Shown here: piece after piece, positions 1 to 64,000 of the stretch
Position numbering within the stretch: position 1 is the first letter of the stretch
How the letters are laid out: each line of letters begins with the position of its first letter
Assembly: GCA_030167865.1 (NCBI GenBank)
Contig: JALAGF010000383.1
Coordinates: forward strand, 62,001-126,000
DNA: 64,000 nucleotides
Origin: Craspedostauros australis
Taxonomy: Eukaryota
Reading direction: 5' to 3'
Translations under genes and position numbers: made by a program
The notes under the pieces: model-generated
Told to the model about the DNA's origin: nothing
The model's database searches: none
What the model saw: the letters and a program-made list of their open reading frames with translations, nothing else

Positions 1-1
1 C

Positions 2-3000
2 ATGCCACACGATGGATTGGATCTGCCTGCTGACCTCCGTTACCTTCTTCTCTTTCGTCCCTGGCTTGATCGTGACTGTGCGACGCACATCCGTGACATC
101 AACCAGCGGCGGCAGCGCGTCCGATCCCTGGCTCTTGAGCATGGTGATGATGTAATTTTCGTGCCCGCGGAGGACCGCGATGTTGGCAGCGGTGTTGGAG
201 TCGTTGTCTTGGTGGAAGAGATCCGCCTTCTTCGAGAGGAGGAGCAAACTTGAGACGGTGGAGTTGTATGCCGCCGCGTACAATAGAGGCGTGCGTCCAT
301 GGTTGTCGGCGATGGACACGCTCTTGTCGGCACCTTTGGCCGCCAGGAGAGCGCTGACGAGATCGACTCTGTCGTGAGTCGTCGACGAGAGACAATGCGG
401 AAAGTTCCAATGATCCATCGAAGATGCATGTTCGAGAAAGCAGTAATGCAAGGGCGTTCTGTTGCGCGAGTCGACAATATCCAGCCGCGCACCAGCTCTC
501 ATGAAGAGCGCCTCGCATGGCTCCAGAGCCTCCTCCCGACGTGCTGTTGCCTTCTCGACACTGAAATGGAATGCCGTTCTGCCTGAGGAATCCTTCCTGT
601 TGATTTCTCTGGTGACCAGATCATTCACATCGTCATCTGTCCTATCCTTGACGGAACCGGTGGTGGCCTGACTTGTCGCTGCATGCTTCGATATGAACCG
701 CAGCACCAACTTGACCAGCCTCGCGTTGTCCTTCTTGGCGGCGATGTGAATCGGCAACTCCCCTTCCAAATTCGCTTGTGTTATTAACGACAGATAATTG
801 TCCGTCATGTAGGTCACGAGCTGGTCGTCCTGCCGACGGAGCGCAATGTGCAGCGCTGTGTCTCCTGTCGAGGAGCTCTGGGCGCAAAGGTCCAAACCAA
901 AGTCATCACGCAGCTTTTGCCACGCGCTTCTGGGGATGAATTCGCAATTCGCAAGAATCTTCACCAGCGGTTCTGTGTCGTTTGTCTGGTTGTTGTTCCT
1001 CCGCGCGCTGTTGCTGGAGCTACTGCCAGCACTGTTGCCATTCGCAGATTTGCGGCGACTCTTCAGACGATTCTGTCTTTGTGACATGATGTCACGAAAG
1101 TGCTTCACGACGCTGACCCCGACATCCTCTTTCTTCGAATCGAGGAATTCGGTGGCAAGCTGCACCATCTTCTTGACTTGCTCTGTATCATCCACCTTCT
1201 TTGCATCTGAGCCTTCATCATCTGCATCTGCATTTGCATTTGCAGCTGCGTTGGTGGAGCCGCTGCCACCACCATCGTCGCCGCCATCGCCTGCCGTCAC
1301 ATCAGCCATGTCATCATCCGCGTTGTCGACAGCATCGTCTCGTGGGACAGTGTTGATGTCATGTGATCCTGCATCGACGAACATTTGCAGCACCTCGAAG
1401 AAGTGGTCGTAACATTGCGCGATTTGTCTTCGAAGGTTCACATGCTTTGCGACGTTTCGAGGCAGCATTCTGTGTGTCAGCACCTGCATCGGCGTCAAGG
1501 GAAAGCCGTCGCACGGTGCCTTGCTGTTCACCTGGTCCTTGCACAACGGAAGAAGCCATTCCATCATTTGCTTGGTTCTCTGCGGTCGCTCATCGAAGCA
1601 GGTGATATGCAGCAAGGTTTGTCCAACGTCATTCCCGCCAAAGGCGACAGCCTGGTCGTATGTTTCCAGCACATTTCGGATCCTCGACGCATCGATGATG
1701 TCTTTGCCTGTGACCAATAGGGGCGACTGCGAGTGCGACTGTGAGTGGTGCCAGCCATGGCGCGTGTTGCGTGATGTCTCCGCACGTTTGTCAGCCTGGA
1801 CTTCAGCCAGGACGGGGCATAAGAACTCGGGATCATGGAACAAGGGAACCTCGTCGATGGGCTGTGTCGCCAGTTGTGGATGCTTGGTAAGGACACCTTT
1901 GACACAAGTCATGGATTTTTCCCACATAGGGTCGGCCACGTTGCAATTCGCCATGTACTGCACAGCCATGTGCAACGGAGAGCGACCCATCGCATCCAAT
2001 GCGCCGAGCATTGCAGCAAAGGTTTCCTTCCCTACAGCATCCTCGACTCGTTCCAGATCTTCACGACAACGGTAGGGGCGAGAGCCGAGTAAGTGATGGA
2101 CGATGTTCTTCCCTTCGCTGTCCTTGATGTCTGCGCTGATCGTGGCGCCATTCTTCAGCAAGAACCCCATCATGATGCCGTTGTCAGCTTCCACAGCATG
2201 GAAGATGGCAGGCATTCCACTTTCGTCTTTGGCATCCATGTCGAAGTTGCCCATCTTCAGCAGCAACCGTGCCAAGCCAAGCACACGGGCCGGTGTGACG
2301 TTGGGAACTTTGAACGGCTGCGCTGCCAGCACATGAAGCATGTTGAAACCATCCAACGTGGTCGATGTCACATCCACGTCTTTGTTTTGCAGCAGCTTGC
2401 GCAGAGCCCAAGGCAATTCTTTCCGAACAGCCTCTTCCTCCGCAGCTTCCTTCTTATCATCGCTGTCACTCTTGTCACCAGTTTTGGTTTTCTTGGTTTT
2501 GCTGCTGCTGCCTTTGCTGGTCTTGGCGGCATCCACATTAAGCGCGACGTTGGTGCGCATACGCGTCTCCATGTAGCCCTCCATCAGCTTGAAGAACGTT
2601 GACTTGCCTTCGTCGTCCTTGAAGTTCACGTCCACGTTAGGTAGCTCAAGCAGCAATCTGGCGACGGCGTGACGGCCCTTCTGAACTGCCACAGAGAGAG
2701 GTGTCGTGTTCCAGGAATTCTTCGCATCCGGAGCAGCGCCGGCATCCAGGAGAAGCCGAACGCAGTCGTCCCACCCGTATGCGACAGCGTAGTGCATGGG
2801 GCTGTTGTTGCTAGAGTCGCATGCATCGGTGCTGACCCCCAGCCGCAGAAGGTACGACACGACATGGGCATGGCCGTTCATGCAGGCGTGAATGAGCGGG
2901 GTGCGCTTCAGCTTGTCGCCCTTGACCGGGTTGCCCTTGAAGCGGATGAGCAGCTTGAGCATTTCTAGGTCGCCCAGACTCGCAGCAATGTGCATCGGCG

Positions 3001-5527
3001 ATTTGCGATTGGCGGCAGCAGTGCTGGGTGCGTTGGCATCAGCGCCTTCCTCAAGCATGGCTTGCACTGTTTGCAACGCCGCGGAGCGTCTGGAGTAGGT
3101 GGCGAGGTGGATGGGGGTCAGACCTGTTGAGTTCTTGGCGTTCAGGAGAATCTTGCGTTGATCACCTTCGGCATCCTGGAGGAGAGCCCTGATGTTGTGC
3201 GTTCGTGAACACCGCGCAGCGAAGTGCAGGGGGGTGTCCTTGTTCTTGTCGATAGCTACCTTGGGAAGGCTGTACTCCTCCAGGAGGAAGCGCAGTGGAC
3301 CATCACCTTCGCATGAAGCAGCGTAGTGCAGCAATCCAGTCTGTTGATTGTCGGCGGTCTGGGCATGTTCTGGAGCAACATGAAGAAGGGCCTTGAGGAA
3401 GATCGCGTTGGGGTTGATGCACGCAGTCATCAATGGTGTAAATCGAGTTCCGTCTTCGGTCTTTTTGATGACAGAACGTGCCTGGAAGTCCTTCGAGAAC
3501 ACTTTCCCTAAATCCGTTTTGGTCGCTTCATTTCCGTTGCCGTCGTTGCCGTTGACATTGCTATTGCCGCTGGTTGTGGCTGTGGCTGTGGCACGTGCGG
3601 AGGCCCCAGCGTTTGCGTCGTCTGCGTCCATTTCTGTGTCTTCATCTTCGGTTGTTTTTTCATTCTCCGCGGTCTTGCCCTTGCCCTTGCCTTTGCCCTT
3701 GGCCTTGTTTTTGGCTTTGGTCTTGGTGGCGCTGGCCTTGCTTTCGTCCTCTCCTTCTTTGTCGTCCGCATCGCCAGTGCTGGTGTTAGCGTTGGCATTG
3801 GCATTGGAGTTGACGTCGTCGGTGCTACTCTTGTGGGGAACATCGCGCAAAGATTCGACGTGGAGGAAATTGTACATGTTGGTGTTGTGGGGCATGGCAA
3901 ATTTCTGATCGATGATGCGTTTGACGATGTTGCGATGACCTCCCTTCAGAGCCTGATCCAGAAAATCGCAATCTGGGAATCTCATGGAAAAGGTTGCCTC
4001 GGCCAGATCGAGGATGTCGGTTGCGATCTCGTCGAAGTCCTCGGCCAAGGTCAGCGTCTTGCAATCACTTAGGACAGAGATCAGCTCGGTGGGAAGCGAT
4101 TTACCAGGCACGCCGATGGAACGGTGGGAGCAGGTGGCGTAGCTGTTGCCTCGTGTGTCATGCAACAGCGCGTTGTTGCCTTCCCTGCCTCCGCGTGATG
4201 CATTGATCGCGCGCCTGTTGTAGTTGGCATGGCGTGAAGTGATTTTTCCGGTGGACAACGTGGGCAAGGCGCAAGGCTGCATGCTGGGGCGCTGGGGAGT
4301 CCTGATCAAGCTGTCTCGCTCCTCCTTGTATGCATTGAGCAAGGTCTTCAACGCCGTCTTGTCTCCCATGACAATGGCTTGGATGAGTGGCGTCATGGGG
4401 AAGGCAAGGCATTGGATATGGTGGAGGCTGGTGATGGATGTGGCTGCGGATGAAATGGCAGCCTTCAACGCCTTCGTGTCCTTTGCAGCAACTGCTCGCA
4501 CTACTTCCTTGCTGCATCGCTCGATGTCTCCATCAAATTTGGCAATCTTTCCGTTCTTGACGCCGAATGGGTTGTCCACCAACTTGAAGGAAGGGCGTGG
4601 AGTAACGCCTCTGATGGTTCTTGCGCGCTTGGCCTTGCTACCTCCCGCCGACTTCTTCGCCTTGCTGCCGCCCTTGCCCTTCCGCTTTCGTTTGCCACCG
4701 ATAGAGGACATAGGGTCGTCATCGTCATCATCATCATCATCGTCGTCATCGATGGCTACAGCGGAACCAGAACGAGGGCCAGTCACCATCTCCGACTTAC
4801 TGCCAGTCTTGCGCGCAGCCAGTCTCACGCGCTTTGCCACCGCCACGTCTCCGAACTGCGAATCGGCATCTGCGTCGTAGTCATCCTCCAGTTGTTCCTC
4901 GAGCTTTTGGTTGGCGTAGATGTAAGCTTCCTCGCTGATGGTGAGGAGCTCGCCGTGCGTGGTGCTGTAGCTGCTCTTGGCCAGATGCGAGATGGAGCAG
5001 ACCAACGAGCCAACCGCAACCGCGTCGTCGTTTCCAGCAACCCAATACTTGTTGGGATTGGTGGTGGTGGTAGTGGTGGTTGTAGTGTTGGCGTTGCCAT
5101 CGTCGTCAGCATCTTCCTCGTCGTCGTCGTAGTCGAACCAAGTGATCCCCACCTCAGCCTCGTCCGCTGCTCCCATGAGAACATCCTCCTGCAAACGCCC
5201 CACCAGATACTTTTCCTTCATATCGGTTGCATCCATCGAAGCGATTGCCAGCACCACCTCCAGCGAGGCGAACTTCATCTCGTACTCATCCTTGATCACG
5301 TGGACTTTGGGTTTCTCTTTCGCTTTCGTTGGGGTTGCCTTGTCGGCCTTCTTCTTCTCGGCCTTCGTGGTGGTGGCGACCATGGCTGCGCCGGAGTTGG
5401 CTGGACTTGCCTTCGGGCTTAACTTCGCCTTCGGTTTGCCGTCTTCGGACTTGCCCGAGGTCTTCTTCGCAACGGCAGCCGCGCCGCTCTTCTTCTTCGC
5501 GCCTACCGCCCTCTTCGTCCTTGCCAT
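2..5527 (-). CDS. Large ankyrin-repeat protein, 3'-truncated by the window edge (>1840 aa); possibly a tankyrase/PME-5-like poly(ADP-ribose) polymerase
   Basis: ATG at 5527 (MARTKRAVGAKKKSG...). I found no stop in this frame down to position 2, which explains its absence from the ORF track. Several + strand ORFs (2..253, 848..1084, 2093..2602, 2669..2968, 3833..4072, 4892..5422) are its in-register antisense shadows. It has many ankyrin motifs: TPLMTACINPN, DTPLHFAAR, LTPIHLA, SPMHIAASLGDLEMLKLL, RTPLIHACMNGHAHVVSYLL, SPMHYAVAYGWDDCVRLLLDAGA, GDTALHIAL, GRTPLLYAA. The N-terminus is Lys-rich and acidic low-complexity. No PARP catalytic domain is visible in the window. Confidence 0.85.
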   Translation of the reverse strand, partial: MARTKRAVGAKKKSGAAAVAKKTSGKSEDGKPKAKLSPKASPANSGAAMVATTTKAEKKKADKATPTKAKEKPKVHVIKDEYEMKFASLEVVLAIASMDATDMKEKYLVGRLQEDVLMGAADEAEVGITWFDYDDDEEDADDDGNANTTTTTTTTTNPNKYWVAGNDDAVAVGSLVCSISHLAKSSYSTTHGELLTISEEAYIYANQKLEEQLEDDYDADADSQFGDVAVAKRVRLAARKTGSKSEMVTGPRSGSAVAIDDDDDDDDDDDDPMSSIGGKRKRKGKGGSKAKKSAGGSKAKRARTIRGVTPRPSFKLVDNPFGVKNGKIAKFDGDIERCSKEVVRAVAAKDTKALKAAISSAATSITSLHHIQCLAFPMTPLIQAIVMGDKTALKTLLNAYKEERDSLIRTPQRPSMQPCALPTLSTGKITSRHANYNRRAINASRGGREGNNALLHDTRGNSYATCSHRSIGVPGKSLPTELISVLSDCKTLTLAEDFDEIATDILDLAEATFSMRFPDCDFLDQALKGGHRNIVKRIIDQKFAMPHNTNMYNFLHVESLRDVPHKSSTDDVNSNANANANTSTGDADDKEGEDESKASATKTKAKNKAKGKGKGKGKTAENEKTTEDEDTEMDADDANAGASARATATATTSGNSNVNGNDGNGNEATKTDLGKVFSKDFQARSVIKKTEDGTRFTPLMTACINPNAIFLKALLHVAPEHAQTADNQQTGLLHYAASCEGDGPLRFLLEEYSLPKVAIDKNKDTPLHFAARCSRTHNIRALLQDAEGDQRKILLNAKNSTGLTPIHLATYSRRSAALQTVQAMLEEGADANAPSTAAANRKSPMHIAASLGDLEMLKLLIRFKGNPVKGDKLKRTPLIHACMNGHAHVVSYLLRLGVSTDACDSSNNSPMHYAVAYGWDDCVRLLLDAGAAPDAKNSWNTTPLSVAVQKGRHAVARLLLELPNVDVNFKDDEGKSTFFKLMEGYMETRMRTNVALNVDAAKTSKGSSSKTKKTKTGDKSDSDDKKEAAEEEAVRKELPWALRKLLQNKDVDVTSTTLDGFNMLHVLAAQPFKVPNVTPARVLGLARLLLKMGNFDMDAKDESGMPAIFHAVEADNGIMMGFLLKNGATISADIKDSEGKNIVHHLLGSRPYRCREDLERVEDAVGKETFAAMLGALDAMGRSPLHMAVQYMANCNVADPMWEKSMTCVKGVLTKHPQLATQPIDEVPLFHDPEFLCPVLAEVQADKRAETSRNTRHGWHHSQSHSQSPLLVTGKDIIDASRIRNVLETYDQAVAFGGNDVGQTLLHITCFDERPQRTKQMMEWLLPLCKDQVNSKAPCDGFPLTPMQVLTHRMLPRNVAKHVNLRRQIAQCYDHFFEVLQMFVDAGSHDINTVPRDDAVDNADDDMADVTAGDGGDDGGGSGSTNAAANANADADDEGSDAKKVDDTEQVKKMVQLATEFLDSKKEDVGVSVVKHFRDIMSQRQNRLKSRRKSANGNSAGSSSSNSARRNNNQTNDTEPLVKILANCEFIPRSAWQKLRDDFGLDLCAQSSSTGDTALHIALRRQDDQLVTYMTDNYLSLITQANLEGELPIHIAAKKDNARLVKLVLRFISKHAATSQATTGSVKDRTDDDVNDLVTREINRKDSSGRTAFHFSVEKATARREEALEPCEALFMRAGARLDIVDSRNRTPLHYCFLEHASSMDHWNFPHCLSSTTHDRVDLVSALLAAKGADKSVSIADNHGRTPLLYAAAYNSTVSSLLLLSKKADLFHQDNDSNTAANIAVLRGHENYIITMLKSQGSDALPPLVDVTDVRRTVTIKPGTKEKKVTEVSRQIQSIVWH

Positions 5528-8500
5528 GTTCGCCAGAGATCCTTGCTTCGATTGCGCTTTGCTGTTGGTTGTGTGGTGATGAGCAATACCGTAGCTGGTA
5601 GCTTGTGCAGAAGTGCGACGACTCTGGAAGTGTGCGCTTGTGCTGTTGGCGATGTTCGTTTCTGTTTGTGTGATGTTTGGTGCGAACTCCAACTCTCGCT
5701 CTGTGGTAGTAGTAGCACACGTGCCAGTTCTCGTGTCAGTATGGTTCTGACCAGTGCCTCGTACTCAGTTGTGCCTGTGTCTGTGACTGTCGGAGACGTT
5801 GTGGGTATTGTTACGACTGCTACTGGGTACTCGTACAAATCCGCTGCTTGTGGTCGACAACGCTGGTTTGATTCAGATCTGCAACCAAAATCTTTGTGAC
5901 CTTTCTTTTCTTCACGTTCCACTTTTTGTGACTTTCTCTGTTCCTTGTTGTTGTTTTGGATACTCTCTTCCATCTGGTCGCAATTCACACAACAGCCAAT
6001 GAAAAGGAAGAACTCGCGAAATGGCCTGATGGCCCAAAATTGCTGCCAAGCTGCCAAACTTCATGCCGGTTGGGCACGATCCACGAGGTCTCTGCTGATC
6101 TTGGCGAGGTCCCCATACGTGCGAGCACAGTCTAGTGGTACGCAAACTGCATACTACGATCTACTCCACTCTATGCGTACGAATACGCTGCAGCCAACCA
6201 GTTCTGGCCCCACATCCCGTCAAGAACATGTTGCAGCCAAGTCGTTCATGAGGCACTTCGTATTTGAGTATTGTTAGAGCGTGGTATTGAAAAACACTGG
6301 AGCGTGGAATGCACACGTGCTTGCTCTGCAGATTCGACCCAACGCAACTCTTGTTCTCATTCGGTATGCCAGAAGAGTGAGCAGAACGACGATGTCGAAG
6401 CAACCCATGCAATTCTCCCCACTGTGGGCAGGGACACGGCTGTAGGTCGTACATGTACGGCTCGAAGAAGCCAAGCCCACGATCCGAGGACAGAGACTTT
6501 CTCTGATGCCCAAAGTATGCCCGACTTCGTCTTCCACAGAGAGTGAAGCTCAAATGCTGTGCTACAGTGTACCATACACGTAGGAAGATGATATGTTGCT
6601 CAGAGTACTCTCAGAGGAACACGATATAATCAGTACGAGCTCGAGCAATGGGACACTCTGCTCGTACTCAATTGAAGCAGAGCACAGACACACTACGCAT
6701 TCGACTGGATTACCTTTTCCAATGGTATTATGCATACTGGTCGAACTACGCGCCGCAAGAAATCTGACGACCTTTTCGATTGCGCGATCCTCGATGCTCC
6801 CTGCACACGAGGGAGAAATTCCCTCCCCAATCAGATTCCTTCTTGATGGAGTCTCGGGTTCCGCTCATTGAATGTCCGAACGAGGATGGTTGAACCCCGA
6901 TCTTGCGAAATCAACGCATCATTCGAAGAGCAGTCTTGGCACGAGGAAGCGACTCGGAGTATGAAGCTCTATAGTATTGCAGTTGTGAATGTCAACGAAA
7001 GGCAACGGACGGCATCCCCAAGGCGCCATACCTTCACTCAATCGTGCGATCGTCAGAACACTGCGGCCTTGCAACTGATCAGTCGATTGCAATGTCCTTT
7101 CATCTTGCCCCCCACCACTTTGACGTTTCTTTCATCAGCGCGCGCTTCCAATTGCAGCACAATCCCATCGACAATTTGCCACGATCGCGGAGTAGGCCCT
7201 TCCACCCTCTGTGGAATACTGACACATATCTAGAGTCCACTTGTTGTGCTCCACGCCATCTGAACGTCTGCGAACAAGACCATGCCTCCTCTGACATCAA
7301 TACACTCCAAAAGATACGTAGGCGCCGAGACAATCGAGCTCTCTGGAGTCCCACTTCCGCCGATGCCAAGGTCTCTCACCACCGCTGGCTACAAAGACTC
7401 CGCGAGTTCCGACGATTGTTTGCGAACAAACATCAGCACTCGCGGTTTTGTGTCTTCAAAATCGGAAGATCCAAGAACGAATGGTCTTTGATTTTGGTGG
7501 CGAAGTGCAAGTGTCACACGAGCATAGCGTTGTACTCGATGGTATGGAATGATAGTCGTACATGACAAGGAAGTGAACCTCCTGCCGCATCGCTCATCGA
7601 ACCAGAGTATTGGATCGCAGGCCAATCCAGTCTCAAACATGTCATGCACGAAGGGCACCGTTCTATTCCAAGAGTGAGAGAAACTTCCCATGAGGAACTG
7701 AAGACTGATGCTGTTCACATTTGTGTGGCAACTAAGTCCCTCCGTCGGAGTCTCAAGATGGAGCACAAACGATGACTTCGTCCACTAATTGGCCGCATGC
7801 TATTGTGATGTTTCGCGCTGAAGCTACCATTGCAAGTATAGTAGAGCACAACAGGTTGCAGCGGAACCATTTGAGGCATTTCTTTTCAATACGGACTTGA
7901 GATACAGGAGTCCATCGTCGTTCTTGTTTGTGTTTACTGTGTACCACTGCCAAGAAGTGAGGTGACCACCTCCCTGTGTGGAGGACGTCATGAATCGTCA
8001 TTAGCGAGAAATTGGCACACATTTCTGAAGTGAAACCTCGACAGGTCATTCCACAAAAGATGTGACACGAACCACTCGCGTTCTCCTTTTACTATCATTC
8101 AGTGCGTGACCAGCGAGGATTTATTGAATAACCAAGGATCGCTCCCAGTTTGTTCGTGTGCCTGTACGGTCTCGTACGTACCATACCTACGAAATCATAC
8201 GCGCAGATATTCGTTCGGGTTAACGTACTCGTGGCTCGCATTACCCATAACAACAAGCCAGATCCCCTCGCCACCAAAAGGCTCCATGTGTCTTCAGATG
8301 ACTCTGGTAGGATTGCAGAGCGAGATGATAGCCTGGAAACATCAACATGCGTCACGCGAAGCTTTGTGATGGTGCAGAATCGCTCGTGACAATCTGGTCA
8401 ATACGACACCGCAGAAAGGAGGATGCTCTCCTGGATGATCTCACAAAATGAATCTTCTCACAATTCAGTATCGAACACCAAAATCACAACAGTTGCAGAC

Positions 8501-9073
8501 AACAAAAAACACGACGTACACCCGCAAACAAATAACACCACACACACCCACACCCGCACCCGCGCACACATACACATACAGAGAGAGAGAGAGAGGGAGA
8601 AGAGACGTCATCGGCACCAACATTGTGTTGAATTGAGTGGAAACTCAAAGTCACGACAACGGTAAGATCAAACCAAGTGAGAAGAACACAGCGGCACAAC
8701 GCAACCCGGTGCAACCTGCTGAAACCTCCTGGAACCTGTGTTATCTTGCGTGACGGGATGTGCTGTGTGGTGTGACCAGAGTTGCACGCATAATCCACCA
8801 CCTGCTGTCCATGTGGAATATCCGCCTATCTTGGCAAAGGCGCCTATATCAAGAGCAAAACTCATGTGTTGCACGCTACGCTCGCTATACTTACGATACT
8901 CGTTCAATCTGCACTCAACTCCATTCAACGGGCTGCATCATACCAATAATGCTGGTTACGTGAGGACAGGGTCCTCGATTCCTTGATACACAGTATCGCA
9001 ACACACTTCCTAGCAAAAAAACACAACAATATACAAAAAAACACAAAAACTACACAGAAACACACAGAAATAC

Positions 9074-12000
9074 ATGAAAATACACAATAGCAACATCACC
9101 ATGACATCCAAGCATCCCCACCGTCCAATGACGAAACCATCCGCCGCATATGGCGGTGTCCTTCACCGCATGGCGTTGGTGGCAATCACACTCGTCATCG
9201 CTTTCCCGACCATCACCGCTGCGCAGTTCACTGCGTACGACTGCCCGAGCATCCGAGATGCCCCCATTGAGCTTACCGAGACGAGCGTCGAGTTAACAAA
9301 GTTTCAACCTGGAGTGTGCACCGTAACCGCAGTGTCCACCGATCCCGAAGATCCCTATTTCGCACCCATCGCTCGCAGCTACGACAACAGGGATTGGGAG
9401 GTCTCCGCTGGTCGTGCTGCTGGGAAGCTTTCCATCGATTGTTCCGGAATCAATCCAGAAGCAGGCAACACTGGATGCCGCATGACTCTGCCACCGCTGG
9501 GAGACTCCGAGGCCTACGTCCTCACTTCGTACGGCCGATATGCACGCACTGGCAGAGAGGAAGGCAAGAAGGCTCTCATCGCCCGCTTCTTGGAGAAAGC
9601 ATCATTTGGTGTGACGCCAGCTGATTTGACAAGCTCCGACTTATCCTACACCTTCAGCAGCTTCAAGCAATGGATCATCAGACAGATGCAGCTTCCCGCG
9701 ACTTCCCATCGCGAGTTCTATCGCAAGCGAGCCAATGAACGGGCCGAGAAGCCCATGATTGCTGGCGAGGCAGGTCCGCATCCATGCGCCAAGGAATCCC
9801 GCTGGAGGAACTTCGCCTTCACCTCACAAGACGCTGGCAAGTCCTTGACGATTGAATCCGCTGGAGGAGACGAGTACCTCATAAAGGTTGATGGTGTGCC
9901 ACGCACACTGGTCCTCTCCAAGATCGAGCTTGTCGGATTTTCGGACTCCACCGGAACCATCAATGTTGGGTCCGCCATCGACGCAGAGCTCAATACAAAA
10001 TACGTGATTTGCGGAACGGGTGCTACGTTCTACCAAGAGAGTACTTCCTCGCCGTTCCGCGTCAAGAAGCCTGGCCAGGACAATAGCAGGTGCCGCCAGT
10101 TCAGAAATGGCAACCCACCTGTCTACATTGATTCCGCGTCACTCGCTGGCAGCGGCGATAGCGATCGCGCATACATGGTCGATCTCCCTGCTATGGACCC
10201 CGGGTTCACTGGAATTGCAACCGTCGACGACAACACCTACACCAGCGAGCTGTGGGAGGCCTTTCAGGCCAATGACGAGTTCCGCCTCACAGAGGATCTC
10301 GCCGATACCACTTGCGACACCATCGAGATCAACCCAAACGCCATCACTCCCACTGTGTTTGGCCGAACGACCAAGAATGGCATGACAGAGTACTTGCTCT
10401 ACGATCCTCACTTGGTGATGTTGGAGAACACCAGCGAGAATCCGCTGGTCGATGGTGGTGGAGCCGTCGCTCTGTCTTCGGACAACCAAGTGAAGTGCCC
10501 CAACGTCGCACGATCCTTCGTCAATGAAGACCACTGCGTGTTAAGCACCGCTCCAACAGCCTGCAGAGCCGACGAGCCGCCTGTCTTTTCTATCAAGCTC
10601 ACAAAGGAATTCTTGAAGAGGGTGTACGACATCGAAGGACGCTATGTAAGTCAACGCAGCAGGACATTCATTGTGCGCTGCTGCCTTTGTTCGTCGAACT
10701 TATGAATGCGCTCGCTCCGAACGCCACCGCCTCTCTCACTATTCTCCCATGGTTGCTTTGCCCATCTATCAACCTATTCATCGCTGCATTCGTTAATTTC
10801 TACCCTCCTCCACTTGTGAATCACTTCATCAACATATAATCGCCATCACCATCACCATCACTATCCACTACATGTTGCTACTGCTGTGATCAGGTCTATG
10901 CCGTTGAAAATCTCCCACTGAATAACGAGATCTTCACCGACAAGAGAGGAACATTGCAACAGTACCAGCCACCACCATGCGGCAGGTTCAGAAATCGATT
11001 CTCTCGCTGGATGCGTGTAGGTGACACCTTCTGCTCGGGCAATGATTATCGTCACGTCGGTGACGAGACAGAAGCTGCATTCGCCACGTTGCTCCAACCA
11101 GGATTTGATGGCAATGCAGAGGAACCACCGCTTTTGAAGGACGTCCGCTTGTTTGAGAGTCAAACTTGCGACGAAGCTGATGAAAACAAGATCTCCCTCG
11201 GCTACATCAAGGGAATGGACGGCCAATGCTGGCAGCATGTCCACAGCCTGACTCTCAACATATACGACCTCACCAGCTGGGCACCTGCACACAACGGCGG
11301 CGCATACAATATCCAGAAGTGGGCCGAGAATGACCTGGCGATACTCACGTTCCCAAATAGCCACCACTCCAATGGTAATTCCAGGTTTTACACAAACATC
11401 GTGGACGCACCCAAGCAGCGCCCGCTTCTCGGCAAGCTGGGTGATGTGATTCCATTCTCAAGGCTTCCAGCAAACCTCCAAACCGACAGGCTCCGCGAAG
11501 AATTCGGATCCGTCCCTGTCAATCCAAGTGGCAATGGCGTGGTCGTCTGTGGATCCATCGGTGAAGTTGCGAACGATCCATCATTGGGATCAGGATACTT
11601 CGTCGAATCATTCAACAGAGATCGCTTCCCCAACAACCCTGTGCCCTTCCATATCTACCGCACACAGCGACAGACCATCTGGGCACACATTGCCCTCAAC
11701 AGTGCCGATCAGCTCCGGCAACGAGTTGCCTTTGCTTTGAGCCAGATTCTTGTGGTGAGTCCTCAGCTTCTGGGCGATGTCCACGGCACGGAGCTCAATT
11801 TGGACTACTACGATATCTTCGTCCGAGGTGCCTTTGGCAGCTACCGCGACGTCCTGAAGAGAGTCGCCTTCCACGATCGAATGGGAGAGATGTTGTCATC
11901 GATCGGATCAACGAGCTTCCAATTTGCAACAGATTATGGCCGCACATCGCATCCAGATGAGAACTTCGCACGAGAGATCATGCAGCTCTTTTCCATCGGG

Positions 12001-15000
12001 CTCAACGAGCTGAATATGGATGGAACTTTCAAGTTGGATTCTCAGGGTGAACCAATTCAGACGTACGACAACGACGACATCACATCATTTGCAAGGGCAT
12101 GGACAGGCTTGAGACGTCAGCAAACACGCGGCAACCACGAAACGCGTGGACGCAGCATTGATCCAATGGTCATCCATGCGTAAGTATTACATGGATTCAG
12201 AACCGACTGTCGAAGGATTGTGAATTGCCGGATGCGAACAAACATTCATCACATGAACGAGGCTTCATTTCGCCTGTCTCCTTTCTACCACCCAGACGCT
12301 TGGGTCCTTTTCAATCTTCTCACTCTCTTTTGCTGCCTTTCTGCTTTCTACTGTCCGCACGGCCCTCCCATCAAACGCCACTTCCATTCTATCTACCGAC
12401 CACTCGACATACTTCTTTGGTGCATCCCACAACCACAGTCGATGGCGCGACATCTTCCCAAAATCAAACTTGTACAACGGCTTCCTTGGCGATCAGCACC
12501 CGCTCTGCTCTGACCTACCGCCCCGGCATTTCCTCCGGAAAGGAGCAGTATACCGTCTGTTGGGATCGAAGGCCACACCCGAACTCCAGCAGGATCTTGC
12601 GTCTTGGGAGAACGATCCAGAAATCATTCGCCTCAGTCTTGACAACTCCAGCCCACTCTATTCAAAGCTCTGTGCAGGCTCAACCGATGGCAGCGCTTGC
12701 ACCTACCCAGGCAAAGTCGTTCTGCAAGAAAATCTTGACTACACCAATCACCAAGACAGTAGTGAGCTCAATGTCGACACTATTCGCACCATCAGGGTCG
12801 ATTCATTGCCAACCCCAATCTACTATGAGTACATCCGACCAGCCTGCGTTGAGTATGCTTTCTATGACAACGCCAAACGTGTGGTGAACTTTGTCAACGT
12901 GGGAGGGAAGACGACAAACATGCTTTGTGCCAACCCTCTCACCGAAGTGGCACAATCAAACTGCTGTGATCAATCCGATCTCGACTCTGGACTTACTCCA
13001 AGAGCAACCATGAAGTGTGCCTACCAGGGTGAAAGGGTGAAGTACGCAACTGCAGAACAGAGGTGCGCTGATGATGGAAAGGTGCAATGCGATCTTGCGT
13101 TTATTCAACCCAGGACTGCAGGTATTTGTGCGAAAGACAGCAACATAGTTATCGAACGGCGACCGCTGTCGTACAGGTGGACATCAGGTTCTTGCGCTAT
13201 CCAAGCCAAGGTTGATGTGGAAGGCCATGTTGCCATTGTTCATAATCCAGGTACGTGCACACACGAGTATCATGAGTCAAGACAAGGTCGCAGATTGGCC
13301 ACGAGTATGTACAGGCCAACAACTTCCTGCTCTCACACCTTTGCGCAACCTATGCTTGGCGTTGCACTTCATTCCATTGTTTTCATAATCATGTGATCAT
13401 GATGCCCCCCTTCCGATGGTTACGTTGGCGGGACCATGATCCACCGCAACCCCGTCACAACTCCGTCACTGCCATCGACAGAGGCCAATGCAGCAGACGA
13501 ACAGACCATCTTGCCAGGTCTTGGACCAGACACTGAGAACTTCTTCAAGGTGTTTTGGAAGGATGGCGCATTCCCCAAGGCATCCAACAACTGCTCTGGG
13601 TCGGGCGGAGCATGCACCAAGATAGGATCGTCATGTATCTGTGATACCAATACACAGTTCAAGCCATATTTCAGCTCCGCAACGGATTCCTCGGTTTCGC
13701 GCAACGGTATTCTGGACAAACTCTTTGTTGCCGCTCCAGACCCAGCATCTATGCCCACAGGAGTGTACAAGTCCCGTGGAAGCTGTGCAAGAAATCTTCC
13801 AGCCGGAGTGGCTGTGTACACGAAGGAAACATCAAGCACCTGCGGTATCTTCGACGAGGAAACAGTCTTCCGTGTAGTCGACGACAATGGAAGAACGTTG
13901 TTCCTTAAGAACGTCCAGTCTACCGTCACCATTGGAAATGATGACTTCTCCTTTCGCAACCCAGTCCATTTTATGAGCTTCGCCAACCCCGAGGCTCGCG
14001 ACGCCTACCACGAAACTGATGCCGCTCTGAATCACTACTTCTACCACCCAAATCACGCACCGTTCTTGGCGGTCCGAATGCTCCAACGATTCGGATTCTC
14101 CAACCCGTCTCCGCGATTCGTCAACGTTGTCGCGAATGCATACAAGAAGGGCTCATACCATGGAATTGGGTCCAGCCAGTATGGCGATCTCGCTGCCATG
14201 ATCACAGCCATCTTCCTCGACAGAGAATTTCGATCGCTAACGCTGGACTCTGATCCAGCATACGGTCAACTTCGCGAGCCGCTTCTCAAGGTGATCGCCG
14301 TCCTGCGATCCATGTCGTACAAAAATGACAGTCCGATCATGTGGCCATTCCTCGCAGACATGGAGGGCAAGATCGGCGAAGGCATCTACGAGGCCCCAAG
14401 TGTGTTCTCATTCTTCCTTTCTGATTTCGTTCCACCTGGACGAGTCTCAGATGCATCCCTGTACTCGCCAGAGGCCCAAGCTATCTCAGCATCGACAGTT
14501 ACTGGGATGCTCACTGGACTATTCAGAATGACTCAGTTTGGTAAGTCGGAACCAGAGTGCTGTATTGGAACATGTGTGCTTTGCTGCATGCCATGCGATG
14601 GTATTCCACACTGCGGCTTCGGCTGTCGTCATATATACATATATCACAACTTCCCTTCTCACCGATATCTTCTTTCCATATCATCTTCACCGTCTCTCCT
14701 CTTCTTTTCATTGGCAGGCATCACGTCGGCAGCATGCTTCAACGGCTTTGGTGAGGAGACGCCAAACGGCTTGAGGGGATGCGAGTCCCGAAACAACATC
14801 GGCGATACATCCAGATCATTCGGGTCGCTACAGTTTTCATCCACCGCAACTGCAGCGCCGGATCTGATCGATGAGCTTTCGCTGCTGCTGACTGCGAGCC
14901 GTTTGCAATCGGTGAACCGCCAACGCATCATCGATGCCGTTTCCCCCTTCATGGGCACAGACAAGGACAAGGCGATTCGACTGGCACAACAGCTGATCGT

Positions 15001-16348
15001 CACCACCCCAGAGTTCCATTCCAACAACGTCATTCGAATGACCGGCGAACCGCGCCTAGCCGAGCCACCTATTCCTCGAAAGACCAACACGTACAAGGCA
15101 GTGATCTACTTCATGTTCTCTGGTGGCATGGACTCCTTCAACTTGGTGGCTCCGAAGTCGGAGTGTGGATCCACTAATCTGTACCAGCAGTACAGCGATA
15201 TCCGTGGTTCGGCTGCCCTTCCACAGTCTGATCTTCTCACTATCAACGCCAGCAATCAACCGTGCGAGCGCTTCGGTGTCAACAAGGCATTCCCACTTGC
15301 GCAGACGCTGTACAATAGCAACGAAGCCATGTTTTTCGCTAACATCGGCGTTCTAGATGAACCCGTCACCAAGGAAGACTGGAAGCTCAAGACGCGCACG
15401 TTGCTGTTTGCACACAACATCCAGCAAGAGGAAGTGCAACGACTTGACATCGAGAAGGAGCTCAGCGAGTCTGGCGTCGGCGGGCGCATGCTCGACACCT
15501 TGAGAGATCTTGGATACAGGACTTCGGCCAATATGATTGGTGGCAACTCTCGCGTGGTCAAGGGATCACCAAAGAAGAATCATCCGGTGACACAGCTTCC
15601 GCTCTGGTCCCCAGCGCCATTCAACAGAGATGCCGAGGTTGACGACATGAATGCCCTGCTCAACTCCTTGAATAGCGCAAGCGAACAAGACAACAGCGTG
15701 TACGGTGATGTCTGGTCGACGCAGGTGGTGAAGAGCATCAACGACACAAAGACTCTGACGGATATCTACAACAGCAACCAAGTCGAAGGTTTTGACAATG
15801 ACAGTTTGAGCGCCTCTTTCGAGTCGATCGCGACATGGATCAAGTCGCGTGGTGACAGAGGCGTCGAACGCGAAGTCCTTTTCGTTTCGCACGGTGGTTA
15901 CGATCATCATGCAGTGAGCAGGTTCAACAACGTGAACACCAAGCTCAAGGATGTCAACGGGGCCCTCGAGTCCTTCGTGGCTGAAATGAAGCGTCAGAAT
16001 GTGTGGGATGATGTCGTGATCATGACCGGCTCTGACTTCGGACGTACCTTGACCCCCAACTCGGGTGGAGGCACTGATCATGGATGGGCGAGCAACGGCT
16101 TCATGATGGGCGGCAGCATCAAGGGTGGTGTCATTCGTGGAACATACCCAGACGACTTGACTCCTGAGGGACCGTACAACATCGGCCGTGGGCGCTTGAT
16201 CCCCACATTGCCATACGAGAGTCCATGGAATTCCATCGCGGAATGGATGGGTGTGGATTCGAGTGAAGGACTCGATACCGTCCTTCCCAACCGCGGCAGC
16301 TTCGATTCTGGCGCGCTGTTCACGGCTGACGATCTCTTCAACATGTGA
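9074..16348 (+). CDS. Probably secreted DUF1800-DUF1501 fusion protein, 5 exons, ~2119 aa
   Basis: Exons 9074-10645, 10894-12179, 12439-13250, 13482-14540 and 14718-16348. All introns are GT..AG (gtaagt/gtacgt donors) with matching phases, and the spliced length is 6360 nt. DUF1800 motifs: ARFLEKASFGVT, DQLRQRVAFALSQILVVS, PDENFAREIMQLFSIGL, YDNDDITSFARAWTG, HPNHAPFLAVRMLQRF..SNPSP, GDLAAMITAIFLD, GQLREPLLK. DUF1501 motifs: YKAVIYFMFSGGMDSFN, LFAHNIQQ, GGYDHH, SDFGRTLTPN..GTDHGW, GGSIKGG, GRLIPT. A signal-peptide-like MALVAITLVIAFPTITAA starts at ATG 9170, so the start choice is uncertain. Confidence 0.9.
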
Positions 16349-16500
16349 GGTATCACGTGCGAGCTGTCACGTGTGGGTGCTGCATCTCGAGGCAGAGTAT
16401 TCGAGTGCAACACAAAGGTGAGAGGGGGGCTTCATGTCGGAGCATTGAAACGGCATGTGCCTGCGGTCTGAATCTTACACACTCGGATTTCATCATGCAG

Positions 16501-16565
16501 CAGTACCATACAACAGTACCATACAACAGTACCATACAGCAGTACCATACAGCAGTGCCATACAG
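16501..16565 (+). repeat. 13-bp minisatellite, 5 copies (cagtaccataca[a/g])
   Basis: cagtaccatacaa x2, cagtaccatacag x2 and cagtgccatacag x1, about 150 nt downstream of the DUF1800-DUF1501 stop. Confidence 0.95.
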
Positions 16566-17600
16566 CAAACCAATTTCCCTCCTGTCGCCCGATGAGTGCA
16601 AACACCATCTCATTGAACAATTGAAGTTGTTTTGCAAAGGGCGCGATACTTGCAGAGCATGGTACTGGTAAGCAGCCAAATCAATATAGTTCGAATCCAG
16701 TTCGAAGTGATACATAGCAACGAGTATCACATCGCGGTCACCGGATCACAGAACCAGCATCATTTGTACGCTTTCAAGCTATTTACGACCTATTGTCCCT
16801 TGACTGTTGTGGTCGGAGCAACGGAACACGTTCGTCTTCGCTTTTGATTTTTGGTTTTCATCACCTCCTGACGCGGATACACCGAATCAGCTCGAAGCGT
16901 CCACAGTTTTGGTCGAAGAAGTCACAAAGGTGGCGGGTTGTTTGAAACAATGACATTTCGAGAGCCCCAGCGAATGACGCAGTGCGCGACTTCTGTTTAG
17001 TCCGATTGTGTTCGCGGTTGTTCTTTGAATGCCGTCGAAGGACTTTGCTGTCCTGTGGACAGTCAACCTCCCATGTTTCGCGTGTCGCACCGCCTCCAGG
17101 AACACAACTGACGAACGTCTCTCCCTTGTTGATGTTGGCGGCAACACCCATCAACACCATGCGCGGTCGTGCAACAGCAACAATCTCTCCCCCAACACAG
17201 CACACGGAGTCATCCATCCCCCACCCACCTCGCACAAACAACACAGAGCCCCAACACACCATCATCCCTACCTACGACACACAATTTCGATTCGCAAACT
17301 GAACTCAGCAGAGGACGGAACAGAACGTAAAATCGGATTTGCTGTTCTGTTTTTGCAGCGCATGCACACTCGCGACGCCAAACACGGCACCAACAACAAG
17401 GAACTCGATCGAAGCACCATTGCCAACACAGCGCCACCAACAACCAGCCATCCGGCCCATTCACAGATCATCGCAGATTGCCTGGCTCATCGGTTCGCCC
17501 GACATCCACCAAGACAGGTGCGAGCACGAGTGCCGACACGAGCAGAGCGACACAATAACGTTCGAGCGCCAAGATCAGCAGCGGCTCCGACAGCAACATC

Positions 17601-20600
17601 ATGGGCACTCGCACCATTCAGGAGCAACCCAACGACGCTGGCAGGCAAACGGAGCAGGATCGCCCCCTGGAGGAACGAGAGTCGCCGGAGGAGAAAGCAT
17701 GGCTGCTTTCCCGTCTGTACTTCCTCTGGACGCGACCGCTTTTCGAACGCGCGGCGGCCCTGAGCAAGAGAAGCGAGGAGGACAACCAGAGCCGCGCGCT
17801 GGAACATGACGATCTCCTCCCGTTGGCGAACATGGATCAGGGCAGCACGGTCAGCAAGCAGTTCCAGGCTGCTTGGGACGCGTGGCAGGGACCGCCGTCC
17901 GATTCTGGCGACGCTTCGTCCACCGATAGACTGTCATTCGCCATCAAGACCATGCTCGGACGTTCCTTCTGGGTCGCAGGCATCATCAAGCTCTGCAATA
18001 CCCTCTTCCAGTTCTCCTTCCCGCTCCTGCTCAACCAGATCCTCCTCTACATCGAGGACATCCAGAAGGACCCGGATGAGCACGGCGCCATCACGGATGA
18101 TGACCCGTGGGAGGTTCGCTATCGCGGATACTGGCTCTCCGCCCTTCTGCTCTTCGTCATGGCGATGAAGGCGGTCATGGAGAATGCCTACTTCCACCGC
18201 GTCTACCGCGGTGGTTACCAGGCACGCGTGGCGGTCTCCATCGCCGTGTACAACAAATCGCTTCGTTTGGCCAACGCCGAACGGCAGTCGACAACCCTCG
18301 GCGAGCTCGTCAACCTCATGCAGGTCGATGCCGCCAAGATCGAGATGTTCGTGCCTCAGGTGCACGTCCTGTGGGATGGAATACTGCAGGTCGTCGGTTA
18401 CATGGCCATCCTGTACTCTCTAATTTCATGGCCCTGCCTCATCGGTCTCGCCGTCATGATCTTTACCGCGCCGGTCCAGGTCATCGTCATGGGCAAGCTA
18501 TTCGGCCTGAACCGTTCCCTTTCCAAGTTCACGGACGTCCGTGTCAAGTCCATCAACGAAGTCCTGCAGGGCATCCAGAGCGTCAAGATGTACACGTGGG
18601 AGCAACCGGTCCAGGACGACATCGCAACGAGCCGAGGGGCCGAGCTTGGATTCTTGGGCCGCGTGGCGTACCTCCGTGGATTCTCCCGTGCATACATGAG
18701 CGCGTTGCCTGGCCTAGTCGCAGTCTGTACCTTTGTCTGCCTGGCACTTGCGGTCGACGAGCCCATCAAGGCATCCACGCTCTTCGCGGCATTGGCAGCG
18801 TTTGACCAGCTGCGTTTCCCGCTCATGTTCTACCCCATGTCCTTGGCCATGCTCGCACAGGCCAAAGTCAGCGGCGGCAGACTGCAATCGTACCTTTCAT
18901 TGAAAGAAATCCAGAACACGGAAACCGTCTCTCGGTCTCCGTCAGATGCAGTAGCCAAGCCCGCATCTGGCGATCCCAACACGAAGGAGGGCAGCCATGC
19001 AGATGACGATGAACGCACCGCCCACACGAGACCAGCTGTGCTCGTGAGCGGAACGCACAAAAGGGAACGATCGGATACTACGGCGGAGATCCGCATCGAC
19101 CATGCCAGCATCTATTGGAACGACCCCAATACCCCGCTGGTAGATCAGAGCGGGAAAGGAGAGCAGGAGACGAAGGACGACTCCAGCAACAACGGAGACA
19201 CCAATAGCGTTGCCTCCAGTCAAGATCTCGAAAGCCTCGGCGCCAGCTCCAACCCACCAGCACGTTACCCCAAGGCGATCCTCTCCGACATTTCCGTTCA
19301 TGTCGCGCAGGGCCGGCTGTGCGCTGTCGTTGGACGTGTCGCAAGTGGAAAGAGCACATTGGTCTCCGCCATCTTGAACGAGACCATCCTGCAATCTGGT
19401 TCTATCTCTTTGACAGGGACTGTCGCGTACGCCGCCCAAAGTCCATGGATCTTGAACGCAACCTTGCGTGATAACATCCTGTTCGGACAACCGTACGAAG
19501 AGGAGAAGTACCAACAAGTCCTCAAGGTAGCTCAGCTCACGCACGATCTCGAGCTGTTGGATGGTGGCGACATGGTGGAGATCGGTGAGAAGGGAATCAA
19601 CCTCTCCGGCGGACAGAAGCAACGAGTCAGCATCGCTCGTGCTGCGTATTCAAACGCGCAGGTGGTGATCCTGGACGACCCGCTGTCTGCCTTGGACCCT
19701 GAAGTTGGACGGAAGGTGTTTGAAGATTGCATCGTGGGCATGATGGAGGGCAAGACCAGGCTTTTCGTCACCAACCAATTGCAATTCTTGCCAAAGTGCG
19801 ATCACATCATCGCGCTGAAACATGGGCGCATTGTTGAGCAGGGCACCTACGATGCTATGGAGGCGTCAGACGGGGGCGAAGTACGTCGCTTGCTGCAAGA
19901 CATTTCCAACAAGCAACATAAACAACAGGAGGAAAGTGAGAAGGCGCAGGCAGCCAAACATGTCAAAGCAAAGTCGACGCCATCCAAGGCCTCTCATTCC
20001 ACCTTCAAAACGAAGGAGTTCGTCGTCAAGAACGTCCAATCTTCTGGTCCCGCGCCCAAGGCAACCTCAGCCAGCAATGATCCAGTCAGTGAGAAGATGG
20101 CAACGACAACACCAGCAGCAGCAGCAGCAGCAAACCCGAACAAGGACGACGCTGCGCCGAAGACAACGACCGGCAGTTTGCTCACAACAGAGGAACGAAG
20201 CATGGGCGCCGTGTCTCTTTCCGTCTATCTCAAGTACATTGCTGCTGGTGGTGGATTCGCGAAGTTCATGATCGTGATCATCGGTTACATCATCGGTTCT
20301 GCCAACGCGCTGGCAACGGGCGTCTGGGTCTCCCTGTGGACCAGCGATTCCGACTACGAGGATCGATCGCAGGCGTTCTACCTCACTGGGTACGCTCTCC
20401 TGGCAGTGATGCTGGGCGTCACGACCTTCATCCGGTCCGTGGTGTTGGTCCGTTTCGGAGTCTCCGCCTCCACATCGCTACACAAAGGCCTCATCCAATC
20501 TATCCTCCGGGCTCCGCAGAGCTTCTTCGACACAACACCCGTGGGTCGTATCCTGTCCCGATTCTCCAAGGACATGTACTCCATCGATATTGAGCTCGCT

Positions 20601-22196
20601 GACTTCATGGACTTCGTCCTCTTCTGCTGGCTTCAAGTGATTGTCAGCCTGGGCACCATTCTGTTCGTCACGCCCTTCTTCGGGATCTTCGTCCTCCCCC
20701 TTGGTTACATGTACATCAGGTTCATGAATTACTTCCGCAACGTGTCACGCGAAACGAAGCGGTTGGAGAGCATCGCCCGATCCCCGGTCTACGCCCAGTT
20801 CTCGGAGACCTTGGGAGGCCTTACGACCATCAGAGCATACGATCAGCTAGAGAGGTTCGTTCACGAATTTGAACAAAAGGTGAACAGCAACACACGCGCG
20901 ACATATTGCAACCGAACGGCTGATAGGTGGCTGGGGGTGAGGCTGGAATCCATCGGAGCAGTGATCGCTGGATCTGCCGCCTTCCTCGCATCCGATGTGG
21001 CACTGCGCACAGACGACTCCAACTTCGCCTCGCTGGCCGGTCTGTCGCTCACGTTCGCCATCAGCATCACAGCGCTGCTCAACTTCGGTGTTCGATCCTT
21101 CGCCTCCCTCGAGGCTGCGATGAACTCCTGCGAGCGTGTTCTGTACTATTCCGAGCACATCCCTCAAGAGGCTGCGTTCACCTCGCAAGAGCTCCTGCTC
21201 AAATCCTCCATGGATAACGCTGGGCCCGGCGCGTCTTCAGCGTCGGGAGGTGGCAGAGATGCCGACGCCGCGATTCCTCCATCTGTGTTTGCCGTTGCCG
21301 CCAAGGGCGGGCAATGCTCCCCCGTGGACGCATCGTGGCCACAGCATGGCCAGATCCAGCTAAGCAATCTCAAGATGCGGTACCGATCGGACACGCCGCT
21401 GGTCATCAAGGGATTGAACCTGACCATCCACGGCGGTGAGCGCGTCGGCGTCGTTGGACGAACCGGAAGCGGCAAGTCGTCCCTCCTGCTTTGCCTGCTG
21501 CGTCTGGTGGAACCGGACATGGCAGGAGAGACCAAGGAGAGCTACGTGTCGCCAATCTCAATCGATGGCGTGGACACGTTGCGCATCGGTCTGCAGGAGC
21601 TGCGATCGAGGATCGGCATCATCCCGCAGAACCCGGTCTTGTTCAGCGGCACCATCCGCTCCAACATCGATCCTTTCCATCAGCACACTGACGATGACAT
21701 CTGGACGGCGCTGGACCAATGCGGTATGAAGGATGCCGTGGAAGCCATGCCAGGGCTTCTCCATGCCGTGGTCGCTGAGTACGGAGAGAATCTGAGCGCC
21801 GGCATGCGCCAGCTGCTCGTTCTTGGCAGGGCCTTGCTCAAACAATGCAAAATCCTCCTTCTCGACGAAGCAACGTCGAGCGTCGACTACGAAACCGACA
21901 AGGAGATCCAACGCACCATCCGCCAAGCATTCAAGGGATGCACCGTGCTGACGATTGCCCACAGGATCAACACCATCATGGATTCCGACAAGATCCTGGT
22001 GATGAAGGACGGCTTGGTGGAAGAATTCGCATCGCCTGAGGACCTCCTTGCTGATGAAACCACGACCTTTTCGGAAATCGTCCGCCAAACCCAAACCAAC
22101 AACGATGAAGATGGTGATGGAGAAACCGGCGGCGCCATGGGAGCCATCGGCGAAGACAATGAGTCATCTGTGGAACCAGTGGAAGAACGCACATGA
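17601..22196 (+). CDS. ABCC/MRP-type ABC transporter (short form without TMD0), 1531 aa, intronless
   Basis: TMD1-NBD1-TMD2-NBD2 layout. NBD1 has GRVASGKS, IGEKGINLSGGQKQR and VILDDPLSALD. NBD2 has GRTGSGKS, GENLSAGMRQ and LLLDEATSSVD. ABCC hallmarks include the lasso-like PLEERESPEEKAWLLSRLYFLW, FFDTTPVGRILSRFSKD and VLTIAHRINTI. Confidence 0.96.
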   Translation: MGTRTIQEQPNDAGRQTEQDRPLEERESPEEKAWLLSRLYFLWTRPLFERAAALSKRSEEDNQSRALEHDDLLPLANMDQGSTVSKQFQAAWDAWQGPPSDSGDASSTDRLSFAIKTMLGRSFWVAGIIKLCNTLFQFSFPLLLNQILLYIEDIQKDPDEHGAITDDDPWEVRYRGYWLSALLLFVMAMKAVMENAYFHRVYRGGYQARVAVSIAVYNKSLRLANAERQSTTLGELVNLMQVDAAKIEMFVPQVHVLWDGILQVVGYMAILYSLISWPCLIGLAVMIFTAPVQVIVMGKLFGLNRSLSKFTDVRVKSINEVLQGIQSVKMYTWEQPVQDDIATSRGAELGFLGRVAYLRGFSRAYMSALPGLVAVCTFVCLALAVDEPIKASTLFAALAAFDQLRFPLMFYPMSLAMLAQAKVSGGRLQSYLSLKEIQNTETVSRSPSDAVAKPASGDPNTKEGSHADDDERTAHTRPAVLVSGTHKRERSDTTAEIRIDHASIYWNDPNTPLVDQSGKGEQETKDDSSNNGDTNSVASSQDLESLGASSNPPARYPKAILSDISVHVAQGRLCAVVGRVASGKSTLVSAILNETILQSGSISLTGTVAYAAQSPWILNATLRDNILFGQPYEEEKYQQVLKVAQLTHDLELLDGGDMVEIGEKGINLSGGQKQRVSIARAAYSNAQVVILDDPLSALDPEVGRKVFEDCIVGMMEGKTRLFVTNQLQFLPKCDHIIALKHGRIVEQGTYDAMEASDGGEVRRLLQDISNKQHKQQEESEKAQAAKHVKAKSTPSKASHSTFKTKEFVVKNVQSSGPAPKATSASNDPVSEKMATTTPAAAAAANPNKDDAAPKTTTGSLLTTEERSMGAVSLSVYLKYIAAGGGFAKFMIVIIGYIIGSANALATGVWVSLWTSDSDYEDRSQAFYLTGYALLAVMLGVTTFIRSVVLVRFGVSASTSLHKGLIQSILRAPQSFFDTTPVGRILSRFSKDMYSIDIELADFMDFVLFCWLQVIVSLGTILFVTPFFGIFVLPLGYMYIRFMNYFRNVSRETKRLESIARSPVYAQFSETLGGLTTIRAYDQLERFVHEFEQKVNSNTRATYCNRTADRWLGVRLESIGAVIAGSAAFLASDVALRTDDSNFASLAGLSLTFAISITALLNFGVRSFASLEAAMNSCERVLYYSEHIPQEAAFTSQELLLKSSMDNAGPGASSASGGGRDADAAIPPSVFAVAAKGGQCSPVDASWPQHGQIQLSNLKMRYRSDTPLVIKGLNLTIHGGERVGVVGRTGSGKSSLLLCLLRLVEPDMAGETKESYVSPISIDGVDTLRIGLQELRSRIGIIPQNPVLFSGTIRSNIDPFHQHTDDDIWTALDQCGMKDAVEAMPGLLHAVVAEYGENLSAGMRQLLVLGRALLKQCKILLLDEATSSVDYETDKEIQRTIRQAFKGCTVLTIAHRINTIMDSDKILVMKDGLVEEFASPEDLLADETTTFSEIVRQTQTNNDEDGDGETGGAMGAIGEDNESSVEPVEERT

Positions 22197-22559
22197 AGAT
22201 TCCCTCGTTCTGAGAGGTGAAGAGATCCAATGCAGAATTATAAAAAGATAAAATACGATGAAAACACAATCAGCAACAACCTGCTCACGAGACCTAGCCA
22301 CATGTCGCCAATCGCGCACGTTTGCGTCAGAGCATTAGAAGTCTCGACAAGAAGTCATTTGCGCAACAAGCAAACCATGACATGTGCAACGACGACAACC
22401 ACAGAAAGAAGGGTGCTAGATGTTATGGATGTAAAACAACGAAAATTTGTCATCAATGTAACGTCGTGCGTATGCGCGTGTATCATTTATTCAATGCAAT
22501 CACAATCTCTGGAAGCTTTGGAAACCTGGCACCTACATGAAGTCATGCCATAGCATCAG

Positions 22560-25500
22560 CATGTGCAACGTTTAGAATCGTTTTCCGGAAAACCTTATCA
22601 AACTTATGACTCAACGCTCCAAACTATGGTGGAATAGAATCCACATACTGCCTATGAGAGACTAAGCAAAGGAGATGAGCGAAAATAAGTGCAATGTCGA
22701 CGCGCCACTAGAGGAAAGTCACACTTTCCACCTCCAATGTTCAATCGAAACATAAAAGAGGAAAAGCATGCATTCCCAGCATACTGCAAGAAAGAAATAG
22801 ATAACATAACCTGGCCAATACAGTCAATGAATGATAGAACAAAAAGGGATCTGCGGTGCAACGTTGAAAGCCAAACCAGAAAAGGATAAAAAATCGAAGA
22901 AAAGATTTGATGCCTCCAATGTGATTCGACGCATGATCAAAGGTTCTGGTCAGAACGTGTGGGACATGAAAAAAAGCGGAATTCCACATACAACAGGCTT
23001 GGAATGCGAGAGTTTCAACAACGGATTCCTTCATTTTCCCAGAAAGTAGAATTCAATGGCACAGGTGATTGCCTGATAGATGAAACAAAAATAGAAGCTG
23101 TTTGTGTGCAATACTTCTTTGACGGAAAGTCGCCAGAAAGGTGACACCGTGACATCGACCAAACGAAAATACTGTTCTTCGTGTATGCGCATTGATGAAA
23201 GGCAGAGTAAAGCAGCAGCAAGAGATCGGCAGTTTCTCGAATTCGGTTTCTTCCGCCATCCACATATTTCGAAGTACGTCATTCTCAAACCAACATCACC
23301 AAAATCAGAGAAGAATCAAGGTGATGAGCATCCTGACACCATGATCTTGCGACTCTAGAAGTCACAACCGTACGATCTTGCAACACAACAATCGTATACC
23401 TAGTAGAAAAATCCACCATTGCACTGCATCGTCCCTATGAACACCGCCCACATGGAATTCAGACACCCAATTGTGCAACAGAACGAGGTTGTTTTCGATC
23501 GTGGCAACGAAACTCCAAGAGTCATTCAATGCTCACTCAGATCTGTTCGAGAACACTCTGGCGATCTCACATCTATTGCGATAGAACAACGTCAAAATCC
23601 AGAACTAAACCCAAGATCAAGCCGTGAGAGTGATGATTTTGATTGAATCATGCGAAGAGTTAGCACAGAAAATTGTTTGTCTTGCGGCAATCGATATCCA
23701 TCAGGGACAAGCGGTTTTTCTTGCGCACGAATCCACGCCATATCCCACATACACGCCCAGAACGCCAACACAATAGGTGAAGTTTATGACAATGGAGTCT
23801 ACAACAACGAGATATCCAAGTTGCATCCGGGATTTCTGGAGAAAACTCTGTCGAGTGGCATTAGCATTCGATCATTGCATTGACACGACGGGTCACTCCG
23901 ATCAGAGTCCTACCACGTGTTGACTCATTGATGTCAGGACACTCCGAGTGAGCCTGGTCCCAACAACTTGTGAAGAATCTTCGAGTGCATCTGTGCACAA
24001 TGATAGCAACCCTTCGGTTCGGATTGTCTGAGCTTACCGCATGTTAAAGTCGTCGCCGCAGAATGCCGGCGAGCCAGCAACTTAAATCAAGTACCCGATG
24101 GCCATTGTATCAGATGATTTTTAGTTTCTAGGTGCTTGTTGCTCTGCTATCTTGTTTGACTTTGCCATGGTGTTGACACTCGTATCTACGTGCGACAGCT
24201 CTTCTGCTAGGTAGTCTATGCACGCTTCGACTTTTCGAGGGCGATTCTCTTCATAAAAAACAACGTCAAAGTTGTGGCTGTCCCAGGAGAACCGAGCATT
24301 CACGAAGTGTACTTCGAAGAAATTTCGTTTGTGTAATTTGATTGAAGACTCATGCTAGGTGAGATTTCGACACCAGCGAATGATTGATGGGGTCTGGTTG
24401 CTGAGTACCCTTGTCGTTGTTGTCACCTCGCATGTCGTCAATTGAATTTCATTGTGACTCAATGCATGTACCTCAGTGATTCTTGATGTTATCCGCCTGC
24501 ACGATCCTACATCTGGTCAACATCATGGGCCATGCTTTTGTCGCGTGTTGTGGAAGGCAACTACGCCAATGCACAATCAATCGAGCTTCATTCATCGACA
24601 CCCACCATCGCCTCAAACAGAGAGGCGACGTCGTCTACGGCCGAAACAGATCGACGTTTGCTTCTTGTGTCCGAGGAGACAACTCGAAGTCGACATGATC
24701 CGGAGAACCAAGTCATTCGGAAAGACACACCAAGCACAGATCACTTCTCTTGCTATGATTCCTCCACCTTGTCGTCTTGACAACGGCTGATCAGCCTTGG
24801 GCATTCGACTTCCACAAACTTGATCGTACACGGCAACCTGCGTGTGGACTTGCGCTCCTAAACTTGACTTCATGAGGCCTTCAAATACCAGTTATGCGCA
24901 AAAACAGAGCCTGAAGAATCCTCACCTTTCTCCATTACGGTCACACTAAAAAGAATATTTTAATGTCATCGAAGCCTTGTGACTCACGTGGCACAGCAGG
25001 CATATGAATGTATGAATTGTCACATACAGAAAGACACGGACAATTCGAGTGCTTCTCTCCACAAGTTGGGTTGCCTCAATTAGATAAATCACAATGGAAT
25101 GTAAGATTCATTTCAAAATTCAATATAATAATCATGCTCGAACTAGAACTTCCTGCAATAGATGGGTGATTTGCAGTCCCTGCCGACGAGCCACCCACTC
25201 GATGAAGCACACTGAATAACACGTCACCTTGAGGAAGCCGATCATTTCCACTACACACGTGAGTTCTGTCCCATGTAGAGATTACGTGCTACTGCAATAG
25301 CGATCTTGGCTTTTACAGGAAGGTGTTCTTGCTGATGTGCGACCTTGTTCATCGAACATACACGCAATAATACGACAACGTGGGAATCCCGCTCATCTTG
25401 GAAGACTGAATTCTTGAGTTGAAACAAGCGCAAGCTGGAATCCTAACAGGTTCGAGATGAAGTACATCTTCATATGTGTGGAACTTGCATAGATTCAAAC

Positions 25501-26750
25501 ATTGGCAGCGATAGTGGCCCAATCGCCAATGGAGAAGATAGCGTCGCTAGTTGATGCTTGCAATACGAGTGAATTCGTCTCAGAAAATCGAGCATAAAGC
25601 CCTCCACAAGGATAGGATTCACATACTGGTTCAAAATAACGATTCACCGCGCAAACGTTTTGAAGATTTTGAAAGGGTCGTTCTCATCACTGGCAGGAGC
25701 AAAATTAGAAATCTTCTTGTTTGGAATGAGTGCTGATGGAAGAGTGGAGACTTGCCTGCTGCGTGGGCCAATGCTACTGACTGCAATGCCCAGTCGACTA
25801 TGGTTCACCGGCACTAAACCGGCGTGACGATATGGATTGCCCGTTGTTGGTTCCTTTTCAAGTAGTCAGGATGATTGGATCTGTTGTTGTTAACAGTTGA
25901 TTGGTTGTCTTAGGAGCGTGGCGCATGTACCCATCGCATTTTGCATATGGTTGTCTGTCGATCTTTGTCTTCTTGAAGTCGATGCATCTCGTTGTGGGAA
26001 ACCAAGCTCGAATTGGCATTCTGGTAACAGATGGAGGTTTCGGTGGTCTTCTTATGTGCAACACTTTTTCATGCTTGATATCCTCACTCTGCGGTATTGT
26101 AGGATGGATCGTAGTAACAGGAACATGGGATCGATGTGTCATATTCGTCGTGTTTTATTGCTCTTCATTGCTGTGAGTTTCTGATATTCCGATGAAAAGT
26201 ATTGCATTCGTCTGCAATCGCAGGGCTTGATTCTCAAATCAGATTATTGAGGCAACCCTGTTTTCTGAAGTTTCTTCCCGTTTCTTCCTATCCACTCGTG
26301 CTGAACCTGCGAATTTTCTGAATTTCGGGCATTCCTTCCATGTTTGAGTTAAAGCACTTGCTGCTCTGGTCCATTTCCATTTCACGGGTTTCTTGTTGTG
26401 AATATTTTCTATCCTCTCTCATGATTGTGCGCGAAGAATAGTAGCAACAATGCCTTCTCATGTTTTTCATTCTCACTGTGCTTTACTCAACGTTCTCCCA
26501 TCTACGTCCATCTTTGACGTGGGTGGGAGATTTCCTAATCATTGTCATTATTGAATGATTCGACGCAGCGGCTTGTGCCACTTGTTCCACCACATTATCA
26601 CATCGCAAAGATGTTCATGCTAACAGCTCCTTTCTTAGAGATCAGGTATTATCTTTGCTATCCGGTTTGGTTGAAACAAGTCGACTCCTACTCAGTTACA
26701 CTACCATCAGCAGATGAGACAACTAACTATCCCGTACCACAGTTCTACCT
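22560..26750. pseudogene. A+T-shifted island of decayed, stop-riddled coding-like sequence; possible old DNA-transposon remnant
   Basis: No ORF exceeds ~105 aa. The hand-counted line 22861-22920 is 21/60 G+C, versus 38/60 for line 18181-18240 in the ABCC gene. It lacks the CA/GA microsatellites seen in other spacers. The fragment ICGATLK...FDASNVIRRM (22848-22936) loosely resembles a BED zinc finger. No terminal repeats were found. Confidence 0.3.
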
Positions 26751-26816
26751 ATTTGTAATGCGTCCTTCAACGGAATGTTACGGTGTTCTCTTTTTTGGAT
26801 GGTTTGTTACACGTCC

Positions 26817-29800
26817 TTACGAAGTGCTGCGAGCGCTCTGACTCCTCATGCTGACGGCGCTCACGAGGCTGTTGCTGCGGCTCCTTGTAGATTCGGCTGG
26901 TTTGTCTGGCAACGAGGACGAGAAGAAGATACGCACGAGCCAGTTCATTCCGAACGCTCCGTCACGGTCGCGCATGGAGCTTTCGACCCTGTCGAACGTC
27001 TCCGCCACGGCATACAACTTCGCACCCCAGCCATTCAGCTTGATTGTGTACATGTTATTCTGAAAGCTGTACGATTCAACAATTCCGTCGCCGTATGCTG
27101 TGAGCACTTCCTCTCCCACCGCAGCTTTCAGCGGTTGTATCACTGCATCTGGTTGCAAGTACATGACCATGCCGGCAGACTTGCACGTTACCAGATGCAC
27201 ACCTGGATATTTCGAAATGAGATTGAAGGAGTGGAACGTGATTAGCGTTGCAACAATGTGCATTCACAAACACCAGACAGAAACGAACGGAACGGAACGG
27301 AACAGAGTTGAGAACGGTGGAGTGGGCGAAGGGAAATGTCAGTGTATGTGTGTCAGCACGAACTAGGCACCACATCATCCAAATGAAATAGAAGGCGACA
27401 GAAAGATGAAGGATGTCACACTTGATAACAATATTTTTCGTGCACGTACTGCACGCCAAGGGACCAAGTGCATTCATCGCTGTCATTGTCATTGCTGTTG
27501 CTGTTGCTGTTGGCGTCTGCCATTGTCCCTCACCTGTTGTCGGTTCGACCGATTCAAGCACGCCTGTCAAGCCAAGGTACGTGTAAACAGGATACCCTTC
27601 CTGACAGCCTTTCGCGATGCGATGGCTGACATCATTCTGTTGGATGTAAGCTACTGCGCACGTTTTGTCACCGCCCAGTTTCCATTTCGTCAAATGCACC
27701 TCGTAGATGCCATCATCGTCGCGAAACTTCTTCACAACGCCATCGCCGTATGACGTTGAGACGGAGGCAGAGTCCTGGTAGTATTGTCTGTACTTTGGTT
27801 TTGGCGTATCAACCTCCGACTCCCTTCTGGTGTTCCTTTGCGACGTGCCAAGGATGCTGGCGAAATCCAGCGTGGTCGTCACCAGTGAACCAAAAGCTGA
27901 GAGGATCCCATCCGACGATCTGCTATTGATGGTGTGCTTGGGGCTTTTCCATCGCTCTGCCTGCTCCACAGTGCAATACAGCATGGGGTGGCTGCCGTCC
28001 TTCAGTTTCCACGATGTAAGCTTCAATCCAATTGTTTGCACGTCTTTCGCCGCAACATCCGGCTTTGCCGCTGTTGTTCCGATGGCTGCAGATGCCGATG
28101 TATTGTTTCCTCCTGATGCTGCCGTTGGTGTTGCTGCTGGTGGTGTTGCCACTGGTACTGACGACGATGATGGTGGTGATGATGATGATAATGATGATGA
28201 CGGAGCTCCCACCGCTGGTTTGGACGTTGCTGTCGGCAATGTGGAATGCTCCCCATTGCCACTTTTGGGAGGCAATGGCAGCGGCCGCACGACAGAGGCT
28301 TCGCCGTAGGGTGTTTGGATGATGGTGCCTTTGATGTAAGGGAATTCTGCTGGCTTGGTTGAGTTGTCCAACCCGGAACTGGACTGTCTGCGAAAGATTG
28401 ATGAAAAGATGCCTTGTGATATTGGTCGGATTTGATCTTCCTGCAGGTACGCTTTGGCTGGCCATCCAGTCATGGTAACCTCAACAATAGAGTCTGAGAT
28501 CCTGTGCTTCACGATTGTTGCAGCTCCATAAGGTGTCGAACATTTGTCTCCAGTCTTGAATTTGGATTCGCTCTTTGGCTTGCTTGACGTTTCCGCCGTC
28601 CAGAAAGAGAAAAGACTCGACTTCTTGCTCGGTTCTGACAACTTTGGGGGTGTATAGCGAGAGATGCATCTGCCTCTTATTCTGAGGGTTGTTTTGAGTT
28701 TCGATGATCGAATCGCTGCAGGAGCCACCGTCGTTGTTGATGCCAAGGGTTTCGGATCGATATCGATATCGACATCGACATCGACGCTACCGTTTGCATC
28801 TGCATTCGCATCAGTTTGGGTATCGTTGCCATCGATTGAGCTGCGAGTGGGCGCGTCGGTATCCTCCTCCTCATTGACGGTCGTGAGATGGTCCATCGCT
28901 TTGCCGTAGTCGCCGTCTGTGACAGTTGATGAAATCACTCTCAGCGGGTTCACTTGCCCTGAATTTTCAGGCTCGTCGCCGGTCTTGTTTTGATCGAACG
29001 AAGGAGCATTTGCGACTGCCGATCCTCTGCCGCGGTCCTTGCTACTGGTTTTGCCATCGCTAGTTTTGCTATCGCTTTGGCTGCTGCTGCGATCTCTGCG
29101 CCTGAGGGACTCCGTGTCGTTGGCGGCAGCAGCACGATCGTTCGGCTCGTCTTCGTTCGTCTCATCTGTTTCTAAGACCGTCTCCAATGACGCGACTTGC
29201 GTTGACTTGTCTTTGTTGGAGTTCGACCTCGGTCGAATGGCTTCTTCTTTGACCCGTTGTAGATGCGCTTTGATTTGGACATCCAGCGGCCGCCAATCCA
29301 GCTCCACGTCGTACATGTCAAAGTTGGCATCATAGCCTCGCACGATGCCGCGGCCGTACGGAGTGTTGATCCATGTGCCCTGCTGCCATTCCTGCTCTGA
29401 CGGGATCAAATCGACTGGCGGGAGGTTGTTGGCGATGAGGAAATCGTTTGCTTTTGACAGAGATTGGTTCAGCTCTCCCCTACGATCTGCCTTCTGCTTC
29501 CGGGATGTCCATTGCTTGGGCTGCACGCCGTTGAAGTCCTTGACTGCATCCATGCACACGCGGCGCAGGCCACTGATTCGGATCAACGGCGGTTCACAGC
29601 TTGCCGCATGCAACGCTGCCTCCGGGTAGGTGCGGAAGAAGACCGGTTTGAATTCCTTGTCTCTCCATCGTTCCGGTGCAAAGCCGTATGTTTTTGAAAC
29701 GTCTTTGACCGTGTGGACGTAGAGCGCCTCGAATTCGTACGGGAAGGCATCGAACATGAGTTCGCCAGCGCGCACATCGCCCTGTCCATTGTCGCAGACG

Positions 29801-31919
29801 AACACATGCTTGTACTCAGGGTATATGGACACGTATCTTTGGAAGTTGGAAAATTTCTTCGCTGCGAGCGGTTCGCAGTCATTGGTCGCGATGAAGTGCG
29901 ATCCTGATGCCAAGTCTCCCGCCAGCAACGATGGCACTGTGTGCATCCCGGCTCGTCCGTCCTTCGCGACCCGGAGCTTTTCAAACTTGGCAAAGTTGCT
30001 CTTCTCGCTCATGTCCTTGTACACGTGTGGGCGCGCGCTGAGGAACACCAGGTTGCCAACCCTGTGCTCGGGCCATTCCTCAGGACCACGAGTTCCCAAA
30101 TCAAGCTCGCGGTAGAACGCAAGCACGCCTGGGTACACCACCTTGCGCGAGTACTTTTTGTCGATGCCAGCGGGGTAGACGCCGCCGCTGGACAACAGAG
30201 TATCGTCAACGTCGGAAAGCACCTTCCTCCATGCCATGTGCTGTCTCTTCCTCGCTCGTTTGGTCATCATTTGCTGATGAGCCTGCTGCACGGTCGCCTC
30301 TCGACGGATGTGGCTGAGGATGTCCTGCCGTACAGTTTCGGATTTGATGTCGTCGTATATCAGCTTGTTCATGCAGAAGTAGTCGCCCTTGGCATCGGTG
30401 AGTGTTTTGATGTCGGACAGATCGTCGCCGTGGCTGTTCAGGATAATGTTCCGCACCCATTGCTCGGCACGTGGATTCGCGCGGAGCTTGAGCATTTGCA
30501 AAGCGTGCAGCACGATGACCCTTGAAATTGACGTCAGGGCGGGCAGACGATCAACGGCCAGCAGTTGTGTGAGCTGCGTGCGGTGTTGGCCTGCGAAGTT
30601 GTGATGGTCCTTGATCTTATAGATCAAAAGCCCCAATCGAACATGGTTGACCAGATGATTCAGTGCAACGGCGTCGCATTCCAGGAAAATGTTGATGATC
30701 TCCCTCTCCTTTTGCAAAACGAAGCGCTCGTTGATGAAGTTGTTGATCGTGGACGGTATGAGGAGCTGGTCGATGTTGCGGAGGCATTCCTCGATCCGCG
30801 CAAGCTGTTGCTCCACTGGGATGTTGTTCGCGTTCGATCCGTGCGCGAAGGATGATGATCTCCGCAACTTCGTTTGCCGGCTGAGAGCCATACGGTGCGC
30901 ATGTCGGTCCCAGAGATGCATGGCGTAACTGGAAAGGACCACGCCAACGAAACCGAAGGAGGGATTCTCGATCCCGAATGCCACCGGTGAATCTCCCGCG
31001 AAGAAGAGCGCCGTCGAAAAGAGCAAGGCAAGGATCGTCCAAAATCTATTCTCAAATTCTTGTGCGTGATGCACTCCACTCTCCTCGTACGCCATGAAGA
31101 GGTAGACCGTGTAAACCAGCGAGAACAGGCACGAGCATATTACTGGAGCCACGGCGAAGAGCGCAAGCAGCATCAGAATCAGTGTCTGCCATCCCCAAAG
31201 AGTTGGTATCAGCGGAGCGCATACCAGTTTTTGTTTGTTTGTTTTTGGGAATCCCATTCCGATTTTCACGATTTGGTGATGCCACCATTGGCGTAGCCAT
31301 GCATGATGTTGTTTGGTTGATACGCGTACGAGTGCACATACCGCCATCGTCGTGGGCATGAGCAAGGGCGTGGGGTGTGCAAGAAGGGATTTGCGGGTGA
31401 AGGGATGGAAAGGTGGAAACGTGGATGAGATAGCTGATGCTTAACGGTTCGAGGCGCAATCTTGATGGTCGCAAACGAATTGTACACAGCAATACAGTCG
31501 TGTGATTCGTCTCTGGTGTTGGTATTTGAGTATAGCACAGTATGCACTTTTGCAAGTGCTTGTGTTTGATGGGTACGAATTCGTGGATTATTCGTGCGTC
31601 GTCAGCCAGTGCTTCCACTGAGGAGCCAATGAAGTCATTCAAGCCAGACAAGCCATTCACGGGGTGGCTGCCGTCACAGAAGATGAGCTTCATCGGTTGC
31701 ACCGCCCATGCAAGTGTGCAGGTACTCCCACGCACGGTGATTAGGAATCCACGCCATTCATGGTGCTATATTCACATCATTCGCACCACCTGGGACACCA
31801 CCATGCCAGTTGGCGCTCGTTGGCGCTGGTTGCGCCTTGTAGAGTATGAAACGTATGAAACGTATGGTACGTACCACCAGGACCCCCAGGAGAAGGAGCA
31901 TCGCCACGAACCGATCCAT
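26817..31919 (-). CDS. Membrane protein with App1-like (HAD) phosphatidate-phosphatase-type domain and six TPYG-type beta-barrel-like repeats
   Basis: The well-supported part is 31185-27534 spliced to 27202-26817 (intron 27533-27203, gtgag..ccag, phase 1, giving EPTTG|VHLVTCK). Tentative 5' exons are 31919-31875 (MDRFVAMLLLLGVLV) and 31765-31577. There are several N-terminal hydrophobic helices. Catalytic-type motifs: KVLSDVDDTLL, VYPGVLAFY, VFLSARP, FVCDNGQGDV. Confidence 0.75.
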
Positions 31920-32791
31920 TGTTCTCTTGGTTGATCAGCCGAACGGAGCAGCTGTGTTGGATGACGACTTGTCGAGGCTGCAATCTTGTCCTCTGTATCT
32001 TGCCTTGCGGAGCCCCTGGCCGTGTCGCTTCGTTGGCTTTGTCAGCTTCGCGAGAGGTGTCTGCTGGTCCTGCAACTTGAAAGAACAGAGTCCATTCCAA
32101 CCACCCCCTGTCGCTGCAATCGCTGGCGCCGCTGTCGTTGCCACTGCTCCTGCTTGTTCCCACTTGGCGAGCAGGGTCAGACGGACCGCGGACACACTCT
32201 TCTACCAGTTTGTATTCACGAGTATCTTTGTTGATCCGTTGTTCGTTGTTCGTTGCTCGTTGGTTGTGGTGCAATTGAAGCGTCACGTCCTCGTTGGTGG
32301 GTGATTAATTGATTGAGAGTGTCGATTGCTTTGCTCTCTCTCTCTCTCTCTCTTGTCTGTGCTGAGTTGCGCTGTTTGGCTTCTTCTTTGGGATGATGTG
32401 CGCACCAGGCCCGAAATCGATTCTATCTGTTCTGGACCGAATCCACCACCAAAGATCAACAACTGTCGACGGGCCGATTGCGCGCGTACGAGGACGAGTC
32501 ACGAGGACTACACTGTGGTCTCACCAACGCTCGTCTCCGCGCGTGAAAAGAAGAGGATGTGTTCCCAATCGATCGCCTCGGAACGTTCCTCCCCTCAGTT
32601 TCGCGTGATTCATTCGTTGATGTGATTCGTTGATGTCACCATCCTTCTCCCCAAAAAATGTTTGTGTGTGTTTTGCGCAGGTCCAGGAACAGTTCCTTTT
32701 TCGACGACGTTCGTGTGGTGTATCGTTACGCACAACTCGCTCCATCCTCATTCTACAATTGCGAAGATAGCTGGGGGGTAATCTGCAATAG

Positions 32792-32830
32792 TCTCTCTCT
32801 CTCTCCACGACCAGAGAGAGAGAGAGAGAG
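32792..32830. repeat. (TC)7 and (AG)9 microsatellites in inverted arrangement
   Basis: tctctctctctctc-cacgacc-agagagagagagagagag, read directly from the sequence. Confidence 0.9.
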
Positions 32831-33137
32831 AAAGACAATCATGTTGGAGCTCTGTCGGTTGCATTACCCTATGATATATAATTATAATAACATAATAGAA
32901 AAGAATAGGACGATTTCCAATTGACATGTATTTTACAAGCCTACATACACTACACTTGTGGTGTGCTTGTACTCGTCCGTGTGATGTTCACGGAGTCGCA
33001 CCACACTCCATACTCCATACTCATATCATCATACTTGCACCGTCTGGACCTACTCGGACCAAGATGGACTCCACATGACTTGAGCAACAGAGAGCAGCCA
33101 CGAATGCTGCGAGTACTTGTTGCCTGGACAATCTGTA

Positions 33138-34583
33138 TCAGACGTCCTTGCTGAAAAACTCCTCAATCTCTTTTCGTAGTGTGGGAACCTCCAGGTATTC
33201 GGCCAAGCCATGCAGGTGCATGGCTTCGGGCGTCGTGACGCCCTTTCGGAAGTTCAAAGCTGTGCCGTCGTAGCCAGATCCGAATGGTGCGTAGCAGTAG
33301 TCCAACAGTGCAGGCATCACAGCGGCGTAGTGCTCGGGAAGGTAGAGACGAAGAGGAAGTAGACGGGCGGAGGCTTCTTGTCCGTCACCATTGGCGGCTG
33401 CAGCTGAATCAGCCGAGACGATCATCTGGTCTTTCTGTGCCACCAATTCTCGGGAGAGTGCGAGTGACCGATGCTCTCCCTTGCACACGATGTGTTGGTG
33501 TATGTCGTAGATTTGGACGTTGCTGCTGCTTGCTCCATTATCGCCGGGCATGTTGTCCACAGCATTCTGCCCGTCATTGCCGACAACGGTCACTTCGATT
33601 TGCCAATCAAAAGTGGTGTTTGGGGCATTCAAAGACGTTGCGTACATGGGTTGTTGCTTCGACGTTCCCTCCTGGCTTCTATGCCCGTGCTGGCAATGGC
33701 CACCGTGGCTGGTTCGCAGTCTCCATGATATCTCCTGAATGTGGTCCAGACCCAACCTTGGGAACCCTGAGTCATTAGAGACCGAATAGGTATGTCGAGC
33801 AGCTGATGCAGACGCCTTTTGTCTTGTGGGGAAAGCACCAGAAAGTGTGACGATCGTGGAGACGGGCACCGCGAATCCATTCTTCATCCCTTCAACCCGC
33901 TGGACTGTTCCTCCGTTGCTTTGGAACGGATAGGGCGTCCCAGCTGACCATTGAGAGAGGGAAGCTGTCGAATCTCCGTCGATGGATGCTGTGTCATTAT
34001 CGTTGTCGTTGCCATTTCCTTGGGCGTGATCTTCCATGATGGGATGGATTTTGGATGATTTTGCAGCTCGTTTTGATCCGTTTGCCACGGCCATTGCGGT
34101 TGCCGTTGCCGTGGTCGTGGTCGTCATTATTGCTGTTGATGTTGTTGATTGACGTGCTACTCCCACGGTTGCTGTTGCTTGCATGCTGCCCGTGGCTCGT
34201 GGACTGTTGGCGTTGTTCTCGTGATGGGTAGAGATGATGAAATCTTGCGACTCTCCTCGCAAACTATCTCCGTGTGTTGACGTTGACCCTGATGCACGAG
34301 GTATGGACGAGCCTGCCAACTGTCTTGATTGGCTGCTGTGCACTGGCTTCGCTTTCCGGCTGTTTCGATAGCTGCCATTTCTGCCACTGCGAGCGTTAAT
34401 GCTTGTGTTAATGGTGGTGCTTCCAATACTGTTGCCACTGCCTACATGGCTTTCCTTGTCTGTACCTGTGCATGTCCTTGCACCAGCACTTGCGTTTGAC
34501 TTGGTGCTCGAAGCACCGTTGTCGGACGAGGCAGGCTTCTTGCTCTTCTTCCGCCGAAATAATTTTTTGATCTTGAACCCCAT
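33138..34583 (-). CDS. BTB/POZ-domain protein with long disordered N-terminus, 481 aa
   Basis: Single ORF with a Ser/Thr-rich low-complexity N-terminus. The C-terminal BTB-like segment reads FDWQIEV...YDIHQHIVCKGEHRS...VMPALLDYCY...AMHLHGLAEYLEVPTLRKEIEEF. Confidence 0.75.
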   Translation of the reverse strand: MGFKIKKLFRRKKSKKPASSDNGASSTKSNASAGARTCTGTDKESHVGSGNSIGSTTINTSINARSGRNGSYRNSRKAKPVHSSQSRQLAGSSIPRASGSTSTHGDSLRGESQDFIISTHHENNANSPRATGSMQATATVGVARQSTTSTAIMTTTTTATATAMAVANGSKRAAKSSKIHPIMEDHAQGNGNDNDNDTASIDGDSTASLSQWSAGTPYPFQSNGGTVQRVEGMKNGFAVPVSTIVTLSGAFPTRQKASASAARHTYSVSNDSGFPRLGLDHIQEISWRLRTSHGGHCQHGHRSQEGTSKQQPMYATSLNAPNTTFDWQIEVTVVGNDGQNAVDNMPGDNGASSSNVQIYDIHQHIVCKGEHRSLALSRELVAQKDQMIVSADSAAAANGDGQEASARLLPLRLYLPEHYAAVMPALLDYCYAPFGSGYDGTALNFRKGVTTPEAMHLHGLAEYLEVPTLRKEIEEFFSKDV

Positions 34584-36142
34584 CTCTTCGCCTGTTTGCT
34601 AATCGAGAGCTGTGATGGATGCGGTGTGATGGGATGCGATGGAATGCGATGGGATACGATGAATGAGATTGAGATGTGTTGCGTTGTCGTTTGCGCCGCC
34701 CAACTTCGAATTGATTGTGATGTACGGTCCTTGTGCGAATACGAATACGAATTCGAGCACGAGTAAAGTGATGCGCGGTGCGATGCGAGTGCAGAGCACA
34801 GTGGAATGTATGGAATGTGCGAGTAATAAAGTTGAAAGTGAGCGCAAAGCCTTGACGTAGTGCGTCACTTGGGCACTGCAGAAGGTATTGTTGCTTTTGT
34901 GGGTTGCCGCACCTTTCAACGCGCTTCTTCTCGTTCTGTCTCGTTGTCGGCTGACTGATGTATTTTACGAGCTATTATGTTATATGATGTATTTTATCAT
35001 ATAATATGATTTACAAGTGACGTGGGACGAATGATGAGTGAGATGTGTGGAGCATGTCTCCGTGTCTTCTACACTGACCACACGATGATGGTGATGTCGA
35101 TGATGATGACGATGTGAGTATTTGGAGACTGGAATGAGTGTTGCCTCATCCAAGGGTGAGAACCAGGTCGACGAGAGCCAACAGGAGCCAACAGGAGCCA
35201 ACAAGAACACACCTTCGTTTCCTTCCGTTTGTCTCTCTCTCTCTCTCTCTCTCGTCTCGGCCCAATGTATAGCTTCTGCGGAAGCGGAGTGAAGCGCAGA
35301 GCGTGGAGTGTGGAGTGTGGAGTGTGGGATACCTCACAAGAGAACTGCGCCTTCAGCAAATGAACAGAACCCGACATGAGGTTGGCAACAGTTGCGCAGC
35401 ACACCAACACATCAAACACACAGAAGAAGGAGGATTACTCACTTGTTTTGTGGTGTGGTTATTCGTGTGTCCAGAACGTGACGTGACGTTTGCCATCACA
35501 GCAGTCCAAACACTTTGCGACAACAACGAAAACTCTCGCTCGTTGTTCGTGTTTTTGATGTGTTGGTGTTGGAAGCATCCACGTCACCGTGACGAACTTC
35601 CTCACCAAAGCGAATCCGGCCACGTCCGGGGAAGGACACAATGTTGATGGATTGACCCATCTGATCGGAAGGAAGAGCGACGATCAAGATTCCAACAAGA
35701 ACGTGTCTGAGAATCGTCCGTGATTGAATCACACGTACACAGACACAACAAGGGAAAGTACTGGCAGGTACGACCGCTCCAACAAAATCGCACAGACAAG
35801 CAGACAATCAACAACAACAGCAACCAAGACGCGCGGCATCTCGCCCAAACAAGGGAGCAACGCCATGTTTCTTCCAAAGAAGACAACACTGCGCAAGTTA
35901 CGGCCCACGCGTCCACACGCGAACAAAAACGCCAAACGCAGTGGTTGGCGCAAAAGTTTGCGGAGCGTTGCCACAAAACAACCAAAAGCAAGAAAAAAGC
36001 GAGCAGGGGCAAAAAGAAGAGAAGAAATCAAACACACATCCACAAATCACGAAAACGACTCCGCTGCCTCTCGCTTCCAAAAACAACAACGCTTCACAAC
36101 TTCTCCCACCCATTCAACACACGGCATCAACAACGCAAGAAG

Positions 36143-38562
36143 ATGGCAACATTGGCGGGACGTCAACCTGGAAAGATCGACTTTGCCGGCATGGTGGGCG
36201 CAAAGCGGAGACGAATGAGAAGTGGCGGCAATGTCTCCACCCTCACCAACAACACCGCCAAGCAAGGAGCTGGGGAGCAGCAGCAGCAACCACACGGTCA
36301 AGCCACAAAGGGCCAGAACAAGATGGATGCTGCCGACGAGAAGACGGTGCAGACGTCCAAATGCAAAGGGGCCACGACAATCCCCATCTTCCTGAAGAGT
36401 AAGTTGTGCCAGCACGAAGATCGAGGGTTGCCACTTGCTTGTGAAATGCTGCCGCTTCTCTGAGACAAGCAGTGCAGTGCAACGCAACCGACCAAGGCAG
36501 CCGCAGCCGCACGGATGACAAGTGGGTGCGACCGATCCATGAACAACTTGCATGATACGATGCTGCACAGATGCTGTCGGCATGCTCACACACGCACGCA
36601 CACAAATGCTCACATCCACGAACATACATCAACTGCATTCGACTTTCACTCGCTCGTCAACCTCCAACTTCAGAAACGTACAAGATGATCGACACTTGCG
36701 ATCCCGCTATTGCAGCATGGTAAGTAAGAAAGCATCGGCACGAAGCATGATGGGGCAGCGTCCGGCCTGCGAGTCCCAGCCCCGACCAACGACAACGGAA
36801 GAGAGGGGACACCAGCATGGCTGAAGCAAAGAACGAAACAGCCTCCCTTGCAGCGACCATGAACAATCAAGACCAAAAACGCATTCCGTGTGGTTGTTCG
36901 TTGGTCTGTTCCTGTGGGTTCCCTGCGATTCCAACATGCGCGGACGTAGAAATCCTACCAGCTGCGATCGTGATTTGTCCGTGACTGCGTGTCACGCAAA
37001 CGCTTGGCTGTGTCCAATTTCCCAGCCCACCAGCACAACGACAAAGCAACAACAACAACGCCCAAAACAGCGGCCTGTCCTCGTTGTGTGTCTTCGTTGT
37101 TGTCCTTGACTTGCCCCTTGTTGCCTTGCTTCGTTTTTGCATCGCAGGGCACAGCAACATTTGGTTCCCTGTGTCCGCCAAATCAAACACCTGCGCAAGT
37201 GCACGCACATGCATACGCACATGTCTGCTTTGCTGTGCTGTACTAAAGTGTCATACCCACATCTCGTTGCAGCTTTACACGCACCGATGCTCACATACCG
37301 CCTCATCTGTTTGACCGTCCCTATTTTCCCAACATGGGCGCTCCACACACGACAACAACAACAACACACCTCCATGCACCATCCTCGCCTTTCTCAGGAC
37401 CAATGATGGCGACATGTTCGTCGTCAAGGATCCCGATGTCTTTGCGGCCACCATCATCCCCCAGTACTTCGACCACAACAAATTCTCCAGCTTTGCCCGT
37501 CAGCTCAACTTTTACGGTTTCCGCAAGATGCAGTCCAAGCCAATCAGGAACAGTGACTTCGACGCGGCCTCCGCGAAGCACGTCACCTTCTACAATGAGA
37601 ACTTCAAGCGCGGCCGTTGCGATCTCTTGAAGAAGATCCAGAGGAGCACGCGAGGCGGTGGTTCCAGCTCGAGCCAAGATGCCCAAAAGGAGATACACCA
37701 GTTGAAGGAGCAGGTGTCGAAGCTGGAGAAAAAGATCACCGACATGAACAGCGAGACGGAGGAACGCATCAAGCGTTTGGAAGCGGACGTGTTGGGCCGC
37801 ATGGAACAGCTCGTGCTGACAGTCCAATACCAGCAATCCCAAATTCAAAGGAACAACAGCACCTCCACAGCGGAGGCTGCCAATACCACAGGAGTCCCTG
37901 CGCAAAGCAATCTCGCGAGCCAGGCAGGGTCCGTTATTCCCGAAGGATGGGGAGATCCTTTGCCATTCGGCGCGCGTGGAACATCTGTAGGCTCCATCGG
38001 CAGCTTCATGGCACCGGCGCCTGTCGCGAAGAACTTGGCGGCGGCTGTTTCCGCAAGTGGCGGTCCGACGCTGCCCCCGCACCCCAAGCAGAAGACGCTT
38101 CCACCGCCTACGTTCCCAGGAGCCATGGGAATCCCACCTTCTAGACTGACGTCGCTTCGCGGCCTCTCGCTTACCAGAGGCATCTCTGGTCTCTCTCGTG
38201 GGGGGTCCATTGAGTCAAGCGCGTCCGCGCTCTTGAAGAACAACTGGGAGGACAAGTTCTTCTCCATGCTCATGTTGGGCGAGAATCAGCAACAACAGCA
38301 ACAACAACAGCAGCAACAGCAGAGCAACGGTGGGGGCGGGGGCAACCAGAATGGCATCGGCGGAACCCCAGGTGGTACCGCCGGAGGAACGAACTTGACG
38401 GTCGCACAGCAAGCAGCGCAGCAGGTGCTTGCGGAATCATTCAATCCAACCCCGATGGTCGACGCCCTGGCCAATCTTCGGCAGTCCAGCGGTCTTGCAA
38501 GTGCCAACGTCGTCTCTCAGAGCTCCAGCTTGGGTGATGGCGCAGGCGCGTCCGAAATTTGA
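36143..38562 (+). CDS. Heat-shock transcription factor (HSF DNA-binding domain), 3 exons
   Basis: Exons 36143-36398, 36674-36719 and 37398-38562, with gtaagt donors and cag acceptors. Splicing rebuilds IPIFLKKTYKMIDTCDPAIAAWTNDGDMFVVKDPDVFAATIIPQYFDHNKFSSFARQLNFYGFRK...FYNENFKRGRCDLLKKIQR. This is followed by a heptad coiled coil (IHQLKEQVSKLEKKITDM) and polyQ. The start could instead be a downstream Met. Confidence 0.93.
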
Positions 38563-39033
38563 GCAAAGAACAGCAACACACAGCAATGGACGTGGCGATT
38601 GATGCAACAGACATGCCGCCCCAGTAATTCGTTCCGTTGAGGGGGAATGGCCCGTCGGATAGTCAGGAGATCGGTCAGGAGGTGTCCCGGGTGCATGTGG
38701 CTCATGATACTCGGCTCTAAGTATTGCTCTATCCTCGTACTGGTATACACGGAGGTCCACTCGATTCTATTCTACTCTACTCTAAATTGAAACAACTGCA
38801 TTCTATAATACTTGTGTCATGGAATTGCACAATAGATCATGGAATCGATCTGTTGGCGTGTCTGTGCATGACTTGCCGCGGCATAGGTCGTACTTGTCGC
38901 TAGTGACGCATAGTCGTACTGTCACTCGGACTGGTATTAGTGGTGGTATAGTAGAATAGGTATTGTATGTTGAGTACTCCAATACATTCGCACCATACGA
39001 GTATTGTATGGAATTGTTTGGGACTGCTCCTCC

Positions 39034-39348
39034 CTACTCGGCCTTCTTCTTTTGGTCTCTCATTGTTGCGGATGAGGGCGTGGCGGCCGAGTCTGGGATA
39101 GCACAGTAGAGCACGTAGGCAACACAGCCAAAAGACACCAACACAAAGAGCGCGAGCATTATCGGCTGCTGGAAGATGATGAGCGACGATGATAGTTCCT
39201 TCCCGTCATGTGATGGGTGGTTCTCCACCATACGAGTATGCCCGCCGTTGCTGCTTGGTCGGTGGTGTTCTTGCCTGTTGGCGAGGAGGTCCTCGATGTC
39301 TGCATTGCCTGTGGCATGCCGTGCTGTTGGGGATTGTTTTCTCGGCAT
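39034..39348 (-). CDS. Small single-pass membrane protein (hypothetical)
   Basis: MPRKQSPT...IIFQQPIMLALFVLVSFGCVAYVLYCAI...QKKKAE has one clear TM helix and a KKxx-like C-terminus. No family recognised, and the 5' end is uncertain. Confidence 0.45.
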   Translation of the reverse strand: MPRKQSPTARHATGNADIEDLLANRQEHHRPSSNGGHTRMVENHPSHDGKELSSSLIIFQQPIMLALFVLVSFGCVAYVLYCAIPDSAATPSSATMRDQKKKAE

Positions 39349-40706
39349 CAGCACCAATCTCGCGATCACTTCTGTCAGAGTACTCGTAAGTATTCTCTCT
39401 CTCTCTCTTGTTGGATGGGGAGGAGTCCTGCGGCTCTTGATTTCTCCAAGAGGAGAGGGGATCGCCACGCAGAGTGTTCTTGTGTTCTTGTGTGCATGTG
39501 TGTATGTGCGCGCGCGGGTGTTCTTTGTCGTTCCATTCTTCACATCGTGATGATGTGCGTCCCTGGTTGTTCACAGGACGTTCTCCACCCTTTCTCCCCC
39601 TTGCGGCGAGGTTCGGAACTTGAGGCCGACGAAGCCGGCTTGTCCCGCCTCGCCGCCTCCTCCGTCTTTTCACATCAAGTGTGGGGGCGTTGTCGTCGGC
39701 GTTTGTGTTCTGTTTGTGTTCTGTTTGTGTCAGTATCGGTGGCTCGTAGCGGTGTACTATACAAACCACCATCGCGGTTTTGCTCTCTCGCGCAAGTAGC
39801 CGTACAGGCGCCTCGTGGTGTTGGTTTCACGCGTACGAGTGACGAGCTTCGAGCGCCTCCTGCGAACTCGTCGTATTCCAATTGGTTCTCATGGAACGAC
39901 GGCTGCGCCAGCAGGACACGCCGGCGCCAATAGTTGTACGGCACGCCACAGAGAGTACTGATACGATTTACTCGCAACAAACACACACATTCGTGCGGAC
40001 AACACGAACCCAACCCAACCCAAACCAAACCAAAGCGAAGTGAAGTGATAGTGGAACAGAGCAAAGACACAAACAGAGACAACACCAAAACGCGAAAACA
40101 CGAAAACAACAACCGCACAGGCTTCGCCAAGAAGGAGATGCCATTCATCTGTTTTGCTTCGCATCGGCAAAGCAACATCACCGCAGCGCTTCCAATCGAC
40201 GACACGAATTACAACACGAACGACTCACGCAACCAGCACAACCAACACAACCAGTACGATCTCGTCTGATCAGACCATCATTACCATCGCTGCTCGTTTG
40301 GACTGCCCACACAATACTTGACTCTCCTATTACACACGCATACACACACCCACACACGCATACACACACACAGAGAGCAACCGATTCCATTGCAAGATTG
40401 CTGGTGCGCAACAAAGCGCCCTCTCATTGCACCAACGACTATCATATTATACAAGACCACAGTACCGCCTGCGCCTCTCCAGCATTGATCGAATATATTG
40501 TATTATTTGATTATATTATTATATAATAGAATACAATACAACAAGATAATACTCTGCACGAGTACCAATACGACTACAGAGGCGAATCAACACAAGTGGA
40601 TCAGCGCTGAACTCGACAGCGCTGGAGCAATCCTACGACGACTCGTGGATCAGCAGCAACAGCAATCGCAGCAACACACTCGGAAGCGCCAACGTGCAGA
40701 AAGACG

Positions 40707-41925
40707 ATGATGGCCAAAGGCGAAGGCAAGATTATGGCCGGTGGCCAGCCTCCGGTGCAGAAGCAGGCGCAGATGCAGGCGCCGACGCAGGGCCAGTCCA
40801 TGTACCGCTCCATGGCGCTCTTCTTGGATGGCATGTCTCGGGTGGCGCTGTTTCCGTTCGGCCCGAGTCTGGTGGCAAGGCTGCTCCTCAAGGGCGGCAC
40901 CATCACCAAGCTGCAGCTCGAGCATTGCTCGTTGATCGCGTTTCCCCTCGCGGCTGTGGTCGCCACGTACTGCCTCGGCAGGTCGTTCGGCCACTGCGTC
41001 ATGGCACCAGCCTGCTTTGGCCGGTCGCAACCGTCCGAAACCACCCTGTCCAAACTCGTGCCGAGGCTTTCGGGCATCGTCATCGCCCTGCATGTCCTCA
41101 CGTTCGGTGCCGGCCTGCCGTCGGTTTGGATCCTGGCCGTCCTTCGGTTCGTATCAGCTGCCCTGGTTGGCATGCTGTGCCGCATCACGAAGAACGATGA
41201 CAATCTATCCTCGGTTGCAGAAGGAGGAGGCGCGAGGAATCTACCGGGGGCTCAGGCGATCACCGCTCGCAACAAGCTCGATCGCGACGACATCTTCAAC
41301 GACTCCATCCGATCAACCCACGACGACGAGTGGCTCGAGGCAGGAATTCAGAAACCAAGCGCGCTCGATGCAGGCGAAGCCTCGCACGATGAATGCAACG
41401 ACGGCACGGTGCACCAACGCGGGCGATACGTAGACACGACGCCAGGCACTGCCAAGGTCTACCTCACCGCGCTGGCCGTCTCCATCCTATCCGGAGGCTT
41501 GCTCTTCCGTCACGCAACCACCGATGTCACCTTCCAGCATCTCACAGGGCAGCACGCTTCGCTGACGCCAATATTCATGCTCGTTGTTGCCGGTTCCACA
41601 GAATGCATCTTTCGTCTCTTCATTTGGTCCTGCGCAAGACGCAATGGTGAAAATCTTCCGCACAAGTCGCTGCGCATGACGTCTTCGCAGCCATCGGCAT
41701 CTGATAGGAAGCCACTGTTGCGCGAATCCTTTCACGATGCCACGGCAAGTTCGCAGCTGCTTGCCAAAATGCCCAAGCCTGCGCCGCGCTCATCCATGAC
41801 GAAGCGCCAATCATCAATATCAAATTCCTCGCTGCAGCTCACCTTCGATTTGGACTGCGAGAATCCTCCGGACCAGAAAGCAGACCACCATGATATCGCA
41901 AAGCAACAGAAACAGCAGTACCATC

Positions 41926-41957
<32 letters not shown>

Positions 41958-44420
41958 GATGACCAGCAACAGCACGTGGACCAGACACTTCCCCGACTTG
42001 AGCCACCGTCCCACCTCCCCGCAATCGATTTCAAAGCAATGAGGCCCATGCAAAGGCAACGGTTGGACTCCACAGCGAGCTTCAAGTCGGCAACACCCAT
42101 CCCGTTGCGCGAACGCTCAATGACGACCGATTCAGAATTCTTCGATTGTAACTCGGTCCTGTCAGACATGGAGGACATGGATTTGTTCTACGATGACGCC
42201 GGAAACGACGATAAGGCCAACGACGACGATGAGCAGGCTGGGCATCAAGCACCTTCCACCGGCAGCTCCATTGGAGCTGCTGAGAATGGGATCTTCAATG
42301 CCACTGCGAGCTACGTCGACCACCAATGCGTCTATGATGATGGACATCCTGCATTTGTTCCTGCTGGTGACAGCGTCGCCCGCATCCCACCGAACTACAT
42401 GGAATTTTGCGGCGGCAACGAGGCCAAGGCACGCAAGATGTGGCAAGCAACACAGAAGTGGAGACACGAATGGGATGTGTGGAGGATACACCGCAAGCCC
42501 AACACGTGGTTCAGAGAGATCAAGAACGCATACCCGCACACGGTGCATGGCTACAGCAAGGCTGGATATCCCATCATCTACGAACAGCCAGGGCGCATGA
42601 ACCTCAAGGAGTTGTTCAGCAACGGCTGCAAGATCCGTGACATGGCGAACCACCTCGTCTTCTTCATGGAGTTCATCGCCCACCACATTGCTGTCCGCGA
42701 CGACATACGAGCGAAGCGTGGGCCAGAGCCTGGTGCTCACAATTCCTCGTCGTGGGGCACCATGGTGGTCATGGACGTGCAAGGCGTGGGTATTTCGCAC
42801 CTCAGCGGCGACGTGCTGCGATACCTCAAGACCGCCGGCGACATCAACGGCAATCACTACCCGATGACCATGAGGCGAGCCTTCCTCGTCAATTCACCCT
42901 TCTGGTTGGCCGGTACTTGGTCGACCGTGAAGGGCATCCTGCCGGAATCTGTGCAGGTGGATATCCTCTCCTCAAGCAAATACCTGGATGCCCTCCGAGA
43001 ATACATCGACGATGATCAGATCCCACCGGAGTACGGCGGTTCCAGCCCTTACCGACTCGGCGAACACCCGTTCGAGTTGGCACTGCAGGACTTCGTCGAC
43101 CAGGCCAGCGAACTCCCCAGCAGTTTGGAACCTGTTGCTGGCCCATTGGATGTGACCAGCAATCAGAACGCGAACGCAGGAAGCAACGCCGGCGCTCGCC
43201 CTGACGCTGCTGAAGGTATGAACGACGTCGACGACATCACCGCGGGCGGAATGACGTCCATCCCATGGGGTGACGATGATGGGCAAGTCACAAAGGCGGA
43301 CGCAAGCACGATGGATGTGTGGGACGAGCCTCGTTCAGCCTCAAGTGCCAATCATTCGTTCAACCCGTCCACTCCACTGCGCAGACGCAACGGGTCGTTC
43401 AGCATCGAGCAGGAGATGGCGAAGGCATACGTTGGCTTGGATGACAGCAGAGATGTTGGAGGCAGGGAACACGATGTCAGCGTTTCGGATTTCTACGACG
43501 GCAACAAGGGCATCGGCTACGAAGGTGAAAGGGACATTTTTGTAATCGTCTCCGTCATGTTCACCTTGTTCAGCACATCCCAGGGCATCATCGAAACGGC
43601 GATTCCATTCTGGATCGTCACGCCGACGCGCCTTGGCGGACTGGGCTACGCCCCATCCAGATCCGGCGTGTCGATGTTCTGCTCCGCCATGGTGCTGCTC
43701 TGGGTGATGCGCACCAAGTGGTCACGCGTCGTGCCGCAAATCCCCGTCCAGGAGCCGATGCGATCGTTTCGCATCGGGGCAGGATCGCAATCCGTCCTGC
43801 TGTTGCTCATAGCGCTGGTGCCACGAACGGCCATTCCATCGAAGAGGACGGATTCGATCCTCGTCATGACCTTCACGATCATCATGATCTCCTGCATGAT
43901 CCTATCTGGGATCTTCGGCCGTAGCTCATCGACCATCCTGCACCGCATCGCAGCAGACAGGTTCGGGACTCTGGCGTCGCGCAAGAACCCGGGATGGGGC
44001 AGGTGGCATCAAAGCGGTGGCGCGACACGCGCACTGAGCCTGTGCGGCGAAGTGCTTGGCGTCCTGTTGGTTGGAATCACGAGCACGTGGTCCTTGTCTC
44101 AGGCTCGGCCGGCTCCGTTTGATGGGACATCCTGCCTGTACTTGGCGTCGTTGTTGACCTTCGTTCTCTACGTATGCTCATTTTCTCTCCACCTCAATGG
44201 GTCGGGGCACTTCAGCCAGCACCCACGCGAACGTGATGGGTGCAGCGAAGCTGGTGCCAGAAGATGCAGTTCATTCATTTGCGAAGTTGCGACGGTGTCG
44301 CTGGGCGACATGGCGAGTTTGTTCGAGGAGACCAACTGGGCGTACTCATCGCTGCTGTCACACCCCAGGTTCCACTCTCAGATGGTTGAGAAGGGTGGAG
44401 TGCAGTGCAAGACAGTTTGA
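40707..44420 (+). CDS. MFS-like membrane protein with internal CRAL-TRIO (Sec14) lipid-binding domain, 1237 aa
   Basis: An N-terminal TM cluster (e.g. TFGAGLPSVWILAVLRFVSAALVG) is followed by a long polar loop with polyQ. The CRAL-TRIO domain at 42384-43040 reads HGYSKAGYPIIYEQPG, VVMDVQGVG, NHYPMTMRRAFLVNSPFW, LREYIDDDQIPPEYGG. A C-terminal TM cluster begins ETAIPFWIVTPTRLGGLGYAPSRSG. Confidence 0.85.
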
Positions 44421-45155
44421 GAAAGAGGTGTCAGGCGCGTTGGAGCCGGGGCATGATACGAGTAGAAGCACGAGTGCGAGTACGATGAGCAGCAAGTGAT
44501 TTATATACATAGTATGGTACGCGTACTCAGCCAATATTCTCCAGTAAATCCCGTACTCATTCTCCTCTCCAGAGTCCATAGACTTACGTAGATACAGAGT
44601 GCTCGTCCTCGCATCGAGTATAGCATAACGTCGAGTACGAGCATGCAAAATTTGCCGTACTGAAGACGTTGCTGGGACTTGTATGCGTGTTTGTGCTTGG
44701 CGTCATGCATCTATGTTGCAATGGAATGAGACTTGTCATGGCAGTGCTGTAGAGTACATACTCGTCGAACACCGCGGCACAGGGCGCAGAAGTGGAATGT
44801 CGGCATGCAACCTCTCTCTCTCTCTCTCTGCATCTCTTGAGTGCAGCGATTAGTAGTGGAATGGAAAGTACGCCCACTATTAGTGGTAAGGATGAGCGGA
44901 CTGGGAGGCCTACGTCCTCGTATGGTACAACAATTCATAGAAGCAGCATGCGTGCAACATCCACTGATTGCTGGTAACATCATTCTCTTGAGAATAATTG
45001 TGTGTAGAGCAACGTACTAATAGAGTACTGGTACCATGGTGTTGTGCACATCTGGAGATTCCAGGTGGTGGACCGCCCAATCCCGGCATGGTTTCGCGGG
45101 ATGGAGTATGCTGGAATTGGACTAGTATTAGCACAGTGGCAAATGAATCGGCTTC

Positions 45156-45980
45156 CTACTCCTGCTTGTTTTGCTTCGACTTCTTCTTACGACTGCCCTT
45201 GGTTGACGGCTTCGCCTTGCTCGCCTTACCGGTCGCGTTGGCATCGCGCGCTTGTTGCTGTTCCTGCTGACCCTGCTGCGCCTTCTTCCGTCGCAACTCG
45301 CGCGTCTTCACCTCCACCAGCAACGACGCCGCTTCCCGGACGTACATGATCAGCATGATGAGAGAATCGACGAGCAACGGACCGCACACCATGGTCCCCA
45401 TGAAGAAGCCCTTGTCGTCGAAGTAGTTCTGGGTGGCGAATGACTCCCAGTTTCTGTCGGCCCAAGCATTTGTGTATTCAGCGGTCCTCACGATGATTGC
45501 AATGAATACAAGGAACGAAAGGCGCGCTGCGGCGGTTCTTTGAGGCCTCGCCATCCAAAGAACCAATAAGAACATGACGATCTGGAAGACGACCACGCCC
45601 AGGATGAAAGGCTCGGACCAGCTGATGGCAGCTCGAAAGGCGTTAAGATGCTCCATTGCAGACCTTGGCTTCGTCTGTCCCTTCATGATGTCCTTCAGCA
45701 CACCATCTGCAATCCCGTTAAGTGGCGATTCCATCATGACGTCGTCATCGTCCTCCGAGAATTCGAACTCGCCTCCACCGTCGCCACCTGGTCCTCCATA
45801 CGCGGAGGACGCATGCGAGGACGATGCGCCATCTCGCTGCTCCATCTCGCCTGTCGTGATGGCAGCAAGACCATCTTCCACGACATTCACAACCTGCTCC
45901 GATGTTTCTAACACGAAGTTGGCGAGCTTGGTGAACACGCCTTCTGCGTCTGCGTCTGTGTCTGGTCGTGCTTCGGTCAT
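45156..45980 (-). CDS. TMEM18: Transmembrane protein 18 homolog
   Basis: AISWSEPFILG...AEYTNAWADRNWESFATQNYFDDKGFFMGTMVCGPLL plus a basic C-terminal tail, typical of TMEM18. Confidence 0.88.
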   Translation of the reverse strand: MTEARPDTDADAEGVFTKLANFVLETSEQVVNVVEDGLAAITTGEMEQRDGASSSHASSAYGGPGGDGGGEFEFSEDDDDVMMESPLNGIADGVLKDIMKGQTKPRSAMEHLNAFRAAISWSEPFILGVVVFQIVMFLLVLWMARPQRTAAARLSFLVFIAIIVRTAEYTNAWADRNWESFATQNYFDDKGFFMGTMVCGPLLVDSLIMLIMYVREAASLLVEVKTRELRRKKAQQGQQEQQQARDANATGKASKAKPSTKGSRKKKSKQNKQE

Positions 45981-46588
45981 GATGGTGCGTACTCGTATGT
46001 ATGGTACGTTCGGTTGTGTGTGCTTCTATCCTTTTTGGAGTGCGCGGATGTTGAGGAGGAAATGGAATGCTTGTGGGAGCAGCGCGTCACTCTTGTGCTG
46101 TGGCTGGCTTGCGTTACTTTGCGCTACTTTGCATTGCCTTGTCTTCTTTTGTTGGGCTGTGTTGTGTGAACTCCCGTCGACGAACGGGTCGTGACGAGAC
46201 AGTGTTGTGTGTGTTTGGGAACGTTGGTGTGACGAAACAGCAAACAGACGTGGAATCGAAAATGGCGCGAACACTTGTGACTTTCCAATGTTAATACGGG
46301 ACCCAACGATCATTCGTGAATCAGTCGTCAATTTTGTCGCTGTCGTTACCCCTTACTAATACGTCTTGCCGTCGTCGGAGCATCGAAACAAAAACTCGAT
46401 ACCTCCTCCCGACCGAGGATGCTGGGCGTTGTGTTGGAGATCCCTCAGCCTTTGTCTCTGCACCCAACGTCAAGCTCACCATGAGGCAACCAACAACATC
46501 AACGTCGAAATTGAAGACATCAGCAATCGCGACGCTTGGTGCTGTGTACGAACTACAACACCAATCTTGAAGAAAAAACAGATCAACC

Positions 46589-47743
46589 ATGGTACGTTGC
46601 CGTCGATTAGCACAGATCTAAATGGGACTTGGTTTGCTGGATGAGGTTGGACGATGACGCGCACCGACTCCAGCCAGCTTGACGCAACGTCGCTGCAGCA
46701 TGCTCAAAGAGGGAGATTCGCAACTTGACGCTGCGCATGAACAACACAGCCCAGGAACATTCTCTCACCATTTCTTTCACTCGACGATGCCTTCGAATTC
46801 ACATCACCTCCCTTGATCTTGGCAGGTTTTCGTCAAAGTCCAAAAGAGCCGCGCCTACTTCTCGCGTTACCAGGTCAAGTACCGTCGCCGCCGCGAAGGA
46901 AAGACCGACTACCGTCAGCGAAAGCGCCTCTGTGCCCAGGACAAGAACAAGTACCAGTCACCCAAGTATCGTCTCATCGTGCGCTTCACCAACAGATTCG
47001 TCATCTGCCAGATCGCTTATTCCCTGGTCGATGGTGACCGCATCTTGTGCCATGCTTCCTCTTCGGAGCTGAGCCGCTACGGTCTTTCCGTCGGTCTGAA
47101 GAACTACGCCGCCGCATACTGCACTGGACTCCTGTGCGCACGCCGCATGCTGCAGAAGGTCGGTCTGGATGACATCTATGAGGGTAACACCGAGGTTGAC
47201 GCCGAGGTCGTGTCCACCGAGTACGACAAGAAGACATACTACGTCGAGGAGGTCGATGATGACAAGAAGCCATTCCGCGCCCTTCTGGATGTTGGATGCA
47301 GACCCACCACAACCGGTTGCCGCGTCTTCGGTGCCCTCAAGGGTGCCGCCGATGGCGGTCTCGACGTGCCACACTCCGAGAAGAGATTCCCGGGATACGA
47401 CCGCGATGCCAAGGAATACGATGCCGACATGCACCGCGAGCGCATCTTCGGAGGACACGTGAGCGAATACATGGAGTACCTCGAGGAGGAAGATAACCAA
47501 AAGTACCAGGAGCACTTCGCTTCCTTCATCGCCGCTGATGTCGAGGCCGACGGCCTTGAGGAGCTGTACGAGAGCGTCCACGAGAAGATCCGCGAGGACC
47601 CATCCCCAACTGCCAAGAAGGACTTCTCGCCAGACAAGGGCTTCAAGCGCAAGGCCAAGCTCACTATCGACGAGCGCAAGGCCCGCGTGCAGGCCAAGAA
47701 GGATGCCAAGAACGCTGAGCTCGAAGCCGACGACGAAGAGTAA
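46589..47743 (+). CDS. RPL5: 60S ribosomal protein L5 (uL18), 2 exons, 306 aa
   Basis: The first coding exon is only ATG (46589-46591), followed by intron 46592-46825 (gtacgt..gcag). Exon 2 from 46826 gives [30 protein letters not shown]...[19 protein letters not shown]...[15 protein letters not shown]...[25 protein letters not shown]. Confidence 0.98.
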
Positions 47744-48175
47744 ACTAACAAACGGTCATCTGATTCAACCTCATCAACGCATACATAGTATCGCCCTGCC
47801 CATCAGGTATCATGTTGTTGTACGAGGTGGGCGGACTCGTTTGACGACACGCTCAATCACTTCTATCGAATGTACGCGTCGGTCGTACTCGTACCCCGTT
47901 CCGCTCCACGACGAAACGAGGACTTCGTCACAGAATCACACTCTGTGACAGTATTGGAATAGCTCGTGCTCTGGATTCCATTATTCACTTGTACAACTGT
48001 CTAGGTTTGCCATACGCGTAGGTCGTACGGAACTGGTACTGCACGCATGCTACTAATACATCATGCGTACTCATCGATGCAGGGTACGAGTATGTTTGTC
48101 ATGTGCTCTCCTTGCACGCGACATCTCCTTACCCATGCGCGTAACATCGTCCACTCCTATTTGAGCTCACGCTCT

Positions 48176-49813
48176 TCAGCCCAACGTGGTCTTGTCGCTA
48201 ATATCAACAGCAATCGCAACGAGATTGGCCTCGTTCAGCAACCACTCCTTCGTGTTCTTGCTGGCTCCGCTTGAACTGTCGAGCTCAGCCTTTCTTCTGC
48301 ACTCGGGGACAGATGCCAAATACAACAGGCAGATTGCGTTGACCGGATCAAAGAATATGGAGTCTCCGCCAAGCTTGCTGCAGGCGTGAGCAGCTGGCTT
48401 CTCCATCTCATCCTCGCCAGCTGCGTCGGTTGCGCCAGCGGCCTCAACTGCCGGGGCTTCTTTCACCGTTGCTTTCGCCTCCGTGGTCGTCTTCATCTTT
48501 GCCTTCGCCACCTCCAGCAATGCTTCCCGCATAGCGGCAGATCGCCTCGCATCCTCTTCGCAGTCGTTGGCCAATGACAAGGGCTCAAGCACACGCCACA
48601 CATCCATTTCGCCATCCTTCGTCCAGTAGCCGTACACGTCCTCCCATGTCAAAGCATCGGCCCCGATGCTATTGACGAACTCTTTGTACTTGCGACGCAG
48701 CGGGCCTGCTGCCATCTTCGATCGAAAAAGCAACGAGACAGGCTGGGGACACGCGCATCCCCGTGCTGTGTTCACACTCTTGCAGATCAAACCAGAACTG
48801 CGCACCTTCGTGTCATCTTGGGTCTCATCTTCTTGTCTCAACGATGGGCCGCACTCGGCTGTTGCTATTGGCTTGAAGGAGAGCAATGCAAATCCGCGGG
48901 ACATTTTCGTGGTTGGGTCTTTGGGCCGCATGGCCTCGAACACGGTGGGCAGATCTACCCAATGGACGCCGTACTTGAATCTGGCCGTGTCAAGGATGAG
49001 GACCTTGTCTGAGACTTCATCGTATGCTGCAATGGGAGAAAAGTGACCGCTCCCTGTCTGACCAAGTACCTTGCGAGAGTAGGAAGCAACCAGCAGCTGC
49101 GTCGGTCCAGTTTGCTCCGCGCTTTGCTCGCGGTCTGCGAGGTCATCCGACGACTCGGTGCAAGCAATTCTTACCGCCTGTCGGAAATCATCCAGCTGGT
49201 CATCGCTGTTGCAGTGCGTCGCATCGACGGAGAGGCCCTGGCACTGAGCCAAGCAGACGAAATCTTTGAGCGTGATCCCAGTCTTCGCCACATCTTCCAG
49301 ATCTAAACAGCAGTTCAGCATCCCCTCATGATACCACCGCCACGGCCCTTTCCACGTTTGGCGGGGGTCCACCGCCAGGGCATTCAGCACAACGACCAAG
49401 GTGGAGATGCCGCAGAAGGCGGGCTCGGACTGCGTCGTGAATTGCTCCATCAATGGGAAGTACGACTTCAGCCCATTCGTTTGCAACGCGGACGCAAAAA
49501 TGGACCTGCCCGCAGGCGATGTAAATGCCGTGCACGTTTCCGGCAGTGGACGCTTGTAAAAGGAGACACCGGCTTTGGGGCGGTTCACCTTGGCCTTCAC
49601 AGCATCTGCGTCAGTATCGGCACCTGTTCGATTGACGAGAGCTGCGACTTGCTTGCGAGAAGGACACCGCCCTGCTGGTCCTCGCATTGAGGACGGCAGG
49701 CTGCTGACACCAAGTGACAAGCAACCTTGCATGACGAGCGTGAACAACAGCAGCAGCGGTGTGGAAAGGTGAATCAGTACCAAAAACGATGCGCCACGCT
49801 GCCTTTGGGTCAT
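48176..49813 (-). CDS. PCS: Phytochelatin synthase (glutathione gamma-glutamylcysteinyltransferase)
   Basis: SFYKRPLPETC, then catalytic triad contexts TQSEPAFCG (Cys), GQTGSGHFSP (His) and LILDTARFKY (Asp), plus WKGPWRWYHEGMLNCC and a Cys-containing C-terminal region. The first ATG is 49813; the ORF-track start 49885 is a GTG. Confidence 0.95.
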   Translation of the reverse strand: MTQRQRGASFLVLIHLSTPLLLLFTLVMQGCLSLGVSSLPSSMRGPAGRCPSRKQVAALVNRTGADTDADAVKAKVNRPKAGVSFYKRPLPETCTAFTSPAGRSIFASALQTNGLKSYFPLMEQFTTQSEPAFCGISTLVVVLNALAVDPRQTWKGPWRWYHEGMLNCCLDLEDVAKTGITLKDFVCLAQCQGLSVDATHCNSDDQLDDFRQAVRIACTESSDDLADREQSAEQTGPTQLLVASYSRKVLGQTGSGHFSPIAAYDEVSDKVLILDTARFKYGVHWVDLPTVFEAMRPKDPTTKMSRGFALLSFKPIATAECGPSLRQEDETQDDTKVRSSGLICKSVNTARGCACPQPVSLLFRSKMAAGPLRRKYKEFVNSIGADALTWEDVYGYWTKDGEMDVWRVLEPLSLANDCEEDARRSAAMREALLEVAKAKMKTTTEAKATVKEAPAVEAAGATDAAGEDEMEKPAAHACSKLGGDSIFFDPVNAICLLYLASVPECRRKAELDSSSGASKNTKEWLLNEANLVAIAVDISDKTTLG

Positions 49814-51021
49814 TCGATGGGGATGGCGGTTCGTTTTGTTGAAGGAGAGAGTAGTCTGTTGTTGATGGAAGTCCTCGTGGTGCACGAGTACTCGTACGAG
49901 AATGTAGGTGTGGAGGATGGTCGAGTAGTTATAGTGTTACGAGTGATCCACGGACAGGACGGTGTTGCATCATTCAATCCTGGTGGGTGCCATCATCTTC
50001 GATCACCAATGACCGTGTCTCTGCTTGGCAGGTTTCCTTGTTGGGCACAGGTTTGGTGGTTGGCTCGTCTTGGATGCGATGGGATGGGCGCGGAACAACG
50101 TTCGTTGTTGCTTCGGCCTGCTTCGGCCTGCTTCGGCAGAATCGTCCCCGTGACTTGTTCTCTGTTGGATCACGAATAGCTTCGTTTAGTCGTGCATAAA
50201 TGTGGACGTTGGGCTGTTTTCCACACGGAACGACGACAGCATTAATTTGTATTCAGATATGAGTATATATATATTGTGTCGTAGCAGAAACGATCACCTC
50301 CTCACAATTTCTCCCGACCAACAACGACCAACAACGACCAACTGACAACCAAAACGACGATTTTGCGGATTGGCACATCAAGTGTGCGGAGAGGTGCATC
50401 CAACAGCAACGGTATCGCAACGGCGCAAACAACGTCAACTGCCATGATCGGTGGTGGTAGTACTCACATTGCGCCCGAAATAGTGCGGTGGGAACACCTC
50501 ACCTCACCACACCACACCACACCACACCACACCACAACACTTCTCAACACTTCTCAACACAGCAAAAGCACTACCATCACTACCATCGCTGCCGTCACTG
50601 CCAAATCATTTTCCACATCAAGATACGAGCCGTTCTTGCACTTGGTGGACATACAAGCACATACTAGCACATGCGAGCGCTCTTGCCCTTCCTCTTTCTG
50701 GAACTCGCACTCCGTCCATACAGTACAAGGAATGTTTCATGTAAATTGATTGTCTCCATCATCCCTCAAAGAACGAACGCTTCATTCCAAGACACAATCA
50801 AAGACTACCGACACATCATCAAGCACGCAGGGAACAGAAGCATCGAAAACACGTCTTCATTCGATATCCTCCAATCTCCATCCTCCTCTTAACCATTCAA
50901 TCAAGCATCTGCTGGGTCAATCATCCATCGAACCACCCCTCCACCCCTCGATCAACCCAGCATTATCAAGCTCGGCTACATCCACGAACAAGCCGGCATC
51001 GTTCGAACCAACCACACCGAC

Positions 51022-52245
51022 ATGATGGGCAAGTTATGTTTATTCGTTGGCTTCCTTTGGCTGAATGCAAGCCATATGATCGTCGCTGCAACACCCAAAG
51101 CAAACGAGAATGAGCATGCAGTAATGAGGCCTTTCCAAACGCCTCAGCCTGCGGGACATGCCAAATCCAATTTGATCGCCGATGAATTCATAAAAAAGCG
51201 AGCCCTTTCCGATTCCGATGACACGGCTTCGCCGCTCGCAGGGCCTGCGCCACAGACACCGCCGGATGGGGGAGGACCCAACAACACAACAAGCGGCTGC
51301 ATCGATGTGGGATTTGGGTGTATCGATGCCTCCGAACGGTCATCATCATTCTCCTGGGATGATATTGACCGCCAGAGTGCAGACGAAGAGGGAGATGGGA
51401 ATCCTTCGCGTTTGGCGAAACGCCCCAAGGACCTGGAACTGTTCCTGATAGGTCTGTTTATCTTCGCAGCCATGTGGCTCCTCATCGCGATCATCTACTC
51501 GCTCCTTCTCTTGCTCGTGCTTCACATGCAGGCTCATGGGCAGCTGGATATCTACGACGATGATTTCGGCACCTTTCGGTTCTGCGGAGGCCGCTTGCGC
51601 ATTCGCATGGGATGCATCCTTCGCCGGTACGCCATCCAACTGGACTTGAACGACCAGCAGCGCAGACAGCCACATCAAGAGGGACAACCAAGCACCATCC
51701 GAATCATGACTAGGCACGAACGACGCAATGCGATCGATGCTCTGCTGCAGGCTTGCGTTTCAGAGTCGGCGGAAGAACCTTCAATCGAAAAGCCGCGATC
51801 TCCTGCGAAGTCAACATCTCGGGAAAGTGCACACAGCGATGCCTCAGCTGGACATGCCTCGGTGGCAAGCGAATGCACGTGTGCCATATGCTTGTCGGGA
51901 TATGAAACTGGGGATAAAGTGTACAAGTCGAGCACGTGTTCTCATCACTTCCATCACGAGTGCATTCTGGACTGGCTGCAACGTCGAGCGAACAGCCAAT
52001 GCCCCTGTTGCCGCAAGGATCTTGTCGACGAGGAAGAGGTTTGGCAGCACGTGAAGCAGACCCGAAAAAAGCTCCGCAAACAATCGCAGGGCGAAGCAGT
52101 TGGCCTCAAGGCGAAGCTTGCAAGATGGTTCCTTGGGCGATCGGATGACCAGTCGCTGGTAAGCGAATCGGTGGAAGGTGAAAACACTGACAGCAGCGAC
52201 CACGACGAAAGCGATCTTGAGATAGGGAACTCTTCTGGTCGCTGA
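51022..52245 (+). CDS. Signal-peptide and TM-anchored RING-H2 E3 ubiquitin ligase, 407 aa
   Basis: N-terminal hydrophobic signal, TM helix LFLIGLFIFAAMWLLIAIIYSLLLLLVL, and RING-H2 CAICLSGY...CSHHFHHECILDWL...CPCCR. Confidence 0.9.
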   Translation: MMGKLCLFVGFLWLNASHMIVAATPKANENEHAVMRPFQTPQPAGHAKSNLIADEFIKKRALSDSDDTASPLAGPAPQTPPDGGGPNNTTSGCIDVGFGCIDASERSSSFSWDDIDRQSADEEGDGNPSRLAKRPKDLELFLIGLFIFAAMWLLIAIIYSLLLLLVLHMQAHGQLDIYDDDFGTFRFCGGRLRIRMGCILRRYAIQLDLNDQQRRQPHQEGQPSTIRIMTRHERRNAIDALLQACVSESAEEPSIEKPRSPAKSTSRESAHSDASAGHASVASECTCAICLSGYETGDKVYKSSTCSHHFHHECILDWLQRRANSQCPCCRKDLVDEEEVWQHVKQTRKKLRKQSQGEAVGLKAKLARWFLGRSDDQSLVSESVEGENTDSSDHDESDLEIGNSSGR

Positions 52246-52711
52246 GAGAAAACATAAATAGGAGCATGCATGACTTTACCAATTTGCAGACAAGCATCCA
52301 GCATCCCTTGTCCGTGGCATGGCGAAGTGTGGCGTGGTGTGGCAAAGGCGATAGTATCAACTGATTACACGGCAGATCAGCGTTTGCGCTTGGAGACGAG
52401 GCATCAGGAAAAGCAGCGATGGCATAACGACGACAAGGCATGTTCTTCTCGCTACTGAAATGCCGCGACGACACGCTGGAGTGCAGGCACATCACCCCTC
52501 AAGGACTTGTATTGTAGAACAGGCCCAATCTCTCTCCGAGCGCACGTCGAACAGACAACCATTTCGTGTGAGGACCAACAAGATATTATATCAATATCCG
52601 AGTTTGTGTTATTGCGGCATGGCGCTCCACTGTCCTATGAGTACTCGCAGTACTAGTATGAGCGTGCACGTGTGCGGCTCACCATCCGAGTACACACAGT
52701 GTGACCATGCT

Positions 52712-53500
52712 CTACCAATTCTCGACGCTTGGGCGTACGTCTAGTTCGAACGTCCAGCATGACTTTGGCTGGCATGCGACGTTCCAGTAGGTGTTGGCGA
52801 TCGCATTGGGGTCAATCTTGGTCTCGTCAGAATCATCCTTGCCGATGCCACCGTCGATGATGAAGTATCCGACATGGACGCCCTTGGGTCCCAGATCTCG
52901 CGCCAACGACTGTGCCAGCAAGCGTTGCGCGCCTTTCGCAGGGGCAAAGCCAGCCGAGAAGGGCTTGCCACGAAGGGAAGCCGTTGCGCCTGTCACCAGG
53001 AACGTACCTGCTCCACGTTCCACCATGGCTGGCGCGATGGCCTGGGCAGTCTTCAGCAGACCATGGACGTTGGTTTTCATGCTCTGGTCGAAGCGATCCA
53101 AATCAATCTTGTCGTAGGTGTTCCAAACTCCGTTGCCAGCATTGTAGATGCAAGTGTTGATGGGCCCGAGATCCTTCTTGATGCTGGCAACGGCTGCCTC
53201 GATATCTTCAGGCTTGGTGACATCGCAAGCGTACCCCGTTGCGCTCGGCATCGAGGATTCCGCCGCCTTCAGCTTGTCAATGGAACGGGCAAGGATGGCG
53301 ACCTTGTACCCTTCTGACGCCCATTTTGCTGCACACGCAGCGCCCAAGCCTGGGCCGTATCCGAAGATCACGCAGACTTTCTGTGCTGCACCTGTCGCCA
53401 TGGCTCTTGAATTTGACAAACACAGAAGGAGCAGTAGCGCAATGAGAATATTTGTTGCTCGCGTAGACCTTACGATGTTGAGAGGTGCCAGCGATTTCAT
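52712..53500 (-). CDS. Short-chain dehydrogenase/reductase, atypical active site (FxxxK)
   Basis: Rossmann VIFGYGPGLG, YACDVT, IYNAG, VTGATAS and GFAPAKGAQRLLAQSLARDLGPKGVHV. ATG 53500 gives a signal-like N-terminus; an alternative start is MATG at 53401. Confidence 0.9.
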   Translation of the reverse strand: MKSLAPLNIVRSTRATNILIALLLLLCLSNSRAMATGAAQKVCVIFGYGPGLGAACAAKWASEGYKVAILARSIDKLKAAESSMPSATGYACDVTKPEDIEAAVASIKKDLGPINTCIYNAGNGVWNTYDKIDLDRFDQSMKTNVHGLLKTAQAIAPAMVERGAGTFLVTGATASLRGKPFSAGFAPAKGAQRLLAQSLARDLGPKGVHVGYFIIDGGIGKDDSDETKIDPNAIANTYWNVACQPKSCWTFELDVRPSVENW

Positions 53501-54101
53501 CCGTCGGTCGGAGGTTGTGTGATTATGACTCAAAGGCGACGATGAGAGAGGATGCGGATGAATAGTACTGTGCAGCCAGGCAACTGCGCGTACCTCATGT
53601 TTCTCATCACGTTGCTGTTGCTGGCATCTCCCCGAAGATCCTTTGTGTTCTTTTTCGTTCTTGACGCTGGATCTCTCCGTCTCGAAAGATACCGACACAG
53701 AATCGCTGTTTTGTGGACAAGATGCACGCGGAGTGTGCGCAGACAGGGCAGTAACAGGAAAAGGAAAGCGTGGTGGCGGAAAGCAGCTCGTAGCCGATTG
53801 TCGCTGTCGGTCACACCAACGACGGGCGGAGGATCTTCGACAGTCGTGCGCAAAGTCTACTAACAGAGAGTGCCGCAGCTCGTACTACTACACATACGAC
53901 GAACCATCGCCTGTGCAGTACCAAGAGTCTCTTTTCATCCGAAGATACCCACCCTAACCGTTGTTGGTGTTGCATCCGAAGCAACCGACACCAGCAGAAA
54001 ATCTCACCCCACACCAACATCTTGATCATCAGGCAACATCAGTACTGTACTAGTGGCGTAGATGGTAGAGAAGAATTGGCGACTGCGCGTACGGATGAAG
54101 C

Positions 54102-55376
54102 ATGATGAATCCATTCAAGCCGCATTGGGATCTTTACCCCAAGACGTACACAGCTCCAAAAGCACCGACCTCCTTCCTGGATCAGCTCAACGGGGATTTG
54201 ACCAAGCCTGCGTGGGCATCGGTGCCGTGGTCTGACGATTTTGACGATATCCGCGGAGTGGAAGATGCGCCGCAAGCGGAACGACCGTCGCCATCCTGCC
54301 GCACGCGTTTCAAAGCCATGTGGGACGACACCCATCTGTACTTCGGCGCATTGGTGGAATCGGACTTCGAAACGCAAGCCCACTTCACCGAGCGGAACTC
54401 GCCGATCTATCAGAAAGATTCCGACTTTGAGATCTTCGTCGACCCCATCGGAAGCTGTCACCACTACAAGGAATTTGAAGTGAATGCCATCAATACGGTC
54501 TGGAACCTCATGCTGGACAAACCGTACGGCGACGGCGGCAGGGAGTTTTCGGGGCGAGTTGCCAAGCCTGGGGAAGAGCAGTACTACGAGGTTTACAATC
54601 AACGAAGTGCCACCAAAGTGGTCAAAGGTCGCTTGAACAGCCCCGGCCAAGGGGCGACGTGGTCTGTGGAAGTCGCGATGTCCTTTGACGACTTACTCAA
54701 GGATGAGTTTCTCGAGGATCACGTCGGAGATACGAGCATTGGCTCCACCACCACTCCAGCAGCTGATGACGGCGCACACTCACGCATCAGTCCACCACCT
54801 CCACGGGCTGGCACAATGCTGAGGGTGAATTTCAGCCGGGTGGAACATCAGGGTGATACCAACTGGACATGGCAACCGCAGATTGTATGGGACCCAACAC
54901 GGAGTAGATACGGCGGGTTCATTCAGATGCACTTCCCGGATGCCTGGGGATACCTTGTCCTTGGTGATAGTAGTGACGAGGGCGAACGTGCGTTGCAATC
55001 GAACGGAACGGGTCGTCTGGATCTTACAATCGCGAACAATGGCGATTCGAACGGAAACGCTGGTGCGACCGTCCGTGATCCTAGTTGGCCAGCAAGATTG
55101 GCTGCGATGAATGTCTACTATGCCCAGCACGCCCACCGTGATGCCGAAGGAGTATTCGCGTCGACGATGCAGCAGCTCGCGCCATTCGTTGATCGCAATG
55201 TGACGGAGCCGTTCAGCATCCGGCTGTCGACACAGTCGCCATCGTCGTCGGAGCCATCCAGTGATCACTTCTCCGCGGTGATATCAAGCGAGCACCTGAA
55301 TTGTGAGGTCTCCATCACGGACGATCGACATGTGCAAGTCCAAAACGAGGCAACAGATGTTTCCGATGCGAGATAA
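54102..55376 (+). CDS. Carbohydrate-binding family 9-like (CBM9/DOMON-like) protein, 424 aa, intronless
   Basis: LNGDLTKPAWASVPWSDDFDDIRG, TRFKAMWDDTHLYFGA, DFEIFVDP, YKEFEVNAINTVWNLMLDKPY, WSVEVAM, RVNFSRVE, NWTWQPQ and MHFPDAWGYL. An in-frame stop just upstream (54096-54098) fixes the start, assuming no upstream exon. Confidence 0.82.
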   Translation: MMNPFKPHWDLYPKTYTAPKAPTSFLDQLNGDLTKPAWASVPWSDDFDDIRGVEDAPQAERPSPSCRTRFKAMWDDTHLYFGALVESDFETQAHFTERNSPIYQKDSDFEIFVDPIGSCHHYKEFEVNAINTVWNLMLDKPYGDGGREFSGRVAKPGEEQYYEVYNQRSATKVVKGRLNSPGQGATWSVEVAMSFDDLLKDEFLEDHVGDTSIGSTTTPAADDGAHSRISPPPPRAGTMLRVNFSRVEHQGDTNWTWQPQIVWDPTRSRYGGFIQMHFPDAWGYLVLGDSSDEGERALQSNGTGRLDLTIANNGDSNGNAGATVRDPSWPARLAAMNVYYAQHAHRDAEGVFASTMQQLAPFVDRNVTEPFSIRLSTQSPSSSEPSSDHFSAVISSEHLNCEVSITDDRHVQVQNEATDVSDAR

Positions 55377-56113
55377 ATGTTGCAGCGGATTGCAAGTAGT
55401 ATGATGCACTCGTAGCATGTGCGTGCGCGCGACTTTGGCAAGAGCGTGGGCAACATGAGTGCCGCGTCAGTCTCTTCAAGCGCTGTTGCCCACGCGATGG
55501 TATATGTCGCAATTTGCAGCTTCCTCTGTAAGGCTCGCATTTACTCGCGGTCAATCCACACTTGCAGCCCTTGCTCCCGTTTCGTTCTGCGAGGCCAAGA
55601 GCGAGCGACCGCCTCAGCTTCTCCGCAGAGTGTTAGTGATTGTATGTACCACACGAGAATCATACACAGGCACCTATGCCGGCTACCTACGTACAGGAGC
55701 ATCCGTACAGAATTACCCAGAGCCGGCAACACATCAGGAGGGAATGCGCATTTCGAGTCGTGCATACGAAGACCAAGAAAAGTATCAATGATTTCGTAAA
55801 AGTTCGACTGCTGTGACTCTTGTGACTGCTCCTTCGGAAACTGAAAATCGACGACGAAAGAAGCGCCGCGAAGATCTGTTGTTGTTGTTGTCGTTGCGTT
55901 GTCGTTGCTGTTGTTTTGGATCCTGTCTTCTCTTGTGGTCATGAGCGGAACCGCGGCGAAGAGCGCTGTTGGCCGAGTTGTAGCAGTTCCCGACACAAGA
56001 GAGAGGATCAGGTTGATTTCGAACATTGGGAAGTGCGATACACCATTGCACGAAATCAGCACGAGCAATAGCAATACCAAAAGTAAGAGCAAGAGAGAAA
56101 AAGAACGTCAAAG

Positions 56114-58217
56114 ATGGTTGACAAGAAGGCAGAAGCGAAGAAGGAAGACAAGGGGGCTGCAGGCGCAGCCGACAACTCGCCATCGTCATCGGGAGACAGC
56201 AAGGAGGCATCGGCCGCCGCAAAGAAACTGCCTCCACTGATCGCCGCGTCCCGGCGTTTGGATGCGCAGCTCGGCGGTGGGTTGGCCGCGAAGGATAGAG
56301 CGCTGTACTCTTACATCAACCCAGTCAAGGTGCTGCGGCGATGGCTGGGCATGGCCTCTGGCGCATCCTCGAGCTGCGCCTTGGGTGATATCGCGAAGGC
56401 CGCTGAGAGCTTGCTGGACCCAGAAGGTCCCTGCAAGGCTGGCCGCAACTTGCTGCTCGGATTCGCAGCGCCGGAGAGCGACAAAGCCGAATCCATGGAG
56501 GTCGATGACGCAGCTCCTTCGAAGGATGGCGAAGCGGAGGCACCCGCTTTCCTGTCTCTGTCGTCGGCAAGAGAGATCGAGGGTTGGCTGATCAGCCTGG
56601 CAGTGCGCTTGCTCATCAAGGACAAGAAGTACAGCGAGGCCATGGAGCTGTCGCAGAAGGGAATCGCGATCACACACAAGCACATCCAGGCATCGTCAAG
56701 CCAGCTGACCGCCAAGAACGGATTCTCCGCGAACTCGCTGTTCCCAGGACTTGCCCGGCTGTACAGATACAGGTCGTTGGTGTCGGAACTGCTCAATGAC
56801 CCCAGTCTTGCCGCCGATCTCCGACAGGACTTGGTCAAGGCTCACAACATGGCCTGTCTTCGTCGTGATGTCGACTCCCAGTCGACGTTGCTGAATCTCA
56901 TGCTGAGGGACTACCTGTTGCATGACCAAGGTACGTGACATGGTGTTTATCACAACACGGAGATTTGCGTCGCGATGCCTTTCCCTCGCGTTGCAGCTAG
57001 GTCTCCATGCCTTCCATCTCGTGTGACATGAAACGATGCGATGTGTTGTGTTGTGACGATGTGGCGTGACATGACGGAACGCAAGTGTTTCCTCACTCCG
57101 CAGAATACCATCGTTAGTGATAGTATTCGGTTGAGTGCGGGTCCATCGTATTGTTAGATCAGAGATGCAAGCCATCGCCATGGATGCTCCGCTGCAGAAT
57201 GCGCCGATGAAAGAGATCTGAACCACATTTATATGGCCGGCTACGAAGAAACGAACAAACCTCACGAAGGTGGCCTCATGCACTCACTCGCTCACTCAAT
57301 CTCGCCGCTCCTTCCACTTTCCCGACCGCTCGACCGATCGCCCTGCTTTAACCGCTACGTTTCATTCCATTCCATTAAATTCCATTTCATACCCAGTCGA
57401 ACAAGCGCACAAGCTCCTGACGAATTCGACCTTCCCCGACTCCGCGTCGAACAATCAGCTCTGCCGTTACCTGTACAACAGCGGCCGAATCCACGCGCTG
57501 AGACTCGAGTACACCAAAGCATTCTCCAGCCTCTCCCAGTCGTTGCGGAAGGCGCCCAGCAACACAGGGTTGGGATTCCGCATCGAAGTGCAGCGCTTGC
57601 TGATTGTGGTGCAATTGCTGATGGGCGAGATCCCGGATCGGCATCTTTTCTTCACCGAAGGCATGAAAACAGAGCTGGCTCCGTACCTTCGTATCACGCA
57701 GGCTGTTCGCAAGGGAGACCTGAAGACGTTCACGGCTGTCGTGTCTGAAAATGCTCCTCGCCTTCAAAAGGACCGCACTTACACGCTCATCTCGCGTCTT
57801 GCTCATCAGGTCGTGAAGGCAGGATTGCGCAAGCTGCACATCAGCTATTCCCGAATGTCGTTGCAGGACGTTGCCGATCGTTTGGGACTTCCTTCTGCAA
57901 CTTCGGCTGAATTTGTGGTGGCAAAGGCCGTTCGCGACGGTGTGCTGGATGCCACGATCCACCACGAGGAGGGGTACATGCAGAGCCACGACCTCGTCGA
58001 TGTCTACGCCACGCAGGAACCGGCAGAGGCATTCCACAGACGTATCGCGTACTGCTTGACAACGCACAACGACGCCGTCCGAGCCATGCGCTATCCGCCA
58101 GATGAGTACAAGCGTCAGCTGGAGGCCAGCCGCGGGAACCGTGGCAAGAGCAGCGACGACAAGACCGACGAGGAGAAGGCAAGAGAATTAGAGGATGAGA
58201 TGGATGATGACTACTAA
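56114..58217 (+). CDS. RPN3: 26S proteasome regulatory subunit RPN3 (PSMD3), 2 exons
   Basis: Exons 56114-56930 and 57397-58217, intron gtacgt..ccag, phase 1. Motifs: STLLNLMLRDYL, SNNQLCRYLYNSGRIHALRLEY, VVQLLMGEIPDR, ISYSRMSL, AEFVVAKAVRDGV, DVYATQEPAEAFHRRI and AVRAMRYP. Confidence 0.96.
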
Positions 58218-58452
58218 GCGCCGCGACCGGAGTGTTGAAAGATGGCGGGCAGACAGAAGGTGGTAGCCACTCGGCGCTTGCAGCGCTGCCAATACTCGCG
58301 CGGGTAGTATGGTATTAAGTTGACTTTGCGTCCCAACTGTTCACGCTCTTCTACTCGTACATACTGTGGAACTCCCCGCTGACCAGCCTCTAATCGATGA
58401 TGGCATTCTCTATCTCCTTCGGGCATCACCGCCGTGAAGTTCAATAGTACTG

Positions 58453-59562
58453 TCAAGTTTGTTCTCGATGGTAAATCCAGACGGGCGCCCCCCTCCAGGC
58501 ATTCTTTGTCCACGACATTTCCACATGCTCCATCTCCGGTTTTTGGAATCCCATCCGGTTCTCTGTGTTACGCATACGAGTCTCCAAAGGTCCATTCCGA
58601 TACTGGTGGGCTGAATTTTCTGCGCATGGAATATTCTCAGCGTCACCAGCAAATTCACCACCGGGGTTGGGCACGCCTCGGAGCTGATTTGGGAATGGCC
58701 GAAGTGATGCGATGCACTTGAGGTTTGGACAATCACGCCAACCGTCCTCGCACAGTTTTTCCTCCAGCTGACGCAGAACGTCAGACGGGAAGCACAGCGA
58801 CGAAACGAAGAGATGTGTGGTTTGCGATAAATCTGCATCGACCAAATCGCCCTCCACAAATCCGATCGTCCTGTGCTTTGCATATTGGTGGCCTTCCAGG
58901 TTCGCGATGATGCTGTGAAATGAACGCAACTCCTCGCTGCGCCTCAGTCGACCCCATGCCTGCACCGCCTGCGCATGCCGGCTGGCAACGAGCTCGATAC
59001 CTCGGCTATCCCTCAAATGCGGTATCTCCAAGTACGCCTGGACCACCAGCTTTCCAACGCCAGATCCCATGTCCATAAAGTTGACTTCGTCAGATGCCGA
59101 CTGCGCATGAGATGAATAGAGTCCCATATGATGAAATAGCTGCCTGGCGCCGGTGGTCGTCACTTCACCGTACGTGAATCTAGTTTGGTGATCTCGGAAC
59201 GGATCGGAAAAAACTGATTCTGCAGAATAGGAAGACTCGTATTGGTCAGAGCGCGTTGCCAATCTGCTGTCGCATCCAGCGCCTGTGCCGCTCGCAGTGC
59301 CAGTACTACTTGCAGTTGTAGTGACAACGCCAGGAGCAGGGCCATCGATCCCATCGCCATACCCGGCATCGTCCACCCAGAATGGTTCGGCTCCATTTCC
59401 ACGTTGCGGTTGGAAGATGAGATCGATGCAACGTCGGGAGCGGTACACGTCCCAGCTCGATGGGATCGGTTCCGCGCAGGGTAGATGGGAATCAATCACG
59501 TCGGGCGGCAGAAGGATGATCGATCCCACAACCTGCGACAACCAACCGGAGAAGCATAGCAT
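58453..59562 (-). CDS. DOT1-like class I SAM-dependent methyltransferase, 369 aa
   Basis: TYGEVT, FMDMGSGVGKLV, GIELVASRH, FVEGDL, THLFVSSLCF and a terminal VEMSW, matching the compact DOT1-like pattern. Start uncertain. Confidence 0.8.
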   Translation of the reverse strand: MLCFSGWLSQVVGSIILLPPDVIDSHLPCAEPIPSSWDVYRSRRCIDLIFQPQRGNGAEPFWVDDAGYGDGIDGPAPGVVTTTASSTGTASGTGAGCDSRLATRSDQYESSYSAESVFSDPFRDHQTRFTYGEVTTTGARQLFHHMGLYSSHAQSASDEVNFMDMGSGVGKLVVQAYLEIPHLRDSRGIELVASRHAQAVQAWGRLRRSEELRSFHSIIANLEGHQYAKHRTIGFVEGDLVDADLSQTTHLFVSSLCFPSDVLRQLEEKLCEDGWRDCPNLKCIASLRPFPNQLRGVPNPGGEFAGDAENIPCAENSAHQYRNGPLETRMRNTENRMGFQKPEMEHVEMSWTKNAWRGAPVWIYHREQT

Positions 59563-60354
59563 GGGATTGTATCACCGTTGCTCTTCAGCTCTTCTGTTGC
59601 TCTGCTTTTCTCTCCTCTGCGAGTACTAGTGTGGACACTGTCTCTTCGTTCTTGCGTCGTTCTGCGTCACGTTGTGGGATGGCCTCCTTAGTATGTGACA
59701 TCTATGTATCCGATGTAAAGTATGGTATGATGCCATGGAAGTATAATAATATAGCACGACCTGGAGAGAAGGAAAGCTCGAACGATGCGGGCTCATCGGC
59801 AGAGCATGGTGTCATCATCGTATCTTCTGTGTGGGTGTCGGCACCAGATTGTCCAGCACCGAATGTGTCATCGTCGATGGTTTGATCGGACGAGTCATCC
59901 GCAACCCGAATATGCATCCGACAGACAGACTTCGCGCCAAAACGCCTCCGCGAACGTGTTGGGACTTCGCTGGCTCGAATTCTGGCGATTGTCTCGCGAA
60001 CCAAAACAGAAGCGTTTCACACAAAAACGCTGCGCCCACAAAACCACGCTCTTCCGAGAAAGCTTGTTGTCAAAGTTCATGACAAAGCATCGCCAACGAG
60101 ATGACAACCAACCAGATACGCAAACCACATCAAATCACATTTCTCCATTCTACTCTCCTGCACTCTCCAAAGTGGAGCCAACTGAACTCCATTCATCTCA
60201 ATTCCACTCCGCAAAGACAATACCGAATACAACAACATCCCCAAGAGGCAACTTCCTGATCCAAATCACCGCCGTTCAGAGGATCACCCATACAGTTACC
60301 TGAGCGTACTATACACCCTGCTGCTGAATTCCAATTGAAATCGAGTCTGGGACA

Positions 60355-63300
60355 ATGAAGTTCTGCTACTGTGTGGTGCACGGGAGAGAACTGGGGATCT
60401 TCTTCTCATGGGATGAGACCAAGAAGCATGTGATTGGCTTCTCGAACGCCTCGTACCAAGGATGCGAGACGCTCTCCGAAGCCAAGGCGTACATGCGGCT
60501 GTGCGGGATGGTCCCACGAAAGGAGGTCAAGGCGGATCAAACGCCTGCCGCGGACGAAGGCTTGTTGTCGTCAAAGGGTTGGACGACGCGCATCCTTTAC
60601 GTTGATGCGGCACCCAGAAGCACCACGCGGGGGTCATCGTCGCCTTACTTTCAAGCCAAGCAGGACAACAAGCGAACGCATGAAGAAATCATCTCCATTT
60701 GTTCCTCCGATAAGGAAGATCAACCCAGCACAACCGCCACCAAAAGTCGTCGAAAGACCAATGGCGTTGCAACACGAGTGCAACCTCGCCGCGGTGCCAA
60801 GGCAACGCCGTGCGATGAGTCAAGCCATCCCAAGAATGAAGGTTGCGGTGCCACTGGCACAGCCACTGCTCGCATCTCTGCTAGTAACAGAAAGAGCGAA
60901 AGTGATTCTCCAACCATCAACAATCGCAGCAGCAGCAGCAGCAGTCCATGTGGCAAGTCAAAGAACAACAACTTTGCGAAGAATGAGGCGGATCGCCACC
61001 CCAGCAACGAATATGTCGACAACGATCTTTACCTCGACGACTACGACAATGATTATCATCACGAGCACGACCATGAGCATGACCATGGGCACCACGATGA
61101 TCATGACGATGAGGACGAACGACACGATGATCATGAAGACTACTGTGGCTACGAACAGGATGTCTACGAACAGGCTGAATACGAACGAGACTGCGACGAA
61201 CGACATGCTGAGGAGCAGCATGCGCAAGAACAGTATGACTACGAACAGGATGCCTACGAACATGAGGAGTACGAACGAGAATGCGATGAACGACGTGCCG
61301 AAGAGCAGGATGCCTACGAACAGGATGATTACAGACGACGGCGCGAAGAAGAGTACGCACTCGATCCTGTCCAACAACTCGCCGTAGACGCCGCCTTGGA
61401 GGGCAAGAACATTTTCCTCACTGGCCTTGCCGGCACAGGAAAGTCATTGGTGACGAAAATCATCGTTCAGAATGCACAAAGCCAGAATCGTCAAGTCGCC
61501 GTGGCTGCTCCCACTGGAGTCGCAGCCGTCAACCTCGGCTTGGGTGCGCAGACCCTGCATTCCCTTGCTGGTGTCCGTGTGCCGCAACGAGCTCGTGATT
61601 TCGGTAAGTTGCAGATGATTGTCGTGTTGTGTCATGGTGGGGATGGGATGCTTGGACAAATACATAGGAGGCCATGTTAGTTTTCTTCTTCACTGTCCCC
61701 CCTCCCCTATCGGAGGTGCATGCCATCTCGCTTTTCTTCGGTTCTTCGTCCAACGCATGCATGCATGTATACAAGCGAGCAGGTCAAGCAGAAGACGATG
61801 GAGAAGACAAACGACCGACAGAACGGAACGAGAGACAACAGAGCACCCGTGGATGCGTATCATTTGACCTTCGTTGACGCAGCTACTGTGTTCTCGAGAA
61901 GCACGTTGCCACTCAACTCTATGCTCTCCTCCACACGCTGCCATGCTCTGCTGGCAATAAGATGTGGCTCGCCTCCCCTCTTGGTTCTCACCTTCCGACT
62001 GTCAATTCTCTTCGTTTTCTGCCGTGATTTTCCGTGCTGTTGCTCGCGCTCATGCTTGCTTTGTTACATTTTGATACACCGTACCACACCAAACAATGCC
62101 ATGCCATGCCATATCATACCATGACGCATTCCACTTTCTCACACCGTCTACCAGGCACGATGCATGGCTGGGAGAATTCAAAGAAATGGAGGCAGATGGA
62201 AGTCTTGGTGATCGATGAGATTGGTATGGTGAAGGCCGACTTTCTCGACTTTCTGGATGTGACGGTGCGAAACATTCGTCACAGACCGCATGCTCCATTT
62301 GGTGGCATTCAACTGATCTTCGTCGGTGACTTCGCTCAGCTCGGTCCGGTGCCTGGATCGCTTTCTCTGCGTCGTGATCACGCTTACAAACCAGGGGAGG
62401 ATGGCGCAGATTGCTTCCTTGAAGTGCAGGATTGCACAGCGTACGCATTCCAAAGCGCGTGCTGGCGAGAAGCAAACTTCCACCACATCCGCCTGAACAA
62501 AGTGTTCCGCCAAGCCGACATGGATTTTGTGGCGGCGCTGACTGATTTGCGCGAGTCGAGGTCCGGATCCGATCGCGTCAGCCGGATGATCAAGGATTGC
62601 GCCAAGCCGCTGGCGAGAAGGAAGGACTTGAAAATCCCGGAGGGCATCGAGCCGACCATACTGTACTGCACCAACGCCAAGGTCGACAGACAGAATTCGG
62701 ATGCCCTTCGGTCACTGAATACCGAGAGACAAGTGTACAAGGCGGTGGATACCACCAGCGTGGACGACGAAGTCCGCCCAGGCTACGCGGATTCCATGAA
62801 GCGGACGCTCACGAAAGACAAGTTCTTCGAGCAGTGTCAGGCCTCCAAGCACTTGGAATTGAAGCTCGGTGCCCAGGTGATGCTGCTGCAGAACTTCAGC
62901 CAACTGGGTCTCGTCAATGGCAGCCGTGGCGTCGTCGAATCCTTCGAGCCTTGTCCCGTGGCGGTGGATGTGAGTGGAGAAGAGAATTTGATCCGCCCCG
63001 ACGATCACGAGAAGTTCGAAGGACGCATGTTCGAGAAGATCAAGATCGGGATGCAGCTCCGCTTCGATGACAAGGTGTGGACGGTGAAACGATTCAAGAA
63101 GTTCCCCCTCGTCAAATTTCTGAATGGACAGCAGCAGATCATGGTCCCTAGCAACTTCGAGCGGACCATGTACAGGAAGGGCGTGTGCCGCAGGACACAG
63201 ATTCCGTTGCGGCTGGCGTGGGCGTTGACGGTTCACAAGTCGCAGGGTTCGACATTGGATTTGGTCGTGGCGGATCTAAAGGGCTGCTTCTCTCCTGGTC

Positions 63301-64000
63301 AAGCGTACGTGGCGCTGAGCCGTGCCAAGTCGAAAGAAGGACTGCAGATCCGCAACTTCAGCAAGACCACGGTCCTGACAGACCGGCTGGTGGAAGGGTT
63401 CTATCAGGCCGTGGATGATGGCGGTATGGCGAAATTCCTCAAAGAACAAGCTGGCATCTGGTGGTTCCCTGTCCTGAAGCACGCGGACTGGCTCACCATG
63501 TTCCAACGTGCATCGAGCGCCGAAGGCAAGGCGAGCGCGAAACAGTTTTGCCACTGGCTCTCCAAATACAAGCCGAAGGCGAGCTACAAAGGTTGGTGTG
63601 GGTACAAACGCAGCTTCGTGTCGTATTCAGGCCCCTCCTCCAAGCCTGTCACTCCATCGCCCTTGAGGCAGAAGGCGTCCACAAGAACCACCCACGCAAC
63701 GACGACCGCAGGAGATGACAGTGACGGTTCTGATGGCTGGAAGCAGCTGAAGCTGACCTTCGGCGCAGGTGCGGGCAGTGCGTGCAAGTATGGAGGCAGC
63801 GGTGGCTTCGTCAAGGCTTCGACGCTGTTGCAGCGCAACGCCACTCACGCCAGCGGTTCAAAGAAGGCGACGAAGTCTGTAAGCGGCCAATCCTTGAAGA
63901 GCAAGACAGTCGACACGCAGAAAAAGAGGACGTTGCCGTCGTACGCTGACATCATGAGCATCCCCGACGACCTCAGCAGTCTCGATGGGTGTGGTGATGG
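60355..64000 (+). CDS. PIF1-family SF1B DNA helicase with N-terminal RNase H1 hybrid-binding (Cauli_VI-like) domain; 3'-truncated by the window edge
   Basis: Exon 1 is 60355-61603, intron 61604-62154 (gtaagt..ccag, phase 1), and exon 2 runs from 62155 with no stop to 64000 (missed by the ORF track). Motifs: IFLTGLAGTGKS, VAAPTGVAA, QTLHS, LVIDEIGMV, PFGGIQLIFVGDFAQLGPV, LNKVFRQ, LKLGAQVMLLQN..LVNGSRGVV, QIPLRLAWALTVHKSQGSTLD and GQAYVALSRA. Confidence 0.93.
61150..61329 (+). repeat. Coding tandem duplication with ~90-nt period (acidic YEQD repeats) in the PIF1 linker
   Basis: tacgaacaggatgtctacgaac... at 61150 and tacgaacaggatgcctacgaac... at 61240, encoding YEQDVYEQAEYERDCDERHAEEQ and YEQDAYEHEEYERECDERRAEEQ. 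Confidence 0.85.

Follow-up and report, generated by a model that had tools for sequence, protein, structure and literature searches.

One spliced gene of Craspedostauros australis joins DUF1800, a cytochrome b5-like module and DUF1501

Described relatives of the two domains

DUF1800 and DUF1501 abound in marine and PVC bacteria, with more than 100 DUF1501 candidates in single genomes, and are expanded in diatoms, and have no assigned function. In bacteria the two families (PF08811 and PF07394) correspond to a pair of exported proteins. Both genes were present in 66 of 75 bacterial loci and were fused in none of the 75, and a twin-arginine motif was seen in 65 of 69 bacterial DUF1501 N-termini, as expected from the initial annotation of the present locus, which described adjacent but separate bacterial genes with a frequent Tat signal on DUF1501. 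The other known partner of DUF1501 is PSD1/PSCyt (PMC3542564, available in part). The PVC-type DUF1501 found with PSCyt1/PSCyt2/PSD1 is homologous and exported, its His as well as its D-x-H, EFGR and DH motifs recur in the protein described here, and its partner is large, heme-bearing and sometimes equipped with sugar-binding domains, like the protein described here. The PVC-type system differs by the c-type heme motifs of the partner (CxxCH in 26 of 29 partial PSD1/PSCyt ORFs), by the lack of detectable DUF1800 similarity in this partner and by the replacement of the first metal Asp by Ser. The PSD1/PSCyt heme represents a second, separate recruitment of heme by a DUF1501 partner. Homology of DUF1800 to PSCyt2/PSD1 found no support at the sequence level, where hhalign gave a probability of 0.2 and the HMM scores did not exceed those of reversed controls.

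In eukaryotes, 265 database homologs were found in diatoms, Hondaea, one haptophyte, one dinoflagellate and one amoeba, so that the fused architecture is not new, as the initial annotation had suspected. Proteins of Stauroneis constricta (P0049), Seminavis, Nitzschia, Pseudo-nitzschia, Epithemia, Thalassiosira, Ditylum, Hondaea, Prymnesium, Prorocentrum and Pyxidicula share the architecture of the gene analysed here, with 30–61% identity across most of the length. They vary in their add-ons (CBM35, CBM4/9, lectin, PAN, F5/8, WW), in the presence of a cytochrome b5-like module and in the use of a signal peptide or an anchor. The present gene is an ordinary member of this eukaryote-type family, and at least five further long copies exist in the same genome. 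In the literature covered (passages from the main text of open papers), no description of the fusion, of the invariant His discussed below or of a function was found, nor any text joining COG4102 with the name of the superfamily.

The spliced gene and its DUF1800 scaffold

The window, the whole stretch of 64,000 nucleotides that was analysed, carries the gene detailed in Table 1. Compared with the bacterial pair, the same two domains are present in the same order and with the same invariant motifs, but on one chain, with a signal-like peptide in place of Tat, a cytochrome b5-like module, about 1100 aa of Cys-rich additions, and Ala where the bacterial proteins have Ser, just ahead of the invariant His.

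Table 1. Features of the fusion gene (positions in the window)
Feature	Position	Strand	Remarks
Exon 1	9074..10645	+	aa 1-524; signal-like peptide, Cys-containing N-terminal module, DUF1800 block a, insert 1a
Signal-peptide-like hydrophobic segment	9158..9223	+	aa 29-50; by hydropathy
DUF1800 block a	9566..9748	+	aa 165-225; ARFLEKASFG
Intron 1	10646..10893	+	248 nt, phase 0
Exon 2	10894..12179	+	aa 525-952; insert 1b including the b5-like module, DUF1800 block b
Cytochrome b5-like module	11209..11436	+	about aa 630-705; predicted heme ligands H657 (11290-11292) and H681 (11362-11364)
DUF1800 block b	11659..12475	+	aa 780-965; DQLRQR, DENFAREIMQLF; across intron 2; PF08811 E 4.6e-26; invariant residues
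Intron 2	12180..12438	+	259 nt, phase 2
Exon 3	12439..13250	+	aa 953-1223; bulk of Cys-rich insert 2
Insert 2	12476..13936	+	aa 966-1375; about 13 near-invariant Cys; across intron 3; by conservation
Intron 3	13251..13481	+	231 nt, phase 1
Exon 4	13482..14540	+	aa 1224-1576
DUF1800 block c	13943..15028	+	aa 1378-1680; HPN, LREP, PSVF, TPEF; across intron 4; PF08811 E 9.2e-20
Intron 4	14541..14717	+	177 nt, phase 1; in frame, no stop
Exon 5	14718..16348	+	aa 1577-2119 and stop; DUF1800 end, linker, whole DUF1501
DUF1501 domain	15086..16345	+	aa 1700-2119; D1715, H1809 (15413-15415), D1972, H1974, D2016, R2019, D2030, H2031

Spliced together, the five exons form a single 2119-aa frame that ends in its sole stop codon, and each of the four introns is of the GT-AG type. 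The transcript-derived protein P0049 was colinear with it in a single segment (aa 38-2117, 61% identity), which bears out the spliced frame of the initial annotation. The frame was kept by five of the six candidate acceptors of intron 3, position 13481 being the one that aligned without gap to P0049, and the sequence of intron 4 was missing from P0049 despite being translatable. GT-AG introns occupied all four positions in two paralogs (C2243, C6435) and three in another (C198), and both intron ends were found at two of the four positions in C1547. The dN/dS was 0.16 against the closest paralog (2008 codons). Both profiles proposed for verification by the initial annotation scored above the curated cut-offs on the spliced protein: PF08811 reached 92.4 bits in exon 2 and 71.6 bits in exons 4-5 (cut-off 26.1), and PF07394 96.6 bits (E 2.2e-27, cut-off 27), with the motifs GGMDSFN, GGYDHH, DFGRT and GTDHGW at aa 1712, 1969, 2016 and 2028. 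Although intron 4 could be read through and several acceptors are possible for intron 3, two separate genes or a wrongly spliced model can hardly be entertained, given the location of the domain junction within exon 5, the intron-free and stop-free frame of 1871 aa that holds both families in paralog C1131, the colinearity of P0049 and the presence of both blocks on one chain in 120 of 120 homologs. The gene is real and is spliced as one.

The signal-like peptide initially reported was recovered as the only hydrophobic segment: over the whole protein, 13-mers with a hydropathy of at least 2.2 started at aa 32-35 exclusively. Translation may actually begin at Met10, Met20 or Met34. A comparable segment was seen in 39 of 55 homologs with complete-looking N-termini, some homologs having a signal anchor in place of the signal peptide. 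Judged from its sequence, the protein is likely exported via the ER and secreted or surface-exposed. There is no twin-arginine signal on its DUF1501, which is internal and preceded by a linker. By eye, plastid targeting appeared unlikely (Gln after the probable cleavage site, acidic stretch downstream). Assignment of the N-terminal module to the F5/8 domain was rejected, the S-x-D-G-x-x-W motif being alone in its favour (probability 5).

The "full set of DUF1800 motifs" of the initial annotation is present, but it is not contiguous, as the domain lies in three blocks parted by Cys-rich inserts. In most bacterial DUF1800 proteins, the profile of block a found its match towards the N-terminus. 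Insert 2 had no match in the ORFs of the bacterial loci and no usable match in Pfam, PDB or Atlas; a lectin-like or DUF7495 identity was set aside, being suggested by a lone Atlas row at 0.88 without support from Pfam or PDB. The Atlas search with insert 1a gave no match, and no convincing internal repeats were seen among the inserts. A model of a bacterial DUF1800 member (pLDDT 94.7; 516 aa, searched as one chain) had no Foldseek match at E 0.001 and a best structural Z of 3.5, several of the weak rows being phycobilisome linker domains. By this model, none of the solved structures searched is a relative of DUF1800, which does not by itself prove a new fold. Searches by sequence with exon 5, P0049, the DUF1501 profile and the DUF1800 profile gave no solved relatives, and NCBIfam no match in five of five proteins.

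When a bacterial DUF1800/DUF1501 pair was modelled as a stand-in, a complex was obtained with a score of 0.93 against 0.01 for the best control. Of 78 solved complexes, 51 attained the mark set for this score, as did 2 of 108 mismatched pairs. The runs had at least 65% of contacts in common, with a partner pLDDT of at least 83. In this prediction, the DUF1800 C-terminal lobe docks on a helical hairpin of DUF1501. Block c of the window protein bears the predicted docking surface. The predicted interface residues map to the conserved positions G1485, L1669, P1674 and W1909. Two compact fusions of bacterial type (P0126, P0142) were present in the protein sets, and together with the modelled complex they favour the initial proposal that the two halves form one physical system.

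The bacterial origin that had been proposed is plausible. In a tree built by a quick method on a limited sample, the eukaryote-type rows fell beside the sampled bacteria and not within them: a branch of support 43 set off 43 eukaryote-type rows, next to 46 bacterial rows with support 79, and no donor was singled out.

The DUF1501 site and the putative heme module

DUF1501 is predicted to have an alkaline-phosphatase-superfamily fold. Its AlphaFold2 model (pLDDT 91.9) matched PafA with a Z of 17.0 (rmsd 4.1, 278 aligned) and NPP with a Z of 16.7 (rmsd 3.6, 250 aligned), and 68 chains reached a Z of at least 8. The Foldseek matches were sulfatases and LtaS-type enzymes, the S1 formylglycine sulfatases at the top (E 3e-7, TM about 0.39), and LtaS/EptA-type transferases were among the structural matches. 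The bimetallo enzymes of the superfamily (PafA 5too, Xanthomonas NPP 7mw8, ENPPs and phosphopentomutase; Z 14.5-17.0) share with DUF1501 the predicted fold and, by motif order, the Asp after strand 1, a D..H pair, the Asp at a strand end and a late His. In DUF1501, a His appears to take the Thr/Ser position, D-x3-H is shortened to D-x-H and a Phe stands for the 'DH' His; identity is 10-15%, and its helical partner looks obligate. The S1 sulfatases also share the predicted fold, but their C/S-x-P-x-R motif is absent at the equivalent helix of DUF1501. The metal ligands of PafA include D38, D352 and H353 (10.1101/2020.11.24.383182, available in part). By motif order, plausible equivalents were found for five of the six bimetallo ligands, the equivalent of H353 being Phe. 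The six ligands of the PafA type follow a D, D+H, D+H, H pattern.

The pattern C-x-P-x6-TG was present in 22 of 22 sulfatases (a set chosen for CxPxR), T-x-P-x6-TG in three of three PafA/NPP-type enzymes and N-H-x-P-x6-TG in 24 of 30 PVC-type DUF1501, with the H..TG spacing in 27 of 30. Among 68 bacterial DUF1501 partnered by DUF1800, counting nine positions on from the His leads to a Thr or Ser in 62, and counting from the preceding residue does so in three. In the DUF1501 model the helix begins with this His, and, judged from the register and this helix start, H1809 appears to occupy the nucleophile position. It is kept in 120/120 eukaryote-type, 67/67 bacterial and 29/30 PVC-type rows; the 'DH' His is replaced by Phe in 113/114, 67/67 and 29/30, respectively. 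The residue before the invariant His is Ala in 89 of 120 eukaryote-type and Asn in 29 of 30 PVC-type rows, and the window segment LFAHNIQQ lacks Ser, Thr and Cys at both candidate nucleophile positions. Another reading, with the Ser of bacterial LFSH as a nucleophile that algae have lost, was given up on account of the PVC-type motif and the register counts.

The near-invariance of Ser at −1 in one bacterial clade (64/67) is an observation that runs against the His assignment. When PVC-type DUF1501 was aligned directly with sulfatases by profile, the match was confined to the C-terminal strand (probability 21), away from the nucleophile.

The alkaline-phosphatase/sulfatase-like fold with an Asp/His site in the initial annotation is upheld by the model and the structural matches, but the fold implies no phosphatase or sulfatase activity because a Ser/Thr/Cys nucleophile is absent. 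With a His at the nucleophile position and the 'DH' His lost, DUF1501 would be neither a classical phosphatase nor a classical sulfatase. The metal site is not uniform across the family, since the first metal Asp is Ser in 27 of 30 PVC-type rows.

The cytochrome b5-like module was overlooked by the initial annotation. PF00173 was the best match in six of six stretches (window and five paralogs; E 1.9e-5 to 1.3e-3); the window stretch, at E 1.3e-3 and 19.1 bits, lies below the Pfam cut-off of 23.7, which two of the five paralog stretches reached. A PDB profile search with the module returned almost exclusively b5 domains, and the reciprocal searches gave b5 proteins. Both predicted heme His align with those of Scs7 (4zr0) and are 24 residues apart, the canonical b5 spacing. 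They are retained in 69 of 72 module rows, with spacings from 22 to 44 among homologs, and the dN/dS within the module was 0.17. As in other b5 fusion domains (Scs7, flavocytochrome b2, sulfite oxidase), YD..W...HPGG and a second His are present; the window module differs by its location inside a predicted secreted protein, its weak scores and its variable inter-His loop. The module was found in 67 of the 88 homologs spanning the region and was missing from 21. The b5 profile matched none of 2342 ORFs of the bacterial loci, and CxxCH was absent from 74 of 74 bacterial DUF1800 proteins. Because the module is optional and missing from bacterial loci, where DUF1800 also lacks CxxCH, the core reaction may do without a fused heme.

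A proposed mechanism and its competitors

We tentatively propose, from sequence and models, a cell-surface or extracellular metalloenzyme, fed with electrons by heme, that would act on extracellular glycans. One chain, composed of the split DUF1800 scaffold, the b5-like module and DUF1501, would be exported through the ER and work outside the cell. A first metal ion would be held by D1715, H1809 and D2016, and a second by D1972, H1974 and H2031, with D2030 nearby. H1809 would stand in both for the nucleophile and for the lost 'DH' His, so that the usual covalent phospho- or sulfo-enzyme would not form. The anionic substrate, which we guess to be a glycan, would be gripped by R2019 and other invariant arginines, and the b5 heme would reduce the metal site or hold it reduced. 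A wider version is doubtful: DUF1501 would be an oxidoreductase branch of the alkaline-phosphatase superfamily, in which the change of nucleophile to His completed a redox-active two-metal site, DUF1800 docked as an obligate partner of new fold and heme carriers were added on two independent occasions, as c-type heme in planctomycetes and as b5 in protists, so that protists including diatoms would secrete a heme-wired multigene family remodelling cell-surface or marine polysaccharides. If the redox reading is true, a fold known from textbooks for hydrolysis would host another type of reaction, and the secreted enzymes of algae would gain a new class with a bearing on the turnover of marine carbon.

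A hydrolase without redox chemistry, in which the two-metal His/Asp site activates water directly and b5 is a dispensable accessory, is somewhat unlikely. Its targets would be phosphodiesters, sulfate esters or amide/acetyl groups on extracellular glycans. The top structural relatives all act on phosphate and sulfate esters, either as hydrolases or as transferases, most metal ligands and the invariant Arg are retained, and the absence of b5 from some homologs and from the bacterial pairs fits this reading. The retention of the heme His pair and the constraint on the module speak against it, as do the recruitment of heme by the PVC-type partner and the covalent threonine intermediate through which PafA catalysis proceeds (10.1101/2020.11.24.383182, available in part).

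An unlikely alternative is a surface binder or scaffold devoid of catalysis, whose site would capture either a metal or an anion such as phosphate, sulfate or uronate, and which would serve in uptake, sensing or adhesion or in the building of walls and minerals. The missing Ser/Thr/Cys nucleophile agrees with it, as does the tighter phosphate binding after nucleophile loss in PafA-family enzymes (same source), and so do the many paralogs and the adhesion-type add-ons. Two of ten DUF1800 genes of Emiliania huxleyi are among calcium-induced genes (PMC7563939, available in part) and two DUF1800 proteins occur in the mineral-bearing vesicles of Entotheonella (PMC12981691, available in part), but both mentions are incidental. 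The invariance of three His, three carboxylates and the Arg across distant clades would be more typical of catalysis.

A phospho- or sulfo-transferase, with H1809 as the nucleophile and a phosphohistidine intermediate, would account for this invariant His at the nucleophile register and for the LtaS/EptA-type matches, but it is quite improbable: the simultaneous loss of the 'DH' His would be simpler if H1809 fills the metal position, a metal-bound His is a poor nucleophile, and the heme is left without explanation.

The new elements here are the DUF1800 split by inserts including the b5-like module, the His apparently at the DUF1501 nucleophile position, the modelled bacterial complex and the lack of a solved DUF1800 relative among the structures covered. 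The fusion, this complex, the diagnostic residue H1809 and the heme module open the function of the family to direct tests.

The CBM, lectin, PAN and F5/8 add-ons, the F5/8 neighbours in Bacteroidota and the co-transfer with chitin synthase point to a link with glycans. Named CBMs were seen in 7 of 120 homologs and C-type lectin, PAN, CBM6 or F5/8 domains in others; no sugar-binding module was identified in the window protein. An F5/8 type C gene adjoins the pair or is fused to it in 18 of 25 Bacteroidota loci; these neighbours are all in Bacteroidota and may reflect one inheritance. The pair has been co-transferred with bacterial chitin synthases (PMC5122149, available in part).

Gene model and the eukaryotic fusion family

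The five exons of the initial annotation were present and spliced through four GT-AG introns into a protein of 2119 aa. PF08811 matched exon 2 and exons 4–5, and PF07394 matched exon 5. Exon 5 contains the last part of DUF1800, the linker and the whole of DUF1501, so the fusion stands whichever way the exons are joined. A protein derived from a Stauroneis constricta transcript aligned in a single piece (aa 38–2117, 61% identity), gap-free at the four junctions. Intron positions were common to the gene and its paralogs, and dN/dS against the paralog C2243 was 0.16 overall (0.14–0.19 per tested part). The gene is real, intact and under purifying selection. Its neighbours in this window are eukaryotic and unrelated to it: genes for an ABC transporter, CRAL-TRIO, phytochelatin synthase, HSF, RING and DOT1. 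The closest homolog with a named source suggests that the host is a pennate diatom.

The genome gave 10 PF07394 and 19 PF08811 matches, which are lower bounds rather than copy numbers. Long copies occupied five of the eight fetched paralog stretches (see table); the remaining three held DUF1501-end fragments on short contigs. The DUF1501 ends on the short contigs C4879, C216 and C6037 (stretches L015, L016, L017) were 94–99% identical and may be alleles, recent duplicates or a collapsed assembly. The frame shift in C6435 may reflect either a damaged copy or faulty assembly.

With the C1131 frame as query, 265 proteins reached E 1e-10 or better (7986 scored). Both blocks aligned in all 120 matches listed, 115 of which carried both Pfam labels. 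Databases thus hold many proteins of this architecture, in line with the suspicion that it is not new, with several diatom genera, Hondaea, Prymnesium, Pyxidicula and Prorocentrum among the named sources. The window's gene is an ordinary member of a widespread, undescribed fusion family. Two fusions (P0012, P0102) bear an N-terminal WW domain, a sequence feature that suggests membrane-anchored members with a cytosolic tail.

Features of the window, of the encoded protein and of the paralogs
Feature	Location	Strand	Observation
Degenerate A/C-rich 10-base repeat	window 9014-9087		overlaps the start
13-base tandem repeat, 5.7 copies	window 16494-16567		shortly after the stop codon
Open frame, 1454 aa	window 27076-31440	-	sole match weak, APP1 phosphatase-like, E 8e-5
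Phytochelatin synthase	window 48176-49936	-	E 6e-82
ORF	window 54099-55376	+	CBM9-like match, E 5e-6
PIF1-like helicase start	window 60328-61680	+	RNase H1 N-terminal (Cauli_VI) domain ahead of it
Three DUF1800 pieces	aa 165-225, 780-965, 1378-1680		block profiles
Cytochrome b5-like module	aa 630-705		within insert 1
Long paralog	C2243		~84% identity
Long paralog	C6435		~63-88% identity
Long paralogs	C198 and C1547		~36-55% identity
Long paralog	C1131		~33% identity
5-base gap vs window's gene	L018 (C6435) 2170-2200		within DUF1501; frame shifts between D-x-H and SDFGRT

A His in the predicted nucleophile position of DUF1501

The grouping of DUF1501 with alkaline phosphatases and sulfatases stood as far as the fold was concerned: the model (pLDDT 91.9) matched PafA (Z 17.0) and NPP (Z 16.7), and also sulfatases and LtaS. 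It did not extend to the nucleophile, as no Ser, Thr or Cys was present there in the window's protein on either register; the domain thus lacks the catalytic residue of AP/NPP phosphatases and S1 sulfatases but has kept the fold of both. Nine positions (D1715, H1809, D1972, H1974, D/E2016, R2019, N2024, D2030, H2031) were invariant or nearly so across 120 eukaryote-type and 67 bacterial rows. Counted from the nucleophile, the proteins fetched had Pro at +2 and TG at +9/+10 in 22/22 sulfatases and 3/3 PafA/NPP-type proteins. The PVC-type DUF1501 showed this pattern with His at residue 0 in 24/30, and that His aligned to H1809. In DUF1800-partnered bacteria, T/S stood at +9 from the invariant His in 62/68, the one-residue-earlier register being found in 3/68. 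H1809 was the first residue of a helix in the model. The preceding residue differed between clades, in the manner of a helix cap, with Ala, Ser, Asn, Asp, Gly and Thr all occurring. It was Ser (LFSHN) in the paralogs C198 and C1547 (L012, L013), and Ala in the others and in the window's gene. This Ser occurred in 9/21 homologs without the b5 module vs 7/67 with it, relatedness being uncontrolled.

PafA is described with a strand-end pair D352 and H353, and also with D38 and T79 (10.1101/2020.11.24.383182). The window's DUF1501 has Phe where H353 follows the strand-end Asp. The simplest reading of the sequences would be a ligand swap, with the His in the nucleophile position completing the metal site. 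With its predicted fold and site, the protein would be a divergent form within the alkaline phosphatase superfamily rather than a system of another type. The significance lies in this testable, predicted active-site change and the heme module, the fusion itself not being the point. The available parts of PMC5122149, PMC6653060, PMC12981691, PMC7563939, PMC3542564, PMC3597751, PMC5615132 and 10.1101/2020.11.24.383182 contained no function, eukaryotic fusion or invariant His.

In a quick tree of the domain (43 eukaryote-type, 46/68 bacterial and 6/30 PVC-type rows), a branch of low support (43) had the eukaryote-type rows to one side, next to the bacteria (support 79). The proposed acquisition from bacteria is plausible, with no donor group appearing in this tree, which neither establishes nor contradicts a single old origin.

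The bacterial pair and its modelled complex

Scanning 4/64 parts of a genome collection and keeping the best 80 gave 75 loci. The two genes were adjacent and separate, as had been stated, with 66 loci holding 67 adjoining DUF1800-then-DUF1501 pairs and none a fused gene. The Tat signal was likewise found (twin-arginine motif at 65/69 DUF1501 N-termini). Two of 41 long proteins matched by the bacterial DUF1501 profile (P0126, P0142) were compact fusions without eukaryote-type inserts, probably separate bacterial fusions. In L074, L087 and L090, tandem extra DUF1800 genes adjoin one DUF1501 gene and may supply alternative partners for one catalytic subunit.

An interface of the suggested kind was predicted for the bacterial pair L066, modelled as a complex with a score of 0.93, whereas none of three controls exceeded 0.01; the score mark was reached by 51/78 solved complexes and 2/108 mismatched pairs. 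Runs had at least 65% of contacts in common, with partner pLDDT of at least 83. Sequence and structure searches turned up no solved structure related to DUF1800, which makes it unlikely that the prediction reproduces a complex already solved. In this modelled stand-in, the DUF1800 C-terminal lobe docked against a DUF1501 helical hairpin; several contact positions are kept in the fusion. The listed interface residues exclude the DENFARE motif of DUF1800 and the predicted metal ligands of DUF1501.

The b5-like module and a proposed mechanism

The inserts between DUF1800 blocks had no match among the ORFs of the bacterial loci. The chain contains 38 Cys, many invariant and mostly within inserts, and one hydrophobic segment near its start; judged from sequence, these would fit an ER-exported protein. 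The module in insert 1 had PF00173 as best match in 6/6 paralog stretches. In the PDB, nearly all matches of a six-sequence profile were b5 domains, both His aligning to Scs7, a solved b5 fusion. Against 1.84 billion proteins the profile retrieved multi-b5 proteins and DUF1800 fusions (six, five and one unassigned in the top 12 checked). H657 and H681 were both retained in 69/72 well-aligned modules (78 extracted rows minus five poorly aligned and the query).

We tentatively propose that the protein is exported and would act outside the cell as a metalloenzyme, in which the rebuilt two-metal site of DUF1501 would be redox-active or need keeping reduced, the b5 heme would feed it electrons, and the substrate would be anionic extracellular glycans. 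The redox reading is favoured because heme carriers joined DUF1501 partners twice, as b5 here and as CxxCH in PSD1 (26/29 partial PSD1 ORFs; heme in such partners also appears in the available text of PMC3542564). It is weakened because b5, carried by 67/88 homologs spanning the region, is missing from 21/88 and from every sampled bacterial pair. The glycan reading draws on sugar-binding modules in homologs (CBM35 or CBM4/9 in 7/120 listed; lectin, PAN, CBM6 and F5/8 domains in others), on F5/8 type C neighbours, and on co-transfer of the pair with chitin synthases (available text of PMC5122149). Among 121 of 127 proposed neighbours scanned (three long and three overlapping or duplicate ORFs left out), F5/8 type C occurred in 17, from 16 loci; it was fused in 2/18 N-terminal extensions. 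In all, 18/25 Bacteroidota loci had it, and no scanned neighbour outside Bacteroidota did. This reading is weakened because no sugar-binding module was identified in the window's protein and most neighbours of the bacterial pairs were unrelated. Three rival readings are held less probable: a water-activating hydrolase is possible but doubtful, a non-catalytic binder is unlikely, and a phosphohistidine transferase is more unlikely still. Elsewhere, in a representative protein library, P0216–P0220 and P0234 carried between 5 and 11 cytochrome b5 domains in tandem.

What the first reader, a model, noticed from the sequence alone, without database searches (positions are those of the whole stretch)
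60355..64000. PIF1 helicase fused to an RNase H1-type RNA:DNA hybrid-binding domain: a candidate dedicated R-loop helicase
Seen: the first 47 aa (60355-60495, KFCYCVVHGRELGIFFSWDETKKHVIGFSNASYQGCETLSEAKAYM) follow the RNase H1 N-terminal hybrid-binding domain / Cauli_VI pattern (Y-x-V-x-x-G-R-x-x-G-I-F-x-x-W-x-E...V-x-G-F...Y...EA..Y). They share an exon and frame with the PIF1 Walker A, and no RNase H catalytic domain follows. Known: this domain binds RNA:DNA hybrids, and yeast Pif1 unwinds RNA:DNA hybrids efficiently; human PIF1 and yeast Pif1/Rrm3 lack this domain. Inference: the domain may target the helicase to R-loops, primers or telomerase hybrids. Caveat: the conserved Trp is kept, but the usual basic KKF segment reads QGC, so binding may be weakened.
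Basis: partly seen in the sequence, partly recalled or inferred. Interest (0 to 1): 0.72.

Follow-up and report, generated by a model that had tools for sequence, protein, structure and literature searches.

The report
PIF1 helicase with RNase H1-type hybrid-binding domain
This diatom-like gene really does encode a PIF1 DNA helicase with an RNase H1-type RNA:DNA hybrid-binding domain at its start, but the same fusion already sits, unstudied, in databases for many algae, other protists and giant-virus-like contigs.

Summary
Residues 5-46 of the ORF starting at 60355 match Pfam Cauli_VI (PF01693) at 45.7 bits, against a cut-off of 21. An AlphaFold model of residues 1-60 (pLDDT 85.7) superposes best on the human RNase H1 hybrid-binding domain, HBD (3BSU, rmsd 0.8 Å). 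The HBD and the Walker A motif lie in one uninterrupted 416-codon exon. The inferred intron (61604-62154) restores a PIF1 core collinear with orthologues. No RNase H catalytic domain is present.

The fusion is not unique. N-terminal HBD plus PIF1 recurs in Nitzschia inconspicua, Picozoa, prasinophytes (including a transcript-derived ORF), Mesostigma, a fungus and an IMG/VR viral contig. On a helicase tree the window groups with diatoms and Picozoa (n=30, support 97), a clade that also shares a C-terminal Trp-rich motif.

Function is inferred only. The conserved Trp is kept, but both lysines whose mutation abolishes binding by the human domain are Gln-Gly here. The second lysine is usually absent family-wide, and the first varies among the nearest relatives.

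Five literature searches found no paper on this architecture. Verdict: a new member of a databased but uncharacterised subfamily. R-loop or primer targeting is plausible but untested.

The parts
60355..61603 (+). Exon 1: 416 codons plus 1 base, ending in phase 1. Start codon at 60355. Holds the HBD, the linker and the first part of the helicase.
   Evidence: Open frame from the TGA at 60325-60327. GT at 61604.
60367..60492 (+). RNase H1-type hybrid-binding domain (Cauli_VI), residues 5-46. W19 is kept. Q35-G36-C37 stand in place of K-K-F.
   Evidence: Pfam 45.7 bits. PDB sequence hits 1qhk and 3bsu. AF2 pLDDT 85.7 with strands 4-9, 14-16, 33-37 and helices 19-26, 40-49. Foldseek top hit 3bsu_A, TM 0.88 normalised by target, rmsd 0.8 over 45 columns.
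60505..61344 (+). Acidic, low-complexity linker, residues 51-330. Composition D 34, E 33, S 26, R 24, H 17; net charge -29. No similarity to orthologues.
   Evidence: Composition. It does not align with orthologues. No Pfam family lies in it.
61063..61118 (+). His/Asp/Glu-rich codon repeat inside the linker: 12-bp unit x4.7, or 24-bp unit x2.3.
   Evidence: Tandem Repeats Finder.
61149..61332 (+). Tandem repeat inside the linker: 90-bp unit x2.0 at 82% match, also read as a 15-bp unit x11.9. It encodes Tyr/Glu/Gln/Asp-rich repeats.
   Evidence: Tandem Repeats Finder, score 256.
61345..61603 (+). First part of the PIF1 helicase core, including Walker A GLAGTGKS at 61423-61446.
   Evidence: PF05970 at residues 347-409. 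Aligned with orthologues.
61604..62154 (+). Intron of 551 bp, GT...AG, phase 1.
   Evidence: GT at 61604-61605 and AG at 62153-62154. The spliced product has no stop and is collinear, without a gap, with orthologues across the junction. No RNA evidence was obtained.
62155..63485 (+). Rest of the PIF1 helicase core in exon 2: Walker B (VIDEIG), the Pif1 signature region, the 2B/SH3 domain at 62832-62942 and the C-terminal RecA-like motifs.
   Evidence: PF05970 55.2 bits, PF21530 43.8 bits, UvrD_C_2 25.4 bits. Alignment.
63423..63620 (+). Clade-specific C-terminal motif, consensus AGLWW[YFH]P..(x)..W..MF...QF..W..Y.P.
   Evidence: Conserved from diatoms to Picozoa. Found in 40 of 410 held proteins. 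A, G, W, W, P, W, F, F, W are invariant in a 20-sequence alignment. No Pfam family. AF2 of the piece alone gave only pLDDT 64.
63621..64000 (+). Ser/Thr/Lys/Gly-rich tail. The ORF is still open at the window end, so the true C-terminus is unknown.
   Evidence: '3open' ORF 62028..63998.

Best explanation
This is a real, intact host gene of a diatom-like eukaryote that encodes a PIF1-family (SF1B) helicase. Reading from the N-terminus it has four parts:
- an RNase H1-type HBD;
- a roughly 280-residue acidic, repeat-bearing, probably disordered linker;
- a complete PIF1 motor with its 2B domain;
- a clade-specific Trp-rich C-terminal motif.

It belongs to a conserved but uncharacterised HBD-PIF1 subfamily found in diatoms, Picozoa, green algae, a fungus and giant-virus-like contigs.

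Proposed mechanism (inferred): the HBD docks on the minor groove of an RNA:DNA duplex such as an R-loop, an Okazaki primer or a telomerase RNA/telomere hybrid. The long flexible linker lets the motor load on adjacent single-stranded DNA and strip the RNA. Yeast Pif1 already prefers this substrate in vitro. The HBD therefore raises local concentration at hybrids rather than changing the chemistry.

Shown here: domain identities, fold, intact motifs, exon structure by collinearity, and conservation of the architecture.
Inferred: hybrid binding by this HBD, tethering, and the cellular substrates.
For: - Domains: Cauli_VI 45.7 bits; PIF1 44.5 and 55.2 bits; Pif1_2B 43.8 bits.
- Fold: the AF2 model matches 3BSU, the human HBD bound to an RNA/DNA duplex, at rmsd 0.8 Å, followed by 1QHK.
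- One ORF joins the HBD to Walker A. The splice junction is collinear with 17 relatives.
- Architecture conserved: 135 of the 410 proteins then held carry an HBD, and 125 of those also have the helicase N-part. The HBD lies upstream of the helicase in 123 of those 125. This set is enriched for HBDs, because the query included the HBD.
- In lists chosen by helicase similarity alone, the HBD occurs in 16 of 42 (one search list) and 7 of 80 (one search list) proteins that have at least 60 residues upstream of the core.
- Named carriers: Nitzschia inconspicua P0300; Picomonas P0284; Pseudoscourfieldia marina P0413; MMETSP transcript ORF P0415, with HBD at 10-57 and core at 218-827; Mesostigma P0221.
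- Tree: the window lies in a clade of 30 (support 97) in which 16 carry an HBD, on both sides of the deepest split.
- Key residues: Y5, W19 and Y34 are kept; W is present in 97 of 111 family HBDs.
- Yeast Pif1 unwinds RNA-DNA faster than DNA-DNA (abstract of PMC2034482). PIF1 helicases suppress R-loop damage at tRNA genes (title and start of abstract of PMC5413955, listing).
Against: - Q35-G36 replace the K59-K60 equivalents. The KK59/60AA change abolishes hybrid-specific foci of the human domain (PMC10639055 passages).
- C37 replaces a Phe present in 98 of 111 family HBDs. L13 replaces a Pro present in 69 of 111.
- Among the 13 nearest relatives with an HBD, position 35 is K or R in 5, E in 4, Q in 2 and H in 1; the 13th (P0306) was not assigned. 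The canonical basic clamp is therefore not conserved in this clade.
- Net charge of the domain is 0, and the family median is +1. By my own count of the rows printed, the aligned human and yeast stretches are +6 and +3.
- The Cauli_VI fold is also described as binding double-stranded RNA (recalled, not checked here).
- 14 of the 30 clade members show no HBD. Several of these look like truncated gene models, but real losses cannot be excluded.
- There is no transcript evidence for this locus, and no binding or unwinding data for any HBD-PIF1 protein.
Confidence: 0.5

Rival explanations
1. The N-terminal domain keeps the HBD fold but serves another ligand, such as double-stranded RNA, another duplex form or a protein partner. 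In that case the protein is a PIF1 helicase with a general nucleic-acid or partner-recruitment module, not a hybrid-specific one.
For: Both lysines of the basic pair are missing, and position 35 is acidic in 4 of the 13 nearest HBD-bearing relatives. The family HBDs are nearly neutral, with median net charge +1. G or S replaces the second lysine in 91 of 111 family HBDs, which points to a family-specific binding surface.
Against: The aromatic positions Y5, W19 and Y34 are kept. The best structural match is the hybrid-bound human domain. The fusion partner is a helicase that already prefers RNA-DNA substrates, which makes hybrid recognition the more economical reading.
Confidence: 0.27
2. In this species the HBD is a decaying remnant. 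The subfamily's ancestral domain is retained in sequence but is no longer functional here, and the protein acts as an ordinary PIF1.
For: The window copy departs from the family consensus at several well-conserved columns: C6 for A (91 of 111), L13 for P (69 of 111), Q35 for K (72 of 111) and C37 for F (98 of 111). Related diatom copies look degenerate: Nitzschia sp. Nitz4 scores 17.0 bits, below the cut-off, and Pseudo-nitzschia carries an insertion and is missed by the profile.
Against: The domain still scores 45.7 bits, well above the cut-off, and folds confidently. The frame stays open through about 280 unconserved linker codons. The core residues G10, R11, G14, W19, G28, F29, A43 and Y46 are intact.
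Confidence: 0.15
3. The fusion is an artefact: two neighbouring genes read as one, or the gene belongs to a Helitron or an integrated giant virus rather than to the host.
For: PIF1-like helicases are common in Helitrons and giant viruses. An HBD-PIF1-intein-UDG gene sits on an IMG/VR viral contig. No RNA-seq evidence for this locus could be obtained.
Against: The HBD and Walker A share one uninterrupted ORF, and the same order recurs in 123 of 125 proteins, including a transcript-derived ORF. There is no Helitron Rep domain, intein or UDG in the window product. The gene has a GT-AG intron, and its neighbours are ordinary host genes, Rpn3 and a DOT1-like methyltransferase. The closest relatives are diatom proteins at 52-56% identity.
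Confidence: 0.03

Closest known systems
Uncharacterised HBD-PIF1 proteins in public databases: Nitzschia inconspicua (P0300, source name 'TPR domain protein' / 'ATP-dependent DNA helicase'), Picomonas judraskeda (P0284), Pseudoscourfieldia marina XRB12771.1 (P0413)
   Same: They share the order N-terminal Cauli_VI domain, variable linker, PIF1 core. The diatom and Picozoa members also share the C-terminal Trp-rich motif and sit in the same tree clade, support 97.
   Different: Helicase identity is only 53% to Nitzschia and 39% to the Picozoa cluster. The window's linker is much longer, about 280 residues, and is repeat-bearing. Its HBD has Q-G-C where most family members have K-G/S-F.
Saccharomyces cerevisiae Pif1/Rrm3 and human PIF1
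   Same: Same helicase family, with PF05970 and the 2B domain. Yeast Pif1 prefers RNA-DNA substrates.
   Different: Those proteins are not known to carry an HBD; this is recalled and was not tested here. Their N-terminal regions differ. They were not in my tree.
Eukaryotic RNase H1 (HBD plus linker plus RNase H catalytic domain)
   Same: Same N-terminal HBD fold, followed by a flexible linker before the enzymatic domain.
   Different: The catalytic module here is a helicase, not a nuclease; no PF00075 match was found. The K59/K60 equivalents are missing.
Giant-virus-like HBD-PIF1-intein-UDG proteins (P0045, P0048 and others; viral contig L001)
   Same: The HBD sits at the very N-terminus, directly before a PIF1 core. 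One such gene lies on a 35-kb IMG/VR contig.
   Different: These have a short linker, an intein with a LAGLIDADG endonuclease inside the helicase, and a C-terminal uracil-DNA glycosylase. Helicase identity to the window is about 30%.
Caulimovirus P6/TAV (origin of the Pfam name Cauli_VI)
   Same: Same Pfam domain family.
   Different: It sits in an unrelated viral protein with no helicase. Only a search listing was seen (PMC7102451).

Membership tests
RNase H1 N-terminal hybrid-binding domain (Pfam Cauli_VI, PF01693) | Profile match above the curated gathering score | tested here: met
   45.7 bits against a cut-off of 21, covering profile positions 3-44 of 44.
RNase H1 N-terminal hybrid-binding domain (Pfam Cauli_VI, PF01693) | Three-stranded sheet plus two helices, superposable on solved HBDs | tested here: met
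   AF2 pLDDT 85.7 with order E-E-H-E-H. Foldseek ranks 1-5 are 3bsu chains (TM by target 0.86-0.89, rmsd 0.8-1.2 Å) and rank 6 is 1qhk. Foldseek E is only 2.7e-3 because the domain is short.
RNase H1 N-terminal hybrid-binding domain (Pfam Cauli_VI, PF01693) | Conserved Trp (human W43) needed for hybrid binding | tested here: met
   W19 aligns with it. The role of W43 comes from passages of PMC10639055 and PMC6868509.
RNase H1 N-terminal hybrid-binding domain (Pfam Cauli_VI, PF01693) | Basic pair (human K59, K60) needed for hybrid binding | tested here: not met
   Q35-G36 align with K-K. Across the family, position 35 is K in 72 and R in 7 of 111, and position 36 is G or S in 91 and K in 12 of 111.
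RNase H1 N-terminal hybrid-binding domain (Pfam Cauli_VI, PF01693) | Preferential binding of RNA:DNA duplex | not testable with these tools
   Needs binding assays.
PIF1 family helicase (SF1B) | PF05970 and the Pif1 2B domain above their cut-offs | tested here: met
   PF05970 44.5 and 55.2 bits (cut-off 25.9). PF21530 43.8 bits (cut-off 23.9).
PIF1 family helicase (SF1B) | Intact ATPase and helicase motifs (Walker A, Walker B, later motifs) | tested here: met
   GLAGTGKS, VIDEIG, PFGGIQL..GDFAQL, HKSQG and YVALSRA align with the same motifs in 17 relatives. The motif names are recalled.
PIF1 family helicase (SF1B) | 5'-3' DNA unwinding activity | not testable with these tools
   Needs enzymology.
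RNase H1 (the enzyme) | RNase H catalytic domain | tested here: not met
   No RNase H family at E<=1 in either exon product, and none in the precomputed Pfam lists of full-length orthologues such as P0300. The window ends before the stop codon.
HBD-PIF1 subfamily, diatom/Picozoa clade | HBD upstream of the helicase, the C-terminal Trp-rich motif, and placement in the clade | tested here: met
   HBD order. The motif is found in 40 of 410 held proteins, including the window's relatives. The clade has n=30 with FastTree support 97.
Helitron RepHel | Rep/Helitron_like_N domain next to the PIF1-like helicase | tested here: not met
   No PF14214 in the window product. The Helitron-type fish and mollusc hits fall outside the window's clade and were used as the outgroup.

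The most novel reading that the evidence does not exclude
HBD-PIF1 is an old subfamily, spread across eukaryotic supergroups and shared with giant viruses, of helicases dedicated to displacing RNA from RNA:DNA hybrids. Its HBD variant has one lysine or none in place of the KK clamp, which would give a weak, transient tether suited to a moving motor. In diatoms and Picozoa it would work together with the unexplained C-terminal Trp-rich motif. This would be a non-nucleolytic counterpart of RNase H1 in these lineages.
Probability: 0.3. Interest if true: 0.7.

Novelty: new member of a known kind. Interest (0 to 1): 0.48.

Why it matters
Both domains are textbook modules, and PIF1 helicases are already linked to RNA:DNA hybrids. 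A natural, conserved fusion of the two is direct evolutionary evidence that hybrid recognition and PIF1 unwinding are selected to act together.

The subfamily is widespread in ecologically important algae and in giant-virus-like contigs, yet my searches found no paper on it. It offers a ready-made test of how an HBD lacking the canonical lysine pair recognises its ligand, and of what a hybrid-targeted helicase does that RNase H1 does not.

For this window alone the gain is modest: a well-supported annotation, and a correction of the idea that the fusion is unusual.

Tried and rejected
- **Own genome:** none is held, so the gene could not be extended past 64000 and paralogues could not be counted.
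- **Word-index search with the HBD:** residues 1-60 against longer proteins gave 4 candidates and none scored. This was uninformative, since later searches found many HBD-PIF1 proteins.
- **RNA evidence:** no RNA holder was listed for 60000-64000, and read laying was therefore not used.
- **Nowotny et al. 2008:** the paper on the HBD-hybrid structure is not held. Its residue roles are cited second-hand, or marked as recalled.
- **Literature on the fusion:** five searches found no paper describing an HBD-PIF1 protein. The one PF01693-with-Helitron paper (PMC4289320, passages read) concerns a separate captured gene, not a fusion.
- **C-terminal motif:** folded alone it gave pLDDT 64, too low for a meaningful fold search, so none was run.
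- **Earlier findings of this scan:** nothing was returned.
- **Helitron, viral insertion or mis-joined genes:** considered and rejected; see the third rival explanation.
- **Mitochondrial targeting:** not supported. Only 3-4 residues precede the HBD, leaving no room for a presequence, though an upstream exon cannot be excluded.
- **Complex prediction:** not used, because no protein-protein claim is made.
Full report
**1. Observation**

The + strand frame opens after a TGA at 60325-60327, and its first ATG is at 60355.

- Pfam hmmscan places Cauli_VI (PF01693, 'Ribonuclease H1 N-terminal domain') on residues 5-46, covering profile positions 3-44 of 44. The score is 45.7 bits (E 7.6e-12) for the first 60 residues alone and 41.1 bits inside the 416-residue exon product, against a curated cut-off of 21.
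- A sequence search of the PDB returned 5 distinct sequences at E<=10. The top three are RNase H1 HBDs: yeast 1qhk at 2.9e-5, human 3bsu at 5.2e-4 and 6vrd at 8.1e-3.
- An AlphaFold2 model of residues 1-60, built with a 25-row alignment (A1), has mean pLDDT 85.7 and the order strand-strand-helix-strand-helix.
- Foldseek against the PDB ranks five chains of 3BSU first. 3BSU is the human HBD bound to a 12-mer RNA/DNA duplex. The TM-score normalised by target is 0.86-0.89 and the rmsd is 0.8-1.2 Å over 45-47 columns. 1QHK follows, and everything after it has E>5.

**2. Gene model**

- Exon 1 runs 60355-61603 and is one open frame holding both the HBD and the Walker A motif GLAGTGKS (61423-61446).
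- A GT at 61604 and an AG at 62153-62154 define a 551-bp phase-1 intron.
- The spliced product has no stop through the window end, giving 1031 residues. Across the junction it is collinear, without a gap, with 17 relatives.
- Pfam finds PIF1 (PF05970) in both exon products at 44.5 and 55.2 bits (cut-off 25.9). It also finds the Pif1 2B domain (PF21530) at 43.8 bits and a sub-threshold UvrD_C_2 match.
- Walker A, Walker B and the later helicase motifs are intact.
- No RNase H catalytic family, Helitron Rep domain, intein or UDG is present.
- The ORF is still open at 64000, so the C-terminus is unknown.
- The own genome is not held and no RNA run was listed. The intron and the 5' end therefore rest on sequence logic and collinearity, not on transcripts.

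**3. The linker**

Residues 51-330 between the HBD and the helicase are acidic and low in complexity: D 34, E 33, S 26, R 24, H 17, net charge -29. The segment contains a His/Asp codon repeat at 61063-61118 and a 90-bp repeat (x2.0) at 61149-61332. It does not align with orthologues. The frame nevertheless stays open through it.

**4. Relatives**

The closest helicase relatives are raphid pennate diatoms at 52-56% identity: Cylindrotheca fusiformis, C. closterium and Nitzschia inconspicua (4276 proteins at E<=1e-3 among 8000 scored candidates, 120 listed). No listed protein exceeds 64% identity, so this species' protein appears absent from the collection.

The fusion is not peculiar to this gene.

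- Precomputed Pfam labels show PF01693 together with PF05970 in 14 of the 120 listed 'near'-length hits and 9 of the 120 listed 'longer' hits.
- A full HMMER scan of 1.84 billion cluster representatives with exon 1 gave 3737 hits at E<=1e-3.
- Among the 269 proteins then held, 87 matched both the HBD and the helicase N-part.
- With a profile built from those HBDs, 135 of 410 held proteins have an HBD. Of these, 125 also have the helicase N-part, and the HBD lies upstream of it in 123 of the 125. This set is enriched for HBDs, because the query contained the HBD.
- Less biased tallies come from lists chosen by helicase similarity alone. Among proteins with at least 60 residues upstream of the core, 16 of 42 (one search list) and 7 of 80 (one search list) carry the HBD.
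- Pfam rescans confirmed the positions in examples: P0015 has HBD 13-55 and PIF1 from 535, plus a GRF zinc finger; P0045 and P0048 have HBD 3-47 and PIF1 from about 61.
- The ESM Atlas holds a 75-member cluster in which PF01693 and PF05970 are each on 100% of members (score 0.88, a lead only).

**5. Who has it**

Named carriers:
- Nitzschia inconspicua P0300 (HBD 23-72, core 207-735).
- Picomonas judraskeda P0284, a member of the Picozoa (HBD 6-55).
- Pseudoscourfieldia marina P0413 (HBD 10-57).
- MMETSP transcript-derived ORF P0415 in the same 90% cluster (HBD 10-57, core 218-827). This shows the two domains on one transcript in a relative.
- Mesostigma viride P0221, with two tandem HBDs.
- Stemphylium lycopersici P0081 and P0100, where the HBD is internal, at 709-752 and 740-783, in models that also contain an RRN9 domain.

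A separate type, HBD-PIF1-intein/LAGLIDADG-UDG (P0045, P0048 and others), has a 78%-identical copy on a 35-kb IMG/VR contig (L001).

Some diatom copies are weak or lacking. Nitzschia sp. Nitz4 scores 17.0 bits, below the cut-off. Pseudo-nitzschia multistriata carries an insertion in the domain and is missed by my profile. The Cylindrotheca models start only 45-69 residues before the core.

**6. Tree**

I extracted helicase cores covering the window's core from before position 40 to beyond position 480. This gave 262 proteins. Two with cores longer than 1100 residues were dropped, and all proteins with incomplete cores were left out. The final set was 261 rows including the window, with 448 kept columns, built with FastTree.

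- Rooted on the Helitron-type fish and mollusc sequences, the window sits in a clade of 30 (support 97). The clade contains the diatoms, the Picozoa cluster and unnamed marine sequences.
- 16 of the 30 carry the HBD, and they lie on both sides of the clade's deepest split.
- The enclosing clade of 78 (support 97) has 23 carriers, including early branches of the sister group. One of these is P0151, the prasinophyte cluster.
- The HBD label changes 37 times on the whole tree. This figure is inflated. Several non-carriers are 90%-cluster mates or sisters of carriers (P0285 with P0143, P0279 with P0137, P0301 with P0302, P0295 with P0150). P0297 retains only the C-terminal half of the domain. These patterns point to truncated or mis-modelled N-termini.

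I therefore read the HBD as ancestral to the window's clade. I do not claim a number of origins. FastTree supports should be trusted less than a careful search.

**7. A second clade signature**

Directly after the helicase, at 63423-63620, lies a motif with consensus AGLWW[YFH]P...W..MF...QF..W..Y.P. It is conserved from diatoms to Picozoa. It is found in 40 of 410 held proteins; those that are in the tree lie in the window's clade or immediately beside it. Nine positions are invariant in a 20-row alignment. Pfam has no family for it. Folded alone it is helical but of low confidence, pLDDT 64.

**8. Does the HBD still bind hybrids?**

In the alignments W19 faces the Trp, and Q35-G36-C37 face the K-K-F of the human and yeast domains. 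W43A and KK59/60AA are the substitutions used to abolish hybrid binding of the human domain (passages of PMC10639055; the W43A/K59A/K60A non-binding mutant in PMC6868509). Both papers cite Nowotny et al. 2008, which I could not read.

In the 111 HBD segments from helicase-bearing proteins:

| Window residue | Family composition at that position |
|---|---|
| Y5 | Y in 101 |
| W19 | W in 97 |
| Q35 | K in 72, R in 7, Q in 16, E in 7 |
| G36 | G in 59, S in 32, K in 12 |
| C37 | F in 98, C in 3 |

Loss of the second lysine is thus a family trait. Loss of the first lysine and of the Phe is a minority state shared by the window. Among the 13 nearest HBD-bearing relatives, position 35 is K or R in 5, E in 4, Q in 2 and H in 1; the 13th (P0306) was not assigned.

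Net charge of the domain is 0, with a family median of +1 and a range of -5 to +7. By my own count of the rows printed, the aligned human and yeast stretches are +6 and +3. The fold and the aromatic positions argue for a working nucleic-acid binder. The missing basic clamp argues for weaker or altered binding.

**9. Mechanism**

Yeast Pif1 unwinds RNA-DNA faster than DNA-DNA, and that preference is not explained by preferential binding (abstract of PMC2034482). PIF1 helicases suppress R-loop-linked damage at tRNA genes (title and start of abstract of PMC5413955, seen in the listing).

The simplest model is that the HBD supplies the missing binding preference. It docks on a hybrid duplex, and the long acidic linker lets the motor load on adjacent single-stranded DNA and strip the RNA. 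Candidate substrates are R-loops, Okazaki primers and telomerase RNA-telomere hybrids, and nothing here discriminates among them.

- Shown: domain identity, fold, intact motifs and conserved architecture.
- Inferred: hybrid binding, tethering and substrates.

I put this model at about 0.5, an HBD-fold module with another ligand at about 0.27, a decaying remnant in this species at about 0.15, and an artefact or mobile-element origin at about 0.03.

**10. Novelty**

Five literature searches found no paper describing an HBD-PIF1 protein. The Pleurotus Helitron paper that mentions PF01693 concerns a separately captured gene (passages). The architecture is, however, already present and automatically labelled in public protein collections.

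The window's gene is therefore a new member of a databased but uncharacterised subfamily, not a new kind of system. The family as a whole deserves a biochemical look. The single locus is of moderate interest.

**11. Neighbours**

Upstream lie the C-terminal part of a proteasome Rpn3/PSMD3 gene (57222-58217, +) and a DOT1-like methyltransferase ORF (58453-59571, -). These are ordinary host genes, which also argues against a viral or transposon island.

Noticed in passing
window 63423-63620: A conserved Trp-rich motif sits directly after the PIF1 core, consensus AGLWW[YFH]P..W..MF...QF..W..Y.P. It is shared by diatom, Picozoa and unnamed marine relatives, has no Pfam family, and is helical but of low confidence when folded alone.
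   Followed up: partly
window 61063-61118 and 61149-61332: In-frame tandem repeats in the linker: a His/Asp-rich 12/24-bp unit, and a 90-bp unit x2 that also reads as a 15-bp unit x11.9. They suggest recent expansion of the acidic linker.
   Followed up: partly
L001:3001-5487 (IMG/VR contig, 35 kb): A giant-virus-like gene 78% identical to P0048. Its architecture is HBD, then PIF1 interrupted by an intein with a LAGLIDADG endonuclease, then a C-terminal uracil-DNA glycosylase.
   Followed up: partly
P0221 / P0434 (Mesostigma viride): Two tandem HBDs (5-51 and 109-155) precede a PIF1 core.
   Followed up: partly
P0015 / P0431 (unnamed, 1212 aa): HBD (13-55) plus PIF1 plus a C-terminal GRF zinc finger (1168-1210), which is another nucleic-acid-binding add-on.
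   Followed up: no
P0137, P0143 (Picozoa cluster), C-terminal tails: A Cys-rich segment (C..C...CC..C pattern) is shared by the two Picozoa-type clusters downstream of the Trp-rich motif. It may be a zinc-binding module. The window ends before any equivalent could be seen.
   Followed up: no
window 57222-58217 (+): An ORF with PSMD3 TPR, PCI and Rpn3_C domains: the C-terminal part of a proteasome Rpn3 gene.
   Followed up: partly
window 58453-59571 (-): A 372-codon ORF with a DOT1 histone methyltransferase match (37.3 bits), lying head-to-head with the helicase gene across about 780 bp.
   Followed up: partly
tree, subclade n=34: A large group of short (about 515-610 aa) PIF1 proteins without an HBD is nested beside HBD-bearing lineages. 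They are all unnamed metagenome sequences, and their origin (picoeukaryote or virus) is unknown.
   Followed up: no
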